Below are positions 1 through 64,000 of a stretch of 64,000 bases of DNA, piece by piece. The stretch comes from Thermoprotei archaeon. Lineage in GTDB: Archaea; Thermoproteota; Thermoprotei; Gearchaeales; WAQG01. The stretch spans positions 34,521-98,520 of the forward strand of contig JAVZOV010000004.1 in NCBI GenBank assembly GCA_038881895.1, in the 5' to 3' direction. Position 1 is the first letter of the stretch, and the number at the start of each line of letters is the position of its first letter. The translations under genes were made by a program, and so were the position numbers. The notes beneath the pieces were generated by a model that had not been told where the DNA came from, did not search any database, and saw only the letters and a list, made by a program, of their open reading frames with translations.

Positions 1-441
1 TACTCATTAGGCTTAGCAATAAAAAATAACAACGCACAATGGGCTGGTGATGAGGATGGCGGATACATTACTAGTAATACCATACTAGGCTTTGATGCAA
101 TAAGCTCACTTCTTCATATAATTAGTTATATGGCTGAACACAGAATCAAATTGTCAGAAATCGTTGATTCGTTACCATCAATACAATTAATCAGTGATGA
201 ATTGTATTGTCCAGCAAACTTAAGAGGTTCAATTTTAGAGAAACTATATTACAATTACATGAACAATATGACAGATCTCATGAGAGGATTAAGAATAAAA
301 TTTGAAAACGGATGGGTGTTCATCGTCCCATCGTTAGATGAATCGATAATAAAAGTATATGCTGACGCAAAAGAACGAGAATATGCAAAGACATTACTTG
401 AAAAAATAAAGAATGATATACAACAATACATAAGAGAATGA
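1..441 (+). CDS. Phosphoglucomutase/phosphomannomutase family protein, C-terminal part (5' end lies outside the window; frame is open from position 1)
   Basis: C-terminal motif ENGWVFIVPSLDESIIKVYADAKE resembles the PGM/PMM C-terminal domain signature (GW.l.RPSgTEP.irvYaEa). No stop codon between position 1 and the listed ATG at 130 in this frame. Confidence 0.55.
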   Translation, partial: YSLGLAIKNNNAQWAGDEDGGYITSNTILGFDAISSLLHIISYMAEHRIKLSEIVDSLPSIQLISDELYCPANLRGSILEKLYYNYMNNMTDLMRGLRIKFENGWVFIVPSLDESIIKVYADAKEREYAKTLLEKIKNDIQQYIRE

Positions 442-449
442 CACACGTA

Positions 450-605
450 TAAACATAACCCATAGAGCTCATTACCCTGGGATTATAAAGTTATGAGCTA
501 CGCAAATCAGCAGATGAGGGAATGAACATGAAGCTCATCCTAAACGCTGGAAACTCATGACTTCAGTCGCGGAGTAGCGCACTTAGTCACGTTTAGCTAA
601 TAGAA
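450..605. repeat. Short divergent copy (copy C) of the interspersed repeat family, sharing the conserved 3' core ...gaaGyyCATCCTAAACGCTGG...
   Basis: Sequence catagagctcatt...atgaagctcatcctaaacgctggaaactcatgacttcagtcgcggag aligns with the 3' half of the copies at 8761-9012 and 20053-20295. Confidence 0.4.
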
Positions 606-611
606 ATTATA

Positions 612-1403
612 TTAGAGTGTTAAAAATCTTAGTTCATTATTATCCTTTACTAATAATGCTCCTGCATATCCACCATGATATCGACTTGAAAATACTGTTA
701 TTACTAATCCATTAAAATCAATTCTATAACCCTCAGGACAAACTTCATGCCCTCTAACTAGCATATACAGTTCATTTTTCTTTAAAAACTTTTCAGCAAC
801 ATCCATTCCAAAGAGATAGATGCCTGAGCCTCGCGGACTAGGCTCAAAGCCTCTAATATCTGGACTAGGATCATTCCAGAGAATCTGAAATGCTATAGGA
901 TCCCTTGGTTCTTCATCACCTTTTTGTATTTCTGTAATTCTAGAAAGATCCTCTACATCACGAGGAATACCACCATGTAATCCTAATACACCGTTCACCT
1001 TTATAGAATATGGCATCACAGAGAATAATTCTACAAACTGATTATAAAATCCAGAACCTAGTTTTGCCAAAATTTCCTCATAAAATCCATAGTAATAATT
1101 AGTAATCGGGCTTTCATGATTACCACGCAACACTATAATGTGTTCTGGATCTCTTAGTTTGGCTGTCAGTATAAGTCCAAGATTATCAAGTCCTGTATCA
1201 CTTCTATCCACATAATCGCCAAGAAATACTATTAAATCAACAACACCCCGATACTCCCGAAGAACTTTCTGTGTAACATCTACAGCGCCATGCGTATCAC
1301 CTACAAAGAGCGCAGATTTAGCAGTAGTCTCTATTAAACTAGGTTCATCCATAAAACGTTGTATTGATTCATGTATGAGATCATCTAAATTATTAAAAAC
1401 CAT
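612..1403 (-). CDS. Ser/Thr protein phosphatase, PPP-family metallophosphoesterase (archaeal PP1-like)
   Basis: GDTHG, GDYVDR and GNHE motifs in canonical order. Listed ORF starts at TTG (1412); an ATG three codons downstream (MVFNNLDD) is the more likely start. Confidence 0.8.
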   Translation of the reverse strand: MVFNNLDDLIHESIQRFMDEPSLIETTAKSALFVGDTHGAVDVTQKVLREYRGVVDLIVFLGDYVDRSDTGLDNLGLILTAKLRDPEHIIVLRGNHESPITNYYYGFYEEILAKLGSGFYNQFVELFSVMPYSIKVNGVLGLHGGIPRDVEDLSRITEIQKGDEEPRDPIAFQILWNDPSPDIRGFEPSPRGSGIYLFGMDVAEKFLKKNELYMLVRGHEVCPEGYRIDFNGLVITVFSSRYHGGYAGALLVKDNNELRFLTL

Positions 1404-1482
1404 TTCTCTCAATAAATAAAAAATAGGCAGCTATTTATTTCTGTATGTATAATTATCTAATGATACATGGTGTGATAATGAG

Positions 1483-2385
1483 ATGTATATGACACGTATA
1501 ACATTAGAATTTATACCCGAATCCACTATTACCATAGATGGTTTTACATCAACAGTATCGAAACTCATACTTAAAAATGTACAGAATTATGAAACTACAA
1601 TTTTAGATATTATTACTAACAATGCATTAAGCAACTTAACAGTATCACCTATCATGAGTAATAATAAGCCCATATATAAATTTCAGAATCCACGAAAAAA
1701 ATCATCGTTAGTTTCACTATATGAGAATAAAAAATATGTCTTTCATGTATCATTTTTATCTAAAAATCCTATTAACGAATTACAAGACTTTCTTGCAAAA
1801 AATATATCAAGCAGTTGGCGCATTTCACTTTATAATACTGACATCCTCTTGGCAGCATCGCAAGTTAAAAGCGTCAATATCAATGAATTGTTAATAAATA
1901 TTACAGGTGATTTCAGGGTAGACTTCATAACACCAACGCAATTTGTAATCAAAATACCAATGCCCACCACAAAATCATGGTTAAGACTATTTCCGCTTTC
2001 TCATACCCTAATATCAAGCATCACATCACACTGGAATAAACATGTTCCAAATGAAATGAAAATCGATGTGGAGAATATAAGTAAAATATCATACAGCTAC
2101 ATACATGAAGCTGGATATCATTTAAACCCAGTAACAATTGTGATACGAGATAACAGCCATAAACACGTGATACGAGGGTTCATAGGTTGGTGTGTATATA
2201 AAGTTGATGAAAGACTCAACCTCAAAACAAGAAACGTTATAGCAAGACTCTTAGCATATGCAGAATTTATCGGTGTTGGTAAAGGAAAAGAAATGGGACT
2301 AGGCATGATAAAAGTGAGACCAGGAAAAATCATACATGAAACACAGAGCGAACAACAAGAAGAAATCATAAAAAATATAGGTTAA
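1483..2385 (+). CDS. Cas6-like RAMP endoribonuclease candidate (orphan, no CRISPR array nearby)
   Basis: C-terminal glycine-rich loop GVGKGKEMGLGMIKV matches the Cas6 G-h-G-x5-G-h-G signature; central FITPTQF motif; length 300 aa. No repeat-spacer array anywhere in the window. Confidence 0.45.
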   Translation: MYMTRITLEFIPESTITIDGFTSTVSKLILKNVQNYETTILDIITNNALSNLTVSPIMSNNKPIYKFQNPRKKSSLVSLYENKKYVFHVSFLSKNPINELQDFLAKNISSSWRISLYNTDILLAASQVKSVNINELLINITGDFRVDFITPTQFVIKIPMPTTKSWLRLFPLSHTLISSITSHWNKHVPNEMKIDVENISKISYSYIHEAGYHLNPVTIVIRDNSHKHVIRGFIGWCVYKVDERLNLKTRNVIARLLAYAEFIGVGKGKEMGLGMIKVRPGKIIHETQSEQQEEIIKNIG

Positions 2386-2462
2386 AATAATCTAATAAAA
2401 GTCGTTATAACTAACATGCAATAAGTTAAATATGTAGTAAAACTATAATACTATGATATTCA

Positions 2463-3965
2463 ATGCCAGGTTTTACGGTCTATGGTAAGAACGGAATTGT
2501 TGTGTCACAAAATTATCATGCATCAATGGCTGGGATTAAAATACTTGAGAACGGAGGAAACGCATTCGATGCGGCAATTACAATAAGTTCAGTTCTTTCA
2601 GTAGTAATTCCTCACACTGGTGGATTAGGCGGTGATGGTTTTATACTCGCAATAACACCGGATAGTATTATAGGTTATAATGGTTCAGGTCCTGCTCCTT
2701 CAGGGTTCGATGAAAAGGAATACATAAACATTAAACCAATACGTGGACCACTAACCATTACAATACCAGGCTTAGTAGACTTATGGCGATGGATTTATGA
2801 CAAGTATTGCACAAAAGGTCTTGAAGAACTACTTTCACAAGCAATATCGTTAGCAGTTAACGGATTCCCAGTTAGTGATGAATTGGCGCGCGCTACGGAA
2901 GCTTCGAAAAATACTCTTGCCGCTTATCAAGGTTGGAATAGATTGTACGGAAATCTAAAATCTGGTGATTGGTTCATACAAAAAGATCTAGGTGAGGTAT
3001 TGAAAAAAATAGGTAAATTTGGACCTGAAGAATTTTACAAAGGAGAACTTGCAGGAGAATTAATTAGTGGTTTAAGAGCACAGGATGTGCCGATAGACAT
3101 TAGAGATTTGAGAGTTTATAAAGGCGAACAAGTCAGACCGTTAAGATCAGAATATAGAAATTATGACGTTTATGAATTACCACCCAATACCCAAGGCATT
3201 ACAACACTTGAAATTCTGTCTATGATAGAAGAATCTAATGTTGATAAGTTAGATTTTAACGATACACAAAGAATTGCATTGCAATTAAAAATCGCAGGAT
3301 TAGCGTATGAAGATCGCGATACGTTTTTAGGAGATCCAAGATTTTTCCAAATACCTGTCGAGAAACTTCTCTCTAAAAATTATCTAAGAAACAGAATACA
3401 AAAGAAACAAGGTAATATACTAAAAGATGCCGATACAACATTCTTTGCAGTTGCTGATAGGTTTGGTAACATGGTAGGATTCATTCAAAGTCTCTTTTAC
3501 CCATTTGGGTCAGGAATAGTAGTTAAAGGAATACCGTTTCAAAATAGAGGTGTAGGATTCGCTAAATCCCTCTCATCTCCAAATAGACCAGGTAAAGGCA
3601 GAAGACCCCTCCATACACTTTCAATACTTCTAGCAGAAAAAGGTGAACGAAAACTTATTATTGGATGTGCAGGTGGAGATTTACGACCTCAAATTCATTC
3701 TGAAATACTTGAAAATATTATTAGCTATAACATGAAAATTTCCAAAGCTGTAGACGCACCAAGGTTTATGTTAACTGAGTGGAATAAACACTTTACTGCA
3801 ATTATTGAAGGAAGGTTATCATTACCAAAAAGTAATGAGATAAAAATAGAAACATTACCATATTACAGTAGCAGTGTAGGGATAGCAAACGTAATCGAAT
3901 ATACACAAGGGATGTACGCTGCCACATCTGATCCAAGAAGTGAAGGAGTCGCTATGGCAATATAA
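2463..3965 (+). CDS. ggt: Gamma-glutamyltransferase (Ntn-hydrolase family)
   Basis: TGGLGGDGF motif and putative Thr nucleophile context DTTFFAVADRFGNMV; 500 aa. Confidence 0.8.
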   Translation: MPGFTVYGKNGIVVSQNYHASMAGIKILENGGNAFDAAITISSVLSVVIPHTGGLGGDGFILAITPDSIIGYNGSGPAPSGFDEKEYINIKPIRGPLTITIPGLVDLWRWIYDKYCTKGLEELLSQAISLAVNGFPVSDELARATEASKNTLAAYQGWNRLYGNLKSGDWFIQKDLGEVLKKIGKFGPEEFYKGELAGELISGLRAQDVPIDIRDLRVYKGEQVRPLRSEYRNYDVYELPPNTQGITTLEILSMIEESNVDKLDFNDTQRIALQLKIAGLAYEDRDTFLGDPRFFQIPVEKLLSKNYLRNRIQKKQGNILKDADTTFFAVADRFGNMVGFIQSLFYPFGSGIVVKGIPFQNRGVGFAKSLSSPNRPGKGRRPLHTLSILLAEKGERKLIIGCAGGDLRPQIHSEILENIISYNMKISKAVDAPRFMLTEWNKHFTAIIEGRLSLPKSNEIKIETLPYYSSSVGIANVIEYTQGMYAATSDPRSEGVAMAI

Positions 3966-5123
3966 TCATGTAACTTTCACCTCAATTTTTTGCAGTATTT
4001 TTCTTAGTATGTCGATGGTGTTTCTTATATCATCGTATGTTATCATGTATGGTGGTAAAAATCTAACAGTAGTTACTCCAGCTTTAAGCGATAAGATCTT
4101 TTCCTCTTGAAGTGTCTTTATGATACTTGATGGGTTTGTACGCATATCGATTCCTATCATAAATCCAATTCCTCTAATATCACGCACAATATCAAAATCT
4201 TTTAAATTAACCTTAAGTAGATTAATAAAATCCTTTCCCTTCTCTCTAACATTATTAGTTACATTATCGCTTTTTAAAACTCTTACTGATGCAGTAACAG
4301 CAGCCATAGCAAGAGGATTTCCACCGTATGTACTGCCGTGATCACCTTCATCCAGCTTACTGGCAATCCAATCTGGCATGAATACTGCACTCACTGGAAA
4401 ACCTCCGCCAATGGCCTTACCAGCAGCCATTATATCTGGTTTTGTATTAAAATGTTGATGCGCCCATATTTTTCCAGTCCTTCCAAATCCACTCTGAATT
4501 TCATCTACTATAAGAATACTACCAGTATCATCAGCAATATCCCTCAAAGCTTTCATAAAATCTGGCTGTGCGGGTATAACGCCTCCTTCACCTTGGACTG
4601 GTTCGACTATTATTCCTGCAACAGTATCGTTCACAACCTTTAATGATTCAATATTATTGAATTCAGCAAATATAACATCACTCATAAGGGGTTCGAAAGG
4701 TTCTCTATACTTTTTATTCCATGTAAGGGATAAAGCTGCAAAAGTCCTGCCGTGAAAAGAATTTTTAAAAGCAACAAATTTCTTTCTTTTTGTGACCTTT
4801 TTAGCAATTTTCACTGCCAATTCTATAGCTTCACTACCACTATTTAAAAGAAAAACATTATTAAGGTCATCAGGTTTCACGTATTCAAGTTCATTTAACA
4901 TTTCATCACGTATTGATGATGAGAAAGCTGTAGACAAAGTCATTATTTCGTTCATTTGTCTACTTAAATATTCAATAACAACTTTATTCCTATGACCAAG
5001 AAAAGCCACACCATGCCCAGTATGTAAATCAAGATATTTGACACCATTTTCATCCCATACGTACTGATCCTTACCCTTAACAATTTTAAGTCCTCTATTA
5101 CCAAAAAAACTAATTAATTTCAA
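3966..5123 (-). CDS. lysJ: Class-III aminotransferase, LysJ/ArgD type
   Basis: PLP-dependent aminotransferase fold with a lysine-containing motif ([13 protein letters not shown]); last gene of the lysWXJ unit. Confidence 0.8.
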
Positions 5124-5977
5124 CGTTTAACAGCCTCTACTATTTTTTCTAACAGTTTACCAGAAACGTTGAACCCGGTTACGCGTACAGTATTTTTATA
5201 CTCGGGAATTCCATTAACTTCATCAACTAAATATCCTCGTGATGGGTCTTCGAAAATATCAATACCCAAAAATAGACCACCCACACTTTCTTTAACTTTC
5301 AAAGATAAATCGATTAATTTATCATCAATCTTTAATGGCTCTGCCCTTGCGCCCAGCGCAGTATTTGTTCTCCAATCCTTTTCATTAACCCTGTATATAC
5401 CCACAGGAACTTCATCACCAATTACAAAAATCCTTATATCCCTATTAGGTTTTCTCACATATTCTTGGATGTAAAAGATATTTTTAAACAATGCGTTTGA
5501 ATATTCCTGGTATTCTAAAAGACTTTTTAATGAATTCTCGTCATCAGCTTTCGCAACCATCCGACCCCAACTGCCATTAACCGGCTTAATAACAACAGGA
5601 TATCCAATCTTTTGAGCCAATTTTATAGCTTCATCCCTATTATAAGCTATTCCAGTTCTAGGCACAGGTATATTATTTTTAGCTAATATTGCAGTAGTGT
5701 ATATTTTGTTCTCACATACTTCTAGTACACGGGATGGATTAACAACAAACAATAATTTTGATTCAAAAAGAATAGTAGAAGTGTACGCTCTGCTATGGCT
5801 AACTCCTCTTTGAATCACAGCATTAATATCTAAGTTTAATCCATCATTTATATTAACAAAAAAATCTTTTAGATAAATTGGTGTGATCTTAATTTGCCGA
5901 TTTTTTGCTTCATTGATTATATCATTTTCTTCCCATCGTAAAAAGTCGTATGCTATTCCTAATTTCACTCTCCCCAA
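5120..5977 (-). CDS. lysX: ATP-grasp ligase LysX (alpha-aminoadipate--LysW ligase, RimK-like)
   Basis: RimK/ATP-grasp architecture; TTG start overlapping the lysW stop; sits between lysW and lysJ. Confidence 0.8.
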
Positions 5978-6129
5978 TCCTCTCCAATCTCTGCTAGCTT
6001 CAGTACAAGACCACCATCATTTACATGCACTTCTAATACTGCACCACAACTGTGTTCTATGATTTCTCCTGGTAATGCATCATCTGGAACTTTTACATTT
6101 CCACCACATAATGGGCATCGAGTGATCAT
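5965..6129 (-). CDS. lysW: Amino-group carrier protein LysW (54 aa); below the ORF-track size cut-off
   Basis: Manual translation of complement(5965..6129): [54 protein letters not shown]. Zn-ribbon CPxCG...C.xG and the characteristic C-terminal EDWGE; GGAGGTG Shine-Dalgarno-like motif 7 nt upstream of the ATG. Confidence 0.8.
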
Positions 6130-6138
6130 TGCCGTTGT

Positions 6139-6180
6139 CACCTCCGAGCTCTAATATATTTTGGTACGATAAATAAAAGG
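6139..6180 (-). promoter_or_regulatory. Putative lysW promoter region (TATA-like ttttatttat about 45 nt upstream of the lysW ATG, plus SD-like GGAGGTG)
   Basis: AT-rich TATA-like element and SD-like sequence read on the minus strand upstream of lysW; position fits an internal promoter downstream of lysM. Confidence 0.3.
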
Positions 6181-6228
6181 ATTTTTATTAAAAATTGTTC
6201 GAAATAAAAATAATCCCGCATGTACATG

Positions 6229-6669
6229 TTACAACCACGTTCTTAAAACAATTATACTGTTCGTACCAGAAACTCCCTCAATACTTCTTATAGCATCGAT
6301 GCTTTTATTGACCATTGTAATGTTGTTTCCTCTTATTATAACTAATATGTCATAATCTCCAGTAGTTTCATAAACTGTCTCTACACCATCAATAGCTATG
6401 ATCTTCTTCGAAACCTCTGGTGTACTTATTGGAGGTGTTGTTTTCACCATCACAACTGCCCTTACCTCATTCTTTAGCTCATAATCGATCGTAAATCTTT
6501 TTATTACACCCATTCGTATTAACTTTTCTACTCTCTTTCTTACAGCAGCTTCGCTCACATTTAGCTCTCTTGCTATCACAGTATATGGTGTTCGCACATT
6601 CTTTCTCAAAATACTAAGTATTCTCAAATCCTTCTCATCAACCTTATTCAATAACAGTCCCCCCATCAT
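6229..6669 (-). CDS. lysM: Lrp/AsnC-family transcriptional regulator of the lysine operon (LysM-like)
   Basis: N-terminal HTH (RILSILRKNVRTPYTVIARELNVSEAAVRKRVEKL) plus RAM domain; located between lysZ and lysW as in Sulfolobales lys clusters. Confidence 0.75.
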   Translation of the reverse strand: MMGGLLLNKVDEKDLRILSILRKNVRTPYTVIARELNVSEAAVRKRVEKLIRMGVIKRFTIDYELKNEVRAVVMVKTTPPISTPEVSKKIIAIDGVETVYETTGDYDILVIIRGNNITMVNKSIDAIRSIEGVSGTNSIIVLRTWL

Positions 6670-7435
6670 TTAATGCATTATTTATAGGATCATCCACTAA
6701 ACCAGACGATATTACCACCTTACGCACCCCAGCATTAACAGCTTCAGACCCCATAAGAAGTTTTCTATTCATGCCAGGACTAATCTTAGAGGCCATTTCT
6801 ATTGCTTCATTAGCAGAAAAGTGCTTCACTATTTTATTGTTAAAAATCACACCATCAACGTCAGTAAGAAAAATCAGCTTTTCAACCTTACCGCTTATAG
6901 CTATAACTTTTGCTACTTGATCACCATCAACGTTAAGAGGAACACGTTCAGAAACATCTATAGCCACTGGAGAGATCACAACAACATCAACAAGACTAAG
7001 TAAAGCATTAAGTAAACTGAAATTCACATCATTGATCTTCCCAGTATAGCCACCATCGATGGCTCGCTTACGCCCACGCTCATCAATAATTATAACCTTT
7101 TTCTTTCGAACAGCAGTGAAAAGAGGACCATCAACACCAGTAACACCTATAACCTTTTTACCAAAACCAATTAACATTGACGTAATCATTTTGTTTATTA
7201 AACTCATCACCATAACATAAACATCTAACTCCTCACGAGACGTATAACGACTCACAACACCTTCAGGTGACATAATAAATTTAGGTTCAATACTCATCCT
7301 TTTACTATACTCAGTCACTTGATCTCCACCACCATGAACAAGAATTAGTTTTCCCTGATAAGATACAATACTCTTAACCAACTTATCCAAATTATTTTTA
7401 ATAACCCTACCGCCAACTTTCACAACAATAACCAT
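6644..7435 (-). CDS. lysZ: Amino-acid kinase family protein, LysZ/ArgB type (LysW-gamma-aminoadipate kinase)
   Basis: VVKVGG...VHGGG amino-acid kinase N-terminus; operon context. Confidence 0.8.
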   Translation of the reverse strand: MVIVVKVGGRVIKNNLDKLVKSIVSYQGKLILVHGGGDQVTEYSKRMSIEPKFIMSPEGVVSRYTSREELDVYVMVMSLINKMITSMLIGFGKKVIGVTGVDGPLFTAVRKKKVIIIDERGRKRAIDGGYTGKINDVNFSLLNALLSLVDVVVISPVAIDVSERVPLNVDGDQVAKVIAISGKVEKLIFLTDVDGVIFNNKIVKHFSANEAIEMASKISPGMNRKLLMGSEAVNAGVRKVVISSGLVDDPINNALNDGGTVIE

Positions 7436-7438
7436 TGT

Positions 7439-8482
7439 TCACACCGGCCTTAAAGGAGGCATCATGAGACCTTCCCCTTCATCAAAACCCATAGATATGT
7501 TAAACGCTTGAACCGCCTGTCCGGCACCACCCTTAATTAGATTATCTAACGCTGCAAACATGGTAACTCTGTTAACACGCTTCTCAAAGGCAAACCCAAT
7601 ATCAGCAAAATTACTCCCAACCACATACTTTGGATCTGGATACGGAGGAAAACCTTTAACAATACGAATAAACTTTTTATCTTTATAAAATCCTGAGACA
7701 ATTTTTAATAAATCCAAATTACTCAATGCATTTTTAACCCAAATATGTGCAGAAGCCAACACACCTCTCACACTGCCTACAGCATGAGGAATAAGGCTTA
7801 CCTTCACAACATTCTTAGAAAATCGATTTAATTCTTGTTCAACCTCAGCTACGTGCCTATGTCCCTCAGCTTCATAAGGTCTAATAGCATGTTCACGTTC
7901 CGGATGATGACTACCCATAGTAGGTTTAGAACCACTCTCGCTGCTGCCAGCTTTTATATCAACAATAACATTATCATAAATTAAACTATTAGCTGCGAGA
8001 GGTGCCAAGGCTAGTATAGAGGCAGTTGCATTACAACCCGGAGATGCTATCAAGCTAGCATTCCGCAACTCATCAAAATGTAATTCAGGTAGCCCATAAA
8101 CAGCCTTAGTCAGGAGATCAGGTTGAGGATGTTCGATTCCATACCAAATCTTATAGAGCTCAGGATCTTTAAGCCTATAATCAGCACTAAGATCAATCAC
8201 TCGCAAACCAACATTTAAAAGGTTTGGAACCAAAGTCATCGAGACACCATGTGGTACAGACAAAAACACTACATCCGATAGGTTCGTTAACTTATTTATA
8301 TCATATTCTGAAAACTTCAAAGAATAAAATCCTCTTAAGTTTGGATGCACAAAAGTTATAGGTTTTCCAACGTATTCTTTAGAAGTCACATAAGTCACTT
8401 CGACTTTCGAATGACTAGCTAAGATCCTTAATAACTCTCCTCCATTATAACCCGAACCACCAACTATGGAAACTCTAACCAT
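7439..8482 (-). CDS. lysY: N-acetyl-gamma-glutamyl-phosphate reductase-type enzyme, LysY/ArgC
   Basis: NAD(P)-binding VSIVGGSGYNGGEL N-terminus and catalytic Cys motif SPGCNATA; the likely start is the ATG at 8482 (MVRVSIVGG), inside the longer listed ORF. Confidence 0.8.
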   Translation of the reverse strand: MVRVSIVGGSGYNGGELLRILASHSKVEVTYVTSKEYVGKPITFVHPNLRGFYSLKFSEYDINKLTNLSDVVFLSVPHGVSMTLVPNLLNVGLRVIDLSADYRLKDPELYKIWYGIEHPQPDLLTKAVYGLPELHFDELRNASLIASPGCNATASILALAPLAANSLIYDNVIVDIKAGSSESGSKPTMGSHHPEREHAIRPYEAEGHRHVAEVEQELNRFSKNVVKVSLIPHAVGSVRGVLASAHIWVKNALSNLDLLKIVSGFYKDKKFIRIVKGFPPYPDPKYVVGSNFADIGFAFEKRVNRVTMFAALDNLIKGGAGQAVQAFNISMGFDEGEGLMMPPLRPV

Positions 8483-8760
8483 AAATACTAAAAATAACTC
8501 CAAAATAAAACATTTTTGTTACATTAAGAACAAAAAGAAAAAACAATAAAACAAATAAAACATTAAAAGCAAACATCACAAGTTTTACAAAAATGAATTA
8601 CACTACTAGCTTGTTATACTAAAGGAAGGAACTATAACCTCAAGTTGAATACCTCAATTATACTAACAATATTATCACGGAACTAAAGTTTAGTCTCTTG
8701 CTGAATTTCTGTAAAGGGGAAATAGGAAATAAAATTTTCTTAAAAATTTCATTTTTATAA

Positions 8761-9012
8761 TGATGAGTCCCAGAAAGCTTAGAGCTTTGCTGGGATGAAT
8801 GGGCAAAGTTTATGATGTTAACCCACTAATTTAAATGTTCCAGATGTGAATGGAAAGAATTTCGTCTGAATTGGAGCGAAAACATAGTCCATAGGATAAT
8901 AAGCTTTATGAGATAGTTGAGTTGTGAGACTCGCAAACCAGCAAATAAAGAAATGAGTGTGAAGTCCATCCTAAACGCTGGGAGTCCCTGCTTTAGCTGT
9001 GGAGAGGTTCGC
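8761..9012. repeat. Interspersed ~240-bp repeat, copy A (near-identical to copy B at 20053-20295)
   Basis: Shares a 5' palindrome (AAAGCTtagAGCTTT) followed by ctgggatgaatgggcaaag, and a 3' core gcaaaccagcaaataaagaaatgagtgtgaagtccatcctaaacgctgg, with copy B. Confidence 0.6.
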
Positions 9013-9310
9013 TACATTGACATTCTCCGTGGCTGAAGCCAGGAGATTCTCGGTTTGTCGTGGGGCCTCCACTCATCCTACCGAGTTCGGGCTGTGCCAA
9101 GGCAGCCCCTGCCATGAGCATATAGCCCATAGCCCGCTCGCTGGAACCCCCCCACCCGTCTTGGATGGGAGCCTTATTCCAGCTTTCGGACGTCCCATCC
9201 ACATCCGAGCGACACGCTCAAGGAGATGGTGGACTTGGATGAATATAAACTTAACGGCGATTCATCTCCACGACTGAAGTCGGAAGCCTTCTCGCCGAAA
9301 GAGTGGTAAC
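9013..9310 (-). pseudogene. tnpB: Decayed tnpB 3'-end remnant. The first ~125 bp is homologous to the 3' end and right end of the intact tnpB at 52797-52921; the rest is GC-rich with no intact ORF
   Basis: 9017-9137 aligns at high identity with 52801-52921, differing mainly in a ~22-nt central segment. The minus-strand frame encodes ...RAMGYMLMAGAALAQPELG, the same C-terminal peptide as the intact TnpB. No TnpB-like upstream reading frame. GC content is far above the flanks. Confidence 0.55.
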
Positions 9311-9347
9311 CTATTAATATTTAAGGTATTGATTTTAATTATAGAAT

Positions 9348-10268
9348 ATGATCGGATCTAGTTATGATTTGGTGGTTATGGGAGATTTATGCTTAGATAT
9401 TGATGTGTATTATTCTAAGAATACTGAAATTTTAGGTAATCAAAGAGAGGCCAAAAAAGTTGATATACTGCTTGGGGGGTCAGGAAGCAATGTTGCACGA
9501 ATTGCCAAAAGGCTTGGCTTATCTGTTATGTTGATCTCATCATTTAGTGATAATCCGATAGGTAATTTGTTAAAGTATTTCATAGAAAGTGCTATGGGAA
9601 AAGAAAACTTGTTATTGGCAGTTCATCATGATAATGAAGCGTATACGGTGATAAATATTGTTGGTAAGAATGGTGTGCGGAGAGCGATTTATCATATTGG
9701 ATCAAAAATTAATGGATATATTGGAAAGGTACAGAGTATTAATCTAAAGATATTTCATATATCAGGATACGCATTAGAACTTATCGATTATGATGAATTT
9801 ATAACACTACTTGATGTACTATCTAAAAAGAATGTCAAGATTGGTTTAGATTTATTTCCAAGAATAAAAAATGTACGGCAAGAATACCTTAACAACATGT
9901 TGGAAAAATTAACATTCTTATTTGGAAACGTTGAAGAATACATAACTCTAACCAATTCACGAAATATAAAGGAAGCAATTAATAAATTAGCTGGCATGAA
10001 GCCTTCTGTAAAAGTCATAAAACTTGGTTCAGGTGGTTCTCTTGCTATCCTTAAGAATAACATTATTAAAGAGAAAGCGTTCAAAGTAAAAGTATTATCA
10101 GTGAAGGGCGCAGGTGATGCATTTATAGCAGGTTTCTATGCTGCATATTTAAAGAATTTGCCATTATGGTTATGTCTTCGCTTTGGAAATTATGTTGCTT
10201 CGTTAGTAGTATCGGGAAATCAGGATATGATATCGGAAGAATTAATAACAAATATACAAACATTGTGA
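9348..10268 (+). CDS. PfkB-family carbohydrate kinase (ribokinase-like; substrate not assignable from sequence)
   Basis: N-terminal GG motif (LLGGSGSNVA) and C-terminal GAGDAF anion-hole motif. Confidence 0.75.
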   Translation: MIGSSYDLVVMGDLCLDIDVYYSKNTEILGNQREAKKVDILLGGSGSNVARIAKRLGLSVMLISSFSDNPIGNLLKYFIESAMGKENLLLAVHHDNEAYTVINIVGKNGVRRAIYHIGSKINGYIGKVQSINLKIFHISGYALELIDYDEFITLLDVLSKKNVKIGLDLFPRIKNVRQEYLNNMLEKLTFLFGNVEEYITLTNSRNIKEAINKLAGMKPSVKVIKLGSGGSLAILKNNIIKEKAFKVKVLSVKGAGDAFIAGFYAAYLKNLPLWLCLRFGNYVASLVVSGNQDMISEELITNIQTL

Positions 10269-10274
10269 GAAAAA

Positions 10275-11345
10275 TTATTCACTTAAAACTATGATAGAAG
10301 CTGCTTTTATTATAAGATAAATTATATCATTTTGTTTTAGTTCAAGCTCTTCAAAAAAACCTCGCGTTATCATAATTTTAATAGGTAAGTTATTAACATT
10401 AACAGTTATCATTATTGTAGGACCGGATGGTTCAATAGCTTCAATTGAACCTTTTAACACATTTCGTGATGTAGAGCGTTCAGGCATGGTTTTACTTATT
10501 AGTATATTTTCAGGTTTAATACCTATCATTATACGGCCATCATGTTTTCCAGGGATAGTGAGTTTAACATTATCAATAAATATTGTACTCATATTATCTT
10601 TACTACTCTTTGCAATACCAGTAAATATGTTCTGATACTGGAGAAATTCTGCAACAAATTTGCTCTTTGGCTTTGAAAATATCTGACCAGTTAATCCTTG
10701 TTCAATAATAGTTCCATTCTTCATTACAGCAAGCATCTCACCCAGATACATAGCTTCTTCCTGGTCGTGTGTTACATGCAGCACTGGTATTTCATAATAT
10801 TTTAATAATTTTTTGATCTCTTTCCAAAACTGTTTCCTTGTAACCAGGTCCAAGGAAGAAAATGGTTCATCCAGTAAGATAACCTTTGGTCTGACAGCTA
10901 AAGCCCTGGCTAATGCCACACGTTGTTTCTCACCACCACTTAAATTTGTCACATAACGGTTTTTCAAATGTTCTAATCCAAAAAGTTTAAGCATTTCACT
11001 AACTCTTTCTTCTCGAACATTTCTAGGAAAACCTCTGGCTAATAATCCATATTCGATATTCTCGTAAACTGTTAAATGAGGGAACAATGCAAGATTTTGA
11101 AATACCATCGAGATATTCCTTTTCTCAGGTGGTAAGTTAGTTATTTCAGTATCATCGATAAACACTTGACCCCCAATAATTTGTCTTAATCCAGCTATAC
11201 TTTCAAGCAATGTAGTTTTTCCAGAACCAGTAGGACCTAGTATCACCATCCATGAACCATTAGGTATTTTGAACGATATATTTCTCAACATAAAAGAACC
11301 CACTTTAACGCTCAAATCCTTAACCGTAAGAACCGTACACACCAC
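10275..11345 (-). CDS. ABC transporter ATP-binding protein with C-terminal TOBE-like domain (molybdate/tungstate/sulfate type)
   Basis: Walker A GPTGSGKTT, signature LSGGEKQRVALARAL, Walker B ILLDEPFSSLD; ~120-aa C-terminal extension. Confidence 0.8.
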   Translation of the reverse strand: MVCTVLTVKDLSVKVGSFMLRNISFKIPNGSWMVILGPTGSGKTTLLESIAGLRQIIGGQVFIDDTEITNLPPEKRNISMVFQNLALFPHLTVYENIEYGLLARGFPRNVREERVSEMLKLFGLEHLKNRYVTNLSGGEKQRVALARALAVRPKVILLDEPFSSLDLVTRKQFWKEIKKLLKYYEIPVLHVTHDQEEAMYLGEMLAVMKNGTIIEQGLTGQIFSKPKSKFVAEFLQYQNIFTGIAKSSKDNMSTIFIDNVKLTIPGKHDGRIMIGIKPENILISKTMPERSTSRNVLKGSIEAIEPSGPTIMITVNVNNLPIKIMITRGFFEELELKQNDIIYLIIKAASIIVLSE

Positions 11346-12153
11346 CTCTCCGTTGAATAATCTTAAGTGTTATAAACAGTATTAGACTCACCAGTACCAA
11401 TAGTGATGTTATCGGCAACGCATTATATAATCCCCTTGTTGTAAATTCATTATAAATAAGAACTGGTGCCGACATACTCCCAGAAAAAGGTCCATAAAGT
11501 ATTACATAAGTTAACACTATCACTGCACCAAATTCACTCATCCCACGAGCCCATGATACTATTAAACCAGTAAAGATAGCATTTTTTATGAGAGGCAATA
11601 TAACCTTATAGAAAGTGAAACCATGCGAAGCTCCTAATGTTCTGGATACCTTCTCTAACGATGGGTCAATAAGTCTGATGGCACTCTCAACTGATCGTAC
11701 ATAAAGCGGAAAACTAACAAATAGCTCTGCAATTACAATCCCCAAAAACGTATCAGTAACTCTAATGCCTTGAGATGATAAAACTGTTCCAAGTAACCCT
11801 CTTGGACCCCACACTATTAATAATGCTATTCCTGCTACCAAATGAGGAATTATCATGGGGAGATCAACAACAGAATCAATAATGTATTTGCCTGGAAAAT
11901 CATATCTAGCTAAAATATAAGCTAACGGTGTACCTAGAATAAAAGAAAGAACAGCAGCAAACGCAGCAGACAAAATCGTAACTAAAATAGCGGAAGTAAC
12001 TTGTGCATCAACAATATAATACATTAAAGTATACGGAGAACTACTTATCAAAAGAGAAAAAATAGGCAACAAAATAAAAAGAACACTAAACAGTGAAATC
12101 AATGAAAAAAACATCAATAAGAGTTTTAAATTGTGCATGATTCCCTCAACCAC
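11320..12153 (-). CDS. ABC transporter permease (ModB/WtpB-like)
   Basis: Polytopic membrane protein immediately upstream of, and overlapping, the ATPase gene. Confidence 0.7.
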   Translation of the reverse strand: MVEGIMHNLKLLLMFFSLISLFSVLFILLPIFSLLISSSPYTLMYYIVDAQVTSAILVTILSAAFAAVLSFILGTPLAYILARYDFPGKYIIDSVVDLPMIIPHLVAGIALLIVWGPRGLLGTVLSSQGIRVTDTFLGIVIAELFVSFPLYVRSVESAIRLIDPSLEKVSRTLGASHGFTFYKVILPLIKNAIFTGLIVSWARGMSEFGAVIVLTYVILYGPFSGSMSAPVLIYNEFTTRGLYNALPITSLLVLVSLILFITLKIIQRRGGVYGSYG

Positions 12154-13186
12154 TAATCGGTGTTATTAATCCAGTATATAAAAGATCTTTCAACTCACTT
12201 GGCAACCCCTCACTACCATAAACATAAGCTGGAGAGAAACTTTTCTGCCCGTTTTTCTCAATAATTTTCCTACCCTCTTCTGATAAAAGAATCTTAATGA
12301 ACTCTATTGCTAACCTCTTATTGGGGGCATTATAAGGTATTGTTAAAGCATACATTATTGGTTGACCACTCACAACTTTACCATTAACTGTAACTGACAC
12401 TTCAGAATATATTTCGGCATATCTTGGATCACCTAGATTTACCTGAGGGGGAAGTCTTACATAATTCAGATGATGCTGTACAGCTAGTGAATAATAAGAT
12501 ATTACATAATCAACTTGTCCAGACTCTAATGGTGCTAATAAATCAACTTCTTTAGGTTTTATTATAAGCTCACCATTAGAATACTTATTTTTATAAAGCA
12601 TATCGTATAGCGTGTGATTATCATGATAATAATACATACTGGCAAGCTTTGTAACCAATACTGCCCTATAACCACTAGGATCTCTATCTTTATCCGAAAC
12701 TCCCACGATAACTCCCGGACGTGCAATTATTTTATACCAATTATTCTCATCAATCTCTGAAGCATACTTACTCCTATTAGTATAAAGAACAACCATTTCA
12801 TTACCTGCAAAAACGATATACCAGCTTGTAAACCTAGGTAGCATGAGGTCACGTATTACATAATAATCAGCAACACCAACAATATCAAACTCGCGACCTA
12901 AATCCGTTACTTGACGAACCGCATCAACACTTCCAAAAGCTTCATCATCGATAACCAAATTAGGATACTTATTTTTTAGCATTCCCTCAATTTGTTGAAA
13001 GGGTATTGTAAGACTACCCGCATGAACCACTCTAAAAACGTTTAAAGAAGCTCCATAAAAACCAATGTTATATCCATCATTGTATCCATATATGTAACCT
13101 ACATAAAAACCGACAACAAGCATTATAACCATAGATATTATCATAATGAGCTTTCCATACTTATCCCACAACGCCACAAAGATCAC
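12146..13186 (-). CDS. Substrate-binding protein of the molybdate/tungstate-type ABC transporter (WtpA/ModA-like)
   Basis: N-terminal membrane anchor followed by a periplasmic-binding-protein-like body; first gene of the three-gene transporter operon. Confidence 0.6.
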   Translation of the reverse strand: MIFVALWDKYGKLIMIISMVIMLVVGFYVGYIYGYNDGYNIGFYGASLNVFRVVHAGSLTIPFQQIEGMLKNKYPNLVIDDEAFGSVDAVRQVTDLGREFDIVGVADYYVIRDLMLPRFTSWYIVFAGNEMVVLYTNRSKYASEIDENNWYKIIARPGVIVGVSDKDRDPSGYRAVLVTKLASMYYYHDNHTLYDMLYKNKYSNGELIIKPKEVDLLAPLESGQVDYVISYYSLAVQHHLNYVRLPPQVNLGDPRYAEIYSEVSVTVNGKVVSGQPIMYALTIPYNAPNKRLAIEFIKILLSEEGRKIIEKNGQKSFSPAYVYGSEGLPSELKDLLYTGLITPISG

Positions 13187-13513
13187 CGATATGTATAACA
13201 GTTCATATCGAATATAAACTTGACTGTGTTTATTCCACCTTGATGATAAACAGTCAACAGTGAAGAGAATCCAATAATATTCGTTAACGTTACTCCCAAC
13301 AAAATACTGACATCAAGGAGAATCGTAAAAAGAACAATACGCCATCATATTTTATAACCCTCTGAAGACGATGCTTTCAGTTGTAGAATGATATTAATCA
13401 TGAATAGAAAAAGTATGGAATTCGTGGCACCGCAAGGTTTATGAATTGCTAGGGAACTCAATCAATCTAAAAAGTTATTAGTGAGCTTGATAATGTTTTA
13501 ATAGTGTAAAAAT

Positions 13514-14593
13514 ATGTTACAGTTTAAACTTCAAACTAGATTTAGTTTCATTTCTAACAATACATTAATCGATGAAGAACTTATTGAATTGCTTAAAGAA
13601 ATAAAAAGAAGCAGTTCTTTAATTTTAGCTGCTAAAAAAATACGCGTATCATATAAGTATGCATGGAAAAAACTCAATGAGACTAGTAGAGCTTTAGGAA
13701 CACCATTAGTAATAACAACAAGAGGAGGAAAATTTGGTGGAAGGACAGAATTGACCATAACAGGTGAAGAATTGTTAAGAAGATATGGACTGTTTACAAA
13801 ATATGCGTCAATAGAATTGCAAAATACTTTTAAAAAATATGTTATTGATAGTGATATAAACATTGTTGGTAGTCATTGTCCAGGCATAGAATTAGCATTG
13901 AAAACAATGGCATCTAAAAACTCAGAATTGAGATTTCATGTAGAAAACACAGGGTCCTTAAATGGTTTAATAAGTATAGAGGAAGGGAAATCTGATATTG
14001 CAGGAATACACCTACTAGATCCAGAAAGTGAAAAGTACAATGAACCATATATAAAGAAGCTTAATCTGAAAAACGTAATACTTATAAAAGGATACAAGAG
14101 AGAACAGGGATTAATAGTAAGAAAAGGCAACCCCAAAGGAATAAGAGGCATGGCTGACATTATCACTAGAAAAGGAATCTTTGTAAATAGAAACATGGGC
14201 TCAGGAACAAGAATACTCTTTGAAAAATTACTCTACAAAACAGCAAAAGAGTTTCAAATTAATTTTGAAGATGCAAAAAATTCTATACGTTATTATCCTC
14301 ATGAAGTCAACTCACACGCTGAAGTAGCACAAATAATACTTAAAGGATATGCTGACGTAGGATTAGGAATAAGAACAGTCGCAGACCAATATGGCTTAGA
14401 CTTTATACCACTAACTCTGGAAGAATTTGACTTTATAACCAATAATCAATCAATTAAGAATCCAGTAGTAAAGAAATTTTTCGCACTACTATCCTCACAA
14501 ACATTCAAACAAAAACTAACAAAATCACTAACAGGGATACATCCAACAGAAAATACTGGAAAAATCGAGAAAATAGATGATCCTCTTCCCTGA
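13514..14593 (+). CDS. ModE-like winged-helix regulator fused to a PBP-like (oxyanion-binding) domain
   Basis: N-terminus (LILAAKKIRVSYKYAWKKLNETSRALGTPLVITTRGGKFGGRTELTITGEELL) matches the ModE N-terminal HTH with its GG..GG motif. The C-terminal domain is homologous to the C-terminal domain of the MoeA fusion at 61725-63701. Divergent to the transporter operon. Confidence 0.65.
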   Translation: MLQFKLQTRFSFISNNTLIDEELIELLKEIKRSSSLILAAKKIRVSYKYAWKKLNETSRALGTPLVITTRGGKFGGRTELTITGEELLRRYGLFTKYASIELQNTFKKYVIDSDINIVGSHCPGIELALKTMASKNSELRFHVENTGSLNGLISIEEGKSDIAGIHLLDPESEKYNEPYIKKLNLKNVILIKGYKREQGLIVRKGNPKGIRGMADIITRKGIFVNRNMGSGTRILFEKLLYKTAKEFQINFEDAKNSIRYYPHEVNSHAEVAQIILKGYADVGLGIRTVADQYGLDFIPLTLEEFDFITNNQSIKNPVVKKFFALLSSQTFKQKLTKSLTGIHPTENTGKIEKIDDPLP

Positions 14594-14641
14594 AAAGCAA
14601 GATCCTCAACTATAAGTTATAGTACACTCCTGATAGCAGAT

Positions 14642-15370
14642 TCATCTCTGATCCTCTTTAATAAAGTTATAAATCCACACATCAGATACTCTAGTTGGGA
14701 AAATAGGCCTCACATATTTTAATACACTGTATGCAGGTATAGTTGAGATCAAAACATGAACTACATTATAAATTCCTGTAAATACTAAAACCCAAAAAAG
14801 TACTGTGAAATCACCTTGTATCAATAAACCAAACTTACTTAATAAGTATTTAGCATAACTAAAGAAGCTAGTCCCATAGATAAGATATATGACAATTATA
14901 TTAGCCAAAGTCATAAGCACAACACGAATCAGTGAGCCAAAAATGATCATTGACACAATAAGACCATGTATCGATGAGCCATTGAATCTCTTGTATAATA
15001 TAGAACCAATCCAGAATCCCAACACCATGGAGAGAACAGCAATATATTTCATCAAAGGACCTATTATAGGCCATCCAGCACCAAAATTAAGTAACAACCA
15101 ATGTATCGTAGTTGTAGCAAGACCGACAACAGGTCCAAAAACCAAAAACGCAGAAACATCAATGATCTCTGCAAAATCAAACTCCAAATATGGAAGTATT
15201 GGAAACGGAATTTCTAATTTAAGAAGAGTAATGGCAGCTGCCAAGCTACCAAAGATTGCTGAGTAAACAATCATTGACGAACGCATACCGTTCACCACTA
15301 AAGGGTAACCGATATCAAAAAGATAAAAGTACTTACAAAATATTTGGTTAATCCGTATAAAGGTCAGCAC
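14642..15370 (-). CDS. Hypothetical polytopic membrane protein
   Basis: Multiple hydrophobic helices; no recognisable catalytic motif. Confidence 0.4.
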   Translation of the reverse strand: MLTFIRINQIFCKYFYLFDIGYPLVVNGMRSSMIVYSAIFGSLAAAITLLKLEIPFPILPYLEFDFAEIIDVSAFLVFGPVVGLATTTIHWLLLNFGAGWPIIGPLMKYIAVLSMVLGFWIGSILYKRFNGSSIHGLIVSMIIFGSLIRVVLMTLANIIVIYLIYGTSFFSYAKYLLSKFGLLIQGDFTVLFWVLVFTGIYNVVHVLISTIPAYSVLKYVRPIFPTRVSDVWIYNFIKEDQR

Positions 15371-15425
15371 ATCAGGATGCTGTCATATATTTTATTTATA
15401 TTTAGACTTTCGTGTATAAAAATCT

Positions 15426-16712
15426 ATGGTAAAATTTATAAGCTACGAATCTTATAAAATTCTGGTGAATTTTATGAATAGAGCAATTTCTCGTTTGACT
15501 GGAATCTCCATTATTATAATAGTAATAATTGCAATAATAGCTGCACTATTTATTTTTACAATGGCTCCCACTCCTACTGCTGGTGGGACGATTAAAATTG
15601 GGTTTACTACATCAGTAACAGGCTCACTTTCTGTAGAAGGGACACGCCAGTTGCATGGCATACAACTATGGCAGGAATGGGTAAATAGCCATGGAGGAAT
15701 AAAAATAGGAAATAAAATCTATAATGTATCGTTATTGTACTATGATGATCAGAGTTCTAAGGATAATGTTGTTGCACTTTATGAAAGATTAATAACTGCT
15801 GATAAGGTTGATTTTCTAATTTCTCCATACTCAAGTGGATTAACTTTTACTGCAGCAGCTATAGCTGAGAAATATCATAAGGTTATGGTCGCTACTGGTG
15901 CTGCCAGTGATAGTATTTTCCAACAGGGTTATAAATATACAGTTCAGCTTTACACTCCAGGTTCGCTATACTTAAAATCTACAATAGATCTACTATTAGC
16001 AAAAGATCCTACTGCTAAAAATATTGCAATAATTTATGAAGATGAAATTTTCGCTGCTTCAGTAGCTGATGGTGCTAAAAAATATGCTGAAAGTAAAGGG
16101 CTTAATGTTGTGTATTATGACAAATACCCATCAAAACCAACGGATTTATCTTCACTGTTAACTGTTATAAAAAGCAAAAATCCTGATGCTATAATAGGAG
16201 GAGGGCATTTTGCTGATGGTGTTCTCTTAATAAAACAGGCTAAACAGTTGAATGTCAATGCGAAGCTCTTTTCAATAGTTGTAGCTGCGCCCGAAGATAA
16301 GTTTAGAGATGCGCTTGGTGCAGATGCAAACTATATTATGGGGCCATCTCAATGGGAACCAGATGTCAAATATACAGTAAATTATGGTCCTTCTGTTAGT
16401 GAGTTTATAAATATGTATGTAAAGAGATTTAATGAGACACCTACATACCATTCTGCAGGAGGATTTGCAGCTGCATTAGTGTTACAAGCTGCTATTGAAA
16501 AGGCACAAAGTCTCGATAGTGATAAGGTGCGTGAAGCATTTAACTCATTAGATCTAAAGATTTTCTTTGGAGCATTTAAGATAGATCCTGCAACAGGGCT
16601 TCAAATAGCTCATCAAATGGTGCTCATACAATGGCAAGGTGGAAAGAAATACACAGTATGGCCTACTGAAGCAGCCTCAAAGGAACCAATATATCCTAAA
16701 CCATCATGGTAA
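15426..16712 (+). CDS. Branched-chain amino acid ABC transporter substrate-binding protein (LivJ/LivK family)
   Basis: N-terminal signal/anchor and Thr-rich linker followed by a type-I periplasmic-binding fold; first gene of a five-gene liv-type operon. Confidence 0.75.
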   Translation: MVKFISYESYKILVNFMNRAISRLTGISIIIIVIIAIIAALFIFTMAPTPTAGGTIKIGFTTSVTGSLSVEGTRQLHGIQLWQEWVNSHGGIKIGNKIYNVSLLYYDDQSSKDNVVALYERLITADKVDFLISPYSSGLTFTAAAIAEKYHKVMVATGAASDSIFQQGYKYTVQLYTPGSLYLKSTIDLLLAKDPTAKNIAIIYEDEIFAASVADGAKKYAESKGLNVVYYDKYPSKPTDLSSLLTVIKSKNPDAIIGGGHFADGVLLIKQAKQLNVNAKLFSIVVAAPEDKFRDALGADANYIMGPSQWEPDVKYTVNYGPSVSEFINMYVKRFNETPTYHSAGGFAAALVLQAAIEKAQSLDSDKVREAFNSLDLKIFFGAFKIDPATGLQIAHQMVLIQWQGGKKYTVWPTEAASKEPIYPKPSW

Positions 16713-16744
16713 ACAAAATTAACACCTTTTTTTGGTGATAAATA

Positions 16745-17611
16745 ATGGTTATTGATGTTGTTTTCCTTCAGACTTTAGTTAATGGTTTGTTGCAAGGAGC
16801 TATATATGGTTTGGTCGCTTTAGGTTTAACGTTGATTTGGGGAGTTATGCGTGTAATAAACTTAGCACATGGAGAATTTATAATTCTGGGCGCATACACA
16901 GCTTTCTGGATGTTTACACTTTATAATTTACAACCATTAGCTTCATTATTAATAGGTATACCATTAGGTTTTGTCATTGGAATGACCATTTATATAGGTT
17001 TAGTTAAAAGGGTTGTTAATGGTCCTGAGCTTTCGTCACTATTAGTATTCTTTGGGCTTTCAATGATAATTCAAAATCTCATGCTTACATATTGGACAGC
17101 TGACGTAAGAGGGTTACCAATTCTCTATTCATCAATAAATATTGGATCAATAACATTAGTTGGAGATAGATTAATTGCGTCAAGTGTCGCAGGCATTTTA
17201 TCGGTTTTTCTATTAGTATTACTCAAATATACATACTTTGGACGTGCTATAAGAGCTGTAGTACAAGATACTGATGCTGCCATGTTAATGGGTGTGAATG
17301 TAAACTACATTTATGCAATGAGTATGAGCATTGGTATTATACTCACATTTTTAGGGGGCATTCTTATAGCATTAACCACACCATTTACGCCTTATCAAAG
17401 TGGTATTTATACTCTTTATTCTTTTTTAGTTGTTGTACTTGGAGGGTTAGGAAATCCTTTAGGTTCTTTGTTTGGTGGTATATTAATAGGTATCATAGAG
17501 AGTTACACTGCAACATACTGGTCTTCAGGTTTAAGCCCAGCTGTTGCTTTTGTGCTCTTAATTTTAATTTTAATAGTAAAACCTGAAGGTATTTTCTCAC
17601 GGAGAAGATAA
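16745..17611 (+). CDS. livH: Branched-chain amino acid ABC transporter permease (LivH-like)
   Basis: Polytopic permease in operon with the binding protein and two ATPases. Confidence 0.8.
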   Translation: MVIDVVFLQTLVNGLLQGAIYGLVALGLTLIWGVMRVINLAHGEFIILGAYTAFWMFTLYNLQPLASLLIGIPLGFVIGMTIYIGLVKRVVNGPELSSLLVFFGLSMIIQNLMLTYWTADVRGLPILYSSINIGSITLVGDRLIASSVAGILSVFLLVLLKYTYFGRAIRAVVQDTDAAMLMGVNVNYIYAMSMSIGIILTFLGGILIALTTPFTPYQSGIYTLYSFLVVVLGGLGNPLGSLFGGILIGIIESYTATYWSSGLSPAVAFVLLILILIVKPEGIFSRRR

Positions 17612-17613
17612 GG

Positions 17614-18567
17614 ATGATCAAAGAAATATCATATAATCTAAGGAATTTAACCTTTTTATCAACTATAGGATTTCTAGTTATTTCAGTGTTAATACTTTTC
17701 TCAGGATCGCAAAGTTTAATTGCATTTTTCTTAACATTACTTGAACTTCTTATTCTTACCTATAGCATTAATATAATAACTGGGTTAACTGGTTATGTTG
17801 ATTTCGGTCATGCAGTCTTTTATGGCATAGGAGCATATACTGCTGCATTTTTAATAGTGAATGTTGGTACTGCAAATATTACACCATATTTATTTTCTTT
17901 AATAGGTGGTTTAGCAGCTGCATTTTTCGCTCTACTTATTGGTGCTCCAGTTCTCAGGTTAAAAGGTGCGTATTTTGCAATTGCAACTTTAAGTGTAAGT
18001 GAAGCAGTCAAAGTTATTATAAGTAATATCAGTGCTTTAGGTGGATCATATGGAATACCACTTGCACGATATGTCTCATATGATGTAGTCTCTGCTTACT
18101 TAGCTATGTGGTTAACTTTATTATTTGCTGTGATTCTCACAATATGGATTTCGAACTCAAAGTTTGGATATGGTTTAAGAGCTATAAGAGAAGATGAGAT
18201 TGCTGCTAATGTAATGGGTATTAATACGAGCCTTTATAAATTAATAGCATATGTGTTAAGCGCATTAGTTGCAGGTATAGTTGGTGGAATTTCTGGGATA
18301 CTTTATGTTTATGTGAGTACTGAATATTTCAAAGTCGACATTTCCGTAAAAATGCTAGTTTCTATGATGTTGGGAGGCCAGGGTACTATCTTAGGTCCTT
18401 TGATTGGGACTCTGTTATATTATGTTATTCAGTATACATTGGTGACTAGTTACCCATTTTTGCATTTATTAATATTCGGTGCAATACTAATTGTTGTAGT
18501 ACTTTTTATACCTGAAGGATTAATTGGTATTATTAAAAGGAAATTTAAGCAATTAAAAGTGAGGTGA
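17614..18567 (+). CDS. livM: Branched-chain amino acid ABC transporter permease (LivM-like)
   Basis: Second permease of the liv-type operon. Confidence 0.8.
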   Translation: MIKEISYNLRNLTFLSTIGFLVISVLILFSGSQSLIAFFLTLLELLILTYSINIITGLTGYVDFGHAVFYGIGAYTAAFLIVNVGTANITPYLFSLIGGLAAAFFALLIGAPVLRLKGAYFAIATLSVSEAVKVIISNISALGGSYGIPLARYVSYDVVSAYLAMWLTLLFAVILTIWISNSKFGYGLRAIREDEIAANVMGINTSLYKLIAYVLSALVAGIVGGISGILYVYVSTEYFKVDISVKMLVSMMLGGQGTILGPLIGTLLYYVIQYTLVTSYPFLHLLIFGAILIVVVLFIPEGLIGIIKRKFKQLKVR

Positions 18568-19310
18568 GAATAGTGATACTCGAGGCGAGGGGCATTGTAA
18601 AAAGATTTGGCGGTGTTATAGCACTTAATAAAGTTGACGTAAGTGTTGCAGAAGATGAAATATTAGGTATTATAGGACCTAACGGCTCGGGTAAAACTAC
18701 GTTTTTTAATGTAGTTAGCGGAGTATATAAGCCTGATGAAGGAAAAGTTATTTTTAATGACAAAGATATTACTGGAAAACCTCCTCACATTATCGCTAGA
18801 ATGGGAATAGCCAGAACATTTCAAATAGTTAGGCCATTCCCATCTATGACTGTTCGTGAGAATATATTAGTTGGGGCTTTCTTTAGCGGAAGAAAACATG
18901 AAGATTCAGAACATACTGATACATTAGTGAACAAGATATTAGAATTAACTGAACTGTCATCTAAGGCTGATTTACCTGCAAAAGCCTTAAATTTGCCTGA
19001 AAAAAGACGTTTAGAGATTGCAAGAGCTTTAGCATTAGAACCAAAAGTTCTTCTTCTTGATGAGACTCTGGCTGGCCTCACTCCAGCCGAAATTGATCAC
19101 GCATTAGACATGATTAGAAAGGTTAAAAGCGAGATGGGATTAACTATAATAATTGTTGAACATATAATGCGTGCTATAATGAAAATCTCAGATCGTATTG
19201 TAGTATTTAGTAATGGTGTAAAGATAGCTGAAGGAACACCATCTCAAGTAGCAAATGATATTAAAGTTATTGAAGCATATCTTGGAAAACCCATTCAAGG
19301 TGAGAGCTAA
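18564..19310 (+). CDS. livG: Branched-chain amino acid ABC transporter ATP-binding protein (LivG-like)
   Basis: Walker A GPNGSGKTT and Walker B LLLDE; 4-nt overlap with the upstream permease. Confidence 0.8.
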   Translation: MRIVILEARGIVKRFGGVIALNKVDVSVAEDEILGIIGPNGSGKTTFFNVVSGVYKPDEGKVIFNDKDITGKPPHIIARMGIARTFQIVRPFPSMTVRENILVGAFFSGRKHEDSEHTDTLVNKILELTELSSKADLPAKALNLPEKRRLEIARALALEPKVLLLDETLAGLTPAEIDHALDMIRKVKSEMGLTIIIVEHIMRAIMKISDRIVVFSNGVKIAEGTPSQVANDIKVIEAYLGKPIQGES

Positions 19311-20017
19311 TGTTAGAAGTTAAGAATTTAAGAGCAGGCTATGGGGAGATCACAATATTATGGGATATTAATTTAAAAGTTGATAAGGGTACCATAACTG
19401 CAGTTCTTGGTTCGAATGGAATGGGCAAAACAACTTTGATTAAGTGTATTGCTGGACTTCAAAAGGTAATTTCTGGCACTATAATGTTTGAGAAGAAAGA
19501 TATTACATATATGCCATCGCATAAAAGGGTTGAAATTGGTTTATCTTTAATCCCAGAGGGTCGTAGAATTTTCCCTGAAATGAACGTATATGAAAACTTA
19601 TTAATTGGCGCATATACTAAAGAATCACGTAAACATATTTCTGAATCAATTGAGATTGTTTATAATTTATTTCCAATATTAAAGGAGCGAAGGAATCAAT
19701 TGGCAGGTACTTTAAGTGGAGGTGAGCAGCAAATGCTGGCAATTGCCAGAGGGTTGATGTCTCGACCTAAACTTCTCATGTTAGATGAACCATCAGCTGG
19801 ATTAGCACCAAAGATTGTGTTTCAGATCATGGATTTAATTCAGAAGTTAAACAAGGAATATGGTGTTACTATAATGCTTATTGAGCAGCATGTTGAAAAT
19901 GCTTTAAGAATAGCTGACCTAGCCTATATAATAGAAAATGGACGAATCATCCTAAGCGGAAATGGTAAAGAACTTTTAGCTAATCCGAAAGTAAAAGAAA
20001 GTTATTTAGGTATTTGA
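19310..20017 (+). CDS. livF: Branched-chain amino acid ABC transporter ATP-binding protein (LivF-like)
   Basis: Walker A GSNGMGKTT, signature LSGGEQQMLAIARGL, Walker B LMLDEPSAGL. Confidence 0.8.
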   Translation: MLEVKNLRAGYGEITILWDINLKVDKGTITAVLGSNGMGKTTLIKCIAGLQKVISGTIMFEKKDITYMPSHKRVEIGLSLIPEGRRIFPEMNVYENLLIGAYTKESRKHISESIEIVYNLFPILKERRNQLAGTLSGGEQQMLAIARGLMSRPKLLMLDEPSAGLAPKIVFQIMDLIQKLNKEYGVTIMLIEQHVENALRIADLAYIIENGRIILSGNGKELLANPKVKESYLGI

Positions 20018-20052
20018 TCTATTTATTGGCTTCATATTTTTATATAGATGGG

Positions 20053-20295
20053 TGTCAAGAAAGCTTAAAGCTTTGCTGGGATGAATGAGCAAAAGTTTAG
20101 ACACGAAGCTAGCTCACTAAATTCTAGATGTTCCAGATGCAATGGAATAACATCTGAATTGGAGTGAAAACATAGCCCATAGGTTAACGAGATCTATGAG
20201 ATAGCGGAGCTGTGAGCACTGCAAACCAGCAAATAAAGAAATGAGTGTGAAGTCCATCCTAAACGCTGGAAGTCCTTGCTTTAGCTGTGGAGTGG
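20053..20295. repeat. Interspersed ~240-bp repeat, copy B
   Basis: Near-identical ends to copy A (8761-9012) with a more divergent middle; 5' perfect palindrome AAAGCTTaAAGCTTT. Confidence 0.6.
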
Positions 20296-20348
20296 CTCAC
20301 AATAGCTATCTTTATATTTTTAAAAAAAGAAGATCTATTGATGATAAT

Positions 20349-20768
20349 ATGCCGGTCGCATTAAAAGTTCGTGATATCATGGAAGGAGGAGTTGTAGTAC
20401 TTGATGGCAATTTACCTGCTATTGAAGCTTTAAAAGCCATGCTTGAAAATCAAGTATGGTCAGTGGTCATTTCTATTAATGATGTGCCATCTGGCGTGGT
20501 GACTGAGCGTGATTTGTTAAGAAGAGTTATTGCTAAAGGTTTTGACATTAATAGAATATTATTAAAGGAAATAATGACATCTCCTTTAATAACAATTAGT
20601 TCTGATGCAACATTAGCTGAAGCTTGGAAACTAATGACAGAAAAAAATATTAGACGTTTATATGTTGTTGAAAAAGGTAAAATCATAGGCAGAGTAACGC
20701 AAACTGGATTATTTAATAAATTATTAGAGGTTATGATTGCAATAAGCTCTATAAAATACTTAATGTAA
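20349..20768 (+). CDS. CBS-domain pair protein
   Basis: Two CBS motifs. The listed ORF start (20241) runs through the repeat and is probably an artefact; ATG at 20349 (MPVALKVRDIMEGG) preferred. Confidence 0.65.
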   Translation: MPVALKVRDIMEGGVVVLDGNLPAIEALKAMLENQVWSVVISINDVPSGVVTERDLLRRVIAKGFDINRILLKEIMTSPLITISSDATLAEAWKLMTEKNIRRLYVVEKGKIIGRVTQTGLFNKLLEVMIAISSIKYLM

Positions 20769-20778
20769 AATTAGAAGA

Positions 20779-22818
20779 TTATTTTGTTTCCTTTTTTGTT
20801 TCTTGTAACGAATTACCTAAAAGTTCTGCTACATCCATTACTTCCATATTGAATTCTGAGGCTTCGCTGCGCAACATTACATTACAAAACGGGCACGCGA
20901 CTACCACCTTATTTACATTAGTTGATGAAGCTTCTCTCATTCTAACTTTGCTTATTCTCTCACCTTTCTTTATATCGAAAAATGCATGTCCTCCTCCGCC
21001 GCCACAGCAAAATGTATTTCGTTTGATTCTATTCATCTCTTTAATTTCAGCAACATTTTTTATGATGTCTCTTGGTTCATTGTAAATGTTATTCCATCTT
21101 GCTAAGTAGCATGGATCATGATAGGTAACACTTTCTTTTGTTTTATTAATGCTTAATTTACCTTCTTTTATGAGCCTTTGTAGTAATATAGTATGGTGTT
21201 CAACCTCTATTTTTACTCCATACTGAACATATTCATGCTTGAAATTATTATAACCATGCGGACAATTAACTAATAATTTCTTGAATTTATATTTTTTAAG
21301 TATGTTTGAATTCTTTTGCACGATGTCCCTAAATAAGTACTCATCCCCTATTCTTCTTGCTGGCTCACCACAACAAACTTCTTCTAGCAAAACTGCAAAA
21401 TTTATATCAGCTTTTTTAAGAATCTTCATCAAATTATAGGCTACACTCCTAATGTTTGGATCGTAACTTGCATTACAACCTAACCAGTATATATAATCAT
21501 ACTCTATTTCTTCACGAGCTATCTCAACATTAAGTTCTGACGTCACAGATTTTAACCATGCCTCTCTATCCGCAGGATTATAACCATAAGGATTACCAGT
21601 TCTCATTATGTTATACGAGACTTGCTGTAATTCAGATGGTGTGTTTTCTCCAGAGGAATATATTCCACGTCTAAGATCTATTATAGTCTCAACCTGATTT
21701 ATTAAGACGGGACATACTTCAACACATGCACCGCATGTTACACAAGACCATATAACATCTGGGTTTATAGAATCTGGCACTAACTTTTTATTAAAATTCC
21801 TTTTATGCATTTCCTTTTTAGTATCAAGCATTACCATCATCGGACTTAATGGCTTCCCAGTGAGATTTGCTGGACATGCATTATGGCATCTCGCACATTG
21901 AGTGCACGCATCAAAATCCATTCGTTGCTTCCAAGACAAATCTGAAAGCATTACAGCCCCTATAGGCTTACCTTCCTCTACCAGCTTGTCCATGTTAGTT
22001 ATTGGTTTGTTAGCTGCAACAACTGGTTCTTCTAGTCTAGAAAAGAACGTATTTAGAATACCACTAACGAACATATGATAGAACTTTGTAAAAGGTATGA
22101 GGGCAATACTAGCAAGTGCTAGTGTTAAATGAAACACCCAAAGTATTCTATAAAACTCAATATAATTATTACCAAAGAGACTTCTAATAGAAAAAGCAAG
22201 AGGATAACCTATTACGTCCCAATCGTCAATCCATTGTAATCTGTAATTTAAAGTATTGATAGCATCCAGTATGAAACCTGTTACTATTATTATTAATAAG
22301 TCGATTAAAATTAGATAATCTTCTCGAGACGTAGGCAAATCTCTGTACGTTTTAAACACTCGTCTAATCAATGCTAATACTATGCCTATAATAGCCAAAA
22401 CACCTGAAATGTTAACCATAAGCTTAAACATTAAATACGCTGAGTCAACAAGAAATCTTGAACCGAAAAATCGTAAATATACATCATACTCTATTCCACG
22501 AAGTATCGTACCTATAAAAAGACCGATCATACCAATATAAATAAACACATGCACTGTGCCTCCTTGTTTCTGTCTTATAACCTTTGCTTGGAGTATGCCA
22601 TATTTGATAAGTCGTGATAATCGTTTTCCAAAATGATCAAAACTTATCCTTTGTCCTCCATAACTCCATAATTTAAAACTTCTGTAAACACCGTAAAGTA
22701 ATATTATAGCTACAATTATAGTATATATGTACACAAGAGATTCTAGATCCTCAACAAGGTTAAAATGTTTAATACCTTCAAATACATATAGAATATTTTG
22801 AACAAAAAACATGTACAT
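20779..22818 (-). CDS. Membrane-bound Fe-S oxidoreductase, fused HdrE-like (membrane, His-containing) + 2x[4Fe-4S] ferredoxin + HdrD-like double CCG domain; candidate ETF-linked quinone reductase (EtfD-like)
   Basis: Five or six N-terminal TM helices with conserved His; CTQCARCHNACP and CVTCGACVEVCP ferredoxin motifs; CCG-domain cysteine clusters (VCCGEP..., CCGGGGGHAFF, ACPFC); directly downstream of etfB-etfA on the same strand. Confidence 0.65.
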   Translation of the reverse strand: MYMFFVQNILYVFEGIKHFNLVEDLESLVYIYTIIVAIILLYGVYRSFKLWSYGGQRISFDHFGKRLSRLIKYGILQAKVIRQKQGGTVHVFIYIGMIGLFIGTILRGIEYDVYLRFFGSRFLVDSAYLMFKLMVNISGVLAIIGIVLALIRRVFKTYRDLPTSREDYLILIDLLIIIVTGFILDAINTLNYRLQWIDDWDVIGYPLAFSIRSLFGNNYIEFYRILWVFHLTLALASIALIPFTKFYHMFVSGILNTFFSRLEEPVVAANKPITNMDKLVEEGKPIGAVMLSDLSWKQRMDFDACTQCARCHNACPANLTGKPLSPMMVMLDTKKEMHKRNFNKKLVPDSINPDVIWSCVTCGACVEVCPVLINQVETIIDLRRGIYSSGENTPSELQQVSYNIMRTGNPYGYNPADREAWLKSVTSELNVEIAREEIEYDYIYWLGCNASYDPNIRSVAYNLMKILKKADINFAVLLEEVCCGEPARRIGDEYLFRDIVQKNSNILKKYKFKKLLVNCPHGYNNFKHEYVQYGVKIEVEHHTILLQRLIKEGKLSINKTKESVTYHDPCYLARWNNIYNEPRDIIKNVAEIKEMNRIKRNTFCCGGGGGHAFFDIKKGERISKVRMREASSTNVNKVVVACPFCNVMLRSEASEFNMEVMDVAELLGNSLQETKKETK

Positions 22819-22824
22819 TTTTTT

Positions 22825-23760
22825 TCACTTGATTGTTTTTTCTTTAAGCTTTTTAATAAATACTGGGAGAAATTGGTATAAATCAGCGATAACACTGTAA
22901 TCCGAATATTTAAATATTGGAGCATTTTTATCCTTATTTATAGAAACTATTACCTTCGCATCTACTGCAGAGATATGTTGGGGAGCACCAGATATCCCTA
23001 TTGCTACATAAAGTTTCGGTCGTATCTTCTTACTAGAAATTCCAATCCACACATCCTCAGGCAACCATTTAAGATCTGCAGCAATAGGCCTACTACATCC
23101 AACTTGAGCATCTATGATTGATGCCAAATCAAAAGCCAACTTTAAATCATCCTTCGACTTAAACCCTCTACCAACACCAACAACGGTATCTGCAGCCTCA
23201 ATATTCACCTCACTCTTCTTCTTCTCTTCAAAACTTACCAGCCTAACATTAGATACTGGAGGTGAGACTTTCTCAATGGCAGCAATTTTCTGAGATATTT
23301 CAAAAGGCTTAAATTTCTTAATTGGTACAGTAACAGCCGCATGTTTTGATGTCACCTCTCTACTTATAGCTCTTCCTCCTAGAATATTTCGTTCAAAAAT
23401 AATATTATTACCATCCAGTGAAACTGAAAGAACTTCTGTTAGCATTGGTAAATTATGCTTGGCTGAAACGCGAGCAAGAATATCATTACCAGTTTTTGTT
23501 GCAGATCCGATCAATAACCTCGGTTTCACCTCATTAAAAATCTTAGAAATAACTTCAGACACCTGATCAGGCAGAACTGCCCCTTCAATAACATATAGTT
23601 TATCAAAACCATAACGTGCTGCCTCGTTTACATCTCCATTGCTAACTGTAATACCTATCATACTGGTGCTGAATCCATTTCGTAACAATTCTGCAACAAG
23701 GCCTGAAGCATCTACTAATAATGAAGGTCTCTCTCCAAAAACTATAACAGTTTCAACCAT
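22825..23760 (-). CDS. etfA: Electron transfer flavoprotein alpha subunit
   Basis: C-terminal FAD-binding region (AVGISGAPQHISAV-type motif) and N-terminal Rossmann-like domain. Confidence 0.8.
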   Translation of the reverse strand: MVETVIVFGERPSLLVDASGLVAELLRNGFSTSMIGITVSNGDVNEAARYGFDKLYVIEGAVLPDQVSEVISKIFNEVKPRLLIGSATKTGNDILARVSAKHNLPMLTEVLSVSLDGNNIIFERNILGGRAISREVTSKHAAVTVPIKKFKPFEISQKIAAIEKVSPPVSNVRLVSFEEKKKSEVNIEAADTVVGVGRGFKSKDDLKLAFDLASIIDAQVGCSRPIAADLKWLPEDVWIGISSKKIRPKLYVAIGISGAPQHISAVDAKVIVSINKDKNAPIFKYSDYSVIADLYQFLPVFIKKLKEKTIK

Positions 23761-23773
23761 TCATATCATCTCC

Positions 23774-24586
23774 TCATATTCTTGGTTTTATAACACCCTC
23801 CTCTATCAGTTTAGAAATTAACTTTTCAGATACTTCATCAAAAGTACTTGCTTCTATTATTATGTTTTTCCTAGAAACCATTAACAACCTCACTGATTCA
23901 CGCCTATGCCCAACGTCAAGTAATTGTATGTTTAAATCGTTCAAAGTAAATTTTTTAAGTGGTTTTGCAAACGCCCTCCGTATTTGCAAGAGCATTGGCA
24001 ACCTAGCCCTATTAATCTCACCAGTCACGCTGATTACTGCAGGTAATGACGCCTCGATCCATTGCAATGAATCCTCTAAGTCACGAAGAACTTTAACTTT
24101 CTTATTCTCTATGTCAAGTTCTATAGCTCGCGCAAATGTTACTGTTGGAAGATTTAAGATCGTTCCAATTCTGGAAGCAATCTGCGCAGAAATAACATCC
24201 ATCGAAGCTTCGCCTGTGAGGTAAAGATCATAATTGCCTGTTTTTTTAACCGCTGATGCAAGTGCTATTGCTGTTTGGAGTGGATTAGCATTTATTAATC
24301 TCTCATCTGTAACCATGTATGCCTCATCAGCTCCCATGGCCAATGCCTCTCTTAATACTGATTCAGTATCATTAATACGTTTTGCAAGCGGTCCCCAAGT
24401 CACAACTGAAAAGACCGCAATTTTTCCACCAAATTTTTCCTTTATTCTTACGGCTTCTTCAACAGCATTCCTATCATATTCACTGATTACAAGAGGTATT
24501 TCCTCGATAAGAAGCTTACCGGAACTGTCAACTCTGATCATGTTAGCATCTAGTGATGCTTTAACCATTACAGCCACATCAACCAT
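23774..24586 (-). CDS. etfB: Electron transfer flavoprotein beta subunit
   Basis: ETF-beta fold with adjacent etfA. Confidence 0.8.
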   Translation of the reverse strand: MVDVAVMVKASLDANMIRVDSSGKLLIEEIPLVISEYDRNAVEEAVRIKEKFGGKIAVFSVVTWGPLAKRINDTESVLREALAMGADEAYMVTDERLINANPLQTAIALASAVKKTGNYDLYLTGEASMDVISAQIASRIGTILNLPTVTFARAIELDIENKKVKVLRDLEDSLQWIEASLPAVISVTGEINRARLPMLLQIRRAFAKPLKKFTLNDLNIQLLDVGHRRESVRLLMVSRKNIIIEASTFDEVSEKLISKLIEEGVIKPRI

Positions 24587-24766
24587 AATACCTCAGTATT
24601 ACATGCAAATCTAGAATTATAAAGTTTTTTATTATGTATTAATAATTTTAAGAAGAAATAATGAAATGCTGTCTTGTATTAAATGTATTGATTTTTGAAT
24701 TAAAATTATTATTATTAGAATAACAAATTTTGTATGAACACTTAATCTAAAGCGATAAAAAATAAA

Positions 24767-25114
24767 TTATGATTTTGCTGCCTCTATCATTTTTCTTAAC
24801 GATGTAGTCTCTATCACATTTCCTGTAATTTTCATTTGACCTCTAATAAATGCAGCCATAGAATCTAATTCGCCTTTCAATATTTTGATAAGAGTTTCCT
24901 TACTCATTGTAAGTGTTGCTGTAGGAGAATTGTGAGAACCCTGAACAACATTCGCACTTCCTTGTTTGAACTCTATATAAAATGGTTCTCCACCTTCTAT
25001 ATTAAACTGAAATATTTTATTCCAACCTGCCATTTCATTCCCCATCTTTAACTTAGCCTTTTCATACACCGCTTGTATTAAAGACTTAATATCTTCGGAC
25101 ATGCTCAACACCAT
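24767..25114 (-). CDS. SCP2 (sterol carrier protein-2-like) lipid-binding domain protein
   Basis: 115-aa alpha/beta protein with an SCP2-like pattern; beta-oxidation cluster context. Confidence 0.6.
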   Translation of the reverse strand: MVLSMSEDIKSLIQAVYEKAKLKMGNEMAGWNKIFQFNIEGGEPFYIEFKQGSANVVQGSHNSPTATLTMSKETLIKILKGELDSMAAFIRGQMKITGNVIETTSLRKMIEAAKS

Positions 25115-25201
25115 TTAAAATATTACCTTATCATCTTATTATATTTAACCATCGATTTTATGTGGCCGATAGCATATAACTGGGTTTTGCGTTATGCGCA
25201 T

Positions 25202-25216
25202 CTTCATAATATGAAG
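25202..25216. promoter_or_regulatory. Candidate operator: 7-bp inverted repeat CTTCATAaTATGAAG upstream of a TATA-like box (tttataa, ~25230-25241) in the divergent SCP2/thiolase intergenic region
   Basis: Palindrome read directly from sequence, about 47-61 bp upstream of the thiolase start; no similar site seen at other promoters in the cluster. Confidence 0.25.
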
Positions 25217-25262
25217 TGGAATTCCAGAATAACTTTATAACGTATTTAATGTATCATTTATA

Positions 25263-26465
25263 GTGGTGTTCTTCTTGGGTAGGAATGTGGCTATAATAGG
25301 TGTTGGGCATTCTAAATTTGGAATACGAACCGACGTAAATGTTGCAGAACTTGCATGGGAAAGCACAAAACAAGCAATGGAAAACGCCGGCGTTGATCAA
25401 AAAGACATAGATTATTATGTTACATCAAACGTTGGTGCATGGAGCAGTGAACCATTACCTGCTGTAGTTGTTGGAGAGTATAGCGACCTTGTACCCAAGG
25501 GCACTGTTAGAGTTGAAGCTGCGTGCGCATCAGGTAGCGCAGCCCTAAAACTTGGACATGATATGATAGCTAGTGGAGAAGCAAATATAGCATTGGTTGT
25601 AGGTGTAGAAAAAATGAACGAATCTCCAACACCAACTGTAGTAGAGTTCATTGGTAGGGCTGGAAATTATTTTTGGGAATTTGAAAACTTTGGTCTTACT
25701 TTTCCTGGATATTATGCTCTTTATGCAACAGCGTACATGTCTAAATATGGAGCCACCGAGGAAGATCTGTGCCAAGTTGCAGTTAAAAACCATTACTACG
25801 GTGCAAGGAATCCTAAGGCACAATTTCAAAAAGAAATCACCGTAGAGGAATGCATGAGATCTAGATATATCGCATGGCCTTTAAAATTACTTGATTGTTC
25901 ACCTATAACTGATGGTTCGGCTGCAATAATACTTGCAAGCGAGGAAATTGCCAAAAAAGTTACAGATACTCCTGTCTGGATTAAAGCTATTGGTTACGCA
26001 AATGATACTGCCAATTTAAGCAGACGTGATAATTTCCTTAGCTTAAGAGCTGCTGTTGAAGCAGCTAAGATGGCTTACAAAAAAGCTGGCATAGATGAGA
26101 CTGATCTTGTTAAGAACTTCGATGTAGCAGAAGTCCACGACTGTTTCACTATAGCTGAGTTACTTGCATACGAGGATCTAGGTTTTGTGAAAAAAGGTGA
26201 GGCAGTAAAATTGATCAGGGAAAAACAGACTTACATCGGGGGTATCATACCAGTCAATCTTAGTGGTGGTTTAAAAGCAAAGGGTCATCCTATAGCTGCA
26301 ACAGGAGTCAGCATGGCTGTAGAACTCACAAAACAGTTGAGACAGGAAGTAGAAAGAGAGCGTCAAGCACCTATTAAAAAAGGTATGGCGATAGCCCATA
26401 ATGTAGGCGGCACAGGTCATTATGCATATGTTACAATCTTCTCTCTTGATAAACCAAGGAGGTGA
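25263..26465 (+). CDS. Thiolase-family protein (acetyl-CoA C-acyltransferase / archaeal-type thiolase)
   Basis: N-terminal VAIIGVGHSKFG and active-site Cys region (EAACASGSAA); 4-nt overlap with the downstream DUF35 partner gene. Confidence 0.8.
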   Translation: MVFFLGRNVAIIGVGHSKFGIRTDVNVAELAWESTKQAMENAGVDQKDIDYYVTSNVGAWSSEPLPAVVVGEYSDLVPKGTVRVEAACASGSAALKLGHDMIASGEANIALVVGVEKMNESPTPTVVEFIGRAGNYFWEFENFGLTFPGYYALYATAYMSKYGATEEDLCQVAVKNHYYGARNPKAQFQKEITVEECMRSRYIAWPLKLLDCSPITDGSAAIILASEEIAKKVTDTPVWIKAIGYANDTANLSRRDNFLSLRAAVEAAKMAYKKAGIDETDLVKNFDVAEVHDCFTIAELLAYEDLGFVKKGEAVKLIREKQTYIGGIIPVNLSGGLKAKGHPIAATGVSMAVELTKQLRQEVERERQAPIKKGMAIAHNVGGTGHYAYVTIFSLDKPRR

Positions 26466-27040
26466 GTGCTATGAGTGCTCAACAGAAGGTTGAGAAAAAG
26501 AAGACACAAAAAGAGCAGACTGAAGAAGTCACAAAGCAATTTAATGAGTTTGTTGAAAGCATAAAGAAATCAACAGGACTACCAATAGTACCAGACATGA
26601 AAAGCGGAGCCGCACAATGGATAGACCAGCGAGAATTAACATTGAAATATGTAATAAGTGTTGACAAAATCAGAAAATTCTTCGATGGATTAATTGACGG
26701 CAAACTTTATGCGACAAAATGTAAACAATGCGGAACACTTTATTTTCCACCACAGGTCGATTGTCCTAAATGTAGGAAATCGGACATGGAATGGATCGAA
26801 TTAAGTAACGAAGGAGAACTGCTCACATACACAATAATAAACGTAAAACCGAACAGCTTTTCACATTATGATGATTACACAGTAGGTATTGCTAGACTAA
26901 AAGAAGGAATTAATATCACAGCATGGGTACGAGAAACTGATCCTAAAAAATTAAGAGTAGGAATGAAAGTTAAGGTTATAGTAACAAAACGTGAACCTGA
27001 AGGATATTTAACTTATGAATTAGAACCACTAACATCCTAA
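26462..27040 (+). CDS. DUF35-type Zn-ribbon/OB-fold protein (thiolase partner subunit)
   Basis: CKQCGTLYFPP...CPKC rubredoxin-like zinc ribbon followed by an OB-fold; conserved pairing with archaeal thiolases. Confidence 0.7.
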   Translation: MSAMSAQQKVEKKKTQKEQTEEVTKQFNEFVESIKKSTGLPIVPDMKSGAAQWIDQRELTLKYVISVDKIRKFFDGLIDGKLYATKCKQCGTLYFPPQVDCPKCRKSDMEWIELSNEGELLTYTIINVKPNSFSHYDDYTVGIARLKEGINITAWVRETDPKKLRVGMKVKVIVTKREPEGYLTYELEPLTS

Positions 27041-27113
27041 AGAATGGGGCTTGATTGTAAACGAATAGTTTTTAAACATGTATAAACAAGTATTTATGTG
27101 GAGGAGATAATAT

Positions 27114-28322
27114 TTGTTTCCCTTCAACAGTATTTTAGATTTTAAAGTAGAATTAACAAATGAACATGAAATGTTCAGAAAAATGATAAGACAATTTGCC
27201 GAAAACGAAATAGCACCAAAAGTTATGGAAATAGAAAAAACAAACACAATACCAGAAGAACTCATCAACAGAGCAAAAGAACTAGGACTAATGGGCGTTG
27301 GAATACCACCAGAATATGATGGACAAGGTGGAGGGGCTATGATGCTTGTCATACTCATGGAAGAACTTTCAAGAATTTCACCAGCATTCGCAACAAAAAT
27401 CGCAGTAAACCATCTATTTACAACACCAGTACTCATTTTTGGCACAGATGAGCAAAAAAAGAAATATATACCACCAATTGCCAGAGGTGAAGCTTTCGCA
27501 GCTCACGCAAATACAGAACCTGCAGCAGGTAGCGATGTTGCAGGCATACAAGCAACAGCTAGAAAAGAAGGAAATTACTGGATAATTAATGGTAGAAAAA
27601 TTTTCATAACAGGTGCAGATAGAGCTAAATATTTAGTAGTTTCCGCAAGAACAAGTCCACCACCAAGCAGAAAAGAAAGATGGAAAGGTTTAACATTCTT
27701 CATAGTAGAAGCTAACTGGCCTGGTATAAAAATTGGGTCAAAATTCAATGTAATAGGATTAAAAGGCGAACAACCTAACGAAGTGATACTTGATGATGTA
27801 AAAGTGCCTGAAGAAAACGTTCTAGGCAGAGAGGGAGAGGGATTCAAAGTTGCCGTCACAACATACGATCATGGAAGACTTGGGATCGCTGCCCAAGGTG
27901 TAGGTATTGCACAAGCAGTGTTTGAAAAATCATTAAACTATGCGCTACAGAGATACGCATTTGAAAAACCACTAATCTCATTCGAAGGAATAGCTTTTAA
28001 ACTATCAGATATGTTAACAGAACTTGAGGCAGCCCGCATGCTTACTTACTGGGCAGCCACACTAACAGATGCACAGAGACCCGAAGCCATAATGGCAGCA
28101 TCGCTGGCTAAAATGTATGCTACCGAAGTGGCGGAAAAAACCTCAGCACTAGCAATAAAGATTCACGGCGGTGTCGGTGTTGATCAAGAAGCAGGGATTG
28201 AGAGATACTTAAGAGATGCCCTCATAACAACAATTTATGAAGGAGCAAATGACATACAAAGAATAACAGTCATCAGAAGTCTATTAAGACAAGTATTTGG
28301 AACCAGCGTTGATATGATATAG
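27114..28322 (+). CDS. Acyl-CoA dehydrogenase
   Basis: ACAD N-terminal, middle and C-terminal domain pattern; TTG start preceded by a GGAGG Shine-Dalgarno-like motif. Confidence 0.8.
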   Translation: MFPFNSILDFKVELTNEHEMFRKMIRQFAENEIAPKVMEIEKTNTIPEELINRAKELGLMGVGIPPEYDGQGGGAMMLVILMEELSRISPAFATKIAVNHLFTTPVLIFGTDEQKKKYIPPIARGEAFAAHANTEPAAGSDVAGIQATARKEGNYWIINGRKIFITGADRAKYLVVSARTSPPPSRKERWKGLTFFIVEANWPGIKIGSKFNVIGLKGEQPNEVILDDVKVPEENVLGREGEGFKVAVTTYDHGRLGIAAQGVGIAQAVFEKSLNYALQRYAFEKPLISFEGIAFKLSDMLTELEAARMLTYWAATLTDAQRPEAIMAASLAKMYATEVAEKTSALAIKIHGGVGVDQEAGIERYLRDALITTIYEGANDIQRITVIRSLLRQVFGTSVDMI

Positions 28323-28335
28323 GAGGGGTAAAACA

Positions 28336-30324
28336 TTGAGTGTTGAACAAATTAAAAAAATCGCAGTAATAGGCGCTGGTACAATGGGACATGGAATAGC
28401 AGAAGTAATGGCATTAGCTGGGTATGAGGTTTGGATAACCGATATAGCCGAAGAATTTCTAAAAAACGCAATAGAGAAAATTAGATGGAGTGTTGGAAAA
28501 TTATATGAAAAAGGGCAAATCAAAGAAAATGTCGACACTGTACTCTCCAGAATACACGCTACACTATCGTTCGAAGAAACTGTTAGGAATGCGGACTTCA
28601 TGATAGAAGCAGTACCTGAGAAGCTGGATCTCAAAAAAGATGTATTCTCCAAAGCTGACAAAATTTTACCACCACATGCAATACTTGCTACAAATACAAG
28701 TAGTCTTCCTATAACGGAAATAGCTAATGTAACAAGCAGGCCTGAAAAAGTCATCGGCATGCACTTCTTTAACCCACCACCATTAATGCCATTAGTTGAA
28801 GTTGTTAAAGGTCAAAAAACTGATGATAACACAGTAAAAATAACGTATGAATTAACAAAGAAGATTGGAAAGCAGCCAGTCATAGTGAAAAAAGATGTAC
28901 CTGGATTCATAGTAAATAGAATACTGGGAAGATTACTTAACGCTGCGTGTTGGATAGTTGCAAATAAACAAGCCGATATTATTGAAGTTGACGCAACAGT
29001 ACGTTATAAATTAGGTTTTCCCATGGGAGCATTCGAGTTGGCCGATTATAGTGGGATAGATGTTTTCTATTTTGTGTTTAAAGCAATGAGCGAACGTGGG
29101 TATGTGGCTCACCCATGTCCATTATTTGAAGAGAAATTTAAAGCAAATGAATTAGGAATGAAAACAGGGAAAGGATTCTACACATATCCAGCACCAGGTA
29201 AATACGTACGACCAGAAATACCAAAAGAAAAAGCAGAAAAAGTAGACCCACTAATGATAATTGCTCCTGCAATAAATGAAGCATCATGGTTACTTAGAGA
29301 AGGAATAGCCAGCAGAGATGATATAGATAAAGCATGTAAACTAGGATTAGGATATCCAAAAGGCATTCTGGAATACGCCGATGAATATGGTATAGATCAC
29401 GTAGTAAGCACACTCGAAAGTCTCAAAAACATAACAGGATGGGAAGAACATAAGCCCGACCCATTACTTAAGCAAATGGTTAACGAGGGCAAACTCGGAA
29501 TGAGAACAGGAAAAGGATTCTATGAATACGGTGTCGTCGAAGAAAGAAAACTTTCCACAATTCTATTAAAACTCGAACCACCACTAGCATGGATAGTACT
29601 CAATAGACCAGAACGCTTAAATGCAATAAACATAGACATGTTAAAAGAATTAAACATAATATTAGATGAACTAGAAGAGGATGAAAGAATAAGAGTTATA
29701 ATACTAACAGGTTCTGGAAGAGCATTTAGTGCAGGAGCTGATGTAACAGGTTTCATGGGAATCACCCCAGTTAAAGCAGCAATATTCTCCAGAAAATTCC
29801 AAGAAATTCTAAATAAAATAGAATACTATACAAAACCAGTAATCATCGCTGTAAACGGATACGCACTAGGTGGAGGGCTCGAAATGGCAATGAGTGGTGA
29901 TATAAGAATAGCCTCCGAAACAGCACAATTAGGACAACCAGAAATAAACCTTGGTTTCATACCAGGTGCAGGAGGAACACAGAGACTATCAAGACTAACA
30001 GGGAGGAGCAAAGCTAAAGAAATAATCTTCACAGGCGATATGATATCAGCAAATGACGCACTAAAAATAGGGCTAGTTAACAACGTAGTACCACCAGAAA
30101 AACTCGAGGAAGAAACACGTAGGTTCGCATTAAAACTAGCAGAAAAACCACCACTAGCACTCATGGCAGCCAAGTATGCAATAAACTTTGGACTTGAATC
30201 AAACATATGGGCAGGCTTAGCATACGAAGCAAGCCTCTTTGGATTACTCTTCAGCACCGACGATGTAGTAGAAGGCGTGAGTGCATTCCTTGAAAAACGA
30301 AAACCAAAATTCAAAGGAAAATAA
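28336..30324 (+). CDS. Bifunctional 3-hydroxyacyl-CoA dehydrogenase (N-terminal) / enoyl-CoA hydratase (C-terminal) fusion
   Basis: NAD-binding IAVIGAGTMGHGIA at the N-terminus; crotonase-fold C-terminus (ALGGGLEMAMSGDIRIAS). Confidence 0.8.
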   Translation: MSVEQIKKIAVIGAGTMGHGIAEVMALAGYEVWITDIAEEFLKNAIEKIRWSVGKLYEKGQIKENVDTVLSRIHATLSFEETVRNADFMIEAVPEKLDLKKDVFSKADKILPPHAILATNTSSLPITEIANVTSRPEKVIGMHFFNPPPLMPLVEVVKGQKTDDNTVKITYELTKKIGKQPVIVKKDVPGFIVNRILGRLLNAACWIVANKQADIIEVDATVRYKLGFPMGAFELADYSGIDVFYFVFKAMSERGYVAHPCPLFEEKFKANELGMKTGKGFYTYPAPGKYVRPEIPKEKAEKVDPLMIIAPAINEASWLLREGIASRDDIDKACKLGLGYPKGILEYADEYGIDHVVSTLESLKNITGWEEHKPDPLLKQMVNEGKLGMRTGKGFYEYGVVEERKLSTILLKLEPPLAWIVLNRPERLNAINIDMLKELNIILDELEEDERIRVIILTGSGRAFSAGADVTGFMGITPVKAAIFSRKFQEILNKIEYYTKPVIIAVNGYALGGGLEMAMSGDIRIASETAQLGQPEINLGFIPGAGGTQRLSRLTGRSKAKEIIFTGDMISANDALKIGLVNNVVPPEKLEEETRRFALKLAEKPPLALMAAKYAINFGLESNIWAGLAYEASLFGLLFSTDDVVEGVSAFLEKRKPKFKGK

Positions 30325-30450
30325 ACCTCTTTTATTTTTTTATTTATAGACTACTAAAAACCACATTTAAGCATGATAGCTCATCATGCATCATATTACC
30401 CAAGATCTTAATAAAAGTTAAATACTATTACAGAATAAAATAATTTGGTT

Positions 30451-30574
30451 GGGGCCGTCGTTCAGCCTGGATTAGGATGCCAGCCTGGGGTGAATACCCC
30501 ACAGGGATTCCCGGAACGCTGGTGATCCGGGGTTCAAAACCCTGAAAAGGGTGAAAATCCCCGCGGCCCCACCA
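30451..30574 (+). tRNA. tRNA-Pro (anticodon GGG) with two predicted introns: 26 nt after position 37 and ~19 nt within the T-loop; genomically encoded CCA
   Basis: Manual folding: acceptor GGGGCCG/CGGCCCC, D-stem GTTC/GGAT, anticodon stem CCAGC/GCTGG with loop CUGGGG|intron|C, T-stem CGGGG/CCCCG enclosing 26 nt instead of 7. Confidence 0.65.
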
Positions 30575-30691
30575 TCTGTTTAAGAATTATGTTTAAATGA
30601 TTCCTTATTTCAAAAATAATAAAAAAGTTTATATTAATCATTTAAAGAAAAATTTATTCTTGTAAATAGATAGAACTACTGATGAACATGA

Positions 30692-30783
30692 TGGGGCCGG
30701 CCGGATTTGAACCGGCGATCCCCAGGGCCCGAGCCTGGTACTCTAGGTTTTTAGCTTCCTAGACCAAGCTAGACTACGGCCCC
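30692..30783 (-). tRNA. tRNA-Pro (anticodon CGG) with a ~16-nt insertion (probable non-canonical intron) in the D-arm; no encoded CCA
   Basis: Reverse complement folds as acceptor GGGGCCG/CGGCCCC, intact anticodon stem-loop CCAGG-CUCGGGC-CCUGG, T-arm GCCGG-UUCAAAU-CCGGC; the D-arm region is 38 nt instead of ~19. Confidence 0.6.
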
Positions 30784-30877
30784 GGATAAATATAAGGAGA
30801 ACAAATATAAATTTCTTTGTTGTATCACTATGTCCAAGCTTAAATAAGAGAGGGTTTATGTTTTAAGTTGATGCAAT

Positions 30878-31279
30878 GTGGGTATCATAGTAAAGGGTAT
30901 AATATTTAGCGGATTAGGTGAAGGTGCCTATTATTTGTCTCAAACAAATTATGTAAATCAAATACAAGAAAAATTAGGCTTCACACCATATCCAGGCACG
31001 CTCAATATTAAAATCGATAAGGATTTAGGTGTTCAGATTTTTAATGAACTCAAAGGATTTAAACATATACGACTAGATCCATTCTTTGATGGTAAACGTT
31101 TTTATGTTGGCGTCTCATGTTACAGAGCAAAAATTAATGGATCAATGTTTGGAGCAGTGATAAGAGCGGATAAAACATACTATGATGAAAGTGTTTTAGA
31201 GGTCATAGCACCTGTATATTTGCGCTCGCATTTTAATTTAAAAGATGGCGATCAGGTAATAGTAGAAATATTAGGGTAA
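30878..31279 (+). CDS. ribK: Archaeal CTP-dependent riboflavin kinase (RibK, MJ0056-like)
   Basis: Small ~130-aa protein with GxGEGAYY and PYPGTLN motifs typical of archaeal riboflavin kinase; GTG start. Confidence 0.65.
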   Translation: MGIIVKGIIFSGLGEGAYYLSQTNYVNQIQEKLGFTPYPGTLNIKIDKDLGVQIFNELKGFKHIRLDPFFDGKRFYVGVSCYRAKINGSMFGAVIRADKTYYDESVLEVIAPVYLRSHFNLKDGDQVIVEILG

Positions 31280-31433
31280 CCTTTTAGAGTGATCACATCA
31301 ATTAACTTGTTCATAAATCTCTTGTATTGATCTTGAACTGTTGTGATGATATTATATGCAGTTCTATACGTTCTTCAACGTTTTTTACTCCCTTTTATGC
31401 TTTAATAAAAATTCTTAATTTATAAGATTTCAG

Positions 31434-32315
31434 TTATTGTATAGAAGATGAGGGATTCCATTTTTTGTCGCATAGCTTTTTGTATACTTTAAAGTTGAGA
31501 TCCTTTAAAATTGGTGCAGCAGTTTTTTCTTGTACTTCTCTTAGACGCGTTATATCTATATCTGTAATAAGTACTGTGTCTTCTTCTTCGTTACCCTCTA
31601 CTATAAATCCATTTGGATTATAATCAGTCGTTGTAATGATTGCTGATTTTCCTCTCAGTTTGTATCCGAGCAGTTCGCCTGTAGGGTCTATTCCACTTGA
31701 GAGGGCAACAATACCTTGTGATTCTATTGCTCTTGCATGTGCAGAGAATCTTATCCAATTATATGCTCCTCTTCCAGGTGCTAGACTTGGCACTAAAAAT
31801 ATTTCGGCACCATCTAATCTCATTATTCTGAAGATTTCTGGAAATCCTACATCATAACATATTCCAGTTCCTATGATTATTCCATTATGTTTGAACGTTA
31901 ATACATTATCGCCTGTATAAAGTCCCATCTGCTTATCGAATAAGTGCAGATGTATTTTTCTATACTTTAATGCAGGTCCGTCAGGTCTAAAAATATGTGC
32001 TGTATTATAATAATTGTCATCATCCCCTAATGTTATCGTACTCCCAGCTAAAATTGTCATACCATATCTCTCTGTTAGTTCACTAAAAATTTCAACATAT
32101 CTGCCATAATAATCATAAAGAATTCTAGTTAAATCAAGAGATGGTTTTCCGAGCAATCTTTTATCCTCTACTAGTTCAAGGGATACTAATTCCGGAAAAA
32201 CGATAATATCAGCCTTTTCATGCCATGCTTTAACAGTATGCCTTGTTACGTGATCAGCAAATTCTTTGAATCCTCCACCAACACGAAACACATACTGAGA
32301 CACAGCAATCCTCAT
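31434..32315 (-). CDS. Carbon-nitrogen hydrolase (nitrilase superfamily)
   Basis: FPEL...(E), catalytic Cys context GTGICYDVGFPE; typical C-N hydrolase length. Confidence 0.75.
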   Translation of the reverse strand: MRIAVSQYVFRVGGGFKEFADHVTRHTVKAWHEKADIIVFPELVSLELVEDKRLLGKPSLDLTRILYDYYGRYVEIFSELTERYGMTILAGSTITLGDDDNYYNTAHIFRPDGPALKYRKIHLHLFDKQMGLYTGDNVLTFKHNGIIIGTGICYDVGFPEIFRIMRLDGAEIFLVPSLAPGRGAYNWIRFSAHARAIESQGIVALSSGIDPTGELLGYKLRGKSAIITTTDYNPNGFIVEGNEEEDTVLITDIDITRLREVQEKTAAPILKDLNFKVYKKLCDKKWNPSSSIQ

Positions 32316-32495
32316 AAATTAACCTCCAACTAATAACTATTTGATCATAAATATAAACTCTTAAGGAAAAGATATGCAGATTGTTATTTCTAAAGATTCG
32401 CTCTTTGAGATAAGATGATAATAGAAGTGATAAACCTTTTTCTAAGATAGGGTTTTTATAGAAAACTTTGTTTCTTCAGGATTGAAGAAAAACGT

Positions 32496-32885
32496 TCAGA
32501 TTATTTCGATTACGACTTTTTCAAACTTTTCATTCCATGCGCTAAATCGTCCTGTACGAGAATCTATTATAAGCCAGATTCCGGGCCAAGCTTTCATACC
32601 CTCATGATCTTTAGAACTAGGTTCTGGAGGTGCAGGATGCGTATGGTATATTCCAATAATTTCAAGCTTTTCAGATTCAGCTTGTTTAATCGCGTTGTAT
32701 GTATCGTTAGGTTTTATCTTAAAACTTACTTTAGTATTATCACTTGCATCTGCATCATATACATATTTTACTATGAAATCCTCTGATCCTCTGATTCCTA
32801 TTAGAAATCCTGCTAGTTCGACAGAGGACTTAACAGCTTTTTTTACTATCTTCTCGATATCATTCTTTTTTATTAATAGTCTCAT
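32496..32885 (-). CDS. JAMM/MPN+ metalloprotease (Mov34 family)
   Basis: JAMM motif IGIYHTHPAPPEPSSKD (H-x-H-x7-S-x2-D) with an upstream Glu; the likely start is the internal ATG (MRLLIKKND). Confidence 0.7.
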   Translation of the reverse strand: MRLLIKKNDIEKIVKKAVKSSVELAGFLIGIRGSEDFIVKYVYDADASDNTKVSFKIKPNDTYNAIKQAESEKLEIIGIYHTHPAPPEPSSKDHEGMKAWPGIWLIIDSRTGRFSAWNEKFEKVVIEII

Positions 32886-32990
32886 ACATGTATACCTATT
32901 CATAACCTATTAATAAATTTGACAACAGGACCTATGATTATGTGAAGAAGAAATTCTACAAAAGACAGCATAAATTATTTATATTTAAGC

Positions 32991-33650
32991 GTGTGTTTTC
33001 ATAATGTGAGTATTGATAATATCTTGCGTACAGCTTTAAGTAGTAAGGCGGTAGGACCTAAACCATCTTATGCATCAGTACATGTAATAAAATGTATAGA
33101 ACTTATAAGAGATCTAGGACCAATAGGCAGGCTTCGTCTTTCTAAGGAATTAAAACTCGGTGAGGGTTCAATGAAAACATTATTAGGAAAACTTAAGGAA
33201 TTAGGTCTGATCATTACAGAACGACAAGGATGCGCCTTAACTAATAAAGGTATTGAGGTAGGATTATGGCTTAAATCAAAAATACCCTCTCGTACATATT
33301 TAGGAAAAACAGTTCTAGCCATTGGTGATCACGCATATGCTCTACTAATAAGAAGTATCGACACGAAAAAACTAAAAACTGGGTTAGAACAACGTGATGC
33401 AGCACTTTTAGTTGGTGCACTGGGTGCATCAACGTTAATCGTGAGAAATAATCAAATAATACTACTACCTGATTTAAATGTTAACGAGAAATACCCTAAT
33501 GAGGCAGAAAGATTGCATGTATTATTAAATCCTCATGACGGAGATATAATAATAATCGGTAGCGGTGATAATCCACTGACAGCTGAGTTTGGCGCCCTTT
33601 CAGCATTTATTACGTTAATAAAAAATCCTGAAATCTTTAGAGTCGCATAA
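32991..33650 (+). CDS. Hypothetical protein with an N-terminal winged-helix-like segment
   Basis: ORF of 219 aa; no catalytic motif recognised. Confidence 0.35.
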   Translation: MCFHNVSIDNILRTALSSKAVGPKPSYASVHVIKCIELIRDLGPIGRLRLSKELKLGEGSMKTLLGKLKELGLIITERQGCALTNKGIEVGLWLKSKIPSRTYLGKTVLAIGDHAYALLIRSIDTKKLKTGLEQRDAALLVGALGASTLIVRNNQIILLPDLNVNEKYPNEAERLHVLLNPHDGDIIIIGSGDNPLTAEFGALSAFITLIKNPEIFRVA

Positions 33651-33682
33651 AGGTCATGATTACTTTAATTTTTATAAAACAA

Positions 33683-34756
33683 TTAAGACTTATTATTCTT
33701 AGTAGGATAAGATAATTTCTCCTCGGAAAATTCCCTGATTTTTTCCTCTTTTTGAATTAAATACTTTCCACTCTTAATAAATACAGATCCAGAAATCGTT
33801 ACATCAAACCATACCATTATGCCTCTAATCAATAATGTTGCGCTAGCAGCCACCGTTCTCGGAATCCCTATTATAATGAAAGATAATGTCATTCCGGTTT
33901 CAACAACCCCTAGTGCTGCCGGTATACCTATTGGCATTATTGTTAATGTAGAATAGATTGGGTATATGGAAAGGAGAATGATATAGTTTATGTTTTTATA
34001 TCCTAATGAGAGTAGCATGGAGTAAATCATTAGAGATCCAAAGATCCATTGGAGTGTCATCACCATTGTGGCTAAAAATATGAGATGCTTTCTATTTTTG
34101 CTTAACTGAATACCCTCGTTAATTCCTGATGCTAAATTGTCTATGTCGTACATTGTTTTATTTATGTTTCTAGGAATCTTGATGATCTTATGGAAGATGA
34201 TTATGAGCTTTTTAAGTATCATGCTAAATTTATTTGGATTCCTCACAAAGAAGACCAGCACTACTATGAGAAAAACCATTGATGCAATAAACCATAAAAT
34301 ATAACCAAGCAATAACGTTCTATTAGACTCATTCAAGAATATTCCTAGTATTATGAGGACTATAAGTAATACTGTATATATAAGGCGTTGGAAGGCGGCT
34401 GTTGCTATTAATTTGTCGGTTTGTCCATTATTTTTGTTTCGCACATAAAGTATTCTAAAAGTCTCCCCAGCTAATGATGCTGTGGGAATCATTATATCAC
34501 CAAAGATAGCAATCAGCGTTGCCTTCAAACTCTCAATATAATTAAGTTTCATACCCATAGCTCTGAGAAGTAAATGCCATCCGAGCGCACTAAGTAATAT
34601 AGCAAGTGATTCAAAAATTATTCCAAACAGAACGTATAACGGGTTTACATGAGAAATCGTGCTGTAAATCATAATAGGATTATTTAAGTAAATAAAAGTA
34701 ATAACTATTATGATACCTATTACCGTGAATAATACGACTCTTGTTTTGATGTTCAT
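33683..34756 (-). CDS. Polytopic membrane protein (flippase-like / UPF0104-like topology)
   Basis: Eight or more predicted TM helices; weak resemblance to the lysyl-PG-synthase-type transmembrane domain. Confidence 0.4.
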   Translation of the reverse strand: MNIKTRVVLFTVIGIIIVITFIYLNNPIMIYSTISHVNPLYVLFGIIFESLAILLSALGWHLLLRAMGMKLNYIESLKATLIAIFGDIMIPTASLAGETFRILYVRNKNNGQTDKLIATAAFQRLIYTVLLIVLIILGIFLNESNRTLLLGYILWFIASMVFLIVVLVFFVRNPNKFSMILKKLIIIFHKIIKIPRNINKTMYDIDNLASGINEGIQLSKNRKHLIFLATMVMTLQWIFGSLMIYSMLLSLGYKNINYIILLSIYPIYSTLTIMPIGIPAALGVVETGMTLSFIIIGIPRTVAASATLLIRGIMVWFDVTISGSVFIKSGKYLIQKEEKIREFSEEKLSYPTKNNKS

Positions 34757-34811
34757 TAAACAGTCTAATGAATACAGGTATATTAATATTTTGCAATTTA
34801 CTTAGTATGCC

Positions 34812-35360
34812 GTGAGCAAAATTCGAGTAAGATACTCAGAAGGACATATAATAGCATATGACCCGAAGGAAGCTCCTAAATTATTCAAGGAAGGCTTTTA
34901 TGGAAGACCTATTGGAATTGGCAAACCCAAAACATTTAATTTCGAAGCACCTCTTCAATTAAGTCTTTACGAAGCACTATATTTATTAGAAAATGGTGTT
35001 ATAGAGGTAGTAGACACTAACAATAATCCAGTATCCTTTGAGAAACTTTTTTTGGATGCGAAAAAGAATTATGAGGATTTTGATTTAGTATATTCAGTTT
35101 ATAAAGATCTCAGGAAGAAAGGTTTTGTGGTGAGACCAGGAATGAAATTTGGTACAACTTTTGCAGTTTACGAATATGGTCCAGGAATCGATCATGCACC
35201 GTTCCTAGTAGAAATAATGAAAAAGGACAGTAAGTTGAAAACTATTGATATAGTAGGTGCAGGAAGATTAACACATACTGTTAGAAAAAAGTTATTATTA
35301 GCAGTAGTTAATGAAGATAATAGTGTTAACTATTACATGTTCAGATGGATTAAATTTTAA
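34812..35360 (+). CDS. endA: tRNA-splicing endonuclease catalytic subunit
   Basis: Conserved EndA core ...DLRKKGFVVRPGMKFGTTFAVYEYGPGIDHAPFLV... (catalytic Tyr/His/Lys context); 182 aa, as in Sulfolobales catalytic subunits; GTG start. Confidence 0.8.
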   Translation: MSKIRVRYSEGHIIAYDPKEAPKLFKEGFYGRPIGIGKPKTFNFEAPLQLSLYEALYLLENGVIEVVDTNNNPVSFEKLFLDAKKNYEDFDLVYSVYKDLRKKGFVVRPGMKFGTTFAVYEYGPGIDHAPFLVEIMKKDSKLKTIDIVGAGRLTHTVRKKLLLAVVNEDNSVNYYMFRWIKF

Positions 35361-35444
35361 AATTAATGAAAAATAATCATGATTTTTCTCATATTCAAGT
35401 TAAATTAATATACAATAATCTTCATATTCTTCTATTGAGAAGTT

Positions 35445-35813
35445 ATGAAAACAGTAGGCATCATCGGGATGTTATTATTCCTTGGAATAATAATCCAAAT
35501 CGTTTTAGGACATGTTGCAGCCAATGATGTTTTCAGGAGTACAATAATACCTGTGCATATAGTAATAGGAGTGTTAGGATTGATACTAATAGGTTATGAA
35601 ACATTTTATGCACTAAAACACAGTAAGAATTATATTAAAATACTTACCATGCTTGCATTAGTTTTAGTTATAATACAAGTAGGGATAGGAGCAAGTATGA
35701 TGGAAAGCGACATAGAAAATTTAACAATTGCGCATCAAATAAACGCATATGCTCTCCTTATTCTGTTAGCTGGTATAGGATACTTAACGTTTAAAGGTTC
35801 TAAAGTAGAATAG
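35445..35813 (+). CDS. Small hypothetical membrane protein (4 TM)
   Basis: Hydrophobic 122-aa ORF. Confidence 0.35.
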   Translation: MKTVGIIGMLLFLGIIIQIVLGHVAANDVFRSTIIPVHIVIGVLGLILIGYETFYALKHSKNYIKILTMLALVLVIIQVGIGASMMESDIENLTIAHQINAYALLILLAGIGYLTFKGSKVE

Positions 35814-35847
35814 ATAAGAAAATAACGTTCTTATTTTTTTAATAAAG

Positions 35848-36579
35848 ATGATAAATATGAATATGAATGAAAAGGCCAAAACCATATTCAGAATCTTAAA
35901 AAGTACGTACAAAATTGATCTCAATGATTTTGCTGTTATGCATGTATTTAAAAAGAATGTTGATGTTTTTAAAGTCCTTGTCATTACAATTCTCACCCAA
36001 AATTCTACTGATAAAGCAGCTTATAGAGCATATCAAAAATTAGCAGATATGATCAATATAACACCAAGCGACATTGTTAATTTGGATATAAGAAAATTAA
36101 AAGATGCTATACGTGAAGCAGGCTTATATAACACAAAGGCTAATGCGCTGAAAAAACTTTCTAAGATAGTCCTAGAGAAATATAACGGATCTTTAGATTT
36201 TTTACTGAACATAGACTTAAATGAAGCTAGAAAAATACTAACATCTTTGCCTAAAGTTGGGCCTAAAACCGCTGATGTAGTCTTACTTATGTTAGGCAAG
36301 AGATCGACAATACCAATTGATACTCATATAAATAGAGTTTCAAAGAGATTGGGGCTTGTTTCTCAAAAAAGTGGTTATGAAGAAATACGTTTAATGCTCA
36401 TGAAACTCTATGATCCTAGCGAATATCTCGATGTTCACTTATTATTAATACAACATGGTAGAAAAACATGCAAAGCCATTCGTCCTAGATGCTCCGAGTG
36501 CCCAATCAACATATTATGTGATTATTATGATAGAGCAAAACAAACAAGCAATCCCAGCTTACTTACAAAAATGTTTTAA
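35848..36579 (+). CDS. nth: Endonuclease III (HhH-GPD DNA glycosylase with [4Fe-4S] cluster loop)
   Basis: LTQNSTD, helix-hairpin-helix GPKTADVVL, catalytic D in PIDTH, C-terminal C-x6-C-x2-C-x5-C cluster. Confidence 0.8.
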   Translation: MINMNMNEKAKTIFRILKSTYKIDLNDFAVMHVFKKNVDVFKVLVITILTQNSTDKAAYRAYQKLADMINITPSDIVNLDIRKLKDAIREAGLYNTKANALKKLSKIVLEKYNGSLDFLLNIDLNEARKILTSLPKVGPKTADVVLLMLGKRSTIPIDTHINRVSKRLGLVSQKSGYEEIRLMLMKLYDPSEYLDVHLLLIQHGRKTCKAIRPRCSECPINILCDYYDRAKQTSNPSLLTKMF

Positions 36580-36620
36580 GTAATAGGAAATATAAATAAT
36601 TTGAGTGTAGGATAATAGGG

Positions 36621-37988
36621 ATGGAAATGAAACTTTATTATGACAAAGGCACGATAGTATTAGTTAGCAGGGATCGTATTCCATTACAACTGGTAAAATT
36701 CTTTAAATTTGACCCTAGAATCAATGCGTATAGAAGCTTAGCAATGTATTATCCTGTTATCACATCAATACTTCGAAATTTAAAGATTAGTTTTCTAGAT
36801 AATGTCTTTTATCCTATGGGTTGCCTAAAATTTAATAAACGATTTGATGTGAAATTAAGAGGTTATCAGAGTAGAGCACTAAGCAACTGGATGAATACTG
36901 ATAAACGTGGAATAATTGTGCTACCTACAGGTTCAGGTAAGACACTTATAGGAATTATGGCGATTCTAGAGTTAAAAGAACCAACATTAGTAATCACACC
37001 AACAATAGAGTTGATGGATCAATGGGCTTTGCTTATTCAAAAATATCTTGATGTGGATGTAGGATTATATGGTGGTGGTGATAAAGAATTAAAGTGTATC
37101 ACTGTAACTACATACAGTTCTGCATACCTTAATGCTGAATTAATTGGCAATAGGTTTAAGTTAATAATATTCGATGAAGTACACCATTTACCTAGTGAAG
37201 GTTATAGACAGATTGCTGAACTTTCAGCCGCTCCGTATAGAATGGGCCTTACAGCCACACCAGAGAGAGAGGATGAGGCGCATAAAGATTTAGATCAATT
37301 AGTTGGCCCGATAGTATATAGAAGTGGTGTGAAAGATCTCGCAGGCTCATATTTAGCGAATTTTGAAATTAAAAGGATCTACGTGCCATTGACTAAAGAA
37401 GAATATGCAGAATATAAAAAGCTGAGTAGTATATATGAGGAATATTTCAAGAAACGTGGCTGGACCTTACGGTCATTAAGGGATTTCGAGAAATTTATAA
37501 TGAGAACGGGTAATGATATGAAAGCACGTAAAGCACTTCTAGCATGGAGTAGGGCTAGGTCTATTGCACTAAACTCTTCCACTAAAATGGAAAAATTACG
37601 TGAACTATTACGTTATCACAGAGGCGAACGCATTATCATATTCACTGAACATAATGAACTTGTTAAGCATATTTCTAATGAATTATTAATACCAATCATA
37701 ACACATAAAACTAGCGATGATGAAAGAAAAGCTGTCATGAATGGTTTCCGAACAGGAATATTCAGTACTATAGCAACTAGTAAGGTTCTCGAAGAAGGCA
37801 TCGATGTACCAGATGCAAACATTGCTATAATTCTTAGCGGGTCAGGTAGCAAACGAGAGTTCATACAAAGGCTTGGCAGAATACTAAGACCTAAGGAAGG
37901 TAAAAAAGCAATACTCTATGAAATAATAAGCTCAGGAACAAAAGAAGTACGCGTATCAAAGAAACGATCAAAAGCATTAGGTGAATAA
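36621..37988 (+). CDS. xpb: XPB/Rad25-type SF2 helicase
   Basis: Walker A PTGSGKT, Walker B DEVHH, RED motif (TATPEREDEAH); 455 aa. Confidence 0.75.
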   Translation: MEMKLYYDKGTIVLVSRDRIPLQLVKFFKFDPRINAYRSLAMYYPVITSILRNLKISFLDNVFYPMGCLKFNKRFDVKLRGYQSRALSNWMNTDKRGIIVLPTGSGKTLIGIMAILELKEPTLVITPTIELMDQWALLIQKYLDVDVGLYGGGDKELKCITVTTYSSAYLNAELIGNRFKLIIFDEVHHLPSEGYRQIAELSAAPYRMGLTATPEREDEAHKDLDQLVGPIVYRSGVKDLAGSYLANFEIKRIYVPLTKEEYAEYKKLSSIYEEYFKKRGWTLRSLRDFEKFIMRTGNDMKARKALLAWSRARSIALNSSTKMEKLRELLRYHRGERIIIFTEHNELVKHISNELLIPIITHKTSDDERKAVMNGFRTGIFSTIATSKVLEEGIDVPDANIAIILSGSGSKREFIQRLGRILRPKEGKKAILYEIISSGTKEVRVSKKRSKALGE

Positions 37989-39429
37989 AATGCTTCCAAC
38001 ACAACTACTACGTGTACAAATACGCGGAGGATACATTAAACCAGTTTATGCCGAACTATCCCATGAGAATTTATATCTTGCAGAAAAATTAATCAATATA
38101 TTTAAAAGTTTTATTAATAAAAAACTTAAAGAACTAGAAGATGAACTTAACGAAGCTGAAACAATAGCTGAAAGTGAAGGATATAATTATAAATTCATTA
38201 AAGGATTGATAACCTTGCTAAAACGCAGACTAACTATTAAGGAGACAACTCTCTCCTATGATCCCTTATTTATAAGGCTAGAAATCTTTAAAACAGTAAA
38301 TCAGCTTTATAGAGGATTTGCTTTAACACAAGAAGAACGTAAAAACGTAATAGATCTAGTAGCACAAAAGCTTAACATAAACCATGATGATGTAGAAAAC
38401 GGTTTCAGAGCAGTTTATGAAGAAGAAAACACGATCGATAACTTTCAAGAGATATCACCAGAAGAACTCATAAAACTTTACAATCTATCATTGACACAAA
38501 CATTACTTTTTAAATGCACAAATCTTGTTGCAGATATAAAAACAACAGGTCATAAAACCAGGCAAATCTTATGGAGTATAAAAAGAAATGGTCTACTTTA
38601 CATGGCTGAGAAAATTAATGAATCTGTACGCATAACAATAGATGGGCCTGCATCGATAATAAAGCAAACTGAACGCTATGGAACAAACTTAGCTAAAACG
38701 TTACCATTAATAATTTCTGCAGACCATTGGAACATTGAGGCATCAATAATTAGGAAAACCAGATATAAAAATAAACACTTAACTTACAAATTTATAACTA
38801 ATGATACAAACAAACACCTATATCCAGTTCAATTACTAGAAGGCACTGTGATATATGACAGTTCTCTAGAAGAAGATTTTCATAAAAGATTTAACACATT
38901 AAAAAGCGATTGGACTATTATTAGAGAGCCAGAACCATTAGTGGTCGGGACAAAAATATTCATACCAGACTTTGTTTTTATCAGAAATAATGAGAAAATA
39001 TATCTCGAGATCGTAGGATTTTGGACAAAAGAATACATAAAAAGAAAGATAGAGAAAATGAGAGATTTGAAAAATGTAAAAATGATAATAGCAATAGACG
39101 AAAGTATTGACGAATTCAAAACAGAAGAATTACCTCACACAATAATAAAATTTAAACGTTCATTACCATCATACGAAGTACTCAAAACACTTAACTCTTT
39201 ATCTCCAAAAAACATTACCAAAGAAATGACAGAACTAAAAATAACAGGTGAATCGCAATTAATTAATGTTAACTTAGATGGTATGACGCTTTCAGATGCA
39301 ATTGAAGTATTTAAAACACACAACATAAGTGACGCTAATCTTGAAATAATATTAGAGAAACTTGGCTATAAAGTAGAATGGAATACTCTTGACCCTAACA
39401 AGACAATAATACGAAAAATCAAAAAATAA
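37981..39429 (+). CDS. bax1: Bax1-like nuclease partner of XPB (DUF790)
   Basis: Translationally coupled to xpb (8-nt overlap); size and conserved position fit archaeal XPB-Bax1 pairs. Confidence 0.6.
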   Translation: MNKMLPTQLLRVQIRGGYIKPVYAELSHENLYLAEKLINIFKSFINKKLKELEDELNEAETIAESEGYNYKFIKGLITLLKRRLTIKETTLSYDPLFIRLEIFKTVNQLYRGFALTQEERKNVIDLVAQKLNINHDDVENGFRAVYEEENTIDNFQEISPEELIKLYNLSLTQTLLFKCTNLVADIKTTGHKTRQILWSIKRNGLLYMAEKINESVRITIDGPASIIKQTERYGTNLAKTLPLIISADHWNIEASIIRKTRYKNKHLTYKFITNDTNKHLYPVQLLEGTVIYDSSLEEDFHKRFNTLKSDWTIIREPEPLVVGTKIFIPDFVFIRNNEKIYLEIVGFWTKEYIKRKIEKMRDLKNVKMIIAIDESIDEFKTEELPHTIIKFKRSLPSYEVLKTLNSLSPKNITKEMTELKITGESQLINVNLDGMTLSDAIEVFKTHNISDANLEIILEKLGYKVEWNTLDPNKTIIRKIKK

Positions 39430-39492
39430 CTAATATTTCTTTTCTAAATTTTAACTAAATAATTTAGTAACAGATAAGAATATTTTGTATAA

Positions 39493-40287
39493 ATGAAAAT
39501 AATACATGGAATGCTAAAATGTCCATACCTACAACAATTATCATTGGATGATAGCACATGCGTCATCACAAAAACTAAAATAGCTAAAGAGTACCTTGAA
39601 AAATTCTGTTCAAATAATTATGTAAATTGCAAATATTATGAGACCATTAAACTAAACCAAACAGAAAATACCCCAAAGAACACACAATTACGTGAACCTT
39701 TACGTGTAAGAATAATTGACAATTCACGTTCAAAAGAACTCATAAAAAAAGAATCTACAAACATACAGATAGTACCACAAAATCAATCATTAAACATTAA
39801 TATCAACAACATGCTAAATGAGCTCAATAGTGCATGGCATCAATACGAGACAAAAGTAAAAGAAATCATTGAACGTTGGAACACTGAAAAAGAAAAAATT
39901 CTTTCCAGAATATTAAACGAGCGTTCCGGGCTAAATTCAATGTTGGTAAGAGAAGAAGAATTAGAAGGACGAAAAATAATTGGCCTAATAACTGATGAAG
40001 AATACAATACTCTTAAAGCAAAAATTAATGAAGAAAAGAAAATAATAGAAAATAAAATTAAAGAACTCACTGAACATATAATATCTTTTGAAAAAGAATT
40101 AAGCTTACACAGAAAACGTTTAAATTTACCAATAAAACAGGAGGATCTTAATACGTTAAATAAAAAATTAGCTGATCTAGAAAATGCAAAAGAAAAGGGC
40201 ATGATATCTAATACAACTTACGAAAAATTAAAACAAGAAATTACTTTTCGAATAGATTTACTTAAAGAAATATACAAGATGCTTTAG
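39493..40287 (+). CDS. Hypothetical protein: N-terminal Cys-rich segment plus long C-terminal coiled coil
   Basis: CPYLQQ...C...C..NC cysteine pattern followed by a K/E-rich heptad-like region. Confidence 0.4.
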   Translation: MKIIHGMLKCPYLQQLSLDDSTCVITKTKIAKEYLEKFCSNNYVNCKYYETIKLNQTENTPKNTQLREPLRVRIIDNSRSKELIKKESTNIQIVPQNQSLNININNMLNELNSAWHQYETKVKEIIERWNTEKEKILSRILNERSGLNSMLVREEELEGRKIIGLITDEEYNTLKAKINEEKKIIENKIKELTEHIISFEKELSLHRKRLNLPIKQEDLNTLNKKLADLENAKEKGMISNTTYEKLKQEITFRIDLLKEIYKML

Positions 40288-40579
40288 TCAATGGTTTCGG
40301 ATAAATTGGCTTAAATGGATGAGTGCCATACTCTTTTTTGAAAAAACTCTGCTTAGTCGCTTAAGACCTATGGATAATGCCAGCTTCAGATGTGGTAATT
40401 TCCCAAAAGGAATTCCCAATGAAATAATCGAAAAAGAAGAGTTAAGTAGAGACGTAAGAATACACTCTTACAATTGAAAGTCTCCCTTTTAAGGGTGAGA
40501 GGAGGTAGCTTATCAGCAATTCTCAGAGTTCTAGGTTTTCTTGTCAAGCCTTTATAAAAATGAAATGATTTTTTAATAT

Positions 40580-41497
40580 TTAAACATAGTCTAACCATGA
40601 TTCGTACTCTTTAATTTTACCTCTTACTATGTCAAAGTATAATGATTGTAGTTTCTTTGTTATCGAACCTGGTTTTCCTGACCCTATTATTATTCCATCA
40701 ACATTTACTACAGGAGTTATCTCCGCAGCTGTCCCTGTAAGGAAGACCTCATCAGCCATGTAGACATCTGCTAATGTGATTTCACTTTCTGTAGCTTTAT
40801 ATCCTAAGTCAGCTGCAAGTTTCATAACTGTTTTTCTAGTAATTCCAGGAAGCACGCTGGAGTACAATGGTGGGGTAATAATCTCGTCATCACGCACTAT
40901 AAAAATATTCTCGCCAGTACCTTCAGAAATTACACCTCTATAATCAAGCATCAATGCCTCATCGAAACCTACTTCCTTTGCCTCGATCTTAGCTAACACA
41001 GAATTCAAATATTGTCCGGTCGCTTTCGCTTCTAAGGGAAGACTTTGAGGAGGTATTCGTCTCCATGTGGATGTTTTAAGTTTTATACCATTTTCCAATG
41101 CATTTTTTCCTAGATATGCACCCCATTCCCAAGCAGCGACCATAAAAGATACAGGAACATCTGTAGGATCAACTCCCAATTGTTTATATCCACGGAATAC
41201 TAATGGTCTGATATAACATTCTTTTAGTTCATTAATTCTCACAACCTCTTTAATGATATCAAGTATCTGATCACTGCTATATGAAATGTTCATTCTGTAG
41301 ATCTTTGATGAATGTAATAAACGTTTAACGTGATCTTTTCCACGAAATATGGCGGTTTTTCCAGAAACAGTTTCATATGCTCTTATACCCTCAAATACTC
41401 CAGTCCCGTAATGAAGTGCGTGCGTAAGAACATGAATTTTTGCATCGGCCCATGGAATAAACTTACCATCAAGCCAAATATATTTACTTTCCTTCAT
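40580..41497 (-). CDS. ilvE: Branched-chain amino acid aminotransferase (fold-type IV PLP enzyme)
   Basis: Class-IV aminotransferase pattern (GTGVFEGIRAY... EVFLTGTAAEITPV); the likely start is the internal ATG (MKESKYIWLDG). Confidence 0.8.
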   Translation of the reverse strand: MKESKYIWLDGKFIPWADAKIHVLTHALHYGTGVFEGIRAYETVSGKTAIFRGKDHVKRLLHSSKIYRMNISYSSDQILDIIKEVVRINELKECYIRPLVFRGYKQLGVDPTDVPVSFMVAAWEWGAYLGKNALENGIKLKTSTWRRIPPQSLPLEAKATGQYLNSVLAKIEAKEVGFDEALMLDYRGVISEGTGENIFIVRDDEIITPPLYSSVLPGITRKTVMKLAADLGYKATESEITLADVYMADEVFLTGTAAEITPVVNVDGIIIGSGKPGSITKKLQSLYFDIVRGKIKEYESWLDYV

Positions 41498-41597
41498 AAT
41501 GCTTTCACCACAATAAACGTGAAAAATCTTCTTATTAAGTTTGTTTATTAAAAAGAATAACAGAATCATGATAAAAAGACAAGAATCAGTCAACTTA

Positions 41598-42407
41598 TTA
41601 GTTTTTTTCTAATAATTGCTTTACCTCTTCTATGAGTCCGCTGTCTTTTATTGCGAAAAACACGCACTTCGGTATTCCCGTTTTAGGAATCAATTCAGGA
41701 CAGCGTTCTGATATCAATTTATTTTCATCAGAATTAATTAACTCCTTGAGGTCAATGGGTTCTTTTCTGACTTGGTTCTCTGCAAGGAGACATCTTGGTC
41801 CTGCATATTTAAAAAGTCTGGGATGTACCTTCATAACTTCTATCCACATCATCCATGCGACTTGTCTAATTTCCCATTGAGCCTTTGTGCATAATCTCAA
41901 TCCAAAGAAGTTTAGTAATTCTCTTGCATTCATTGTAACGACAATTTTTGAAACAATAGCCTGAGGCAACACATATCTGGCATCTTCTGGTTGAACACCT
42001 AGAGATAAGAGCTTTTCATAAACCTTTCTAGAATACTCTATTGCGTCCTTGTATATTTGCTCTATGTTAGGATCACGCTTTATGAGGGGGGGTGTTATAT
42101 AGTTAAAATATTCACCTTTCATTTCAGCATAGCGCTGGCTTAATTGAGTATAGCTAGCTAATCTATGTCTTACCAATTGATGCGTTAATACTCTGCTCAC
42201 GTTTTCTATATCAAATGTATAGATTGAGTGTTCCCATGGTGACAGATGGCCTCTGATTAATGTTTCTTTGATCCATGTTTCAACTTCTTCATCACTCATT
42301 TTTTGCCACTGATAATCAAAAGGTTTTCTTGATAAACTCTGTTTTGATGCGACTGCAACCAACTTTTCACCATTGTTGGTATAAGAAACTAACTTCACAC
42401 TCACCAT
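41598..42407 (-). CDS. thyX: Flavin-dependent thymidylate synthase
   Basis: ThyX signature RHRLASYTQLSQRY (RHR-x7-S-x-R). Confidence 0.8.
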   Translation of the reverse strand: MVSVKLVSYTNNGEKLVAVASKQSLSRKPFDYQWQKMSDEEVETWIKETLIRGHLSPWEHSIYTFDIENVSRVLTHQLVRHRLASYTQLSQRYAEMKGEYFNYITPPLIKRDPNIEQIYKDAIEYSRKVYEKLLSLGVQPEDARYVLPQAIVSKIVVTMNARELLNFFGLRLCTKAQWEIRQVAWMMWIEVMKVHPRLFKYAGPRCLLAENQVRKEPIDLKELINSDENKLISERCPELIPKTGIPKCVFFAIKDSGLIEEVKQLLEKN

Positions 42408-42499
42408 TCATATTCAATAATATACTCTTCATCTAATATTAAAATTTATATCTATTTTAGAGGAATACATGAAATATTCGAAATAAAGCTAGAAATAGC

Positions 42500-44722
42500 T
42501 CAAACCAGCATCCTCTCAAATGTTGATGGTAATGGTTCTAGTACTTTTAGTTTCTTGGAAGCCACTCCTTCAAGCACCTTTAGCGCATTTTTCCTAGATA
42601 AAATATGATTATTATTTCCACAATAAGGAGAGTATACACAACGTGGACAACCATCTTCACAATCACACGTTGAGATTATTTGAAACGTACGTTGAAAGAC
42701 CAAATCAAATCTTTTCATTAATAATTTTGAAAGCCCTGATCCGCCTTGTACACCATCATAAATCACTATTAATCCATCAGGATTACTTATTCCACCTAGC
42801 TCTCCTGATCCAGCTCCGATAATCATTTGGGCAGAAGATATAAGAGTATGTTCTATTGCATGAAACGCTTCACCATTCATTAGATCACTCCAGTCATTAT
42901 AGCCTTGCAACCTTAATATTAGACCCTTTGTTTTAAACCTGTAGTTAACTGGATGTTCAAGAATTTTTTCATTTATAATTTCATTGGTTACCATGCGTTT
43001 TATTACATATCCATGAACATTATTCTCTATCTCCATTTTTCCATAAAGTATCTTTCCATCCAAAAATGTGCTTTCATCTAGAGGTTTGAAATTAACTGGA
43101 AAACTTGATTTTAAAGGAAGAGTATAAAAACTAAAATCGTATGGAAGCTGTGTGACTAATGCCCTGTATGGTTTACTAGATATATTAAGTTCAATAACCT
43201 TGTAAATACGGCCACCATGAAAATATACAGCCTCTGGATGAAGCTCCCCCAATGCCATCGGTAATTCTCTATCTCCAATTTCTTGATTATTTTCATTAAT
43301 TATAATTACCCTATCACCTGCACCCCTAATACTAGTTTTATAAAATATCCTCTTACCATCAGGTGTTGGATAATAATTCTTGCCTCGTTTTATTAACAGA
43401 CCATCACTGACTAGACTATCAACTATTTCTTTATTAAATAGTCTATCATCTTCTCTCAATGACTTATCAATAGAGGCAGAGAGAATTTGATGTCTCTGGA
43501 CATCCTCATTGGTGAGATCCAATGGTAATTCATCAGGAGCTTGATAATAATACTCGTGAGGTTTACGAGCATAATAGGAACTAATAGGATCCTCACCAAG
43601 AACCATTATTACATATCCCTCATCATGCCTTCCACATCTTCCAGCTCTATGTATATATCTGGTGTAAGTTGGCGGTATGCCATCTAAGACTACAGCATCG
43701 AGATCACCAATATCTATACCAAGCTCCAATGTAGGAGTAGATATGACAGCCATTAACTCACCAGTCCTTAACATACGCTCAACTTTACTCCTCTCAATCC
43801 TTGATAGTCCTGCCCTATGCACACCAACGTTAATACCGTACTTTCTTGACAAAAAAGCAAGGTATTCAACAGTTCTATGACTATCACCAAAAACCAACGT
43901 CTTTAAACCAAGGTTAACAAGATTTTTTACAATACGCAAAACCTCAATATGCTTAGAAACCTCATCAGACTTTACCATCACATGCATAAGCCTCCCTTTC
44001 CTTCCATAACTCTCCACAACAGAAATAGAGCGATCAAATAACATTGATGCAAATGACTGCGCATTACCTATAGTTGCTGTAGAACCTATAAACTGTATCT
44101 CATTAAACAAACGAGCTAGTCGACGAATCAAATACGCTACATGAGCACCAAACACTCCATTATAGACGTGCATCTCATCAAAGACAACAAACTTCAAATT
44201 AGAAATAATCTCCCTAAACCTAGGTATCGATAAGGAAAAATGTATCATGTCAGGATTAGAAAGTAATACTTTCGGAGGCTTAGCAAATAACTTTTTTCTC
44301 TCAGATTCTGTAGTATCGCCATCATAGATCCCAACATTAAGACCTAACGATCTTGATGTATAAAACTGAACTCTATGTAACTGGTCAGCAGTTAACGCCT
44401 TGGTAGGATAAAGTATAAGAGCGTTCACACCTGGCTCACTCTCTCTTATCACTCTGTTTAGGATAGGTATAAGAAAAGCCTCTGTCTTACCCATACCAGT
44501 ACCACTCACTATCACTACATCATGACCCCTATCAATTAACTGCATACTTCGCAATTGAAACTCATAAAGATGTTTAATACCTTTAACTCTTAACGCAACC
44601 TTTAACGATTCATCTATATCAATATCATCTATAGAAGGCCCTAGTTCAGGGCCTTTTGGCTCCTCAATCCACGAATATATCACACTTTTGTTGAGCCTAA
44701 GCTCTTTAATTATATCAAACAT
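42500..44722 (-). CDS. DEAD/DEAH-box helicase with C-terminal DUF1998 zinc-binding domain (YprA/MrfA-like)
   Basis: Walker A SGTGMGKTEAF, DEAD-type Walker B FDEMH, helicase C-domain HRAGRCGR, C-terminal CDCEDGCPRCV...C cluster. Confidence 0.75.
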   Translation of the reverse strand: MFDIIKELRLNKSVIYSWIEEPKGPELGPSIDDIDIDESLKVALRVKGIKHLYEFQLRSMQLIDRGHDVVIVSGTGMGKTEAFLIPILNRVIRESEPGVNALILYPTKALTADQLHRVQFYTSRSLGLNVGIYDGDTTESERKKLFAKPPKVLLSNPDMIHFSLSIPRFREIISNLKFVVFDEMHVYNGVFGAHVAYLIRRLARLFNEIQFIGSTATIGNAQSFASMLFDRSISVVESYGRKGRLMHVMVKSDEVSKHIEVLRIVKNLVNLGLKTLVFGDSHRTVEYLAFLSRKYGINVGVHRAGLSRIERSKVERMLRTGELMAVISTPTLELGIDIGDLDAVVLDGIPPTYTRYIHRAGRCGRHDEGYVIMVLGEDPISSYYARKPHEYYYQAPDELPLDLTNEDVQRHQILSASIDKSLREDDRLFNKEIVDSLVSDGLLIKRGKNYYPTPDGKRIFYKTSIRGAGDRVIIINENNQEIGDRELPMALGELHPEAVYFHGGRIYKVIELNISSKPYRALVTQLPYDFSFYTLPLKSSFPVNFKPLDESTFLDGKILYGKMEIENNVHGYVIKRMVTNEIINEKILEHPVNYRFKTKGLILRLQGYNDWSDLMNGEAFHAIEHTLISSAQMIIGAGSGELGGISNPDGLIVIYDGVQGGSGLSKLLMKRFDLVFQRTFQIISTCDCEDGCPRCVYSPYCGNNNHILSRKNALKVLEGVASKKLKVLEPLPSTFERMLV

Positions 44723-44902
44723 GTACCACTATTAATACTATAAAACACCTAAATAACTATTATTCATGATCCATTACTCATAAACAATTAATGTTCTATA
44801 AAATTAGAAGTTCTAGGTTCTATTTTCCTAAAACAATAGTTCTAGAATCCTGTAACAATGTGAATTTAAACATGAAAATCTAAATAATAGTGGTGCAGAA
44901 AA

Positions 44903-46624
44903 ATGAAAAACCTTATGTATAAAATATCGGCATTAATAATGTTAATAATAATATTAGCGCCAATAACATTCGCTGCAACCACTACAACAACACAACCAAC
45001 CGTTACTCAACAAAAATACTACTTTGAAAAATATGGCTGGAAAATATTCACGAATGGCATAATAACTATTCTCATAGTGGGGAATGGCACAAAGCCTATG
45101 TTTATATGGTGGTACAATAAAGACAATTCAACGGCCTATGTATTCAAATATAATGGACTAGCAGAAGTTTGGCTACCTGTATCGAAATTCAAGCACACAC
45201 TCATCTTCAACGATAACGAAGACTACCAAAAACAATTAGATAACCTATTAAGAAATTCTACAAAAGAGGGCAAATCATTAAAGGATCAGTTCAAAGATAT
45301 AATTGACAAATTAAAAGAAGTGCTGAACCTTAAATTAGTGGAAGACGGAAAAGTAAACCTCGATGAAGTGGACAAAGCCATCTCAATCATCAAGGAACTT
45401 AAAAATGACATCAATAATCTAACTTTCGATGAAACAAAGACTCAAATAATAGAAAAACTCAATAGTATCGAACAGCAATTACAGGATCTAAAGAATAATC
45501 CGCAGGTACAAAACGCAATGAAGATAAAAACAGGCATCGTGCAAGTCTTTAATGATCTATTAAAGATGTTTACTGAATATCTTAGTAGAACAATAAGAGC
45601 CTTTGAAATGATCATGCGCGCTATTAAGCATCCGTTCTACCTTCCATTTGATAGTACAGGATGGTCTCTCATAGGACCCCGAAACATTACAGATAATAAA
45701 GGAAACGTAATAGGTGTGCAGTTCACCTTCAATCTAACAAAAGTTCATAACGAACGTTTTAAGTTTGCAGAGGGAAACATCCTCATAAGAAACACGCTCT
45801 ATTTTGTTCCAGTTCAAGTGAAAATTAATAACACAACTATGAACATGACAAGAGCAGAGATGAAAAGCGATATAATAATAAAGCATTGGAACTGGAATTT
45901 CTACGATGCATTGAAAGGAGGACATGAGAATAAGACAATAGAACCTTTTATAATAAGTATTCTGAGCAACCTTTCTCCAAGGTTAGTGCTTATAGCACAT
46001 TTCACAGCACCAAACATGACAAAAGACCCTTATGAAGCCTTCAGGGTGTTATTAAAGGCCGGTGGGGAAGATGAATTAGAGATCGAGAATGGAGAAGTTG
46101 AAACTCATGGTGTTCATGGTTTAAAGCTTGGTGTGAATATGGAGGACGATACAGAAATTAATGAACATGAAATTAACCGTGTTGAAATGCCAGGATTAGT
46201 TATTAAAAGTAGTGAAGGATTAATCGGTGGTTTCTTTAGATTTGTTCCTAATGCGACTGTAACTTACCTGAATGGTACTAAAGAAACAGTACCAGTAAAA
46301 GGATATTTCATATTACATGGAAAACACGTAACAACGTTCTTAGTGTATCCATACTTTAATAATGGCACTTTAGAGCATGATCCATCAATAGGTATCACGG
46401 CCCCAGACATAACACAGGAACAACCAGTGTATCAGGTAAGTGTGTCAACAGGAGGACAGACAACAATAACACCAATATCAACCTCAAGTACATCTTCTAC
46501 TGTCAGCACCTCTAGTGCGGTAACATTAATGCCTCAACAGAATTATTTTACTATGGCATTAGTAATAACAATAGCACTATTAATTGTGATATTTCTAGTA
46601 TTGCGTAAAAGGAATAATGTTTAA
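44903..46624 (+). CDS. Putative extracellular glycoprotein with signal peptide, Thr/Ser-rich stalk and C-terminal membrane anchor
   Basis: N-terminal hydrophobic signal, many N-x-S/T sequons, TSSTSSTVSTSS linker and C-terminal TM helix + basic tail. Confidence 0.5.
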   Translation: MKNLMYKISALIMLIIILAPITFAATTTTTQPTVTQQKYYFEKYGWKIFTNGIITILIVGNGTKPMFIWWYNKDNSTAYVFKYNGLAEVWLPVSKFKHTLIFNDNEDYQKQLDNLLRNSTKEGKSLKDQFKDIIDKLKEVLNLKLVEDGKVNLDEVDKAISIIKELKNDINNLTFDETKTQIIEKLNSIEQQLQDLKNNPQVQNAMKIKTGIVQVFNDLLKMFTEYLSRTIRAFEMIMRAIKHPFYLPFDSTGWSLIGPRNITDNKGNVIGVQFTFNLTKVHNERFKFAEGNILIRNTLYFVPVQVKINNTTMNMTRAEMKSDIIIKHWNWNFYDALKGGHENKTIEPFIISILSNLSPRLVLIAHFTAPNMTKDPYEAFRVLLKAGGEDELEIENGEVETHGVHGLKLGVNMEDDTEINEHEINRVEMPGLVIKSSEGLIGGFFRFVPNATVTYLNGTKETVPVKGYFILHGKHVTTFLVYPYFNNGTLEHDPSIGITAPDITQEQPVYQVSVSTGGQTTITPISTSSTSSTVSTSSAVTLMPQQNYFTMALVITIALLIVIFLVLRKRNNV

Positions 46625-46634
46625 ATAAAAAAAT

Positions 46635-47498
46635 TTATTTTTTTATTCCTAACACTCCTTGTATTTCATACAATTTTTTGATTGAAAATCCGATTGATTT
46701 TAAACGTTCTGATATGCCTTTAATTAAGTTGACTCCTCGCTTTTCACCAGGAGCTCCTATATAATGAAAAATGACACCTCTTGGTTTTAGAACTCTATAA
46801 AATTCTTTATATAGTTCTTTGCTGTAAAGTTCTCCCGCTAACTTCATGCGTGGCGGATCATGAATTATTCTATCAAAATATCCATCTTTTAGGTAACTGA
46901 TAGCGTTTTTCGCATCATCTAGTATTATGGTAATTTTTTTGTCGGTCAGTTTCCATGACCATGGATTGTATTCGGCAATTTTAAGTACTGAAGGATTTTT
47001 TTCTATTGTTATAACTTTCGATGCTCCAAAGTTAAGTGCATGTATTGCTGTATATCCTAATCCTGTGCACACATCAAGCACCGTTTTATTTTTTAATGGC
47101 AGTATTGACATCACTTTTGATGTACTATCTCTCCACGGTGTTGTATCTTTTATCCTATGCATATGTATACCATTTATTTCTAAAGTAGGAGCTGTATTAG
47201 GTGAAACATTCCTTAACTTTAGATACATATTATCATCAAACCATGCAATTTTCACTAGTTTATTATTAGCTATCATGTATATTTCAGTAGTCTTATTTAC
47301 TATTCTTTTTAGTTCATCCTTGCTTAAAATCTGGGAATTGGGAAATTGTACATGAGCATCACCTACGATGACTTCTGTGGTCGTTAAGCCTATATCTAGC
47401 GACACTCTAGTTTTACGATTTTTAGATTCTAACAGATGCTTTGCAGTGTGAGAGGTTATTAATGGATAATATTTGGGTTTAAAAAGGTAGATCCTCAT
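46635..47498 (-). CDS. Class I SAM-dependent methyltransferase (putative RNA methyltransferase, DPPR motif)
   Basis: Motif I VLDVCTGLGYTAI and motif IV IIHDPPR in a Rossmann-fold arrangement, with an N-terminal extension domain. Confidence 0.5.
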   Translation of the reverse strand: MRIYLFKPKYYPLITSHTAKHLLESKNRKTRVSLDIGLTTTEVIVGDAHVQFPNSQILSKDELKRIVNKTTEIYMIANNKLVKIAWFDDNMYLKLRNVSPNTAPTLEINGIHMHRIKDTTPWRDSTSKVMSILPLKNKTVLDVCTGLGYTAIHALNFGASKVITIEKNPSVLKIAEYNPWSWKLTDKKITIILDDAKNAISYLKDGYFDRIIHDPPRMKLAGELYSKELYKEFYRVLKPRGVIFHYIGAPGEKRGVNLIKGISERLKSIGFSIKKLYEIQGVLGIKK

Positions 47499-47499
47499 T

Positions 47500-48750
47500 T
47501 CATATACTATCTACTGATTCCATCAGTATAGCATAAACTTTAGTCATATTTATTACGTCATCTATATAAACATACTCATTAACAGTATGAACAGTTTCAG
47601 ATCCAGGACCGAGCAAAATAGTAGGTATGCCTGCTTTTCTTAAATAGTGAGCATCACTTGAAGTATGAGTAACCAAAGGACTAGGTTCATAATTATATAC
47701 CTTATTAAACGCTTCTGATGCTATTTTTACTATCGGTGAATCGGAATTGGTCATACTAGGTTCTGCAATCCCAACTATATGATATTTTGCATTGTATTTT
47801 TTCAGAACATTCAAAATAACATCAACAGACAATCCTATTGGTATTCTTATATCTAAACCAACCATGCATTCATCCGGAACTATGTTTATGGAACTACCTC
47901 CTTTTATAAAACCTATGTTAAGAGTTGTATTAAGTATTGATTCTATAAGAGCTTCGCGTGATATACCTAAAGCATTAGCGTAATTTTCAAGAAATGAAGT
48001 GGACGATTTTAATAACTCATTAACACTCCTATTCACTTCATGAATCTCACCTAATTGTTCTCTCAAATCATAAATGATCGTTATAACCTCTTCTATTGCG
48101 TTAAGACCAGCTATAGGTAAGCTTCCATGAACAGCTTTTCCTTTAACTGCTAAATGTAGCCAAATAAAGCCTTTCTCACCCACTACTATTGAGAAACCAG
48201 TTTTCTGAGAACCAGTCGGTTCACCAACTATAGCATACTTGCCCTTCAATAACCCATTTGAAACCAAATAACCAGTACCATTAGTACCACCAGCTTCTTT
48301 ATCCGATGTTAACGCTATGGTAATACCGCTTTTTGGCTTAAATCCATTCTCTATTAAAGCATACAAAGCATAGAGAAATGCAGAAACAGCACCTTTCATG
48401 TCAGCAGCACCCCGTCCATAAAGCTTATCATCAGATCTTGTTGCAGAGAATGGTCCATATTTCCATTGAGACTGATCACCTACTGAAAACACATCGAGAT
48501 GCCCGAGAAAAATAAGCCCGTTCTCAGGCTTCTCACCATACGATATAATAATATTATTAAACTTATCCTTAGAAAAATTCACATCATAATCAAGACCACG
48601 TTCCTTTAACCACTTCTCTATAACCTGAATAACTTTTAATGTACTGCCACGGGGATCATCACCAGATTTTATAAGCTTAGCCGCAAGACCGTGAATATTT
48701 TCACGTTCCTTACTAATCATTTTTAAAGTTTTTGAAATTACACCAGTCAT
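47500..48750 (-). CDS. M20-family metallopeptidase/deacylase (ArgE/DapE/LysK-type)
   Basis: GHLDVF...GRGAADMKG metal-binding motifs; dimerisation-domain insertion. Confidence 0.75.
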   Translation of the reverse strand: MTGVISKTLKMISKERENIHGLAAKLIKSGDDPRGSTLKVIQVIEKWLKERGLDYDVNFSKDKFNNIIISYGEKPENGLIFLGHLDVFSVGDQSQWKYGPFSATRSDDKLYGRGAADMKGAVSAFLYALYALIENGFKPKSGITIALTSDKEAGGTNGTGYLVSNGLLKGKYAIVGEPTGSQKTGFSIVVGEKGFIWLHLAVKGKAVHGSLPIAGLNAIEEVITIIYDLREQLGEIHEVNRSVNELLKSSTSFLENYANALGISREALIESILNTTLNIGFIKGGSSINIVPDECMVGLDIRIPIGLSVDVILNVLKKYNAKYHIVGIAEPSMTNSDSPIVKIASEAFNKVYNYEPSPLVTHTSSDAHYLRKAGIPTILLGPGSETVHTVNEYVYIDDVINMTKVYAILMESVDSI

Positions 48751-48895
48751 CTCGCTTTATTTATAAATATCGTTAATATAAGTTTAATGATTAAAAACGA
48801 GTAACAATATACAGCATACTGTCAGAAGAATATTAGGAAATAAATATACCTGTTTCTTAATTCAAAGTGAATCAGGAACTCAGAGTGACCAGATA

Positions 48896-50419
48896 ATGAG
48901 TAACATAAGATTACAACGCGCAGGCCTAATAGGTTTTACAGTCCAGTTAATCAGCGCTTTTACTGGGTTTCTTTTTGTAATCATAGTTAGTAGACGTTTG
49001 ACACCAGAGGATTTAGGTACGTGGCAATTAGTAATTTCTACAGCCATGTTCTTTTCATTTCCTTCTCCTATAATAACATATTGGATAGTAAGATTTTTTG
49101 CTAGAAAAATAGACGTAGCGAAAACAGGTTTTATATTAACATTTGTTCTATTATTAATGATAACACCAATTTATTTAATCTCCAGCTTTCTTATAAGCAT
49201 AAAAACTAATACTCCCTTTGTATATTTCCTCTTCGGAATTTTTCTCCTCATATCCTATTATCTAAGAGATAATCTAAATAGTCTCATATTCAGCGTCGAT
49301 CCAGAAAAGGGGTCATTAGCTTTTTTGTTTTCGGAGATCAGTAAAGTAATTATAGCCATCATGGTAGTATTTTTTGTCGGATTAAGTATAATAAATGCAC
49401 TTTCTATAGTGTTTATAGCACTTATTGTGCAAAATTCTGGACTATTTCTCTACACAAAGAGGTACATAATGAAAAGTTCCTTTAATAAGTCTGTAGCATT
49501 GAAGATAATAAAAAATTCGTGGATTCCGCTTTATAGTTCTATAAGCGGATTCTTAGGAATGTTAGATGGAATAATCATAGCTACCATCACAGGTTCCACA
49601 GAATTCATAGCATATTATAAAAATGCTGCAGCAGTAGCATCATTAATAAGCTATGCATCACCCATAGTAGGTGTATTGTATCCCAAAATTTTAGGAAGCG
49701 AACAAGAAACACACGAAATACACATTAGAAATGTTTTGAACTTACTTTTTATGATAATAATACCATCATCGTTAGGAATATTCATACTTGCTAGGCCAAT
49801 ACTCTATATATTGAGACCCGATTACATGAAGGTCACAGAAATTGCACAAATTCTCATTATATCTCAGATAATATATTTAATAGGCTACGTGGCGCAATCA
49901 GCATTACTTGGAATGGAAACAGCAGACCTTAATAATCACTCCTTTAAAGAATTAAGAAAAAGCCTACTAATAAAAATACCAACAATAAACATATTATCGA
50001 ATGTGCTCTACATAACCGGAGTAACACTTGCATCACTCTTTTTCTTCTTAATAAAAGATTTGATTAATTACATGATTATCTTATCATTAATTAATATCAT
50101 AGCTCAAGCAATCAGTTTATACATTTTATGGGCTATGTTGAGTAGAAGAATCAAAAATACATTAAACTATAAATTATCCATTAAATATTTCATAGCATCG
50201 TTACTAATGGGTATAACCATATATTACATGCAACGAGTAATAAAGTTTACCTCAGTATATGAGACTGCACCAGAACTTTTCTTGGTAATAGGAACAGGAG
50301 CACTAACATATTTTATAACACTTTATATAATATCAAAAGAATTCAGAACACTCATCAGAGCAATAATAAATGAGATTAAAAAATCTTTAATAAAAAAATT
50401 CATTCACCTCTATCACTAG
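48896..50419 (+). CDS. Polysaccharide biosynthesis/oligosaccharide flippase (MOP superfamily, Wzx-like)
   Basis: ~14 TM helices with the MOP-flippase N-terminal pattern. Confidence 0.65.
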   Translation: MSNIRLQRAGLIGFTVQLISAFTGFLFVIIVSRRLTPEDLGTWQLVISTAMFFSFPSPIITYWIVRFFARKIDVAKTGFILTFVLLLMITPIYLISSFLISIKTNTPFVYFLFGIFLLISYYLRDNLNSLIFSVDPEKGSLAFLFSEISKVIIAIMVVFFVGLSIINALSIVFIALIVQNSGLFLYTKRYIMKSSFNKSVALKIIKNSWIPLYSSISGFLGMLDGIIIATITGSTEFIAYYKNAAAVASLISYASPIVGVLYPKILGSEQETHEIHIRNVLNLLFMIIIPSSLGIFILARPILYILRPDYMKVTEIAQILIISQIIYLIGYVAQSALLGMETADLNNHSFKELRKSLLIKIPTINILSNVLYITGVTLASLFFFLIKDLINYMIILSLINIIAQAISLYILWAMLSRRIKNTLNYKLSIKYFIASLLMGITIYYMQRVIKFTSVYETAPELFLVIGTGALTYFITLYIISKEFRTLIRAIINEIKKSLIKKFIHLYH

Positions 50420-50702
50420 TTGATTTAGAAAAAATCTTTAATAAATTCCTGAAAGGCGCACTAAGAATTATCTCATTTTTATGTAACGCCATATTTAAGT
50501 AATACACACCAAATACAAACCCTACGATGCCTATTATGAATGCCCAATTCGTAGGTGATAAACCTGTTTTGTCGATGAGATTACGAAATGCATTTACATG
50601 AGAATACAATATCCTAAACCCAAATGATAGAAATCCAGGCAACAAAACTAACACCACACTTAACAACAATTTCCATGTAGAGATGCCCTTACTCTCTTCC
50701 AT
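50400..50702 (-). CDS. Small hypothetical membrane protein
   Basis: 100-aa ORF with two hydrophobic helices; weak evidence only. Confidence 0.3.
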   Translation of the reverse strand: MEESKGISTWKLLLSVVLVLLPGFLSFGFRILYSHVNAFRNLIDKTGLSPTNWAFIIGIVGFVFGVYYLNMALHKNEIILSAPFRNLLKIFSKSTSDRGE

Positions 50703-50740
50703 ACGACCTCAATACTAAATCACACAACTTAAAAATATAC

Positions 50741-50800
50741 TTTTACCAGAACTCCGACAAGAGAGTTCAGAACTTTAGTTCTGGGATGAATTGCCGAAAG
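50741..50800. repeat. Partial, divergent copy (copy D) of the 5' module of the interspersed repeat: palindrome CAGAACTttAGTTCTG + gggatgaattgccgaaaggtttgatg
   Basis: Same architecture as the 5' ends of copies A and B (palindrome followed by ctgggatgaatgNgcNaaRgtttRtgatg), but the palindrome arms have a different sequence. Confidence 0.4.
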
Positions 50801-50940
50801 GTTTGATGCTCGTTAAGGATTCTAATTCTTGGGTAGTTCAGCGGCATCCAGAAGATCTTAGAACTCTAACCCTCTACAGCTAGAGGAAGTTATTGTTCCT
50901 TTAGGGGTCAGGTTTATTTATACTGAATCTTATTTTGTAA

Positions 50941-52200
50941 ATGATAATTATGGACTTCAGTTTTAGTGAAGATGAGAATGTTTTTAGAGAAATGGTTAAA
51001 GAGTTAGCATCAAAATATATTGCACCTCGAGTAAAAGAAATTGAAGAAAAGGGACGAATACCCAAAGAGATTATTAACGCTTTGGCTGGTCAAGGTTTGC
51101 TCGGACTAACAATATCTTCCAGCTACGGTGGAGCCGGGGCATCAATAACAATGGCTGCTATAGCAGCTGAAGAAATTGCTTATGCAGATATAAGTGTGGC
51201 AACAGCAGTCTATTATCTTCTTAATGCTGGGTGGCCTATGATACTTGAGCGATATGCTTCTGAGGAAGTTAAAGAAGAAATACTTCCCAATATTCCACGT
51301 GGTGAGACATTTTTTGGTATAGCGGTTACCGAACCTTCAGGCGGCTCTGATGTAGCTGGAATAAAAACTAGTGCGACAAAGAAAGGTAATAGATGGATAG
51401 TAAATGGAGAAAAGGTCTATATCAGTGGAGTAAGAGAAAGTTTAGAATTACCTAAAGGAGGAGGCATGTTGTTGTTGACTAGAACTGGTGGTAATGAACT
51501 TGGTTATAAGGCATTCACATCTTTTTCATTTCTCTTAAAGAAAACTGATGGTGGTATAACTAATGGTGTAACTCCAACGTTTTTTGAAGATATTGGCAGA
51601 AGAGGAATTTCTACAGGTGGTTTTGTTCTTAAAGACGTTGAAATAGATGATAAATATAGGGTTGGTGATGAAGGTAGAGGTTTTTATATTATAATGGAAG
51701 GTTTTAACGTTGCTAGAACATTAGTTGCTGCAGCATGTATTGGTGCCGCAAGGAGAGCTCTTGATATTGGAATGGATTATATTAAACAGAGAATTCTCTT
51801 TGAACAACCCATTGCAAAATTTGAGGCAATACAATTTGAGTTAGTTGATGATTATGCTAAGCTGGAAGCAGCTAAACTTTTTACTTATAAGGCTGCATGG
51901 CTCCTTGATAGATTCTATAAAGGTGATAAGAGTGTTTCGGTTTCTGACATTAATAAACACGTAGCTATGGCTAAAATGACTGCGCCACAAGTTGCTTATG
52001 ATATCTTTACGCACGTGATGTTATGGCACGGAGCTTATGCATATACTAAAGAGTCAGAACTCGGAATAGGACTGACTGGTGTGTTATCCTATCTTATAGG
52101 CGCTGAAGGAACCATGAATATAATGAAAACTATTGTAGGCCGCGAACTATTAGGTAGGGAATACTCAGTCACAACACGATGGGCTGGTAAAAAAGGATAA
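50941..52200 (+). CDS. Acyl-CoA dehydrogenase (second paralogue)
   Basis: ACAD domain pattern; 419 aa. Confidence 0.8.
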   Translation: MIIMDFSFSEDENVFREMVKELASKYIAPRVKEIEEKGRIPKEIINALAGQGLLGLTISSSYGGAGASITMAAIAAEEIAYADISVATAVYYLLNAGWPMILERYASEEVKEEILPNIPRGETFFGIAVTEPSGGSDVAGIKTSATKKGNRWIVNGEKVYISGVRESLELPKGGGMLLLTRTGGNELGYKAFTSFSFLLKKTDGGITNGVTPTFFEDIGRRGISTGGFVLKDVEIDDKYRVGDEGRGFYIIMEGFNVARTLVAAACIGAARRALDIGMDYIKQRILFEQPIAKFEAIQFELVDDYAKLEAAKLFTYKAAWLLDRFYKGDKSVSVSDINKHVAMAKMTAPQVAYDIFTHVMLWHGAYAYTKESELGIGLTGVLSYLIGAEGTMNIMKTIVGRELLGREYSVTTRWAGKKG

Positions 52201-52205
52201 CACTT

Positions 52206-52754
52206 TTAGAGTACTTGAACCTCCCTGCCCTTTAATTCTTTTTTCTGCTTTTTCATTCTAACTTCTAGGACACCATTATTGTATGTTGCTTTTGTTTCAT
52301 CGGGATTAACTTCGGATGGAAGCTCTACCTTTTTGTAGAATTTATCACCAGCTTTAATCTCTAACTCCTTTTCAGTAGCATGGACCTTGATTTCCTCTTT
52401 CTTTACACCAGGCGTTTCTGCCGTAACTATTATTTCATCGTTTGTTTCATTAATATCAACTAAAGGTTCTCTTTCGATGATGGGTTTTTCACCAATCTTC
52501 TTTGGCACAGTCCCAAATTCTCTAATCGTAGGCTTTCCATCAGGACCAATTGTTATAGAATAACCATATATTATTGGACCAAAACGCTGCTCACCAAAAG
52601 GTCTAGTTCTCATGCGCTCTAAATCTTTGAAAAACTCTCTCTGCATCTCCTCAAAAACTCTATCAAAATACTCCATTAAATCCCAAGGATCAGTAATATC
52701 AAACTCTCTCTTCTTCCTTCTGAATGACATAAATAACCACCCATATAAAAACAT
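52206..52754 (-). CDS. Small heat-shock protein (Hsp20/alpha-crystallin family)
   Basis: Alpha-crystallin domain with the conserved ...ATYNNGVLEV... segment. Confidence 0.8.
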   Translation of the reverse strand: MFLYGWLFMSFRRKKREFDITDPWDLMEYFDRVFEEMQREFFKDLERMRTRPFGEQRFGPIIYGYSITIGPDGKPTIREFGTVPKKIGEKPIIEREPLVDINETNDEIIVTAETPGVKKEEIKVHATEKELEIKAGDKFYKKVELPSEVNPDETKATYNNGVLEVRMKKQKKELKGREVQVL

Positions 52755-52796
52755 TTGAAAGCACTTAATAAAGTTTACTTAAAACAAGACTTTGAA

Positions 52797-52960
52797 AATT
52801 GACATTCTCCGCGGCTGAAGCCGGGAGATTCTCGGTTCCTCAGGCTCAAGCCTTCATCGTACCGAGTTCGGGCTGTGTCAAGGCAGCCCCTGCCATGAGC
52901 ATGTAGCCCATAGCCCGCTTAAGGATGTTCGTTGCTCCATTATAGTCTGCGTTGCATTGG
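52797..52960 (-). ncRNA. Predicted omega-RNA (reRNA) scaffold overlapping the tnpB 3' end and right end
   Basis: Inference from the TnpB family's known architecture; the same ~125-bp segment is what survives in the remnant at 9013-9137. Extent not determinable from sequence alone. Confidence 0.35.
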
Positions 52961-53922
52961 ATTCCGCAGTTTTGGCATTTGAAGAGGCCTCCGACTCGAA
53001 GCCCCCTATGCCCGCATTTATGGCACAGCTTTGAAGTGTTTCTCTCGCTTATCTTAACAACTTTGATTCCGCGCCATCTCGCCTTATACTCTATGAATTG
53101 GCTTAGCCTATGGTATGGGAATCCGTTGTTGAGCTTTCTTTTGAAAGTCCTACCTCTGCCGTTTCGTCTTATGCCCTTGAGTTTTCCAAGAATTATCATG
53201 GAGTCGTTCGCCAAAGCTTCGTTGACTATGGCTCTGCTAATCTTATGCAGGATGTCGCTAACAACTCTTCTCTCTTTACGCCCAATCTTCTTTATGGTTC
53301 TGTAGGCCCTCTTTAAAGCTAAAGACCTTCTAAGGTAGAAGTAGTGCCCCTTAACCCTTCTAAGCTCCCTCCCATAGAACTTCGGTCTCGGATTGGTTGA
53401 GTTGACTGTTGTGGCTATCCAGCGTATCCCCATATCTATAGCTAAAGTCGACTTAGGATTTCTCTCCTCGACTTCTTTTTCAACAGTTATGTGGACGAAC
53501 CACTCATTACCTTTCTTTACGATTTTTGCCTCTCTGCAAATCATGTCATCAGTTATTGGTTCATGGGTCTTTATAGGGACGTTTATTCCGCCTCTAACCC
53601 CATAAATTGGAATCTTGAGCCAATAAGGCGTCAGCTTGGTGTCCGCTCTGTACATGTCCCTTCTAAGGATTAGCGGGTATTCCTTGTTAGGCTTAACATT
53701 TCCAAGCCTCTTTAGAAGTCTGTCAGCCTGTTGCTTTGTAGCGGAATAAAGTGGAACAGACTTGTCTCCATGCAAATAGCGTTGCCAATTCTCGTATTCC
53801 CTTCTAAGAAGCTCTTCCTTGCCTTTGCGAAGTTCAAGAACCTTTGCCTTAATGGTTTTCTTAGCCTTCATGAGCGACTCGCCCATAGAAAAATTAACTG
53901 ACAAGTATTTAAACGCATTCAT
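52846..53922 (-). CDS. tnpB: TnpB (IS200/IS605 OrfB; RuvC-like RNA-guided nuclease family)
   Basis: RuvC-I LAIDMGIRW, RuvC-II Glu region, zinc finger CHKCGHRG...CQNCGIQC, RuvC-III NADYNGATNI; GC content clearly above flanking genes. An internal Met (MKAKK...) may be the true start. Confidence 0.85.
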   Translation of the reverse strand: MNAFKYLSVNFSMGESLMKAKKTIKAKVLELRKGKEELLRREYENWQRYLHGDKSVPLYSATKQQADRLLKRLGNVKPNKEYPLILRRDMYRADTKLTPYWLKIPIYGVRGGINVPIKTHEPITDDMICREAKIVKKGNEWFVHITVEKEVEERNPKSTLAIDMGIRWIATTVNSTNPRPKFYGRELRRVKGHYFYLRRSLALKRAYRTIKKIGRKERRVVSDILHKISRAIVNEALANDSMIILGKLKGIRRNGRGRTFKRKLNNGFPYHRLSQFIEYKARWRGIKVVKISERNTSKLCHKCGHRGLRVGGLFKCQNCGIQCNADYNGATNILKRAMGYMLMAGAALTQPELGTMKA

Positions 53923-54185
53923 CCCATGATTAAAATCATGGGCTTTCTGCTACGTCTCTGTAAAATTACGTAAGAGAGCGTCCCTTTACGAAGGGTTTAA
54001 CGCAGAAGAGAGAGATTAAGTATAGATATGGAATCCATACTTAGTCCAGAACCATTAATAGGTTTTAAGACATCTCATTTAAAATCTCGTCCATTCATTC
54101 CAGGACTAAAGTTCTAAGTTTTTTGGACGTCCAATAGTATAAATAAATTTTTATTAAAGAAAAGAAACATAAAAATGTGGTACTT

Positions 54186-54797
54186 ATGAAGATTGTTCTT
54201 GTAGCAGTCCCAGGCGGTGGAAAAACAACAATAATGAACATTGTTAAGAGTTTAGTTCCCGATGTAAAAATAGTTAATTATGGTGATGTGATGCTTGAAA
54301 TTGCTAAAGAGAGACGTGGGATAATGGATCGCGATATGATGCGAAAAATTTTAAGCGTGAATGAGTATAGAGAACTTCAATTAGATGCAGCTAAAAAAAT
54401 TGGCGAAATCAAAGGGGATGTAATAATCGATACGCATGTTACCATAAAAATGAAAGGCGGGTATTACCCGGGTTTACCATTTGATGTAGTAAGATTGATG
54501 AGACCTGACATGATAGTGCTTTTAGAATTCGATCCTCATGATGTTATTGAAAGACGTATGAAAGATATTACGTCATCATCGCAAAAAAGAGCAGGCCGTG
54601 ATATAGAAACGCCTGAAGACATAGAATTACAACAAGAAATGAATAAATACTTTGCAGTTGCAGCAGCTAATGCTGCAGAATGCATAGTAAAAATAATAAA
54701 CTTACGATTTAGACAATCTCGTCCATTTGAACAAGCCGAAAAAGCTGCCCGAATAATTGCCGAAATAATATCTACCGAAAAATCATCTAGATACTAA
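54186..54797 (+). CDS. adkA: Archaeal-type adenylate kinase
   Basis: P-loop VPGGGKTT and overall similarity to archaeal adenylate kinases (IVNYGDVMLE..., IIDTH..., GGYYPGLP); TATA-like tataaata about 45 nt upstream of the ATG at 54186. Confidence 0.75.
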   Translation: MKIVLVAVPGGGKTTIMNIVKSLVPDVKIVNYGDVMLEIAKERRGIMDRDMMRKILSVNEYRELQLDAAKKIGEIKGDVIIDTHVTIKMKGGYYPGLPFDVVRLMRPDMIVLLEFDPHDVIERRMKDITSSSQKRAGRDIETPEDIELQQEMNKYFAVAAANAAECIVKIINLRFRQSRPFEQAEKAARIIAEIISTEKSSRY

Positions 54798-56369
54798 TTT
54801 TTTAAAATATAGCAATATCAATAAAATAATAGACACTAAAACTATGTAAGGTAACAAAACAACATACATATAAATTATTAATGCCACACTTGCATAAAAT
54901 CCAGCCAAAAGCAATCTACCTTTCTCTAAATTATCCCTAGCCATATTAATGAATATCTCAGTAATCCATCTAATAGATTGCATCCACCATGGTAAAGATT
55001 CAGCATTGTGAGCAACGTTTTCTATGAATGTTCTTAAGCTTAACACATCATTACGCTGTAGGGGAGTAAATCCCCATTTTATAAACAAAGGTGTCACATC
55101 AGTATTCCATGCATCATTTAAAGCTTCAATAATATCTTGAGTCGATGAAACTCTTCTTCCTGACAACACTCTAAAGAATTTAGAATAACCATCTAAACCA
55201 CCATACAGTTCACTCAACTTTTCAAAAATAGCATAGGAAGCAGCATAATACACAAGAATATCGCTCACCTGTTCGCTTGGTTTCCAATTCTCTATAAATC
55301 CATAACCACTTAAATTCCTGGCTAAATTATTAAGCAACCTAATTCTATTAATACTAGCAGGTAAATCCTTTATTAGCGATGTGCTAATGAACTCAGCAAG
55401 CCCTTCATGAACCCAGAGCAGTTCATACGGGTTAATATTCAATTTAAAAAGAAATCTATGTACCAATTCATGAAGTATTATGAGTGAAATCTCACCATCA
55501 ACACCACGATAATAAATTAAATTCACATGAATATCACCAACATTACCCCCAGAGTAAGGAACATAACCACCAACACTAAAATCACTCTGCGATTCAGGAA
55601 CATAAAATGTAATCACAGTTTCCTCGAGAGAAAAACCAAAAAGCTTTGTCATATTATTATAACGAGTATAAACTTGATCCAATAAATCACGCGCTAAGGA
55701 ATAATAACGCTCAGGTGTTCTAATTACTAAATCACCCTTTGAAATATTGACAAAACTTTCATAATTATTCACGGTCAAGAATAAACTAACACGATTAAAA
55801 CTACTACCCTCAAATATAGCTCTTAAACCATTCTCATCGATTATTATTTTAGCCGGAGATGGAGAAACACTTCTTATCTCCCTAAAACTTACGTTTCTTA
55901 TATCCAAAACATAAGTTCTCCTCAACCACAATGAATGCCCAAGTAAAGGTGAAAAATAGGCAGCGTTAGGCTCAACGATCAATAGCGTATAAGGATGCTT
56001 ATAAGTTATAGAAAGGGAAACGGGACCATGATAATTAATCGTCAAATTAACATAAAATGGATTCTCCTCATTGTTTAAATATAAAACGTGCCTTTCAACA
56101 TTTAATGGTAAATTATTAGACGATATGATATTCCCATTCCAATTCTTGGGCACTATTAACCACAATGAATTAGGGGCACTCTTATAAATTGTTATGTTTA
56201 TATATACCATAGAAGTAGTTAAATTCGCACCATCAATATAATTATAATATTCTATAGACCCATAATATTGCTGAGCCCAAACAACATCACTAACGTTCAT
56301 TAACATTACTATATAAGTATTAATGACCAAAATAAACATGAAAATAATCGATAAACATTGCTTCTTCAT
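54783..56369 (-). CDS. Putative membrane-anchored extracellular gluzincin-type metallopeptidase
   Basis: HELVH followed ~18 residues later by a Glu in WVHEGLAEF (HExxH...E); N-terminal signal, many N-glycosylation sequons, C-terminal TM anchor. Confidence 0.45.
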   Translation of the reverse strand: MKKQCLSIIFMFILVINTYIVMLMNVSDVVWAQQYYGSIEYYNYIDGANLTTSMVYINITIYKSAPNSLWLIVPKNWNGNIISSNNLPLNVERHVLYLNNEENPFYVNLTINYHGPVSLSITYKHPYTLLIVEPNAAYFSPLLGHSLWLRRTYVLDIRNVSFREIRSVSPSPAKIIIDENGLRAIFEGSSFNRVSLFLTVNNYESFVNISKGDLVIRTPERYYSLARDLLDQVYTRYNNMTKLFGFSLEETVITFYVPESQSDFSVGGYVPYSGGNVGDIHVNLIYYRGVDGEISLIILHELVHRFLFKLNINPYELLWVHEGLAEFISTSLIKDLPASINRIRLLNNLARNLSGYGFIENWKPSEQVSDILVYYAASYAIFEKLSELYGGLDGYSKFFRVLSGRRVSSTQDIIEALNDAWNTDVTPLFIKWGFTPLQRNDVLSLRTFIENVAHNAESLPWWMQSIRWITEIFINMARDNLEKGRLLLAGFYASVALIIYMYVVLLPYIVLVSIILLILLYFKKLVSR

Positions 56370-56692
56370 ACATCTAAATTTTTTATTAACTCATATATTA
56401 AGCTATTCAAATCTATACTCTGCCAACGAATCATTTAAACTGCATTATTCCGCTCATTTATTGACATCTTATTCAAAATAACTTAAATAATACTATAACC
56501 TAACATTCAAGTATTTATGTTTTACGATTGAACGCATCAACACTTCAAGGCAAGGTGTTTAAAGTAAGTAGTCCTGTGAATTGTCGTAATGATAATATAA
56601 ATATATTAAAACCGCATGACAATCAGATTATAATAAATTTAAAATATGCTCAAAATAAATAGAAGCAAAAAAGGATAAATACTTTAAATCTT

Positions 56693-57742
56693 GTGAAAAA
56701 ATTGGTGAGAATTTTGGTTGTAAGAGTGGGTGTTGTAGGTTATGGAACTATAGGAAAGCGCGTTGCTGATGCTGTTCTTCGTCAAAATGATATGAAACTC
56801 GTAGGTATCGTTGTGAGAAGAGCAGATTGGAGGACAATGTTGGCTATTGAGCGTGGGATTAATATTTACACATCTAATGATGTAGATTCAAAGAGTTTTT
56901 CAGAAAAAAAGATTACGCCAGCAGGTAACATGGAAGACTTGCTTAATTCCGTTGATGTAATTGTAGATGCGACGCCAGATGGTGTTGGTGAGAGGAATAA
57001 ACCTCTCTATGAGAAACATAATGTAAAGGCGGTGTTTGAAGGAGGAGAAGATCATGAACTTACTGGGGTTAGTTTTGTTGCTACGCGTAATTATGCTGAA
57101 AGTGTTGGAAAACAATTTACTAGGGTTGTGAGTTGTAATACGACTGCAATTAGCAGAGTAGTCGGAGGAATACATGAAAAAATTGGTTTAAAAAAGGCTA
57201 GGGTGGCAATATATAGGCGTGCAGCTGATCCATGGGAATCTCATTTAAAAGGTGTGATGAATACTGTGGTTCCTGAATTAAAAATACCATCACACCATGG
57301 CCCTGATGTACAGACTGTAGTACATGATTTAGACATTGTTACTATAGCTGCAAAGGGTAGTCATAATCTATTTCATTTGCATGTGGGATTTCTTGAAGCG
57401 CAAAATCAGATTACAAGGAATGAAGTAATTAGAGTATTAGAAGAAGAACCTAGAGTTGTTTTAGTTAGAGGGGCGGATGGCATTGTAGCATTAAATTCTA
57501 TCTTCGAGCTTGGTAGAGATCTAGGACGACCTAGAGGTGATCTTTATGAAATACCCGTATGGGAAGAGAGCGTGAAAGTAAATGGGAACGAGATCTATCT
57601 GATATGGGCCACGCCCAATGAGAGTAATGTTATACCAGATAATATAGATGCTATTAGAGCCTTAACTATGATTGAAAAGGATGGTAAAAAATCTGTGGAA
57701 AAGACAGATAAGGCATTAAATATTCTGAAAAAGTTGTATTGA
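56693..57742 (+). CDS. gap: Glyceraldehyde-3-phosphate dehydrogenase, archaeal type
   Basis: NAD(P)-binding GVVGYGTIGKRVA and active-site SCNTT; start codon uncertain (several in-frame GTG/TTG). Confidence 0.8.
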   Translation: MKKLVRILVVRVGVVGYGTIGKRVADAVLRQNDMKLVGIVVRRADWRTMLAIERGINIYTSNDVDSKSFSEKKITPAGNMEDLLNSVDVIVDATPDGVGERNKPLYEKHNVKAVFEGGEDHELTGVSFVATRNYAESVGKQFTRVVSCNTTAISRVVGGIHEKIGLKKARVAIYRRAADPWESHLKGVMNTVVPELKIPSHHGPDVQTVVHDLDIVTIAAKGSHNLFHLHVGFLEAQNQITRNEVIRVLEEEPRVVLVRGADGIVALNSIFELGRDLGRPRGDLYEIPVWEESVKVNGNEIYLIWATPNESNVIPDNIDAIRALTMIEKDGKKSVEKTDKALNILKKLY

Positions 57743-57745
57743 GAG

Positions 57746-59050
57746 TTGATTAAAATGGCTGGAGCATTAGGTGGTAGGGTACCTGAAGAGATAGAAAGCG
57801 CAATGTTAAAAATAGATATTGGTTTTAAGACAATGGACGATATTGATTTTGAAGATAAAGTAGTGTTGCTTCGTACCGACATGAATTTACCGCTAAATCC
57901 TAAGACTAGCATGCCGATTGATCTTACTCGCATGAAGGTACTTGCAGAAACAACATTAAAAGAACTATTAGTTAGAGGAGCAAGAGTTGCTATACTCACA
58001 CACCAAGGTAGGCCTGGTGATCCTGAATTCACAACAACAGATTTACATGCAAAATTATTAGCAAAAATGTTAAAAACACGAGTACACTATGTACCAGACC
58101 TCTATGGTCCACTGGCAATAGAGGCAATGAAAAAATTAAGAAAAGGCGAATATAGAATAGTAATGCTTGAGAACGTAAGGACCGACCCCGATGAAATGAT
58201 CAAAAGACCCCCCGAAGAGCAAGCTAAAACTAAACAAGTTCAAACATTATCAATGTTAGCGGACATATATGTTAATGATGCTTTTGCAGCATGCCACAGA
58301 AGTAACGTATCATTAACAGGATATCCAGTAGTGATGCCAGCTGTAGGAGGTAGAGTACTCGAATGGGAAATGAGAGCACTTACTTGGGTACTTCGCTATA
58401 GTGAAGCACCTAGAATTTTTATTTTAGGTGGTGCAAAATTAGAGGATGCAACAGCCATAACTGACCATGTCCTCTCTACTAAGAAAGCCGATTTTGTTGC
58501 TATGGCAGGTCTAATCGCCAACCTTTTCTTAGCAGCAAAAGGAGTTGATCTAGGAGAAATAAATATGAAATTCTTAGAACGTAAAGGAGGATTACTTCTC
58601 ATGGAAGATGTGAAAAAAGTACTCGAAAAATACAAAGACTCCATAATACTACCTACAGATGTAGCTGTAGAAACTGGTAATGGAATACGAGCCGATATTC
58701 CTATAGGATTACTTCCAATCAACTCCCCTATAAAAGATATTGGCATGTTAACCGCTGAAACTCTTGAACAAATAATTTTCAAAAGCAGAACTGTAGTAAT
58801 TAGCGGTCCAGCCGGAGTCTATGAGGAACCCGCGTTTATTTATGCTACAAAAAGAATATTCAAAGCAGCAGTCGAATCAAATGCTTTCTCCGTAGTGGGA
58901 GGAGGGCACACAGTCGCTGCATTGAACATGATGGGATTAGCAAGCAAATTTAGTCATGTCAGCACTGGTGGTGGAGCATTGATAGAAATGTTAATGGAAA
59001 GACCACTACCCGGTGTAGAAGCTTTAAAATTAGGCGCAAAAAATATTTAA
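57746..59050 (+). CDS. pgk: Phosphoglycerate kinase
   Basis: PGK N-terminal pattern (...DKVVLLRTDMNLP...) and C-terminal GGGA motif region; conserved gap-pgk arrangement; true start may be an internal Met. Confidence 0.8.
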   Translation: MIKMAGALGGRVPEEIESAMLKIDIGFKTMDDIDFEDKVVLLRTDMNLPLNPKTSMPIDLTRMKVLAETTLKELLVRGARVAILTHQGRPGDPEFTTTDLHAKLLAKMLKTRVHYVPDLYGPLAIEAMKKLRKGEYRIVMLENVRTDPDEMIKRPPEEQAKTKQVQTLSMLADIYVNDAFAACHRSNVSLTGYPVVMPAVGGRVLEWEMRALTWVLRYSEAPRIFILGGAKLEDATAITDHVLSTKKADFVAMAGLIANLFLAAKGVDLGEINMKFLERKGGLLLMEDVKKVLEKYKDSIILPTDVAVETGNGIRADIPIGLLPINSPIKDIGMLTAETLEQIIFKSRTVVISGPAGVYEEPAFIYATKRIFKAAVESNAFSVVGGGHTVAALNMMGLASKFSHVSTGGGALIEMLMERPLPGVEALKLGAKNI

Positions 59051-59090
59051 TTTTTATTAATTTTAAGAATATTATAAAAACTATTAATAA

Positions 59091-60068
59091 TTATCTATTT
59101 AATTGTTTAGACCACTGTAATAATGTTTTCACTCGTCTTACTGGATGCGGGTGTGTGCTGAGAAATTCTGCAAGCCTTTCAGAAAATGTTAACTCTCTCC
59201 TAGCTAAGTCATAAACTATTACCTCATCTCCACTAATCGTCATTGGTTTCGCAGCTTCAGGATCCGAAATAAGCAGTGCTCTAAACTTTGATGAGGAACT
59301 TATCGCATCTGGATTTCTCTCTCTTATTTCTGACGTAGAGTTACTTATTTTAACTAAAGCTACTGCTAACTTCATTGCACCACCATCGACAACTGTTGCA
59401 CCGTTATAATCTGCGTACGTCTCACGTTGTCTACTAAAAGCAAGTAACAGTAAGTTTAGTATAAAGTACACTATAAATCCTATGATGCCAATCAACACTA
59501 AAATAAAACCAGAATTTCCATTATTCCTTCTGCCACCACTAATTGATGAAAACCATCCTGAATAATACAAGGCTTGTGAAATCGCATACACTATAGCTGG
59601 AAGAACACTAAGCAAAGTTATAACTTGCACATCATGATGCCTTAAATGTCCAACCTCATGACCTATCACAGCTTCAAGTTCATCAGGTTTTAGCACTTTT
59701 AAAATACCCTTTGTCACTGCTATTCTTGGACCCGTAAGCCAACTACCATAAGCGAATGCATTAGGCACTGGTATATCAGCTATCATAAGTTTTGGAATCT
59801 TCCTTAACTTACTTCTCTGTGCAACTCTCTCGACTACATCATAAAGCCACTTATATGACTCATCAGCAGGTTTAACCTTATAACTCCATTCTATTACATA
59901 AGGACCAATGAGCCATTCAATAAAAACCCACAGTGCTACTAGTATTGCTAAGGCTAACGGTGTCAATCCACCTATTAACGCTAGAATTGGCATCAGAAAG
60001 AGTGCTGTAACACCTACGATAACTAAGAACGTGATAGTCATAATGATCCACAGTCTCCATGGCATCAT
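59091..60068 (-). CDS. htpX: M48-family zinc metalloprotease (HtpX-like)
   Basis: HEVGH zinc motif (IGHEVGHLRHHD) with flanking TM helices. Confidence 0.75.
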   Translation of the reverse strand: MMPWRLWIIMTITFLVIVGVTALFLMPILALIGGLTPLALAILVALWVFIEWLIGPYVIEWSYKVKPADESYKWLYDVVERVAQRSKLRKIPKLMIADIPVPNAFAYGSWLTGPRIAVTKGILKVLKPDELEAVIGHEVGHLRHHDVQVITLLSVLPAIVYAISQALYYSGWFSSISGGRRNNGNSGFILVLIGIIGFIVYFILNLLLLAFSRQRETYADYNGATVVDGGAMKLAVALVKISNSTSEIRERNPDAISSSSKFRALLISDPEAAKPMTISGDEVIVYDLARRELTFSERLAEFLSTHPHPVRRVKTLLQWSKQLNR

Positions 60069-60252
60069 TTATACTCACCTAGCATATAGTAAAACAAAAC
60101 TTTCTTATAAATCTAGTTCACACACAGTCTATCTTTTTCTCTACTTTTTAAGAGAATTATTCAGAATCACTCACAAATCACCATTACCTGCCGTGGTCAA
60201 CAGTTTTGGAATAGATAGGTTTAAATATTTGTTCAACTCTATTAACTCTTTG

Positions 60253-60438
60253 ATGGAAGAAGAACTGCTTAGACCAAAGGATGTTGCAAAGATATTCAAC
60301 ATCTCAGTTAAAACGCTCTGGAAGTGGCAGAGGAAAGGCATTATTAGAGCAGTTAAACTTCCAACTGGCAAGCTCCGCTACCCGAGGAGCGAAGTTGAGA
60401 GGCTATGGAAGCAGTTAAAAGCTACAGGATCCCAATAG
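60253..60438 (+). CDS. Small MerR/excisionase-type HTH protein (61 aa), resembling only the DNA-binding N-terminus of an IS607-type TnpA
   Basis: MEEELLRPKDVAKIFNISVKTLWKWQRKGIIRAVKLPTGKLRYPRSEVERLW; overlaps the tnpB start. The listed 176-aa ORF is a spurious upstream extension overlapping htpX. Confidence 0.55.
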   Translation: MEEELLRPKDVAKIFNISVKTLWKWQRKGIIRAVKLPTGKLRYPRSEVERLWKQLKATGSQ

Positions 60439-61592
60439 AGGCTCCAAAAGATTTAATCGAAGAATACTTCAAAGCTAAGCGGAAGGCTTTAGACGCAATA
60501 TTCTCACACGTTAAAATTTCCAAGAAGGCTCACCTTAACTTGAAAGCTGAGGATAGGAGAGAGCTTAGAGATGAACTGCTGAAAGACTGGAGGTTTTCAA
60601 AGCATTACGTTGATTCAGCAATGAACTCCGTTATCGGATTGGTTAAGGGCTGGATAACACTATATAACAAGGGGAAAGCTGAAGGTAAGCCTGAGATAAC
60701 TAAAAAAACCGTTTACATTAAGAGCACGCTCTTCAGCTTTAGAAATGGTATACTGAGGATAAGCGTAGAGCCTAGTAAGCGGTATCTTGAGGTTGACTTA
60801 AGAAAGTGTTCGTGGATTCCGAGAGACTTTGATAAAGTCGGTGGACTACTTATGACTGAAAGTGAGCTGATAATTACAGTTAAGAAGAGGGTTGAGCCCA
60901 AAGCTGATAAGTGGGCTTCCTTCGATGTGAACTTAACGAACGTGACGGCGTTCATAGGTGGCGAGATCAAGCGCTATGACTTAAGAGAGCTCTACCACAT
61001 TCACAGAGTTTATGAGGTTAAAAGACAGAGGATACAAAAGTTATCTAAGATTAAGCCTCTAACCTCAAAGAGACTATTAGAGAAGTACTCTAAGCGTGAG
61101 GAGAATAGGGCTAAAGACTTCATGCATAAGTTAACCACGCAGGTTGCGAGGGAGCTCAAGGAGAAGGACTGCGGAGCGATACTTGAAAACCTGAAAGGTA
61201 TAAAGGGGCGAATTCTTAATGGCTCAAGGAAAAATAACAGAAAGCTCTCAAAGTGGAACGCAAGAACATTCCAACTCATGCTCGAATACAAGCTGAAATG
61301 GCTTAACCTACCAACAAAATACGTTAGCCCAGCCAACTCATCTAAAACTTGCCCAGCCTGCTCAGGAAGCATGGCTTCCTATCTGGGCAGGATAATGAAG
61401 TGCGAAGAATGCGGGTTAACGATGGATAGGGATGTTGTAGCGGTGTTGAACCTTCAGATGCGGGGAGAAGGGTTCACCCAGAGAGCCCTCAATGAAATAA
61501 TTGAGGGGGAAGGGTTAAGTAGGAATAAAAGCAACAATTCACTATGCATTCCTACTCAACTCAGAACCCATTACATAAAGCTAACCGTTTGA
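60405..61592 (+). CDS. tnpB: TnpB (second, distinct family member; RuvC-like nuclease with zinc finger)
   Basis: RuvC-I ASFDVNLTNV, RuvC-II Glu (AILENLKG), zinc finger CPACSGS...CEECG, RuvC-III DRDVVAVLNL; GC-rich relative to flanks. Confidence 0.85.
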   Translation: MEAVKSYRIPIEAPKDLIEEYFKAKRKALDAIFSHVKISKKAHLNLKAEDRRELRDELLKDWRFSKHYVDSAMNSVIGLVKGWITLYNKGKAEGKPEITKKTVYIKSTLFSFRNGILRISVEPSKRYLEVDLRKCSWIPRDFDKVGGLLMTESELIITVKKRVEPKADKWASFDVNLTNVTAFIGGEIKRYDLRELYHIHRVYEVKRQRIQKLSKIKPLTSKRLLEKYSKREENRAKDFMHKLTTQVARELKEKDCGAILENLKGIKGRILNGSRKNNRKLSKWNARTFQLMLEYKLKWLNLPTKYVSPANSSKTCPACSGSMASYLGRIMKCEECGLTMDRDVVAVLNLQMRGEGFTQRALNEIIEGEGLSRNKSNNSLCIPTQLRTHYIKLTV

Positions 61593-61724
61593 AAACTGCT
61601 GAAGAACCCTTAAAGAGTGAATGTTGTCCGTTGTCAGATAATATGGAATCAGTATCGTTACATTAAAAAGTTAAACCATAATAAATCAAAAACACACCAT
61701 CGGTTTTTAATAAAATACTTTGTG

Positions 61725-63701
61725 TTATTTGGATATTATTTGACCGGTATCTTTGTGTATTTTATATCCGGATAAACGTTTTTGAAGGGCATCAGCAAAT
61801 TCTTGCGATTTTAATACGTTGACAAATTTCTTTACTGAATCTTTTTCTAAGCGATCTATTGGTATTAGAAAATCATAAAATTCTTCTCCAATAGGTATAA
61901 AATCTAAATCATAAGCGTCAGCAACACTCTTGATTGCAACACCTACATCAGCTCGGCCTTGAGCAATAGCAGCCGCAACACCAGAATGTGTTTTTGCCTC
62001 AGTATAATACCCGCGTATCATGCTTATTAGTTCTTGAAAACTAATATTTTTTGTAAATGCTAATTCTCTTAATTTCATATCTATTAATGCGCGTGTGCCA
62101 GAACCTTTATTCCTATTTATAAATCTTATATTGGGTTTTAATAAATCTTCGAAACTTTTTATATTTAACGGATTACCTTTCTCAACGATAAATCCTTGCA
62201 GTCGTACATATCCTCTAATTAACACAGCTTTACCCCTTAATCCATATGTATCCATGAATGGTATATTGTACTCATTCGTCTGTTCATCAAATAAATGTGT
62301 GCCTGCAATATCAGCCTCTCCTCTTTTTACTGCAAGCCAGCCACCTACAGACCCAATGTTTATAACTTTTATGTATTCAAAGTCGCCCAGCTCAGTAATT
62401 AAATCTACACCTGGACAGTGGCTCCCTATGATTATGAGATCGGCTGGCCTAAAATATCGTGAGATTAATTTTACTTCCACACTCTCATTTTCCTCTAGAA
62501 ATTCATGAGACTCGGGTATCTCTATAAACCCGTCTGCAAATGCTAAAACAGTAGCTGAACCTGAACTAGCAAGCAATGGGTATGCTTTATAACGATCCTG
62601 AACTTGGACTATATTTACTGGCAGATACTCTCTCTTACCTTTACCGGTTTGAACTTTAAAAGCCATTTCTGCTTGGATTTTTGCTTCGCTCTGTTTTGGT
62701 GAAAGTCCAATAATCTTAGCAAGTATAGGTCGAACAAAGACTAGAAATGCTACCATTGAAGATAGAGGAAATCCAGGCAATCCAAATAATAATTTATTAT
62801 TAACAACAGCAGCTATTGTTGGTTTTCCAGGCTTAATCTTGAGACCGTGAACTATTAAACCTGGTTTACCTAAATTATTGAAAACCCTATATATAGTGTC
62901 TCTAATACCAGCTGATGTACCACCCGAAGTAATTACTACATCATAGTTCTCGTATGCTCTTGAAATAACATCCTCAATTAGCTTAGGATCATCCGGTAAT
63001 ACACCTAGATAACTTGGTTGTGCGCCCATTTCAGCAACCATGCTGCTTAACGAGAAACCATTAACATCGTATACTTTGGCTGGCCCCAATTTGGAACCCG
63101 GCATCACAATTTCGTCGCCAGTAGAGATAATAGCGATACGTGGTTTCACATACACCCTGACCATGTGTATGCCTAAGCCTGCTAATACTGCTATTTCTCT
63201 TGCGTTAAGTAGTGTACCTTTTCTCAACGCTCTTTCTCCAATCCTAATATCGGAGCCAGTTTGTGCAACGTTCTCACCTGGATGAACAGATTTATAAATA
63301 AGAACTCTTTTTTCATTAATTTTTTTGGTATGTTCAACCATAACTACAGCATCAGCACCTCTAGGTAAAGGAGCGCCAGTATCTATCTCTACAGCCTCAT
63401 TAAGATTTACCTCAACACCTGGTATTTTTCCAACAATTGAAGTACCTACAATTTTTAACTCAACAGGCTTATCTTCATCGGCTTCAAAAGTACTACGAGA
63501 ATCTACAGCATAACCATCGACCTCTGAACGATCAAAAGGAGGTAAATCAATTGTTGCATAAACATTTTCTGCTAATACACGTCCTAGTGCGCGTTCTAAT
63601 GGTATTATTTCTACTCCAAGGGGTTTAAGCCCGCCAAGAGCATTTTCAACAGCTTGGATCGCTTCTTCAACAGTTAAAAGCTTATGAAATATTATTGCCA
63701 T
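61725..63701 (-). CDS. moeA: Molybdopterin molybdotransferase MoeA fused to a C-terminal PBP-like domain
   Basis: MoeA N-terminal and MPT-binding domains, plus a ~250-aa C-terminal domain homologous to the C-terminus of the ModE-like protein at 13514-14593. Confidence 0.75.
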   Translation of the reverse strand: MAIIFHKLLTVEEAIQAVENALGGLKPLGVEIIPLERALGRVLAENVYATIDLPPFDRSEVDGYAVDSRSTFEADEDKPVELKIVGTSIVGKIPGVEVNLNEAVEIDTGAPLPRGADAVVMVEHTKKINEKRVLIYKSVHPGENVAQTGSDIRIGERALRKGTLLNAREIAVLAGLGIHMVRVYVKPRIAIISTGDEIVMPGSKLGPAKVYDVNGFSLSSMVAEMGAQPSYLGVLPDDPKLIEDVISRAYENYDVVITSGGTSAGIRDTIYRVFNNLGKPGLIVHGLKIKPGKPTIAAVVNNKLLFGLPGFPLSSMVAFLVFVRPILAKIIGLSPKQSEAKIQAEMAFKVQTGKGKREYLPVNIVQVQDRYKAYPLLASSGSATVLAFADGFIEIPESHEFLEENESVEVKLISRYFRPADLIIIGSHCPGVDLITELGDFEYIKVINIGSVGGWLAVKRGEADIAGTHLFDEQTNEYNIPFMDTYGLRGKAVLIRGYVRLQGFIVEKGNPLNIKSFEDLLKPNIRFINRNKGSGTRALIDMKLRELAFTKNISFQELISMIRGYYTEAKTHSGVAAAIAQGRADVGVAIKSVADAYDLDFIPIGEEFYDFLIPIDRLEKDSVKKFVNVLKSQEFADALQKRLSGYKIHKDTGQIISK

Positions 63702-63704
63702 CTT

Positions 63705-64000
63705 TCATTCCTCCTCATAAATAGGTTGGGTTAAGATTATTTCAACTTCATCACCCTCATCATATCCCTCGATGTTCTCAGGTATTACCAGTAAACCATT
63801 AGCCTTTGTTAATGTTGAAAGAATGCCCGAACCTGTTAAACGTAATGGTTCTGCAATGTATCCTTCTTTACTTTTCCTAACTTTTACTCTCATGAAAGAT
63901 CTAAACCCAACTGGTGCAGCAATCCTTCTGAATAATCTAGCCCTAATCTTTGGCATAGGTTCTTCGGGCTGATTGAGAAGCATCTTAAGTACTGGTCTCA
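63705..64000 (-). CDS. MoeA-family protein, C-terminal domain (N-terminus outside the window)
   Basis: Frame stays open to the window edge; sequence resembles the MoeA C-terminal beta-barrel domain (...GILSTLTKANGLLVIPENIEGYDEGDEVEIIL). Confidence 0.5.
   Translation of the reverse strand, partial: RPVLKMLLNQPEEPMPKIRARLFRRIAAPVGFRSFMRVKVRKSKEGYIAEPLRLTGSGILSTLTKANGLLVIPENIEGYDEGDEVEIILTQPIYEEE

Follow-up and report, generated by a model that had tools for sequence, protein, structure and literature searches.

A Stand-Alone Cas6-Family Gene Maintained in the Core Genome of an Uncultured Thermoproteota Lineage

The window analyzed here, a stretch of 64,000 nucleotides of DNA from a Thermoprotei archaeon, carries at positions 1483-2385 a gene that encodes a genuine, intact Cas6-family protein. 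It is a core-genome gene under purifying selection in a narrow, uncultured lineage of Thermoproteota, and together with its orthologues it constitutes a solo core-genome Cas6 subfamily, referred to below as the orphan clade. As judged from residue alignments, the active-site region is remodelled in this clade. Regarding function, roughly even chances are given to a trans-acting Cas6 with remodelled chemistry, the target of which would be repeat-type RNA from arrays located elsewhere in the genome. The evidence for identity, isolation, descent and residue changes is presented first, after which the possible functions are weighed against one another.

Identity and Fold of the Protein

The protein was compared with curated profiles, solved structures and database entries. 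The match to the NCBIfam equivalog TIGR01877 (cas_cas6) scored 69.7 bits, above the cut-off of 58.65, with an E value of 4.4e-19. Two Pfam families divide the protein between them, CRISPR_Cas6 (PF10040) over residues 146-276 at 53.8 bits (GA 25) and Cas6_N (PF17952) over residues 6-100 at 29.2 bits (GA 27). Furthermore, 17 PADLOC models of Cas6 match the ORF, the best being Cas6a with an E value of 2.6e-26. The nearest solved structures by sequence are Cas6 proteins of Sulfolobus (Saccharolobus) solfataricus, Sso1437 (3ZFV, E 3.6e-9) followed by Sso2004 (4ILL). The protein is 100% identical to NCBI MEM3833442.1, [quoted passage not shown], encoded on a 160-kb MAG contig; the Cas6 annotation was already in NCBI.

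A structure model was obtained with AF2 from an alignment of 42 sequences, reaching a pLDDT of 84.5 and a pTM of 0.83, while the six-sequence alignment of the clade alone gave a pLDDT of only 34.9. Compared with the PDB, the model has nothing but Cas6 proteins and Cas6 domains among its best 35 matches. The first of these is 4ILL (E 9e-18, TM 0.69/0.74) and 3ZFV has an E value of about 1e-17 and a TM of about 0.7, values that are not independent of sequence homology because Sulfolobales Cas6 sequences are present in the alignment of the model. The comparison reveals two tandem RRM/ferredoxin-like (RAMP) domains in the model. The main features of the protein are located as follows.

1483-1887, plus strand: N-terminal RRM/ferredoxin-like domain, about residues 1-135, from the Cas6_N match and the model
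1912-2322, plus strand: C-terminal RRM/ferredoxin-like domain, about residues 144-280, from the CRISPR_Cas6 match
1924-1944, plus strand: family motif F-x-TPT, here FITPTQF, residues 148-154
2272-2304, plus strand: glycine-rich loop GVGKGKEMGLG, residues 264-274

It can be observed in the model that the N-terminal domain follows a beta-alpha-beta arrangement, with strands at residues 2-12, 85-93 and 119-132 and helices at residues 23-47 and 98-108. In the family motif, F148 and P151 are unchanged in every aligned sequence. In the glycine-rich loop, G264, G266, G272 and G274 are invariant, so that the pattern G-x-G-x5-G-x-G is complete. [quoted passage not shown]

Genomic Neighborhood and Absence of a CRISPR Locus

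The cas6 gene and its immediate surroundings are arranged as follows.

612-1412, minus strand: PPP/Metallophos phosphatase, divergent from cas6 (Pfam PF00149, 91.3 bits)
1413-1482, no strand assigned: putative divergent promoter region between the phosphatase (minus) and cas6 (plus), 70 nt, containing TATA-like boxes rich in A/T and, ahead of the ATG, a GGTG element
1483-2385, plus strand: stand-alone cas6 gene, 300 aa and stop, with ATG start and TAA stop (ORF call)
2463-3965, plus strand: gamma-glutamyltranspeptidase, GGT (Pfam PF01019, 329.9 bits)

A LysW-type lysine/arginine biosynthesis cluster adjoins the phosphatase, cas6 and GGT genes. No repeat-spacer array was detected in the 64-kb window by TRF, repeat search, Rfam or a k-mer array detector, the last of which recovered the arrays in five control loci. 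All 61 ORFs of the window were scanned with PADLOC. The matches named "Csx1" and "Cas12f" proved to be two IS605-type TnpB genes (52846-53922 and 60405-61592), and those named "Cas3" correspond to XPB (36621-37988) and a MrfA-type DEAD helicase (42500-44722). As the other Cas-named matches are ordinary genes, cas6 is the sole true cas gene in the 64 kb. Likewise, neither an array nor a cas gene was found within +/-10 kb in the orthologous loci (L001-L009, L013-L016 and L021), the region free of both thus reaching from about -10 kb in the orthologous loci to +62 kb in the window. In the literal sense of having an array or cas genes as neighbors, the gene is not CRISPR-associated in either the window or the fetched orthologous loci.

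These results bear on the first-pass annotation of the window, which had reported a Cas6-like gene with a glycine-rich loop and a central TPTxF motif, lying between a protein phosphatase and a gamma-glutamyltransferase, with neither an array nor another cas gene in 64 kb. Searching with Cas6 profiles and predicting the structure had been proposed there as checks. The curated NCBIfam and Pfam thresholds are passed and the model displays the duplicated fold; both motifs are found in the places given above; Pfam confirms the two neighbors, and the repeat searches and the PADLOC scan agree with the isolation of the gene, which extends to each fetched orthologous locus.

Conservation, Selection and Transcription

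Five full-length orthologue groups were found, with 65-81% identity, all from uncultured hot-spring archaea. According to a genome scan with the clade-level alignment, only one GTDB species representative has the gene, the MAG Thermoprotei archaeon KM4324-16. The PGK of the host displays 66-72% identity to other MAGs and then about 50% to Bathyarchaeia, and by this single-protein comparison the host is placed in a deep, uncultured lineage of Thermoproteota. In each fetched locus the gene order is NTP-transferase/PGM, phosphatase (minus), cas6 (plus), GGT (plus) and lysJ-lysX-lysW. At L021 the more distant upstream genes differ and the phosphatase/cas6 pair is kept.

The reading frame is intact in 6/6 orthologue groups, with 298-300 codons. 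By the Nei-Gojobori method, dN/dS of cas6 ranges from 0.12 to 0.18, and that of four neighbors from 0.05 to 0.11. Pair by pair, cas6 has the same dS as GGT, the phosphatase, LysJ and LysX. Between the window and L001, for example, dS is 0.71 for cas6 and 0.51-0.74 for the neighbors; the corresponding dN/dS of cas6, 0.14, is the most reliable value because the deeper pairs are near saturation (dS 1.2-1.3). The low dN/dS and the dS equal to that of the neighbors therefore imply that cas6 is old, vertically co-inherited and functional.

The 70 nt between the phosphatase and cas6 are well conserved, averaging 92% identity per column in five loci that represent four species groups, against a synonymous divergence of 46-60% in the flanking genes. 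The TATA-like boxes in this region probably represent promoters. GGT has a separate, conserved TATA-like element upstream, and the spacer between cas6 and GGT varies from 77 to 241 nt across species, so that cas6 is probably transcribed as a monocistronic gene.

Nearest Relatives and Origin

An exhaustive profile search of 1.84 billion representatives recovered the orphan clade as a single cluster scoring 616 bits; the best protein outside it reached only 160 bits. The nearest outsiders, P0046 and P0047, come from uncultured Thermoproteota and have 32-33% identity and 155-160 bits. P0047 is encoded at the end of a Csa5-Cas7-Cas5-Cas8a-Cas3 operon, about 215 bp upstream of an array, and the gene of P0046 is followed by an array at a distance of 86 bp. 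The next relatives that could be placed, P0041 and P0043, belong to complete type I-A loci with arrays. The array repeats of all four loci terminate in ATTGAAAG or ATTGAAAT, those at P0046 and P0047 being GTGAACCTCCGAGAGAGGATTGAAAT and GAATCTTATTAAAAGAGAATTGAAAG, respectively. A metagenome scan with P0046 as the query gave no matches.

A crude NJ tree groups the orphan proteins in a monophyletic clade whose sister is P0046. The stem of the clade, 0.73 in length, exceeds every other internal branch (median 0.07). Such a long branch, together with the sharp fall in profile score outside the clade (616 to 160 bits), is the pattern typically seen when function has changed. The four relatives keep the SK..K motif of the helix, the KP motif and a G-x-G-[KR]-S-R loop, from all of which the orphan clade differs, while the short hairpin "KKT-VIRG" of P0047 is similar to that of the orphan clade. 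These relationships are best explained if the orphan Cas6 derives from a histidine-independent, crenarchaeal type I-A Cas6 that left its CRISPR-cas locus long ago.

The closest well-described likeness is SsoCas6-1 (Sso1437, 3ZFV; Sso2004, 4ILL), a histidine-independent, dimeric crenarchaeal Cas6. Both proteins have the tandem RRM domains, F-x-TPT, RG-x-GW and the glycine-rich loop; both are without a catalytic histidine at the canonical place and keep the equivalent of K28. Identity over the structural alignment is 16-19%. In the orphans K25 is replaced by T/I and K51-P52 by S-N, the R231 hairpin is shorter and the residue at the R231 position varies, and the loop reads GKGKE instead of GRSRG. 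The orphan protein also has an extra acidic tail, and its gene sits outside a cas cluster.

Remodelling of the Active-Site Region

Mutagenesis of SsoCas6 has shown that K28 is the most important residue, its substitution causing a >200-fold loss, and that K25, K51, R231 and R269 each account for a loss of at least 10-fold, about 40-fold in the case of K51A (PMC3652601). A catalytic histidine is absent from that enzyme, and single active-site residues are never absolutely essential (PMC3652601). The corresponding residues were mapped through alignments at 17-33% identity, and three independent alignments concur on K25, K28, K51 and the loop. The positions concerned are listed below.

1549-1590, plus strand: helix alpha-1, with K27 (nt 1561-1563) equivalent to SsoCas6 K28 and T24 (nt 1552-1554) equivalent to K25
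1630-1635, plus strand: S50-N51 in place of the "K-P" motif (SsoCas6 K51-P52), from the alignments
2320-2382, plus strand: acidic C-terminal tail PGKIIHETQSEQQEEIIKNIG, residues 280-300, conserved in the clade

Two of the five positions are retained. At the K28 column, 129/154 relatives have a basic residue, and the orphan proteins have K (5/6, including K27 here) or R (1/6); the R269 column holds R/K in 133/154 relatives and K/R in the orphans (K269). The K25 column, basic in 104/154 relatives, is T/I in the orphan clade and the lysine is lost. At the K51 column K/R occurs in 132/154 relatives, with P in the next column in 126/154, and S-N is found in 6/6 orphans. The R231 column has R/K in 115/154 relatives and H/S/R in the orphans, beside the invariant K227; it should be distinguished from R231 of the window protein, which corresponds to SsoCas6 R234, the structural RG arginine (PDB chain index = native + 6). 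The orphan protein accordingly keeps the principal catalytic lysine on helix alpha-1 and does not have the full set of supporting basic residues (K25, K51 and R231) of the SsoCas6-1 type. Simultaneous loss of K25 and K51 occurs in none of the 55 nearest relatives; 16 relatives are without both, all of them distant.

In the glycine-rich loop the basic residues K267 and K269 are retained, and the RG-x-GW motif is kept as well. The same loop contains E270 (nt 2290-2292) in 6/6 orphan proteins, and an acidic residue occurs in its eight columns in 0/154 relatives. Beyond the loop, the orphan clade extends for 26 residues, compared with a median of 12 in the relatives. Within this tail all members of the clade share E286, E290, E293, E294, I296, K297, I299 and G300; a helix is predicted at residues 287-299 with low pLDDT, and the net charge is -1 to -2. 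The core of the protein is strongly basic, and the pI of 8.7-9.7 compares with a family median of 9.75, which is consistent with retained RNA binding. K31, K227, H174, H183 and H208 are also invariant in the clade.

The loss of the K25 and K51 equivalents, the variable R231 position and the loop glutamate together suggest a remodelled and probably slower chemistry. Since no single one of the SsoCas6 residues is absolutely essential, these changes need not abolish cleavage.

Possible Substrates and Function

A Cas6 that is functional in pre-crRNA processing has a cognate CRISPR array somewhere in its genome and cleaves repeat RNA site-specifically, leaving an 8-nt 5' handle. Following the example of ncRNA60, a repeat-like RNA cleaved by S. 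solfataricus Cas6-3 and discussed below, sequences resembling the repeats of the nearest canonical relatives were sought near the gene. With the four repeats as queries, no solitary CRISPR-repeat-like sequence was found in the window, the best matches having at least 6 mismatches. The terminal motif ATTGAAAG occurs 6 times in the window, compared with 4.5 +/- 2.1 expected, and all occurrences are within ORFs. In an alignment of the orthologous loci, the flanking intergenic regions contain no conserved non-coding elements besides promoter-like ones. The copy of a dispersed repeat at 478-550, beside cas6, is missing from all orthologous loci and is therefore not a conserved partner of the gene. 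The first-pass interpretation is supported in part: Cas6 identity and orphan status are borne out, and the idea that the local repeat family might be a substrate is not supported. The two functions that it offered, action in trans on a distant array or recruitment to another RNA, are still the leading candidates.

The reading that we prefer, at about even chances, begins with a Cas6 that left a type I-A CRISPR-cas locus and became a fixed, vertically inherited gene of the core genome. The protein would be produced from its own monocistronic transcript as a free protein and would bind in trans to one specific RNA, in all probability a CRISPR-repeat-type transcript of distant arrays. Cleavage of the repeat RNA would leave a 5' handle, by a chemistry that is likely remodelled and probably slower, and the conserved acidic C-terminal tail may be a docking peptide for a partner, for example an effector complex, although the latter is speculative. 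The Cas6 of type I-A and III systems is known to be a free, multiple-turnover enzyme, and many archaea combine several effector modules with a single cas6 (PMC4041471, PMC5965381). Support comes from the nearest placed relatives, which are linked to arrays or cas operons, and from the RNA-binding features K27, K267/K269 and RG-x-GW, which are kept. Against a canonical enzyme of this kind stand the absence of arrays, cas genes and solitary repeat-like sequences from -10 to +62 kb here and over +/-10 kb in the orthologues, the replacement of the K25/K51 equivalents, E270 with no counterpart in the relatives and the longest internal branch of the tree. To our knowledge, a Cas6 that persists as a core-genome gene through the gain and loss of CRISPR-cas modules would also be unusual.

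The strongest competitor assigns the protein to the RNA of the host itself. It is possible, although doubtful, that the lost lysines, the loop glutamate and an acidic docking tail mark a domesticated Cas6 which, after leaving a type I-A locus, came to serve as a sequence-specific binding or processing factor for host non-CRISPR RNA. Taken as an exapted Cas6 working as a sequence-specific housekeeping protein that processes or stabilizes a non-CRISPR host RNA, the proposal is on the unlikely side. The old, vertically inherited position in a lysine/arginine biosynthesis neighborhood of the core genome would fit such a role, as would the longest internal branch followed by purifying selection, and the remodelled active site with its unique loop glutamate and clade-specific tail. 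A precedent exists in S. solfataricus Cas6-3 (Sso1422), which cleaves ncRNA60, a transcript from outside the arrays that contains a repeat-like site and whose gene adjoins that of Cas6-3 (PMC4041471). Cas6-3 is thus a model for a Cas6 paralogue that gained a non-array substrate. It still lies inside a CRISPR-cas region, however, with the ncRNA gene adjoining, whereas the orphan gene has no repeat-like element nearby. Neither the flanking intergenic regions nor the 64-kb window yielded a candidate substrate, and the one dispersed repeat close by is not conserved in the orthologous loci. In addition, CRISPR arrays are present in most thermophilic archaea, which makes a canonical substrate in the host probable and weighs against exaptation.

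A further proposal, which we regard as unlikely, is a non-catalytic or very slow Cas6 paralogue that would bind repeat RNA as a chaperone, a competitor or a regulator of crRNA supply. Two of the five important SsoCas6 residues are lost and a third position is variable, the loop has gained an acidic residue, and the RNA-binding scaffold and positive charge are kept, all of which would agree with binding in place of cleavage. Related cases have been described: a non-catalytic homologue from Pyrococcus horikoshii is cited in PMC3902920, and a type III-associated Cas6 of Thermus thermophilus is reported as a negative regulator in PMC12102369. The Pyrococcus homologues (P. horikoshii 3QJJ and the P. 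furiosus Cas6-related 3UFC) are among the PDB matches of our model and combine a Cas6 fold with altered catalytic residues; they belong to a different Cas6 subfamily from which the histidine triad is missing, and their TM is only about 0.46-0.50. Set beside this Cas6nc type, the orphan protein appears to be without the K25 and K51 equivalents and to keep the key K28 equivalent. That residue and the basic loop residues are kept under selection, which speaks for activity, as does the residual activity left by single substitutions in SsoCas6. The invariant K31 and K227, or H174, H183 and H208, could moreover compensate for the lost residues.

The neighboring gene offers another approach to function, a two-gene module formed by cas6 and the divergent PPP-family phosphatase, co-regulated for example via the common promoter region. 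The pair is kept in all sub-branches, including L021, together with the 70-nt intergenic region and its 92% identity. Nevertheless, gene order is conserved throughout the surroundings, so that being adjacent says little by itself; no phosphatase of this kind lies beside the nearest Cas6 relatives, and we know of no mechanism that would connect a PPP phosphatase with Cas6. The module is accordingly considered highly improbable. Hardly any credence can be given to a decaying, non-functional remnant of a lost CRISPR-cas locus, a pseudogene reading suggested by cas6 being the sole cas gene left in the region and excluded by the intact frames in 6/6 groups, the conserved promoter region and a dN/dS of 0.12-0.18 with dS up to 1.3.

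Regarding the setting of the gene, cas genes located away from arrays are common. "Isolated" cas loci make up 12% to 28% of cas loci (PMC5294841), and solo cas4 genes of Sulfolobales have been catalogued (PMC7694759). Such surveys treat loci of at least 3 cas genes, or Cas4, whereas the present case is a single cas6. Searches of an incomplete body of open-access literature gave no account of a lone cas6 that is stably maintained amid housekeeping genes in several species.

Conclusions

Cas6 enzymes are small nucleases that bind RNA with high specificity and are widely reused as tools. A Cas6 lineage with a remodelled active site, maintained by selection for a long time outside CRISPR loci, may illustrate how one housekeeping Cas6 serves CRISPR modules that come and go; alternatively, it may represent the natural recruitment of a component of CRISPR systems to ordinary RNA metabolism. 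Both of these outcomes would yield a thermostable Cas6 variant, possibly with a new specificity, and would extend the few known examples of what becomes of cas genes outside immunity. Domestication of the protein would mean that an enzyme of CRISPR RNA processing has been stably exapted into the core RNA metabolism of the cell. If arrays elsewhere in the host are instead simply cut normally, the gene would be an ordinary Cas6 gene in an unusual place.

Conservation and surroundings of the cas6 promoter region

The divergent promoter region separating the phosphatase gene from cas6 (1413-1482, 70 nt) retains 92% identity between species groups that differ by 46-60% at synonymous sites. Located within this region is an inverted repeat rich in A/T (AAATAAA...TATTTATTT); it may represent a regulatory site shared by the phosphatase gene and cas6. 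Two further gene clusters were recognized in the window:

3966-8503, LysW-type lysine/arginine biosynthesis cluster
36621-39429, XPB helicase gene, then a gene for a DUF790 protein (Bax1-like nuclease)

The former comprises lysJ, lysX, an AsnC-type regulator, an amino-acid kinase and a semialdehyde dehydrogenase, and is bordered by the GGT, cas6 and phosphatase genes. The latter corresponds to a typical archaeal repair pair.

The genome scan also returned an unrelated bacterial locus, L010, from an Arachnia sp. MAG (JBDHZH010000028.1, 10651-12624), in which a weak Cas6-like match (21% identity) adjoins a CRISPR array of 28 repeats. Its only role here was that of positive control for array detection.

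Intergenic repeats, tnpB genes and a tRNA-like gene

The repeat search within the 64-kb window yielded a family of three dispersed intergenic copies, each of approximately 150 nt and sharing 71-86% identity:

440-611 (core 478-550), repeat copy 1
8860-9020, repeat copy 2
20148-20308, repeat copy 3

No match to Rfam was obtained for the family at E<=1, and the conserved core, CATCCTAAACGCTGG, was found in 0 of the 20 fetched loci. RNAalifold, given only three sequences, predicted long-range pairing into a stem that includes four compensatory pairs. These copies may represent a MITE specific to this genome or, alternatively, a family of small RNAs.

Genes of mobile elements were also observed, each carrying the Pfam OrfB_IS605 and Cas12f1-like TNB domains:

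52846-53922, minus strand, IS200/605-type tnpB
60405-61592, plus strand, IS200/605-type tnpB

The PADLOC models 'Cas12f' and 'Csx1' match these two genes as well. Furthermore, a 123-nt segment at 9016-9138 displays 95% identity to 52798-52919, which covers the 3' end of tnpB and the sequence downstream, the usual coding place of omega/reRNA guides. This fragment adjoins one of the intergenic repeat copies.

A near-threshold Rfam match (30699-30758; 31 bits against a GA of 29), together with acceptor stem and T-arm sequence, marks an additional gene that was not called by ARAGORN:

about 30692-30783, minus strand, tRNA-like gene

The sequence has an acceptor stem (GGGGCCG...CGGCCCCA) and a T-arm (GGTTCAAATCC), and its 5' half contains additional bases. 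These features are suggestive of a non-canonically placed intron, which is a common feature of tRNAs in Thermoproteota.

Public records and placement of the host

The same cas6 is present on a 3055-bp NCBI MAG contig of another public assembly, where it is split into two 'partial' CDS (protein records P0006 and P0008) of 168 aa and 131 aa, each 100% identical to the window protein; this split probably reflects an artefact of assembly or annotation. One of the pair is listed as 'hypothetical protein', with 'Nitrososphaeria archaeon' as the organism name, and the public records show inconsistent taxonomy labels for the host lineage. Placement of the host was approached through PGK:

57746-59050, phosphoglycerate kinase (PGK)

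Apart from one match at 95%, its closest relatives share 66-72% identity and are all uncultured, and identity falls to about 50% against Bathyarchaeia. As judged from these PGK identities, the lineage of the host is a deep one within Thermoproteota and has no cultured members.

Follow-up and report, generated by a model that had tools for sequence, protein, structure and literature searches.

A GC-rich island between lysY and a PfkB kinase gene in a Thermoprotei archaeon probably consists of two miniature, protein-less IS200/IS605 derivatives

The PATE-like elements of Geobacillus stearothermophilus are protein-less derivatives of the IS200/IS605 family (Meers et al. 2023 preprint, PMC10055086). 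They consist of a left end (LE) and a right end (RE) of this family without a protein gene. The omega-RNA scaffold in the RE is usable only with TnpB in trans, and mobilisation depends on TnpA in trans. For Sulfolobus islandicus, a citing article describes SMN1, a 320-bp non-autonomous element mobilised by the transposase of ISC1733, an IS200/IS605 element (Berkner & Lipps 2007, cited in PMC3718332).

The ends of IS608 of Helicobacter pylori (IS200/IS605) are cleaved at TTAC and TCAA, with AAAG as guide. TTAC lies about 19 nt 5' of the foot of the LE hairpin, AAAG is found 5' of this foot, and the RE hairpin is separated by a few nt from TCAA on its 3' side; there are neither inverted terminal repeats nor target duplications (PMC3201880). 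In ISDra2 and in SisTnpB1 of S. islandicus, the omega RNA (reRNA) is a structured RNA which overlaps the tnpB 3' end and stops at the RE boundary, the flank giving the guide (bioRxiv 10.1101/2023.03.06.531077).

Here we analyse an intergenic island in a 64-kb stretch of DNA (the window) from a Thermoprotei MAG. The island contains element B, a 289-bp non-autonomous element of the IS200/IS605 family (9017–9305, minus strand), which is composed of LE, filler and RE and lacks tnpB. In this composition, and in its predicted dependence on TnpB and TnpA in trans, B is like the PATEs of G. stearothermophilus; it differs from them by its archaeal host, its single known copy and a 66-nt orphan filler, and it is known from its sequence alone. 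With SMN1, as far as the description in the citing article goes, B shares the character of an ORF-less miniature of about 300 bp from an IS200/IS605-family element in the Thermoprotei. For SMN1 mobility was observed, while that of B is putative.

The geometry of both ends of B, including the missing inverted repeats and target duplication, is that of IS608, except that TCAA is 8 nt from the hairpin foot in B's family and about 10 nt in IS608 (PMC3201880). AAAG occupies the same position in B's family as in IS608, whereas B itself has AAGG. B's family also differs from IS608 in being tnpB-only (IS1341-like), with no tnpA seen. As in ISDra2 and SisTnpB1, a structured RNA overlaps the tnpB 3' end and ends at the RE boundary, where the flank would give the guide. 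However, the scaffold is short, its covarying structure spanning 124 nt, the predicted TAM is TTAC instead of TTGAT or TTTAA, and the RuvC-II Glu of the TnpB is replaced by Gly, which is also the case in the RIIr-5 clade (PMC10691335).

Setting of the island

The host DNA is that of an AT-rich archaeon (genome G+C roughly 30–35%). The island lies in the spacer between lysY (7439–8503, minus strand), which has semialdehyde-dehydrogenase domains according to Pfam, and a PfkB kinase gene (9348–10268, plus strand; Pfam). The kinase shares 100% identity with a protein from an NCBI MAG that is labelled Thermoprotei archaeon. The two genes are the neighbours named in an earlier, purely sequence-based reading of the locus (the original prediction), which had placed the island between the lys operon and the kinase gene. 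The GC-richness and the perfect stems which it reported are also real. The G+C content reaches 51–63% (at about 8950–9300) compared with 19–40% in the flanks, TGGATGGGA and TCCCATCCA (9162–9170 and 9193–9201) form a perfect 9-bp pair, and three further perfect pairs have 7 bp. The minus strand from 9310 to 9011 folds far better than shuffled sequences (z = −5.0).

The ORFs in the island are only 43–92 aa long and none of them has a Pfam match, which agrees with the original prediction that no tnpB frame survives upstream of the RE homology. A search of the whole window against Rfam at the gathering threshold gave nothing in the island, and the matches obtained for 8500–9500 at E values up to 10 were at chance level (E 1.4–4.6). 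According to ARAGORN, a tRNA is absent from the entire window.

Right end, left end and filler of element B

Comparison of the island with the window by blastn revealed that 9016–9138 corresponds to 52798–52919 (87% over 123 nt, E 1.8e-37), confirming the proposed match to the tail and right end of an intact tnpB element. The refined limits of the homology are 9017–9139 and 52799–52920, on the minus strand in both cases; it spans the final 24 tnpB codons (RAMGYMLMAGAAL.QPELG...) and about 47 nt up to the end ...GGAGAATGTCAA. The intact element, which serves as reference, is a tnpB-only IS of 1161 bp (52799–53959, minus strand) with TTAC at 53960–53963 and its RE module at 52799–52920. Its tnpB ORF (52846–53871, alternatively to 53922, minus strand) matches PF07282 and PF01385 (Cas12f1-like_TNB and OrfB_IS605).

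The original prediction had suggested that structure conservation be checked with RNAalifold, and covariation among the RE copies of the family proved strong. The alignment comprised the two window copies and about 124 nt from the 3' end of each of 14 foreign elements. RNAalifold in combination with explicit pair counting yielded a structure of six helices and 34 pairs with 95.3% of the cells paired, and both-side compensatory changes occur in 19 of these pairs. The covariation score is 0.379 versus 0.146 in shuffled alignments, none of 500 of which reached it. When the partners were slid by 1–3 columns as a control, only 26–45% of the cells paired. We also looked for more conserved RNA structure upstream of the module, and there is almost none: stretching the alignment by 140 nt into tnpB gave just two predicted pairs with one compensatory change each. 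Since covariation upstream is almost nil in the full-length elements, B keeps essentially the whole covarying module of about 124 nt. The location at the tnpB 3' end, the stop at the transposon boundary and the covariation of several helices are as expected of a TnpB omega RNA; TnpA needs only a single subterminal hairpin (PMC3201880).

Covariance model R2, for which only the 14 foreign copies and no window sequences were used, has two significant matches in the window. These are the intact element (52799–52920, 131.5 bits) and B (117 bits, E 5e-29), the latter covering the full model from position 1 to 124. The assignment of 9017–9139 as an omega-RNA/right-end module that lacks its TnpB is hereby upheld. 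This module of B (9017 to 9139/9140, minus strand, 124 nt) has six helices, namely P1–P2, P3a/b, the terminal hairpin and a helix of one pair by which the P2 loop is closed, and its terminus reads GAAT-hairpin-AATGTCAA. All helices of the family are kept in B. Compared with the intact copy, the terminal hairpin has U-A for C-G, and the P3b hairpin is different yet paired. TGTCAA closes 17 out of 17 REs retrieved with the terminal motif. An exact 21-mer of the RE was unmatched in IMG/VR and in the GTDB representatives.

The adjoining segment 9138–9310 had been considered as an extension of the omega RNA or, on the opposing view, as a frameshifted tnpB body. It is neither of these, but consists of a left end and an orphan filler of 66 nt. 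The canonical left end (9207–9305, minus strand) was detected with an LE profile (nhmmer, 9304–9207, E 1.5e-18). From the upstream regions of 13 elements we derived the LE consensus TTAC / 13–16 nt / AGAAAG / hairpin / GGGATGAATYGYCG / TTTAAATA / about 25 nt / GAGCGAGTCGCTC / ATG. The LE of B can be aligned with 13 other LEs from TTAC through the start-codon hairpin, and every part of the consensus is present.

On the minus strand, TTAC (9306–9309), the target or left cleavage motif and putative TAM, immediately precedes the LE, an arrangement shared with the other loci aligned. It is followed by CGGCGAG-AAGG (9287–9297), in which AAGG (9287–9290) is the guide-like tetranucleotide, by the subterminal hairpin (about 9266–9286), to which TnpA would bind, and by GATGAATCGCCG (9255–9266). 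The TATA-like sequence TTTATAT (9243–9249) is at the canonical LE position and may act as promoter. The GAGCGTGTCGCTC hairpin (9207–9219) is the one that precedes ATG in full-length elements. By blastn, 9243–9298 matches in minus orientation the LE of locus L021, 40–90 nt upstream of the tnpB start (84% over 56 nt). AAGG occurs in B alone among the 14 LEs, AAAG being otherwise invariant, and could mean that TnpA cleavage is impaired or retargeted.

The filler (9141–9206, minus strand) takes the place of the tnpB ORF: it starts where ATG should come after the LE and runs straight into the RE module. It has a G+C content of 60% or more and forms either the 9-bp TGGATGGGA/TCCCATCCA stem or an alternative GCTGGAA/TTCCAGC stem. 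Within the window, 9139–9310 is unique by blastn. No homologs of the filler were found in the window or in 35 related loci (464 kb) by blastn, in JGI metagenomes with a 20-mer or in IMG/VR with a 21-mer. A scrambled tnpB as source of the filler was rejected, as blastn against the window and the related loci revealed no similarity on either strand. Nor did the window, the 35 related loci, the JGI metagenomes or IMG/VR yield a sibling of B or another copy of its filler or junction. A pattern search based on the LE brought up only L036–L038, three loci that share a single full-length IS insertion with L021.

Both ends of B are complete to the last base (TTAC/...TGTCAA), no helix of the RE (six) or hairpin of the LE (two) is disrupted, and the G+C content of the element is still 59%. 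Between the flanks, GGTTAC/ and /TGTAGC, there is no duplication, and terminal inverted repeats are absent. The cis elements of the IS family are thus all present in B, whereas its proteins are all missing. The LE and RE of B resemble sub-lineages (L021/L022 and L007/L012/L023, respectively) other than that of the resident intact IS.

Element A, its junction with B and orthologous loci

The original prediction had the island adjoin an interspersed repeat, and this holds, since element A ends 4 nt from the RE homology. A is not, however, the unrelated repeat for which it had been taken. It is a miniature non-autonomous element of 254 bp (8759–9012, plus strand), AT-richer than B and from a related subfamily. 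Its two ends, one LE-like and one RE-like, are of the superfamily to which B belongs. A starts with an LE-like hairpin followed by GGGATGAATGG (LE profile match 8770–8812, E 0.0024) and ends with an RE-like hairpin, GGAG and 8 nt, the terminal sequence being CTGCTTTAGCTGTGGAG plus 8 nt. Its blastn matches are to LEs (L016/L009) at the one end and to REs (L014/L007) at the other, with order and orientation as expected of an element.

Within the window, the A family comprises two full copies and one partial copy: 8751–9010 matches 20036–20298 at 82.5%, with a partial match at 489–550. The second full copy, A2, extends from 20044 to 20300 (plus strand), and A3 represents a 3' part (about 452–576). 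Besides A and B, the window contains further miniature elements of this kind (A2, A3, C and D) and one intact IS. Directly 5' of A is TTAT (8755–8758, plus strand), a putative target motif where canonical left ends have TTAC. TTAT also precedes A2 (20040–20043) and D, a short element on the minus strand (54138–53974; TTAT at 54139–54142). The terminal tetranucleotide of A differs from that of the B family, a feature shared by A2 and D. The fold of A on the plus strand is not significant (z −1.3). An omega-RNA-like structure in A was considered and rejected, the model giving only about 12 bits and the consensus energy over the three copies being weak (−12 kcal/mol). An A-family pattern had two matches in IMG/VR, both of which were chance matches confined to the seed.

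A and B are arranged tail to tail, right end to right end, and between them is TACA (9013–9016), a 4-nt remnant of the ancestral spacer. In silico removal of B results in ...GGTTCGC TACA/GTAACCTATTAATATTTAAGG, that is TACA/GTAACCTATTAATATTTAA, where L001 has TGTAGTAATCCATTAATATTTAA at the same place. This resemblance of the B-less sequence to L001 indicates that B entered a TTAC (minus strand) just past the right end of A. The insertion point immediately precedes the conserved promoter box of pfkB, ATTAATATTTAA.

A and B are absent from the orthologous lysY–pfkB spacer in L001–L003 (81% PfkB identity) and in L006 (73%). As to A in the L001 spacer, a local alignment score of 31 is within the range of shuffled sequences (mean 27.5, maximum 38), and this candidate was dismissed. 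The only conserved parts of the spacer are the lys promoter block (8504–8590) and the ATTAATATTTAA box by pfkB, conservation resuming at 9311. The TACA/GTAAC context is recognisable in the L001 spacer, although the relatives, with at most 81% PfkB identity, are too diverged to provide a precise empty site. That the relatives lack both elements in this spacer is evidence for an insertion of mobile DNA rather than for a host RNA gene.

Origin of the island and possible activity of element B

Homology, element boundaries, conserved RNA structure and absence from orthologous loci were observed directly. In our view the island is probably made up of two miniature protein-less IS200/IS605 derivatives with IS608-like ends, the right ends facing each other, and B would be a hitchhiker of the PATE or MITE type. 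B and A are an already known kind of selfish DNA and not a new RNA gene, and no host function of the island is implied. The original prediction had left the choice between a decayed IS and a retained TnpB-independent RNA element. Its IS origin stands, whereas random decay does not: B is a clean LE-filler-RE miniature element with the TTAC flank and the TCAA end of the family. The second option lacks support, given the absence from the orthologous spacer of the relatives and the missing Rfam match.

A serious alternative, and one that may well prove right although we hold it for somewhat less than probable, is an inert and recent fossil. A full-length tnpB IS at this TTAC would have lost its ORF in situ, by deletion and acquisition of filler DNA, and would be too young to have decayed, while being neither usefully transcribed nor mobile. 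This is suggested by the single copy of B in the window, the 35 related loci, the JGI metagenomes and IMG/VR, by the mutation of the guide-like AAAG to AAGG, by the lack of a tnpA in a regex scan of the window, and by ends that resemble other sub-lineages. Truncated remnants consisting of an RE only, such as L032, L033, L024 and L015, are also common in the family. Against it speak the completeness of both ends with all their helices and hairpins, and a G+C content that has remained at 59% in a genome of roughly 30–35%. Moreover, deletion of the ORF and of essentially nothing else is the typical amplifiable PATE/MITE form.

Other explanations seem far less probable. The strong predicted fold (z −5.0), the LE promoter facing the lys operon and the position of B directly upstream of the ATTAATATTTAA box might point to a domesticated, TnpB-independent regulatory RNA, acting for example on the lys operon (same strand, downstream) or on the pfkB promoter, which adjoins the LE. 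We regard this as very improbable, since A and B are missing from the spacer of the nearest relatives while the lys promoter block (8504–8590) is conserved, Rfam gives no match, and IS ends account for every structured part except the filler. A small protein is scarcely credible. Candidate ORFs do exist, with 92 aa on the plus strand (8999–9277) or 69 aa on the minus strand (8993–9202, keeping the frame of the TnpB tail), and gene callers report an 84-aa ORF in the corresponding, non-homologous spacer of relatives. However, the ORFs of the island have no Pfam match and run across two independent elements and their junction, and stop codons are depleted in GC-rich DNA of an AT-rich genome by composition alone.

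If B is a hitchhiker, its life cycle may be sketched by analogy with IS608 and with TnpB systems. Excision of B in single-stranded form, and its insertion 3' of TTAC, could be the work of a Y1 TnpA encoded elsewhere; a crude regex scan of the 64-kb window revealed no ORF for a Y1 (HUH) transposase. Starting from the LE promoter (TATA-like box at 9243–9249), filler, scaffold and flank would be transcribed into an omega RNA. The predicted guide comprises the 20 nt downstream of TCAA, TGTAGCGAACCTCTCCACAG (8997–9016, minus strand), and its first 16 nt are found only there in the window, even with up to three mismatches allowed. This guide (TGTAGCGAACC...) would match the donor joint (TTAC plus flank) left by excision of B. 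The empty site could next be cut by TnpB acting in trans, of which the intact copy at a distance of 43 kb is one potential source, and homologous recombination would restore B. As the ends of B are nearer to other sub-lineages, its fit with the resident TnpB is an assumption.

We consider it unlikely that B goes further and is an actively expressed 'guide-only' minigene, in which the tnpB promoter is connected to the intact scaffold via a selected, structured 66-nt leader. If it were, an archaeal PATE would load TnpB from other IS copies and secure its own retention, perhaps competing with these copies for the nuclease. Transposons of a hyperthermophile would then provide a natural case in which one parasitises another through its guide RNA. 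Should B be expressed, it would also offer a handy minimal omega-RNA scaffold.

The assignment averts a mis-annotation, as a GC-rich, strongly folding island resembles a new RNA gene but is composed of transposon ends. It further represents a clean natural dissection of a widespread archaeal tnpB IS family and defines its minimal cis parts. These are a left end of 99 nt, with its TTAC target and putative promoter, and a covarying omega-RNA/right-end module of 124 nt with TCAA as its terminus. We predict TTAC to be the TAM of a compact thermophilic TnpB. The resident TnpB has Gly where the RuvC-II Glu is expected. A dead nuclease was considered and rejected, because this replacement is family-wide and fits the rearranged, presumably active site of the RIIr-5 clade, for which Gly in place of the RuvC-II Glu has been described (PMC10691335). 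TnpB relatives with about 80% amino acid identity are encoded in MAGs labelled Thermoprotei, Nitrososphaeria/Thaumarchaeota, Bathyarchaeota and Brockarchaeota, and also in those labelled Methanomethylicales, Methanodesulfokora and Methanophagales.

The tnpB family: nuclease motifs, left end and distribution

The TnpB encoded by the intact insertion sequence (window 52846-53871, minus strand) carries a glycine at the position of the canonical RuvC-II glutamate, in the motif IILGKLKGI, where LGKL aligns to MEDL of solved Cas12f/TnpB-like structures. The exchange of Glu for Gly is family-wide, about 100 TnpB homologues having the form LG[KND]L, and the RuvC-III motif reads NADYN. This pattern agrees with the rearranged RIIr-5 clade as described in PMC10691335.

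In the left end (LE) of the element, a 13-nt palindrome, GAGCGAGTCGCTC, immediately abuts the tnpB start codon (window 53872-53884, minus strand) and is almost invariant across the family. It is still present in element B, the TnpB-less element (9207-9219, minus strand). A hairpin formed by this palindrome may have a regulatory role or mark the 5' end.

Homologues of this tnpB with approximately 75-85% amino-acid identity were found in metagenome-assembled genomes (MAGs) assigned to very different archaeal lineages (loci L007-L024): Thermoprotei, Nitrososphaeria, Bathyarchaeota, Brockarchaeota, Methanomethylicales, Methanodesulfokora and Methanophagales. Identity this high across such distant lineages suggests either that hot-spring archaea have recently exchanged the element widely by horizontal transfer or that the bins are cross-contaminated. 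Remnants of the omega-RNA module, consisting of a right end (RE) only or truncated, and without an adjacent intact tnpB, occur in other genomes (L032 6830-6953, L033 10208-10330, L024 927-999 and L015 1-85). The L032 remnant is without LE, and the sequence upstream of it is unrelated.

Miniature elements and their terminal motifs

Two further miniature elements are located in the window. Element C (50747-50894, plus strand; ~148 bp) is preceded by TTAC at 50743-50746 and lies just upstream of an acyl-CoA dehydrogenase gene. Its left end is canonical (nhmmer E 9.5e-9), and its right side consists of an RE-like hairpin, CCTCTACAGCTAGAGG, followed by 8 nt. Element D (53974-54138, minus strand; ~165 bp), which resembles the AT-richer miniature element A, is located upstream of the intact insertion sequence in head-to-tail orientation, with 14 nt (TTACGTAATTTTAC) between them; the true LE of the latter begins at 53959, after the second TTAC.

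The left flank of the A-type elements is TTAT, not TTAC (8755-8758, 20040-20043 and, ahead of element D, 54139-54142). On the 5' side of their RE hairpin, A-type elements have the tetranucleotide GAGT in place of GAAT, and they terminate in TCGC or TCAC in place of TCAA (RE ends 9005-9012 and 20293-20300). By analogy with retargeted IS608, these changes may represent co-variation of guide and cleavage site.

The lysY-pfkB spacer in relatives

At the orthologous site in relatives, a different insert (L001 5866-5958) with the inverted repeat CTGTCCAG...TGGACAG adjoins the same GTAA/TTAC context. L004 and L005, two independent contigs, start inside this insert, as expected for a repeated element. 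An A-rich block of about 85 nt upstream of lysY (window 8504-8590) is probably the promoter/operator of the lys operon; its first ~60 nt are ~90% conserved in L001 and L006, two loci of relatives in which the spacer outside the block revealed no conservation.

Elsewhere in the window, Rfam gives a tRNA match at 30699-30758 (minus strand; 31 bits, gathering score 29; model positions 7-64), where ARAGORN called no tRNA. The match may represent an archaeal tRNA that is split or interrupted by an intron, or else only a tRNA fragment.

Follow-up and report, generated by a model that had tools for sequence, protein, structure and literature searches.

A predicted ModE-type operator and its candidate PBP_like regulator at a divergent wtpABC locus in a Thermoprotei archaeon

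ModE_N domains and the ModE boxes associated with them are already known, archaea included (Studholme & Pau 2003, as cited in PMC12327845), and in M. acetivorans the box RTTATGT-N8-RCATAAY binds ModE in EMSA (PMC12327845). A second regulator relevant here is TaoR/TupR (DVU3193) of Desulfovibrio, which regulates tungstate transport and tungstoenzymes and is reported to be tungstate-responsive in vivo (Rajeev et al. 2019, Environ Microbiol 21:784). The in vitro DNA binding of both M. acetivorans ModE and TaoR is reported to be unchanged by oxyanion. On the enzyme side, archaeal MoeA1-PBP has been proposed to be tungsten-specific, its PBP domain capturing tungstate and channelling the oxyanion to the enzyme active site (PMC11733289). 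For proteins that combine ModE_N with PF12727, the architecture considered below, we found no experimental work in the searchable literature. A ModE_N/COG1910 fusion was reportedly described by Zhang and Gladyshev in 2008.

Here we examine such a protein in a 64-kb stretch of DNA from a Thermoprotei archaeon (hereafter the window), together with homologous loci that include flanks of a few kb (4-6 kb per side). The G+C content of the window is ~33%.

A winged helix and a sensor domain shared with MoeA

The regulator and its two domains, together with two moeA genes elsewhere in the window, lie at the following positions.

13514..14593, plus strand: regulator gene, 359 aa, with a ModE-type winged helix, a long linker helix and a PF12727 PBP_like sensor (ORF, Pfam, NCBIfam, AF2)
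13568..13828, plus strand: ModE_N-type wHTH domain (residues ~19-105) with recognition-helix motif SYKYAW (TIGR00637; ModE structures 1b9m, 1o7l, 2ijl)
13826..14566, plus strand: PBP_like (PF12727) putative oxyanion-binding domain, residues ~105-351 (Pfam E 1.4e-58; invariant columns; 1twy alignment; PBP-only model)
61725..63701, minus strand: moeA1-PBP fusion, with MoeA_N, MoCF_biosynth, MoeA_C and PBP_like (domain ~61737-62468; NF011068, Pfam)
63705..63983, minus strand: 3' end of a second, unfused moeA (MoeA_C visible; ORF from an internal ATG), in tandem upstream of moeA1-PBP (PF03454 E 1e-20)

The coordinates that the initial annotation gave for the ORFs of the regulator (13514..14593, plus strand, 359 aa) and the MoeA fusion (61725..63701, minus strand, 658 aa) agree exactly with ours, and its assignment of a ModE-type HTH to the N-terminus of the regulator is upheld by matches to TIGR00637 and to ModE structures. 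TIGR00637 matches residues 19-105 with an E-value of 9e-20 and 70.5 bits, below its cut-off of 98.5. Comparison with the E. coli ModE structures 1b9m/1o7l covers residues 18-96 and gives an E-value of 2e-7 for the single sequence, improving to 9e-19 with a profile of 45 regulator-family sequences. Moreover, the recognition-helix motif SYKxAW is common to the regulator and E. coli ModE. The Mop/TOBE domain (PF03459) has no Pfam match in the regulator, and consequently the protein is not a ModE ortholog, being instead a fusion of ModE_N and PBP_like. Pfam likewise yields no match in the regulator to LysR_substrate (PF03466) or to HTH_17 (PF12728), and HTH_1 scores 19.6 bits, below its cut-off of 26.6. 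In the AF2 model (pLDDT 90.3) the winged helix is joined to a PBP fold of two lobes through a long linker helix spanning residues 82-109, and the top full-length Foldseek matches of this model are LysR-type regulators (E ~1e-13), a resemblance that, going by the predicted model, is confined to layout and fold.

Full-length ModE_N + PBP_like homologs number in the dozens, and come from Thermoprotei, Bathyarchaeia and Nitrososphaeria, together with one Chloroflexota MAG; many carry the JGI product name 'molybdate transport repressor ModE-like protein'. The regulator shares with them the combination of both domains in one polypeptide of ~350-370 aa. Its sequence has a 100% match in P0001, which comes from the MAG of a 'Thermoprotei archaeon', and exact-sequence look-ups of the regulator and MoeA fusion proteins found neither on record.

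The C-terminal part of the regulator had been described as a domain shared with the MoeA fusion, and this is borne out by formal alignment: BLASTP pairs regulator residues 99-351 with residues 407-655 of the fusion over 255 residues, at 39% identity, 60% positives and E 5e-54, a similarity well above what chance would produce. Both proteins exceed the Pfam cut-off of 27 bits for PF12727 (197.7 bits for the regulator, 216.1 for the MoeA fusion), which supplies the family assignment that had been called for, and the shared segments quoted in the annotation are real (GSHCPGIEL/GSHCPGVDL, KGNPKGI/KGNPLNI and NRNMGSGTR/NRNKGSGTR).

For the sensor we built a profile from 22 PBP_like domains, drawn from regulators, MoeA fusions, bacterial HTH_17-PBP proteins and one other HTH fusion, and its best solved sequence relative is the PstS-type phosphate receptor of Vibrio cholerae, 1twy (E 1.6e-10). 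The putative anion loops of the regulator comprise GSH 119-121, GS 147-148 and R226 with GSGTR 229-233, in addition to H166 and D169; in the alignment to 1twy, GSH corresponds to GST, GS (147-148) to GS, and R-N-M-G-S-G-T-R to R-E-A-S-S-G-T-R. G119, S120, G147, S148, H166, D169, N176, R196, R226, G231, T232, R233 and D281 are invariant in all of the sampled classes, and G229 and S230 are nearly so among regulators, MoeA fusions and HTH_17-PBP proteins. A model of the PBP domain on its own (pLDDT 93.8) retrieves phosphate- and sulfate-binding proteins and LysR effector domains in Foldseek, including PstS (4gd5/4q8r, TM 0.68-0.69) and the sulfate-binding protein SubI, which has the highest score (TM 0.71). 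Since the loops are conserved and the closest folds are oxyanion receptors, the domain of the regulator is predicted to be an intact receptor for a tetrahedral oxyanion.

That tungstate or molybdate is the ligand in question appears likely from the fusion of the domain to MoeA, the genomic linkage detailed below, the behaviour of TaoR towards tungstate and the tungsten proposal for MoeA1-PBP (PMC11733289). In Pfam, the PBP portion of the MoeA fusion additionally scores above the cut-off of SBP_bac_11, a family that chiefly binds molybdate and tungstate (PMC10443332). An alignment of the PBP_like profile to the WtpA of the window, made in order to map metal ligands, had an hhalign probability of 13%, too low to place them. 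Among the PDB sequence and fold matches there is no tungstate- or molybdate-bound PF12727 structure. A role in sensing tungstate/molybdate had been suggested from the outset, and, at the level of sequence comparison, it now has the backing of the alignment, the Pfam and PDB profile matches, the anion loops and the linkage to wtpABC, tupABC and moeA.

The fusion is a typical archaeal MoeA1-PBP (NF011068 at 790.7 bits, above the cut-off of 534, with all four Pfam domains found), and the tandem of an unfused moeA and moeA1-PBP is present in most of the archaeal loci fetched; in L094, an 84%-identical relative, the tandem moeA genes are preceded by moaE. In a neighbour-joining tree of PBP domains, those of archaeal regulators and MoeA proteins form one clade (bootstrap 86-94), apart from the bacterial HTH_17-PBP domains (bootstrap 100). 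Within it, the PBP clade of the window's regulator stands alone, its sister being something other than the MoeA domain of the window, with bootstrap values of 2-31 at the deep nodes. A recent intragenomic duplication of the PBP domain was considered and rejected, given the separation of the regulator clade from the window's MoeA domain in this tree.

The wtpA promoter and its palindrome

The regulator had been noted to be divergent from an ABC transporter operon, and we find this to be wtpA-wtpB-wtpC on the minus strand. The genes and the elements of the region between wtpA and the regulator are as follows.

10275..11345, minus strand: wtpC ATPase with a C-terminal TOBE domain (ABC_tran and TOBE)
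11320..12153, minus strand: wtpB permease (NF040839 E 2e-71, below cut-off; BPD_transp_1)
12146..13177, minus strand: wtpA, tungstate/molybdate substrate-binding protein (TIGR03730; longest ORF from 13186)
13182..13187, minus strand: probable wtpA Shine-Dalgarno GGTGAT, overlapping the last base of the operator (assigned from the crenarchaeal anti-SD)
13187..13210, no strand: predicted operator, a perfect 24-bp palindrome CGATATG-N10-CATATCG, a ModE-box variant conserved in orthologs
13211..13218, minus strand: putative wtpA TATA box TTTATATT, directly 5' of the operator (TTTATA invariant in 7 loci; identified from the archaeal consensus)
13471..13481, plus strand: candidate regulator promoter element AAAGTTATTAG, ~35 nt 5' of the ATG (recurrence in orthologs)

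WtpA scores 283 bits on TIGR03730, above the cut-off of 243. Our orthologous set consists of seven distinct loci, with regulators 62-84% identical, and the divergent arrangement and syntenic wtpABC order are present in the window and in all seven. The distance between regulator and wtpA ranges from 101 to 645 bp among these loci and is 327 bp in the window; in L001 and L012 an ATPase gene (ATPase_2/AAA_22/WHD_MCM) is inserted between the two. We considered whether the intergenic region of the window might be a remnant of such an insertion, and rejected this on finding no trace of the gene by tblastn in the 327 bp. The start of wtpA is probably the GTG at 13177 (MALWDKYGK) rather than 13186, because the orthologs start 9-10 nt past the palindrome and the N-terminus M(A/S)LWDKYGK is conserved in WtpA (the orthologs begin MSLWDKYGK).

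Only the wtpA-proximal end of the intergenic DNA aligns among orthologs, the remainder being unalignable, and CGATATG-N10-CATATCG is found at the same position in 7/7 distinct orthologous loci, its arms identical in every one and its spacer differing. Reading along the wtpA strand, one meets an invariant TTTATA(T/A)(T/G) directly before the palindrome and, after it, the columns GG.GA, which are also invariant (GGTGA in six of the seven loci, GGCGA in L006), the operator being placed between the wtpA TATA box and its Shine-Dalgarno/start codon. Judging by the geometry from TATA box to start, it would cover the expected transcription start. The exact box occurs a single time in the 64-kb window, and a scan of the window at up to 3 mismatches returned one further match, at 4126, which is at chance level. 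On the side of the regulator, AAAGTTATTA(G/A) recurs 5' of the gene in L004 and L011, and as AAGGTTATTAG in L001, and the element at 13471..13481 may act as its promoter.

The initial annotation had drawn attention to a near-direct repeat in the intergenic region. This repeat is present (atggaattcgtg at 13415-13426 and atgaattgc at 13441-13449), as an imperfect match of 7-8 nt, but it is conserved in no ortholog, and it is not reported among the direct-repeat families of the intergenic region. A short direct repeat was therefore discarded as operator; the conserved element is the 24-bp ModE box at 13187-13210. A known RNA element (e.g. a Moco riboswitch) was also discarded, there being no Rfam match, and no terminator-like site was found at the intergenic region.

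More distant members of the family (35-40% identity; Nitrososphaeria, Bathyarchaeia and other Thermoproteota) have a related setting, in which the regulator gene is either the last of a tupA-tupB-tupC operon or transcribed away from tupA, with moeA genes also adjoining it in some cases; TupA and TupB are the best NCBIfam matches of these transporters (E 1e-44 to 1e-61, below the equivalog cut-offs). The exact core of the window's clade, TATG-N10-CATA, is absent from these distant loci, and their tupA upstream regions contain palindromes of 23-24 bp between a TATA-like box and the start codon:

L023: tupA-upstream palindrome CGTTATATATTCAATGATATAACG
L031: tupA-upstream palindrome CGTTATATCTGCAAGGTTATAACG
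L013 and L039: tupA-upstream palindrome CGTTATG-N9-CATAACG

A broader box, CGWTAT-N11/12-ATAWCG, was derived only after inspection of the tupA upstream regions. Non-redundant related loci totalling 679 kb contain 12 sites of this box, where shuffles lead one to expect 0.41 (mean; maximum 3). All 12 sites lie just upstream of wtpA or tupA beside a ModE_N-PBP_like gene, and none is found in MoeA-only loci. The sequence CGTTATATTGTCGCCTACATAACG upstream of modA in E. coli K-12 fits CGWTAT-N12-ATAWCG, as does the box of the window, and the core TATG-N10-CATA is common to the window box and the M. acetivorans ModE box. The E. coli sequence is reported to lie within the ModE-protected region (Anderson 1997; Grunden 1999). 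The family-wide occurrence of the box and its fit to these reference boxes mark 13187-13210 as a ModE box, for which the adjacent ModE-type domain would be the obvious reader. In distant members the box also precedes the regulator gene, either within the operon or in a divergent region of 60 bp, which implies autoregulation there; in the clade of the window autoregulation is doubtful, since box and regulator promoter are separated by up to several hundred variable bp.

From the domain shared by regulator and MoeA fusion, coordinated molybdate/tungstate sensing had been proposed. Coordinated control of the transporter and MoeA gains no support from the distribution of the box, which is unique in the 64-kb window and absent from the moeA locus of a relative. 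The latter, the 14-kb moaE-moeA-moeA-PBP locus of the 84%-identical L094, contains no ModE box even when 2 mismatches are allowed; L092 has one 2-mismatch match, which is intragenic. Given that the relative's moeA cluster lacks the box, any 'coordination' would amount at most to a shared ligand-reading module, and not to a common operator. The upstream region of the window's own moeA lies past the end of the window.

Proposed mechanism and competing explanations

We consider it probable that the regulator is a cytoplasmic, tungstate/molybdate-responsive repressor of wtpABC that acts through the 24-bp ModE box. Under this proposal the regulator, presumably as a dimer, would bind CGATATG-N10-CATATCG by its ModE-type winged helices, while its PBP_like domain, an oxyanion receptor of clamshell shape whose fold is that of the PstS/ModA class, would bind intracellular WO4(2-)/MoO4(2-). 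The oxyanion-bound protein would then sit on the operator and block assembly of TBP, TFB and RNA polymerase, so that, by analogy with ModE, uptake through wtpABC would be off when the cell has enough oxyanion. Archaeal repressors typically bind downstream of the TATA box, where they block TFB/RNAP recruitment. Binding to the box, tungstate/molybdate as the ligand, the dependence of binding on ligand and repression as the outcome are all predictions. The TOBE domain in transporters related to WtpC mediates trans-inhibition, and we propose that, in combination with repression by the regulator, the TOBE domain of WtpC could provide two layers of feedback.

A different mode of action, which we think unlikely, would have the regulator bind the box constitutively, with the PBP_like domain serving oligomerisation or protein-protein signalling, or would have it activate wtpABC when oxyanion is scarce. 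M. acetivorans ModE and TaoR, whose in vitro DNA binding is reported to be independent of oxyanion, speak for the former, and ligand-dependent occupancy of the operator is for the same reason not guaranteed in the case of the regulator. Additionally, LysR-type regulators are similar to the regulator in overall fold, and their effector domain also mediates oligomerisation; E. coli ModE, for its part, bears the annotation of a dual regulator. However, in all lineages the TATA box comes before the operator, which in turn adjoins the Shine-Dalgarno or the start codon, and this is the position of an archaeal repressor and not of an activator, and the putative anion-binding residues are invariant or nearly so, which argues for retained ligand binding. 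It is still less probable that the palindrome is the site of another factor, or an RNA or terminator structure, and adjoins the regulator by coincidence; we give this very little credence. A 7-nt inverted repeat is, on its own, insignificant in AT-rich DNA, where 381 nt contain 10 inverted pairs, yet the invariant arms show no compensatory changes and flank a variable spacer, a signature of a protein site rather than of an RNA stem. Moreover, across phyla the box is found exclusively together with ModE_N-PBP_like genes, and it matches the boxes of proven ModE-type proteins, and the palindrome has neither an Rfam match nor a terminator.

The ligand might also be another tetrahedral oxyanion (phosphate, sulfate or thiosulfate) or a phosphorylated metabolite. 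The closest solved relatives of the sensor include phosphate-binding proteins, the phosphometabolite binder PEB3 and sulfate-binding proteins, PDB entries for PF12727 give phosphate as the ligand, and the R...GSGT loop is PstS-like. We nevertheless regard such a ligand as quite improbable, as the regulator is linked to transporters of WtpA or TupA type in every lineage examined, often with moeA genes as well, and none of the three neighbouring transporters typed has pst or cys genes. The PBP_like domain is, furthermore, fused to a metal-inserting enzyme, MoeA, and TaoR, a PBP_like regulator, is reported to respond to tungstate in vivo. In PstS an Asp confers specificity for phosphate. Our reading of the alignment places an invariant His at this position in the PBP_like domains, which would also argue against phosphate.

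A more far-reaching possibility, which we offer tentatively and consider doubtful, is that ModE_N-PBP_like proteins are the main tungstate-specific sensors of Thermoproteota (TACK), with a sensor module that is deliberately the same as that of MoeA1. Were this true, transporter repression and cofactor loading would read one intracellular tungstate pool with matched affinity, in the manner of a two-point homeostat, and the CGATATG-N10-CATATCG box would make the W-versus-Mo selectivity of the module directly assayable.

Significance and comparison with known systems

All of the components described above were known already, namely ModE_N and ModE boxes, PBP_like as a tungstate-related sensor (in TaoR) and the MoeA1-PBP fusion (2025), and the regulator is a well-supported but ordinary member of an annotated regulator family. 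What is new is the specific operator of this Thermoprotei clade, and the finding that one class of box tracks the architecture across several archaeal classes; this is a refinement of known biology and nothing new in kind. The comparison also shows that E. coli and several archaeal classes have a ModE-type box at oxyanion-transporter promoters, regardless of the sensor domain with which the regulator is equipped. The locus also constitutes a compact test system, with a 359-aa regulator that carries the module of MoeA1, a sharp 24-bp operator and a minimal archaeal promoter, and could be used in vitro to address the W/Mo/phosphate selectivity of PF12727 and ligand-dependent repression. Such work would bear on tungstate sensing in Thermoproteota and on the ligand of the PBP_like domain on archaeal MoeA1.

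With ModE of E. coli and M. acetivorans the regulator has in common a homologous N-terminal winged helix, the same class of operator and an oxyanion ABC importer as target, but its sensor is a PBP-fold domain of PF12727, where ModE has one or two Mop/TOBE domains, and its setting, unlike that of E. coli ModE, is an archaeal TATA/TFB promoter. With TaoR it shares a PF12727 sensor with the same invariant loop residues, whereas its DNA-binding domain is ModE_N in place of HTH_17 (PF12728), and its PBP domain falls outside the HTH_17 clade; given this difference in DNA-binding domain, the operator of TaoR is expected to differ. Archaeal MoeA1-PBP carries the same PBP_like domain (39% identity) and is likewise cytoplasmic, yet has it on an enzyme, while in the regulator it is attached to a DNA-binding domain. 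Finally, the regulator resembles LysR-type regulators (CcmR 5y2v, CbnR and the sulfite-sensing YeiE) in its layout of wHTH, linker helix and type-II PBP-fold effector domain, but differs from them in lacking PF03466, in its sub-threshold match to HTH_1, and in having an effector domain from the oxyanion-receptor branch.

The wtpA-regulator spacer and a variant box

Among orthologous loci, the spacer separating wtpA from the divergent regulator gene is highly plastic, ranging from 101 to 645 bp, with the position of the operator (the predicted ModE box) unchanged. In two loci from 84%-identical relatives (L001, 3804-4877, and the same region of L012), a 357-aa ORC/Cdc6-like gene (ATPase_2/AAA_22/WHD_MCM) forms an insertion flanked by wtpA and the regulator; the counterpart of this region in the window (13187-13513) consists of 327 bp of unconserved DNA, unrelated to that gene. 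The 645-bp spacer belongs to a further orthologous locus, L009, and contains a perfect 20-nt inverted repeat pair (4655-4674 and 4826-4845, approximately 150 bp apart), which may represent a miniature transposable element.

In four distant-member loci from Bathyarchaeia (L014, L016, L024, L026), a variant box, CGTTATATTC-N4-GAATACATTG, lies directly 5' of tupA. This box possesses an inner palindrome (TATTC-N4-GAATA) and a ModE half-site on the left, yet it misses the strict family pattern (CGWTAT-N11/12-ATAWCG) because its right half is deviant. The recognition helix of the regulators from these loci is different too, reading SYPFLWN in place of SYKxAW.

The moeA cluster and a probable adjacent insertion

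The window edge falls inside a cofactor cluster (61725 to beyond 64000). In L094, the corresponding locus of a close relative (84% identical), the moeA tandem belongs to a larger cofactor cluster (3458-7980), in the order short ORF, moaE, moeA, moeA-PBP, and lies divergent from a MoaB/MogA-like gene. The short ORF ahead of moaE has the C-terminus ...FSGG and is putatively MoaD-like. Two further genes of the window lie beside moeA1-PBP, the moeA with a C-terminal PBP_like domain:

59091-60068, peptidase M48 gene
60405-61592, + strand, TnpB/Cas12f1-like IS200/IS605 OrfB gene (domains Cas12f1-like_TNB and OrfB_IS605)

The TnpB/Cas12f1-like gene has moeA1-PBP on one side and the peptidase gene on the other. 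In L094 the gap between moeA-PBP and peptidase M48 is only ~760 bp and contains no ORF of at least 100 aa; consequently, the window gene looks like a recent insertion.

Other genes of the window

14642-15370, - strand, conserved membrane-protein gene; every orthologous locus has it tail-to-tail with the regulator gene
20779-22818, - strand, 679-aa protein gene: NarI-like membrane domain (Nitrate_red_gam), 4Fe-4S dicluster motifs, two CCG domains (HdrD/DsrK-like)
10275-11345, - strand, wtpC, with a C-terminal TOBE domain (PF03459, E 3.7e-9)

The conserved membrane protein matches ECF-transporter S components weakly and below the cut-off (PF12822, E 4e-4). The 679-aa protein is possibly a membrane-bound oxidoreductase of heterodisulfide-reductase type, and bears no relation to the regulator/operator finding. 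The TOBE domain of WtpC is a second oxyanion-binding module of the locus, independent of that of the regulator, and could mediate trans-inhibition of transport.

Follow-up and report, generated by a model that had tools for sequence, protein, structure and literature searches.

The closest described counterparts of the repeats reported here are the PATEs of Haloquadratum walsbyi (e.g., HqIRS71), which lack terminal inverted repeats (TIRs) and target duplications, carry near-terminal palindromes, are too short to encode a transposase, arose from IS605/IS1341-type elements through loss of the core, and are polymorphic among strains (PMC3119063). In that organism they reach hundreds of copies, some of them more than 90% identical (PMC3119063). 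Similar elements of ~270 nt, composed of a left end (LE), a tnpB tail, and a right end (RE), occur in Halanaerobium (PMC7290912) and likewise in Geobacillus (PMC10055086). A further comparison is provided by ISGst2 and the PATE-like elements of the bacterium Geobacillus stearothermophilus (Meers et al., PMC10055086), for which TnpA excision and TnpB cleavage have been demonstrated. These elements use TTTAT as transposon-adjacent motif (TAM) and TTCAC as transposon-encoded motif (TEM), carry a DNA-guide box on the 5' side of each hairpin (LE and RE), and encode their omega-RNA in the tnpB 3' end plus RE, with the PATEs keeping the omega-RNA for use in trans. In Archaea, the solo-tnpB IS200/IS605 elements of Sulfolobus islandicus REY15A (SisTnpB, PMC10640517) also have the TAM TTTAT, and their conserved RE hairpins constitute the omega-RNA scaffold, followed by a variable guide. 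SMN1 of S. islandicus is described in a later source as a 320-bp, ORF-less, non-autonomous element that is mobilized in trans by ISC1733, demonstrably active, and conserved among strains (Berkner & Lipps 2007, via PMC3718332).

Here, we analyze a window of 64 kb (the whole stretch of archaeal DNA under study; G+C content, 35%), in which an initial annotation had noted four copies, A to D, of an interspersed repeat. We consider it highly probable (about 0.9) that A and B are PATEs, that is, non-autonomous, internally deleted derivatives, of TnpB-only IS200/IS605 elements (IS1341 group), and that C and D are, respectively, an RE-side and an LE-side fragment of related elements. The features of A and B agree with the published definition of PATEs (PMC3119063), although they differ from the H. 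walsbyi examples in lacking sequence similarity to them, in their non-haloarchaeal host, and in being visible as two full, decayed copies. Their family has the same TAM (TTTAT) and TEM ((T/C)TCAC; CTCAC in A) as ISGst2 (PMC10055086) and the same arrangement of guide boxes and omega-RNA; unlike the Geobacillus elements, whose activity has been demonstrated, A and B are known from sequence, and their predicted omega-RNA fold has decayed. Compared by description only, the S. islandicus solo-tnpB elements differ in being full-length and TnpB-encoding, since A, B, and C have no tnpB, and SMN1, as far as the citing source portrays it, differs in its activity and conservation. Classical MITEs are set apart from A and B by their TIRs and target-site duplication.

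Elements A (20044–20300, forward strand, 257 nt) and B (8759–9012, forward strand, 254 nt) form a genuine repeat, with 82.5% identity over 269 nt (blastn, E = 2.5e-69). Globally aligned, they are collinear from end to end (217 matches in 263 columns), and they are the two full copies in the window, 17.5% diverged from one another. Both show the same order of parts: TTTAT, an LE with a structure of ~45 nt, a mutated TATA-like box, ~25 nt, a deletion junction, the tail of tnpB, and an RE ending in (C/T)TC(A/G)C. The junction is common to A and B and marks the loss of ~1.1 kb of tnpB, of which the last ~180 nt, from the second CxxC of the zinc finger, survive as a relic. TTTAT abuts the 5' end of A (20039–20043, forward strand), in the position that TTAC or TTTAT occupies before every LE examined in metagenomic tnpB loci, and it precedes B (8754–8758, forward strand) in the same register as in A and in locus L031; both TAMs are read from the sequence. 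No TIRs are found in A or B (at best, 9–10 nt match locally when the first 40 nt are compared with the reverse complement of the last 40 nt), and neither copy is flanked by a target-site duplication (TTTAT/AATAG for A, TTTAT/TACAT for B). The flanks of the two copies differ except for a short AT-rich stretch 5' of TTTAT. Upstream of A and B, TTTTTATA had been considered as a TATA box of their own; we replaced this interpretation with that of the TAM TTTAT, and the two are compatible in an AT-rich archaeal promoter.

The remaining copies are partial. Copy C (453–582, forward strand) is genuine but 5'-truncated, a 130-nt RE-side remnant that consists of the omega-RNA/RE module only, with the RE motif at 561–574 and the LE absent; its blastn matches reach 73–77% over 62–89 nt (E = 1e-8). 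Copy D (50742–50796, forward strand) comprises a TTTAC TAM (50742–50746) and an LE-only remnant, whose canonical LE structure at 50755–50796 scores 52.1 bits under a covariance model (R1) that had D in its training set. D gives no blastn match to the other copies, with which it has only the ~42-nt 5' structure in common. It departs from other elements after ~80 nt and represents another lineage, nearest to an LE-like module at 54088–54129. The four-copy family proposed earlier is thus sound for A and B, sound for C as a truncated copy, and confined to the 5' structure for D. The accompanying statement that the copies are intergenic and devoid of a credible ORF is borne out, with all reading frames of A and B interrupted. 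Two short motifs are strongly overrepresented in the window: TGGRATGAATK, with 5 matches (0.28 expected), and CTTYAGYYRYGGAG, with 6 (0.34 expected).

Beyond the window, the 22-mer conserved in A, B, and C (TGAAGNNCATCCTAAACGCTGG), searched as an exact pattern, has no match in 185,579 species genomes, JGI metagenomes, or IMG/VR, and A has none by blastn in plasmid and phage collections. As direct nucleotide searches gave none, TnpB proteins provided the only route to homologues beyond the window. ISC1733, the element that mobilizes SMN1, belongs to the IS200/IS605 family. A close kinship of A and B with SMN1 is disfavored, since the conserved 22-mer is unmatched in species-representative genomes.

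The 5' palindrome and its adjoining ctgggatgaatg box are the LE structure of TnpB-only IS200/IS605 elements. This structure consists of the TAM (TTTAT or TTAC), ~8 nt, one arm of an outer stem, AGAAAG, a hairpin, GGGATGAAT, the second arm of the outer stem, and a TTTAAATA-like box. The module is present in A, B, and D, in three further places in the window described below (element E, up1, and a resident IS), and in about 20–25 hot-spring metagenomic tnpB loci, where it lies ~40 nt before the TnpB match. An alignment of 22 elements shows an inner 9-bp hairpin and an outer 5-bp stem that enclose the conserved AGAAAG and (G)GGATGAAT boxes. Pairing is realized in 90% of cells (65% in shuffles and at most 49% in slid registers), and covariation reaches 0.70 (0.25 in shuffles and at most 0.22 in slid registers); in 12 of 14 pairs, both partners have changed. 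The frequency of T.G pairs assigns the fold to the top (tnpB-sense) strand. The guide-box base next to the hairpin tracks the last base of the TAM, being G with TTAC (~15 elements) and A with TTTAT (6 elements), a covariation that has also been described between TAM and DNA guide in ISGst elements. A and B are exceptions, since they combine G with TTTAT, giving a G.T pair in place of A-T or G-C.

Covariation had been claimed for the 5' palindrome before, and for the canonical hairpin and the outer stem it is real. The arms cited in its support were mis-registered: the 5' arm given for B (AAAGCTT/AAGCTTT) is mostly the conserved AGAAAG box, while the arms given for D (CAGAACT/AGTTCTG) are those of the canonical hairpin. 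The suggestion of an ssDNA hairpin as at IS200/IS605 ends has proved correct, the 5' module corresponding to the left end and the 3' module to the tnpB 3' end and right end. The LE of A (20053–20091, forward strand) retains the outer stem, the AGAAAG guide box, a hairpin, and the GGGATGAAT box; that of B lies at 8767–8805 (forward strand). Both resemble the LE of L031 most closely (82% identity for A, 87% for B), relative to which both are missing 3 nt of the canonical 3' arm, shifting the hairpin register. The canonical hairpin is degenerate in both copies (model R1: 39.5 bits with 5 non-standard inner pairs in A; 44.9 bits with 4 in B), and an alternative long hairpin sequesters the AGAAAG box in B. 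The TATA-like box that follows the LE is likewise mutated, reading TTTAGACA / TTTATGAT in the two copies against TTTAAATA.

The 3' 131 nt of A and B (20170–20300 and 8882–9012, respectively, both forward strand) are a tnpB 3' end that doubles as omega-RNA scaffold and RE (GGAAG, hairpin, ..CTCAC). A profile built from the DNA of eight distinct intact members of a second tnpB subfamily recovers this module in A (nhmmer, E = 5e-53), in B (E = 3.6e-52), and, at 443–587, in C (E = 1e-18). Measured from the ACATAGCCC (NIAH) codons, the RE boundary lies at exactly 131 nt in each of the eight intact elements and in A and B, which end at the same boundary, and at 130 nt in C. The homology of A, B, and C to intact REs includes GGAAG ... 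(C/T)TCAC. Relic codons of A read ENIAHRLTRSM..KPANKEMSVKSILNAGS..GVAH, and the middle of A (20168–20234) is 84% identical (E = 3e-14) to positions 4416–4350 of locus L036, which form the 3' terminus of a distinct, second tnpB (...FKCPKCGMEYDRDLNACINIAHRVTSSMGWGSCGPPKPADEVGGAKPQLNAGSFALKGGVAH). Translated in shifting frames, A yields RCSRCNGITSELE, ENIAHRLTRSMR, and RSCEHCKPANKEMSVKSILNAGSPCFSCGVAH, with 58% identity over 53 amino acids to TnpB C-termini. A candidate tnpB relic on the minus strand (PMGYVF, compared with AMGYML) was dropped in favor of these plus-strand frames, which match over the 53 amino acids. The subfamily matched by the relic has 593 members at E < 1e-20, named IS605 OrfB or RNA-guided endonuclease InsQ/TnpB in their sources, and its hosts include Methanodesulfokora, Methanomethylicia, Bathyarchaeales, Asgard, and Thermoproteota MAGs. 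Its intact members have a four-helix consensus in the module, with compensatory changes in 15 of 36 pairs despite the overlap with coding sequence. The LE of A and B is subfamily-1-like (AGAAAG..GGGATGAAT) and their 3' module subfamily-2-like; the parent is therefore inferred only. Among the sequences searched, we found no full-length parent with A-type ends.

The window also holds a resident full-length TnpB-only IS (52799–53959, minus strand). This element, and element E beside B, had gone unnoticed in the initial annotation. A 358-codon ORF (52846–53922, minus strand) encodes TnpB, with Pfam matches to Cas12f1-like_TNB (PF07282, 1.1e-23) and OrfB_IS605 (PF01385, 6.4e-9), and is flanked by one match of each of the two short motifs. 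The true start of tnpB is probably the ATG at 53871, giving a coding sequence of 52846–53871. Directly upstream of it lies TTTAC / agagacgtagc AGAAAG CCCATGATTttaATCATGGG ATGAAT gcgt TTTAAATA, the module also seen in A, B, and D, with the TTTAC TAM at 53960–53964 and the LE at 53912–53953 (51.4 bits under R1). The omega-RNA/RE (52799–52929) ends in GTCAA, and the 3' end of the element reads GAAT CTCCCGGCttcaGCCGCGGAG AATGTCAA / T. This IS belongs to the other subfamily, and its RNA is predicted to adopt the same four-hairpin layout. With its TnpB as query, 80 related metagenomic loci were recovered, 55 of them at 74–85% amino acid identity, and in 24 of 26 motif matches among metagenomic loci the RE motif follows the TnpB match by 50–90 nt on the coding strand. 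No relatives of this TnpB were found in IMG/VR, and no tnpA (Y1_Tnp) was found among the 20 ORFs scanned within the 64-kb window.

Element E (9017–9305, minus strand, 289 nt) is a complete PATE of the resident IS's subfamily and is better preserved than A and B. It has a TTAC TAM (9306–9309), a perfect LE at 9255–9297 that scores 41.8 bits (E = 3e-9) under R1 although E was outside the training set, a TnpB C-terminus surviving as a relic (RAMGYMLMAGAALAQPELG), and an RE with GTCAA at its end. Its GC-rich part beside B (9015–9137) is 87% identical to the 3' end of the resident IS over 123 nt and still translates as RAMGYMLMAGAALAQPELG. An RE-type motif within E (9266–9279, minus strand) had been a candidate for a second RE remnant; it was dropped, as the LE covariance model shows it to be the hairpin of E's left end. 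B and E stand tail to tail, with their REs facing each other 4 nt apart, and the original site, TTTAT-TACA-GTAA, offered one target per strand. A further LE-like structure, up1 (54088–54129, minus strand; 50 bits), lies just upstream of the resident IS and is preceded by TTTAT at 54139–54143. It represents either a remnant reduced to its LE or a very small PATE, the 3' end of which provides the resident IS with its target. Searches with the RE motif nearby and downstream found no RE for D or for up1.

Near-identical hairpins at the two ends are a canonical trait of IS200/IS605 elements. LE and RE hairpins are nearly identical in sequence in loci L095, L108, and L100, and those of E are also of one type, whereas in the resident IS they differ from each other. 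IS608, the paradigm of the IS200/IS605 mechanism, carries tnpA plus tnpB and, as in the resident IS and E, has subterminal hairpins on one strand. In both the resident IS and E, TTAC goes with AAAG at the LE and TCAA with GAAT at the RE, the target/cleavage and guide tetranucleotides of IS608 of Helicobacter pylori. Neither the outer covarying stem nor the invariant ATGAAT box of the archaeal LE is known from IS608. There is a remote chance that the LE fold, whose outer stem holds the AGAAAG and GGGATGAAT boxes clamped about the hairpin, is an undescribed recognition architecture for IS200/IS605 ends.

We find that the sites of A, B, and E are polymorphic between relatives. The genome nearest to the window by its HdrD-like neighbor (85% amino acid identity) is a Thermoprotei MAG (L002), from which A is absent. 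The distance there from the ABC ATPase stop to the ATG of the CBS-domain gene is 39 nt, and the window has 292 nt more, which represent A; the exact insertion boundaries are blurred by similar AT-rich, promoter-like sequence in both flanks. B and E are both absent from the ArgC-PfkB spacer of two contigs (L110 and L111; ArgC 91% identical, 86% nucleotide identity over 6 kb), which measures 104 nt there and 722 nt in the window; these contigs keep the TTAC after which E is inserted. The 3'-module RE profile has no match on the relatives' contigs used in this syntenic comparison. A more distant relative (L112) carries an RE-only remnant of the other subfamily. The presence/absence polymorphism that the initial annotation had proposed to look for is thus seen at both full copies. 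The PATE-type assignment of A and B follows from their common internal deletion, the TTTAT target, the absence of TIRs and of target duplication, and their absence from the same sites in relatives.

By their predicted folds, the elements fall into well-formed and decayed ones. As DNA, the LEs of intact elements adopt the canonical fold with two stems (-8.5 to -10 kcal/mol), whereas the LE of A forms only a shifted AAAGCT/AGCTTT hairpin (-3.8 kcal/mol, z -0.3) and that of B, also shifted in register, reaches -10 kcal/mol. For the RE hairpins, the values are -5.5 to -8.1 kcal/mol in intact elements but -1.1 to -2.4 in A, B, and C (z > 0, i.e., worse than most shuffles). The RNA fold of the module gives z-scores of -0.27 for A, -0.17 for B, and -1.4 for C against -4.2 for L093, -4.3 for the resident IS, and -2.3 for E, whose RNA is predicted to fold at -55.3 kcal/mol with the four-helix architecture. 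Consensus pairs are kept at 29 of 36 in A, 25 of 36 in B, and 26 of 36 in C, compared with 33–36 in intact elements. A and B also have 13 common changes at positions conserved in intact IS, and their G+C content (0.41–0.42) has drifted toward the host's 0.35, while that of E is 0.57. At high growth temperatures, the host would require stems of greater rather than lower stability. Weak folds predicted at 37°C are compatible with protein-stabilized structures. Because their hairpins are unstable, their omega-RNA folds like shuffled sequence, and pairs have been lost, A, B, and C are, on these predictions, probably old, inert fossils. E and the resident IS have remained well formed.

A and B might instead be active PATEs, mobilizable by a TnpA from elsewhere in the genome and bearing an orphan omega-RNA with which TnpB acting in trans re-cuts TTTAT plus the 3' flank, so that the element is retained. 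PATEs that encode omega-RNAs acted on in trans have been described (PMC10055086), both copies have a TAM, LE, RE, and the whole 131-nt module with exact spacing, their sites are polymorphic relative to those of relatives, and A keeps 9 of 10 pairs in helix 1, 6 of 6 in helix 2, and 10 of 12 in helix 3. We nonetheless regard present activity as unlikely: the RE hairpins are essentially unfoldable as DNA, the canonical LE hairpin is broken, and the RNA fold is no better than that of shuffles. In addition, the copies are 17.5% diverged with common changes at conserved positions, the sole TnpB of the window comes from the other subfamily, whose omega-RNA differs, and the TATA-like box after the LE is mutated. 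A variant of this idea starts from the observation that A, which keeps three of four omega-RNA helices, lies directly over the promoter of the gene at 20351, which encodes a CBS-domain protein. That A is an expressed orphan guide RNA, used by a TnpB in trans or by a nuclease-dead TnpB-like protein to protect the mini-element or regulate the CBS-domain gene, would be a long shot.

It is quite unlikely that A and B are two full-length IS decayed in place or one locus duplicated by recombination. Core deletions are frequent in IS605-type elements (PMC3119063), and remnants of decay are found in the same window (C with RE only, D with LE only). Independent deletions would not, however, produce the identical junction and full-length collinearity of A and B, and a duplicated locus would carry flanking DNA, yet the flanks differ and each copy starts right after TTTAT. 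Given the common junction, the collinearity, and the differing flanks, we favor copies of one mini-element that has moved at least once over two separate wrecks. We give almost no credence to independent structured small-RNA genes (a riboregulator or a C/D-box-like RNA) or a protein operator unrelated to transposons, an interpretation suggested by the intergenic position, the TATA-like sequence upstream, and the conserved box in the 5' module. It is largely refuted: that box is the LE of genuine tnpB elements, the interior shows homology to the coding sequence of tnpB and retains recognizable relic codons, the structure has not been maintained, and the repeats are absent from orthologous sites in relatives. 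Rfam likewise assigns no family to A or B, as its only match in the window at the gathering score is one tRNA elsewhere, and at E ≤ 10 A and B give chance-level matches only. The description of the repeats as an undescribed kind of element gives way to a known class, that of PATE-type deletion derivatives (PMC3119063, PMC10055086, PMC7290912). They do match a known MITE-like family at the level of kind but not at that of sequence, with no copy in the other collections searched. In sequence, A and B form a new family; in kind, they belong with the well-known PATEs or IS200/IS605 deletion derivatives.

If A and B are PATEs, their history can be modeled on the described systems. A Y1 transposase (TnpA), supplied in trans, would have engaged the hairpins of LE and RE on the top strand in its single-stranded form, with AGAAAG and GGAAG serving as the "DNA guides" that locate the TAM and the boundary of the RE (TEM). 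The element of ~255 nt would then have been excised as an ssDNA circle and inserted 3' of another TTTAT, leaving the target unduplicated. By analogy, the retained omega-RNA segment could have let TnpB made elsewhere re-cut the emptied donor sites.

Our analysis explains four or more unannotated intergenic repeats of this genome as IS200/IS605 debris; its main value lies in annotation. The repeat is a fossil of mobile DNA of an ordinary sort rather than a novel RNA or regulatory system, and recognizing this guards against mistaking such repeats for small-RNA genes or operators. For two TnpB subfamilies with a wide distribution among hot-spring Archaea, we also describe the LE and the 131-nt omega-RNA/RE module in compact form and with support from covariation, a description that could help to set the boundaries, TAMs, and guides of thermophilic TnpB systems for genome editing. 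Set against the well-folded E and resident IS, the decayed A, B, and C illustrate the quick erosion of orphan omega-RNA modules without a cognate protein.

The window carries a full-length TnpB-only IS200/IS605 element of the IS1341 group (52799-53959, minus strand), bounded by the target motif (TAM) TTTAC and the terminal motif (TEM) GTCAA. The omega-RNA module of this resident element, which comprises the 3' end of tnpB and the right end (RE), folds into four hairpins (RNA fold z -4.3 against shuffled sequence). The hairpin of its left end (LE), CCCATGATT/AATCATGGG, differs from its own RE hairpin.

The same subfamily is the origin of a second, well-preserved mini-element, PATE E (palindrome-associated transposable element; 289 nt, 9017-9305, minus strand), inserted after TTAC. 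Only 4 nt separate its right end from that of the decayed copy B. Unlike the resident element, E has hairpins of one type at its LE and RE, as do the elements at the related metagenomic loci L095 and L108. The omega-RNA module of E has retained its folding (z -2.3).

An additional LE-like structure (54088-54143, minus strand) follows a TTTAT and is located 179 nt upstream of the resident element, whose TTTAC target it holds at its 3' end. This structure is the remnant of an LE alone or else a tiny PATE, for which the hairpin CCCTTcgtaAAGGG at approximately 53983-53996 is a candidate right end.

In both the window and loci L014-L108, a TTTAAATA-like box is conserved 8-10 nt 3' of the LE structure and ~40 nt upstream of the tnpB ATG, while a short palindrome, GGGCGAGTCGCCC, directly precedes that ATG. 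They probably represent the promoter of tnpB together with a hairpin in its leader. In the decayed copies A and B and in the LE-only remnant D, the box carries mutations.

Similar AT-rich, promoter-like sequences flank the insertion on both sides at 20018-20043 versus 20301-20330, and likewise at a second site (8735-8758 versus 9310-9340), as exemplified by cttcatatttttat versus ctttatattttta. Target duplication is not expected of IS200/IS605 elements. The similarity may reflect chance within AT-rich promoters, a preference for TATA-like TTTAT targets, or local duplication.

In a more distant relative (L112, 76% nucleotide identity), an isolated RE remnant, GAAT CCTCCTGACtttaGCTGTGGAG AGCGTCAA (16095-16140, minus strand), borders a 3.6-kb stretch inserted, by comparison with the window, between positions 2385 and 2419 of the latter.

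Separately, window positions 30699-30758 (minus strand) matched the Rfam tRNA model barely over threshold (31 bits, model positions 7-64), and ARAGORN called no tRNA there. This may be an archaeal tRNA gene that contains an intron or is atypical in another way.

Among loci L093-L109 and L036, the reading frame of the other TnpB subfamily (subfamily 2) spans the entire omega-RNA module, with the tail ...KPxLNAGS..GGVAH. It extends beyond the RE boundary in some elements, and the position of its stop codon varies. Thus, conservation of this tail may be driven by RNA or DNA structure rather than by the protein.
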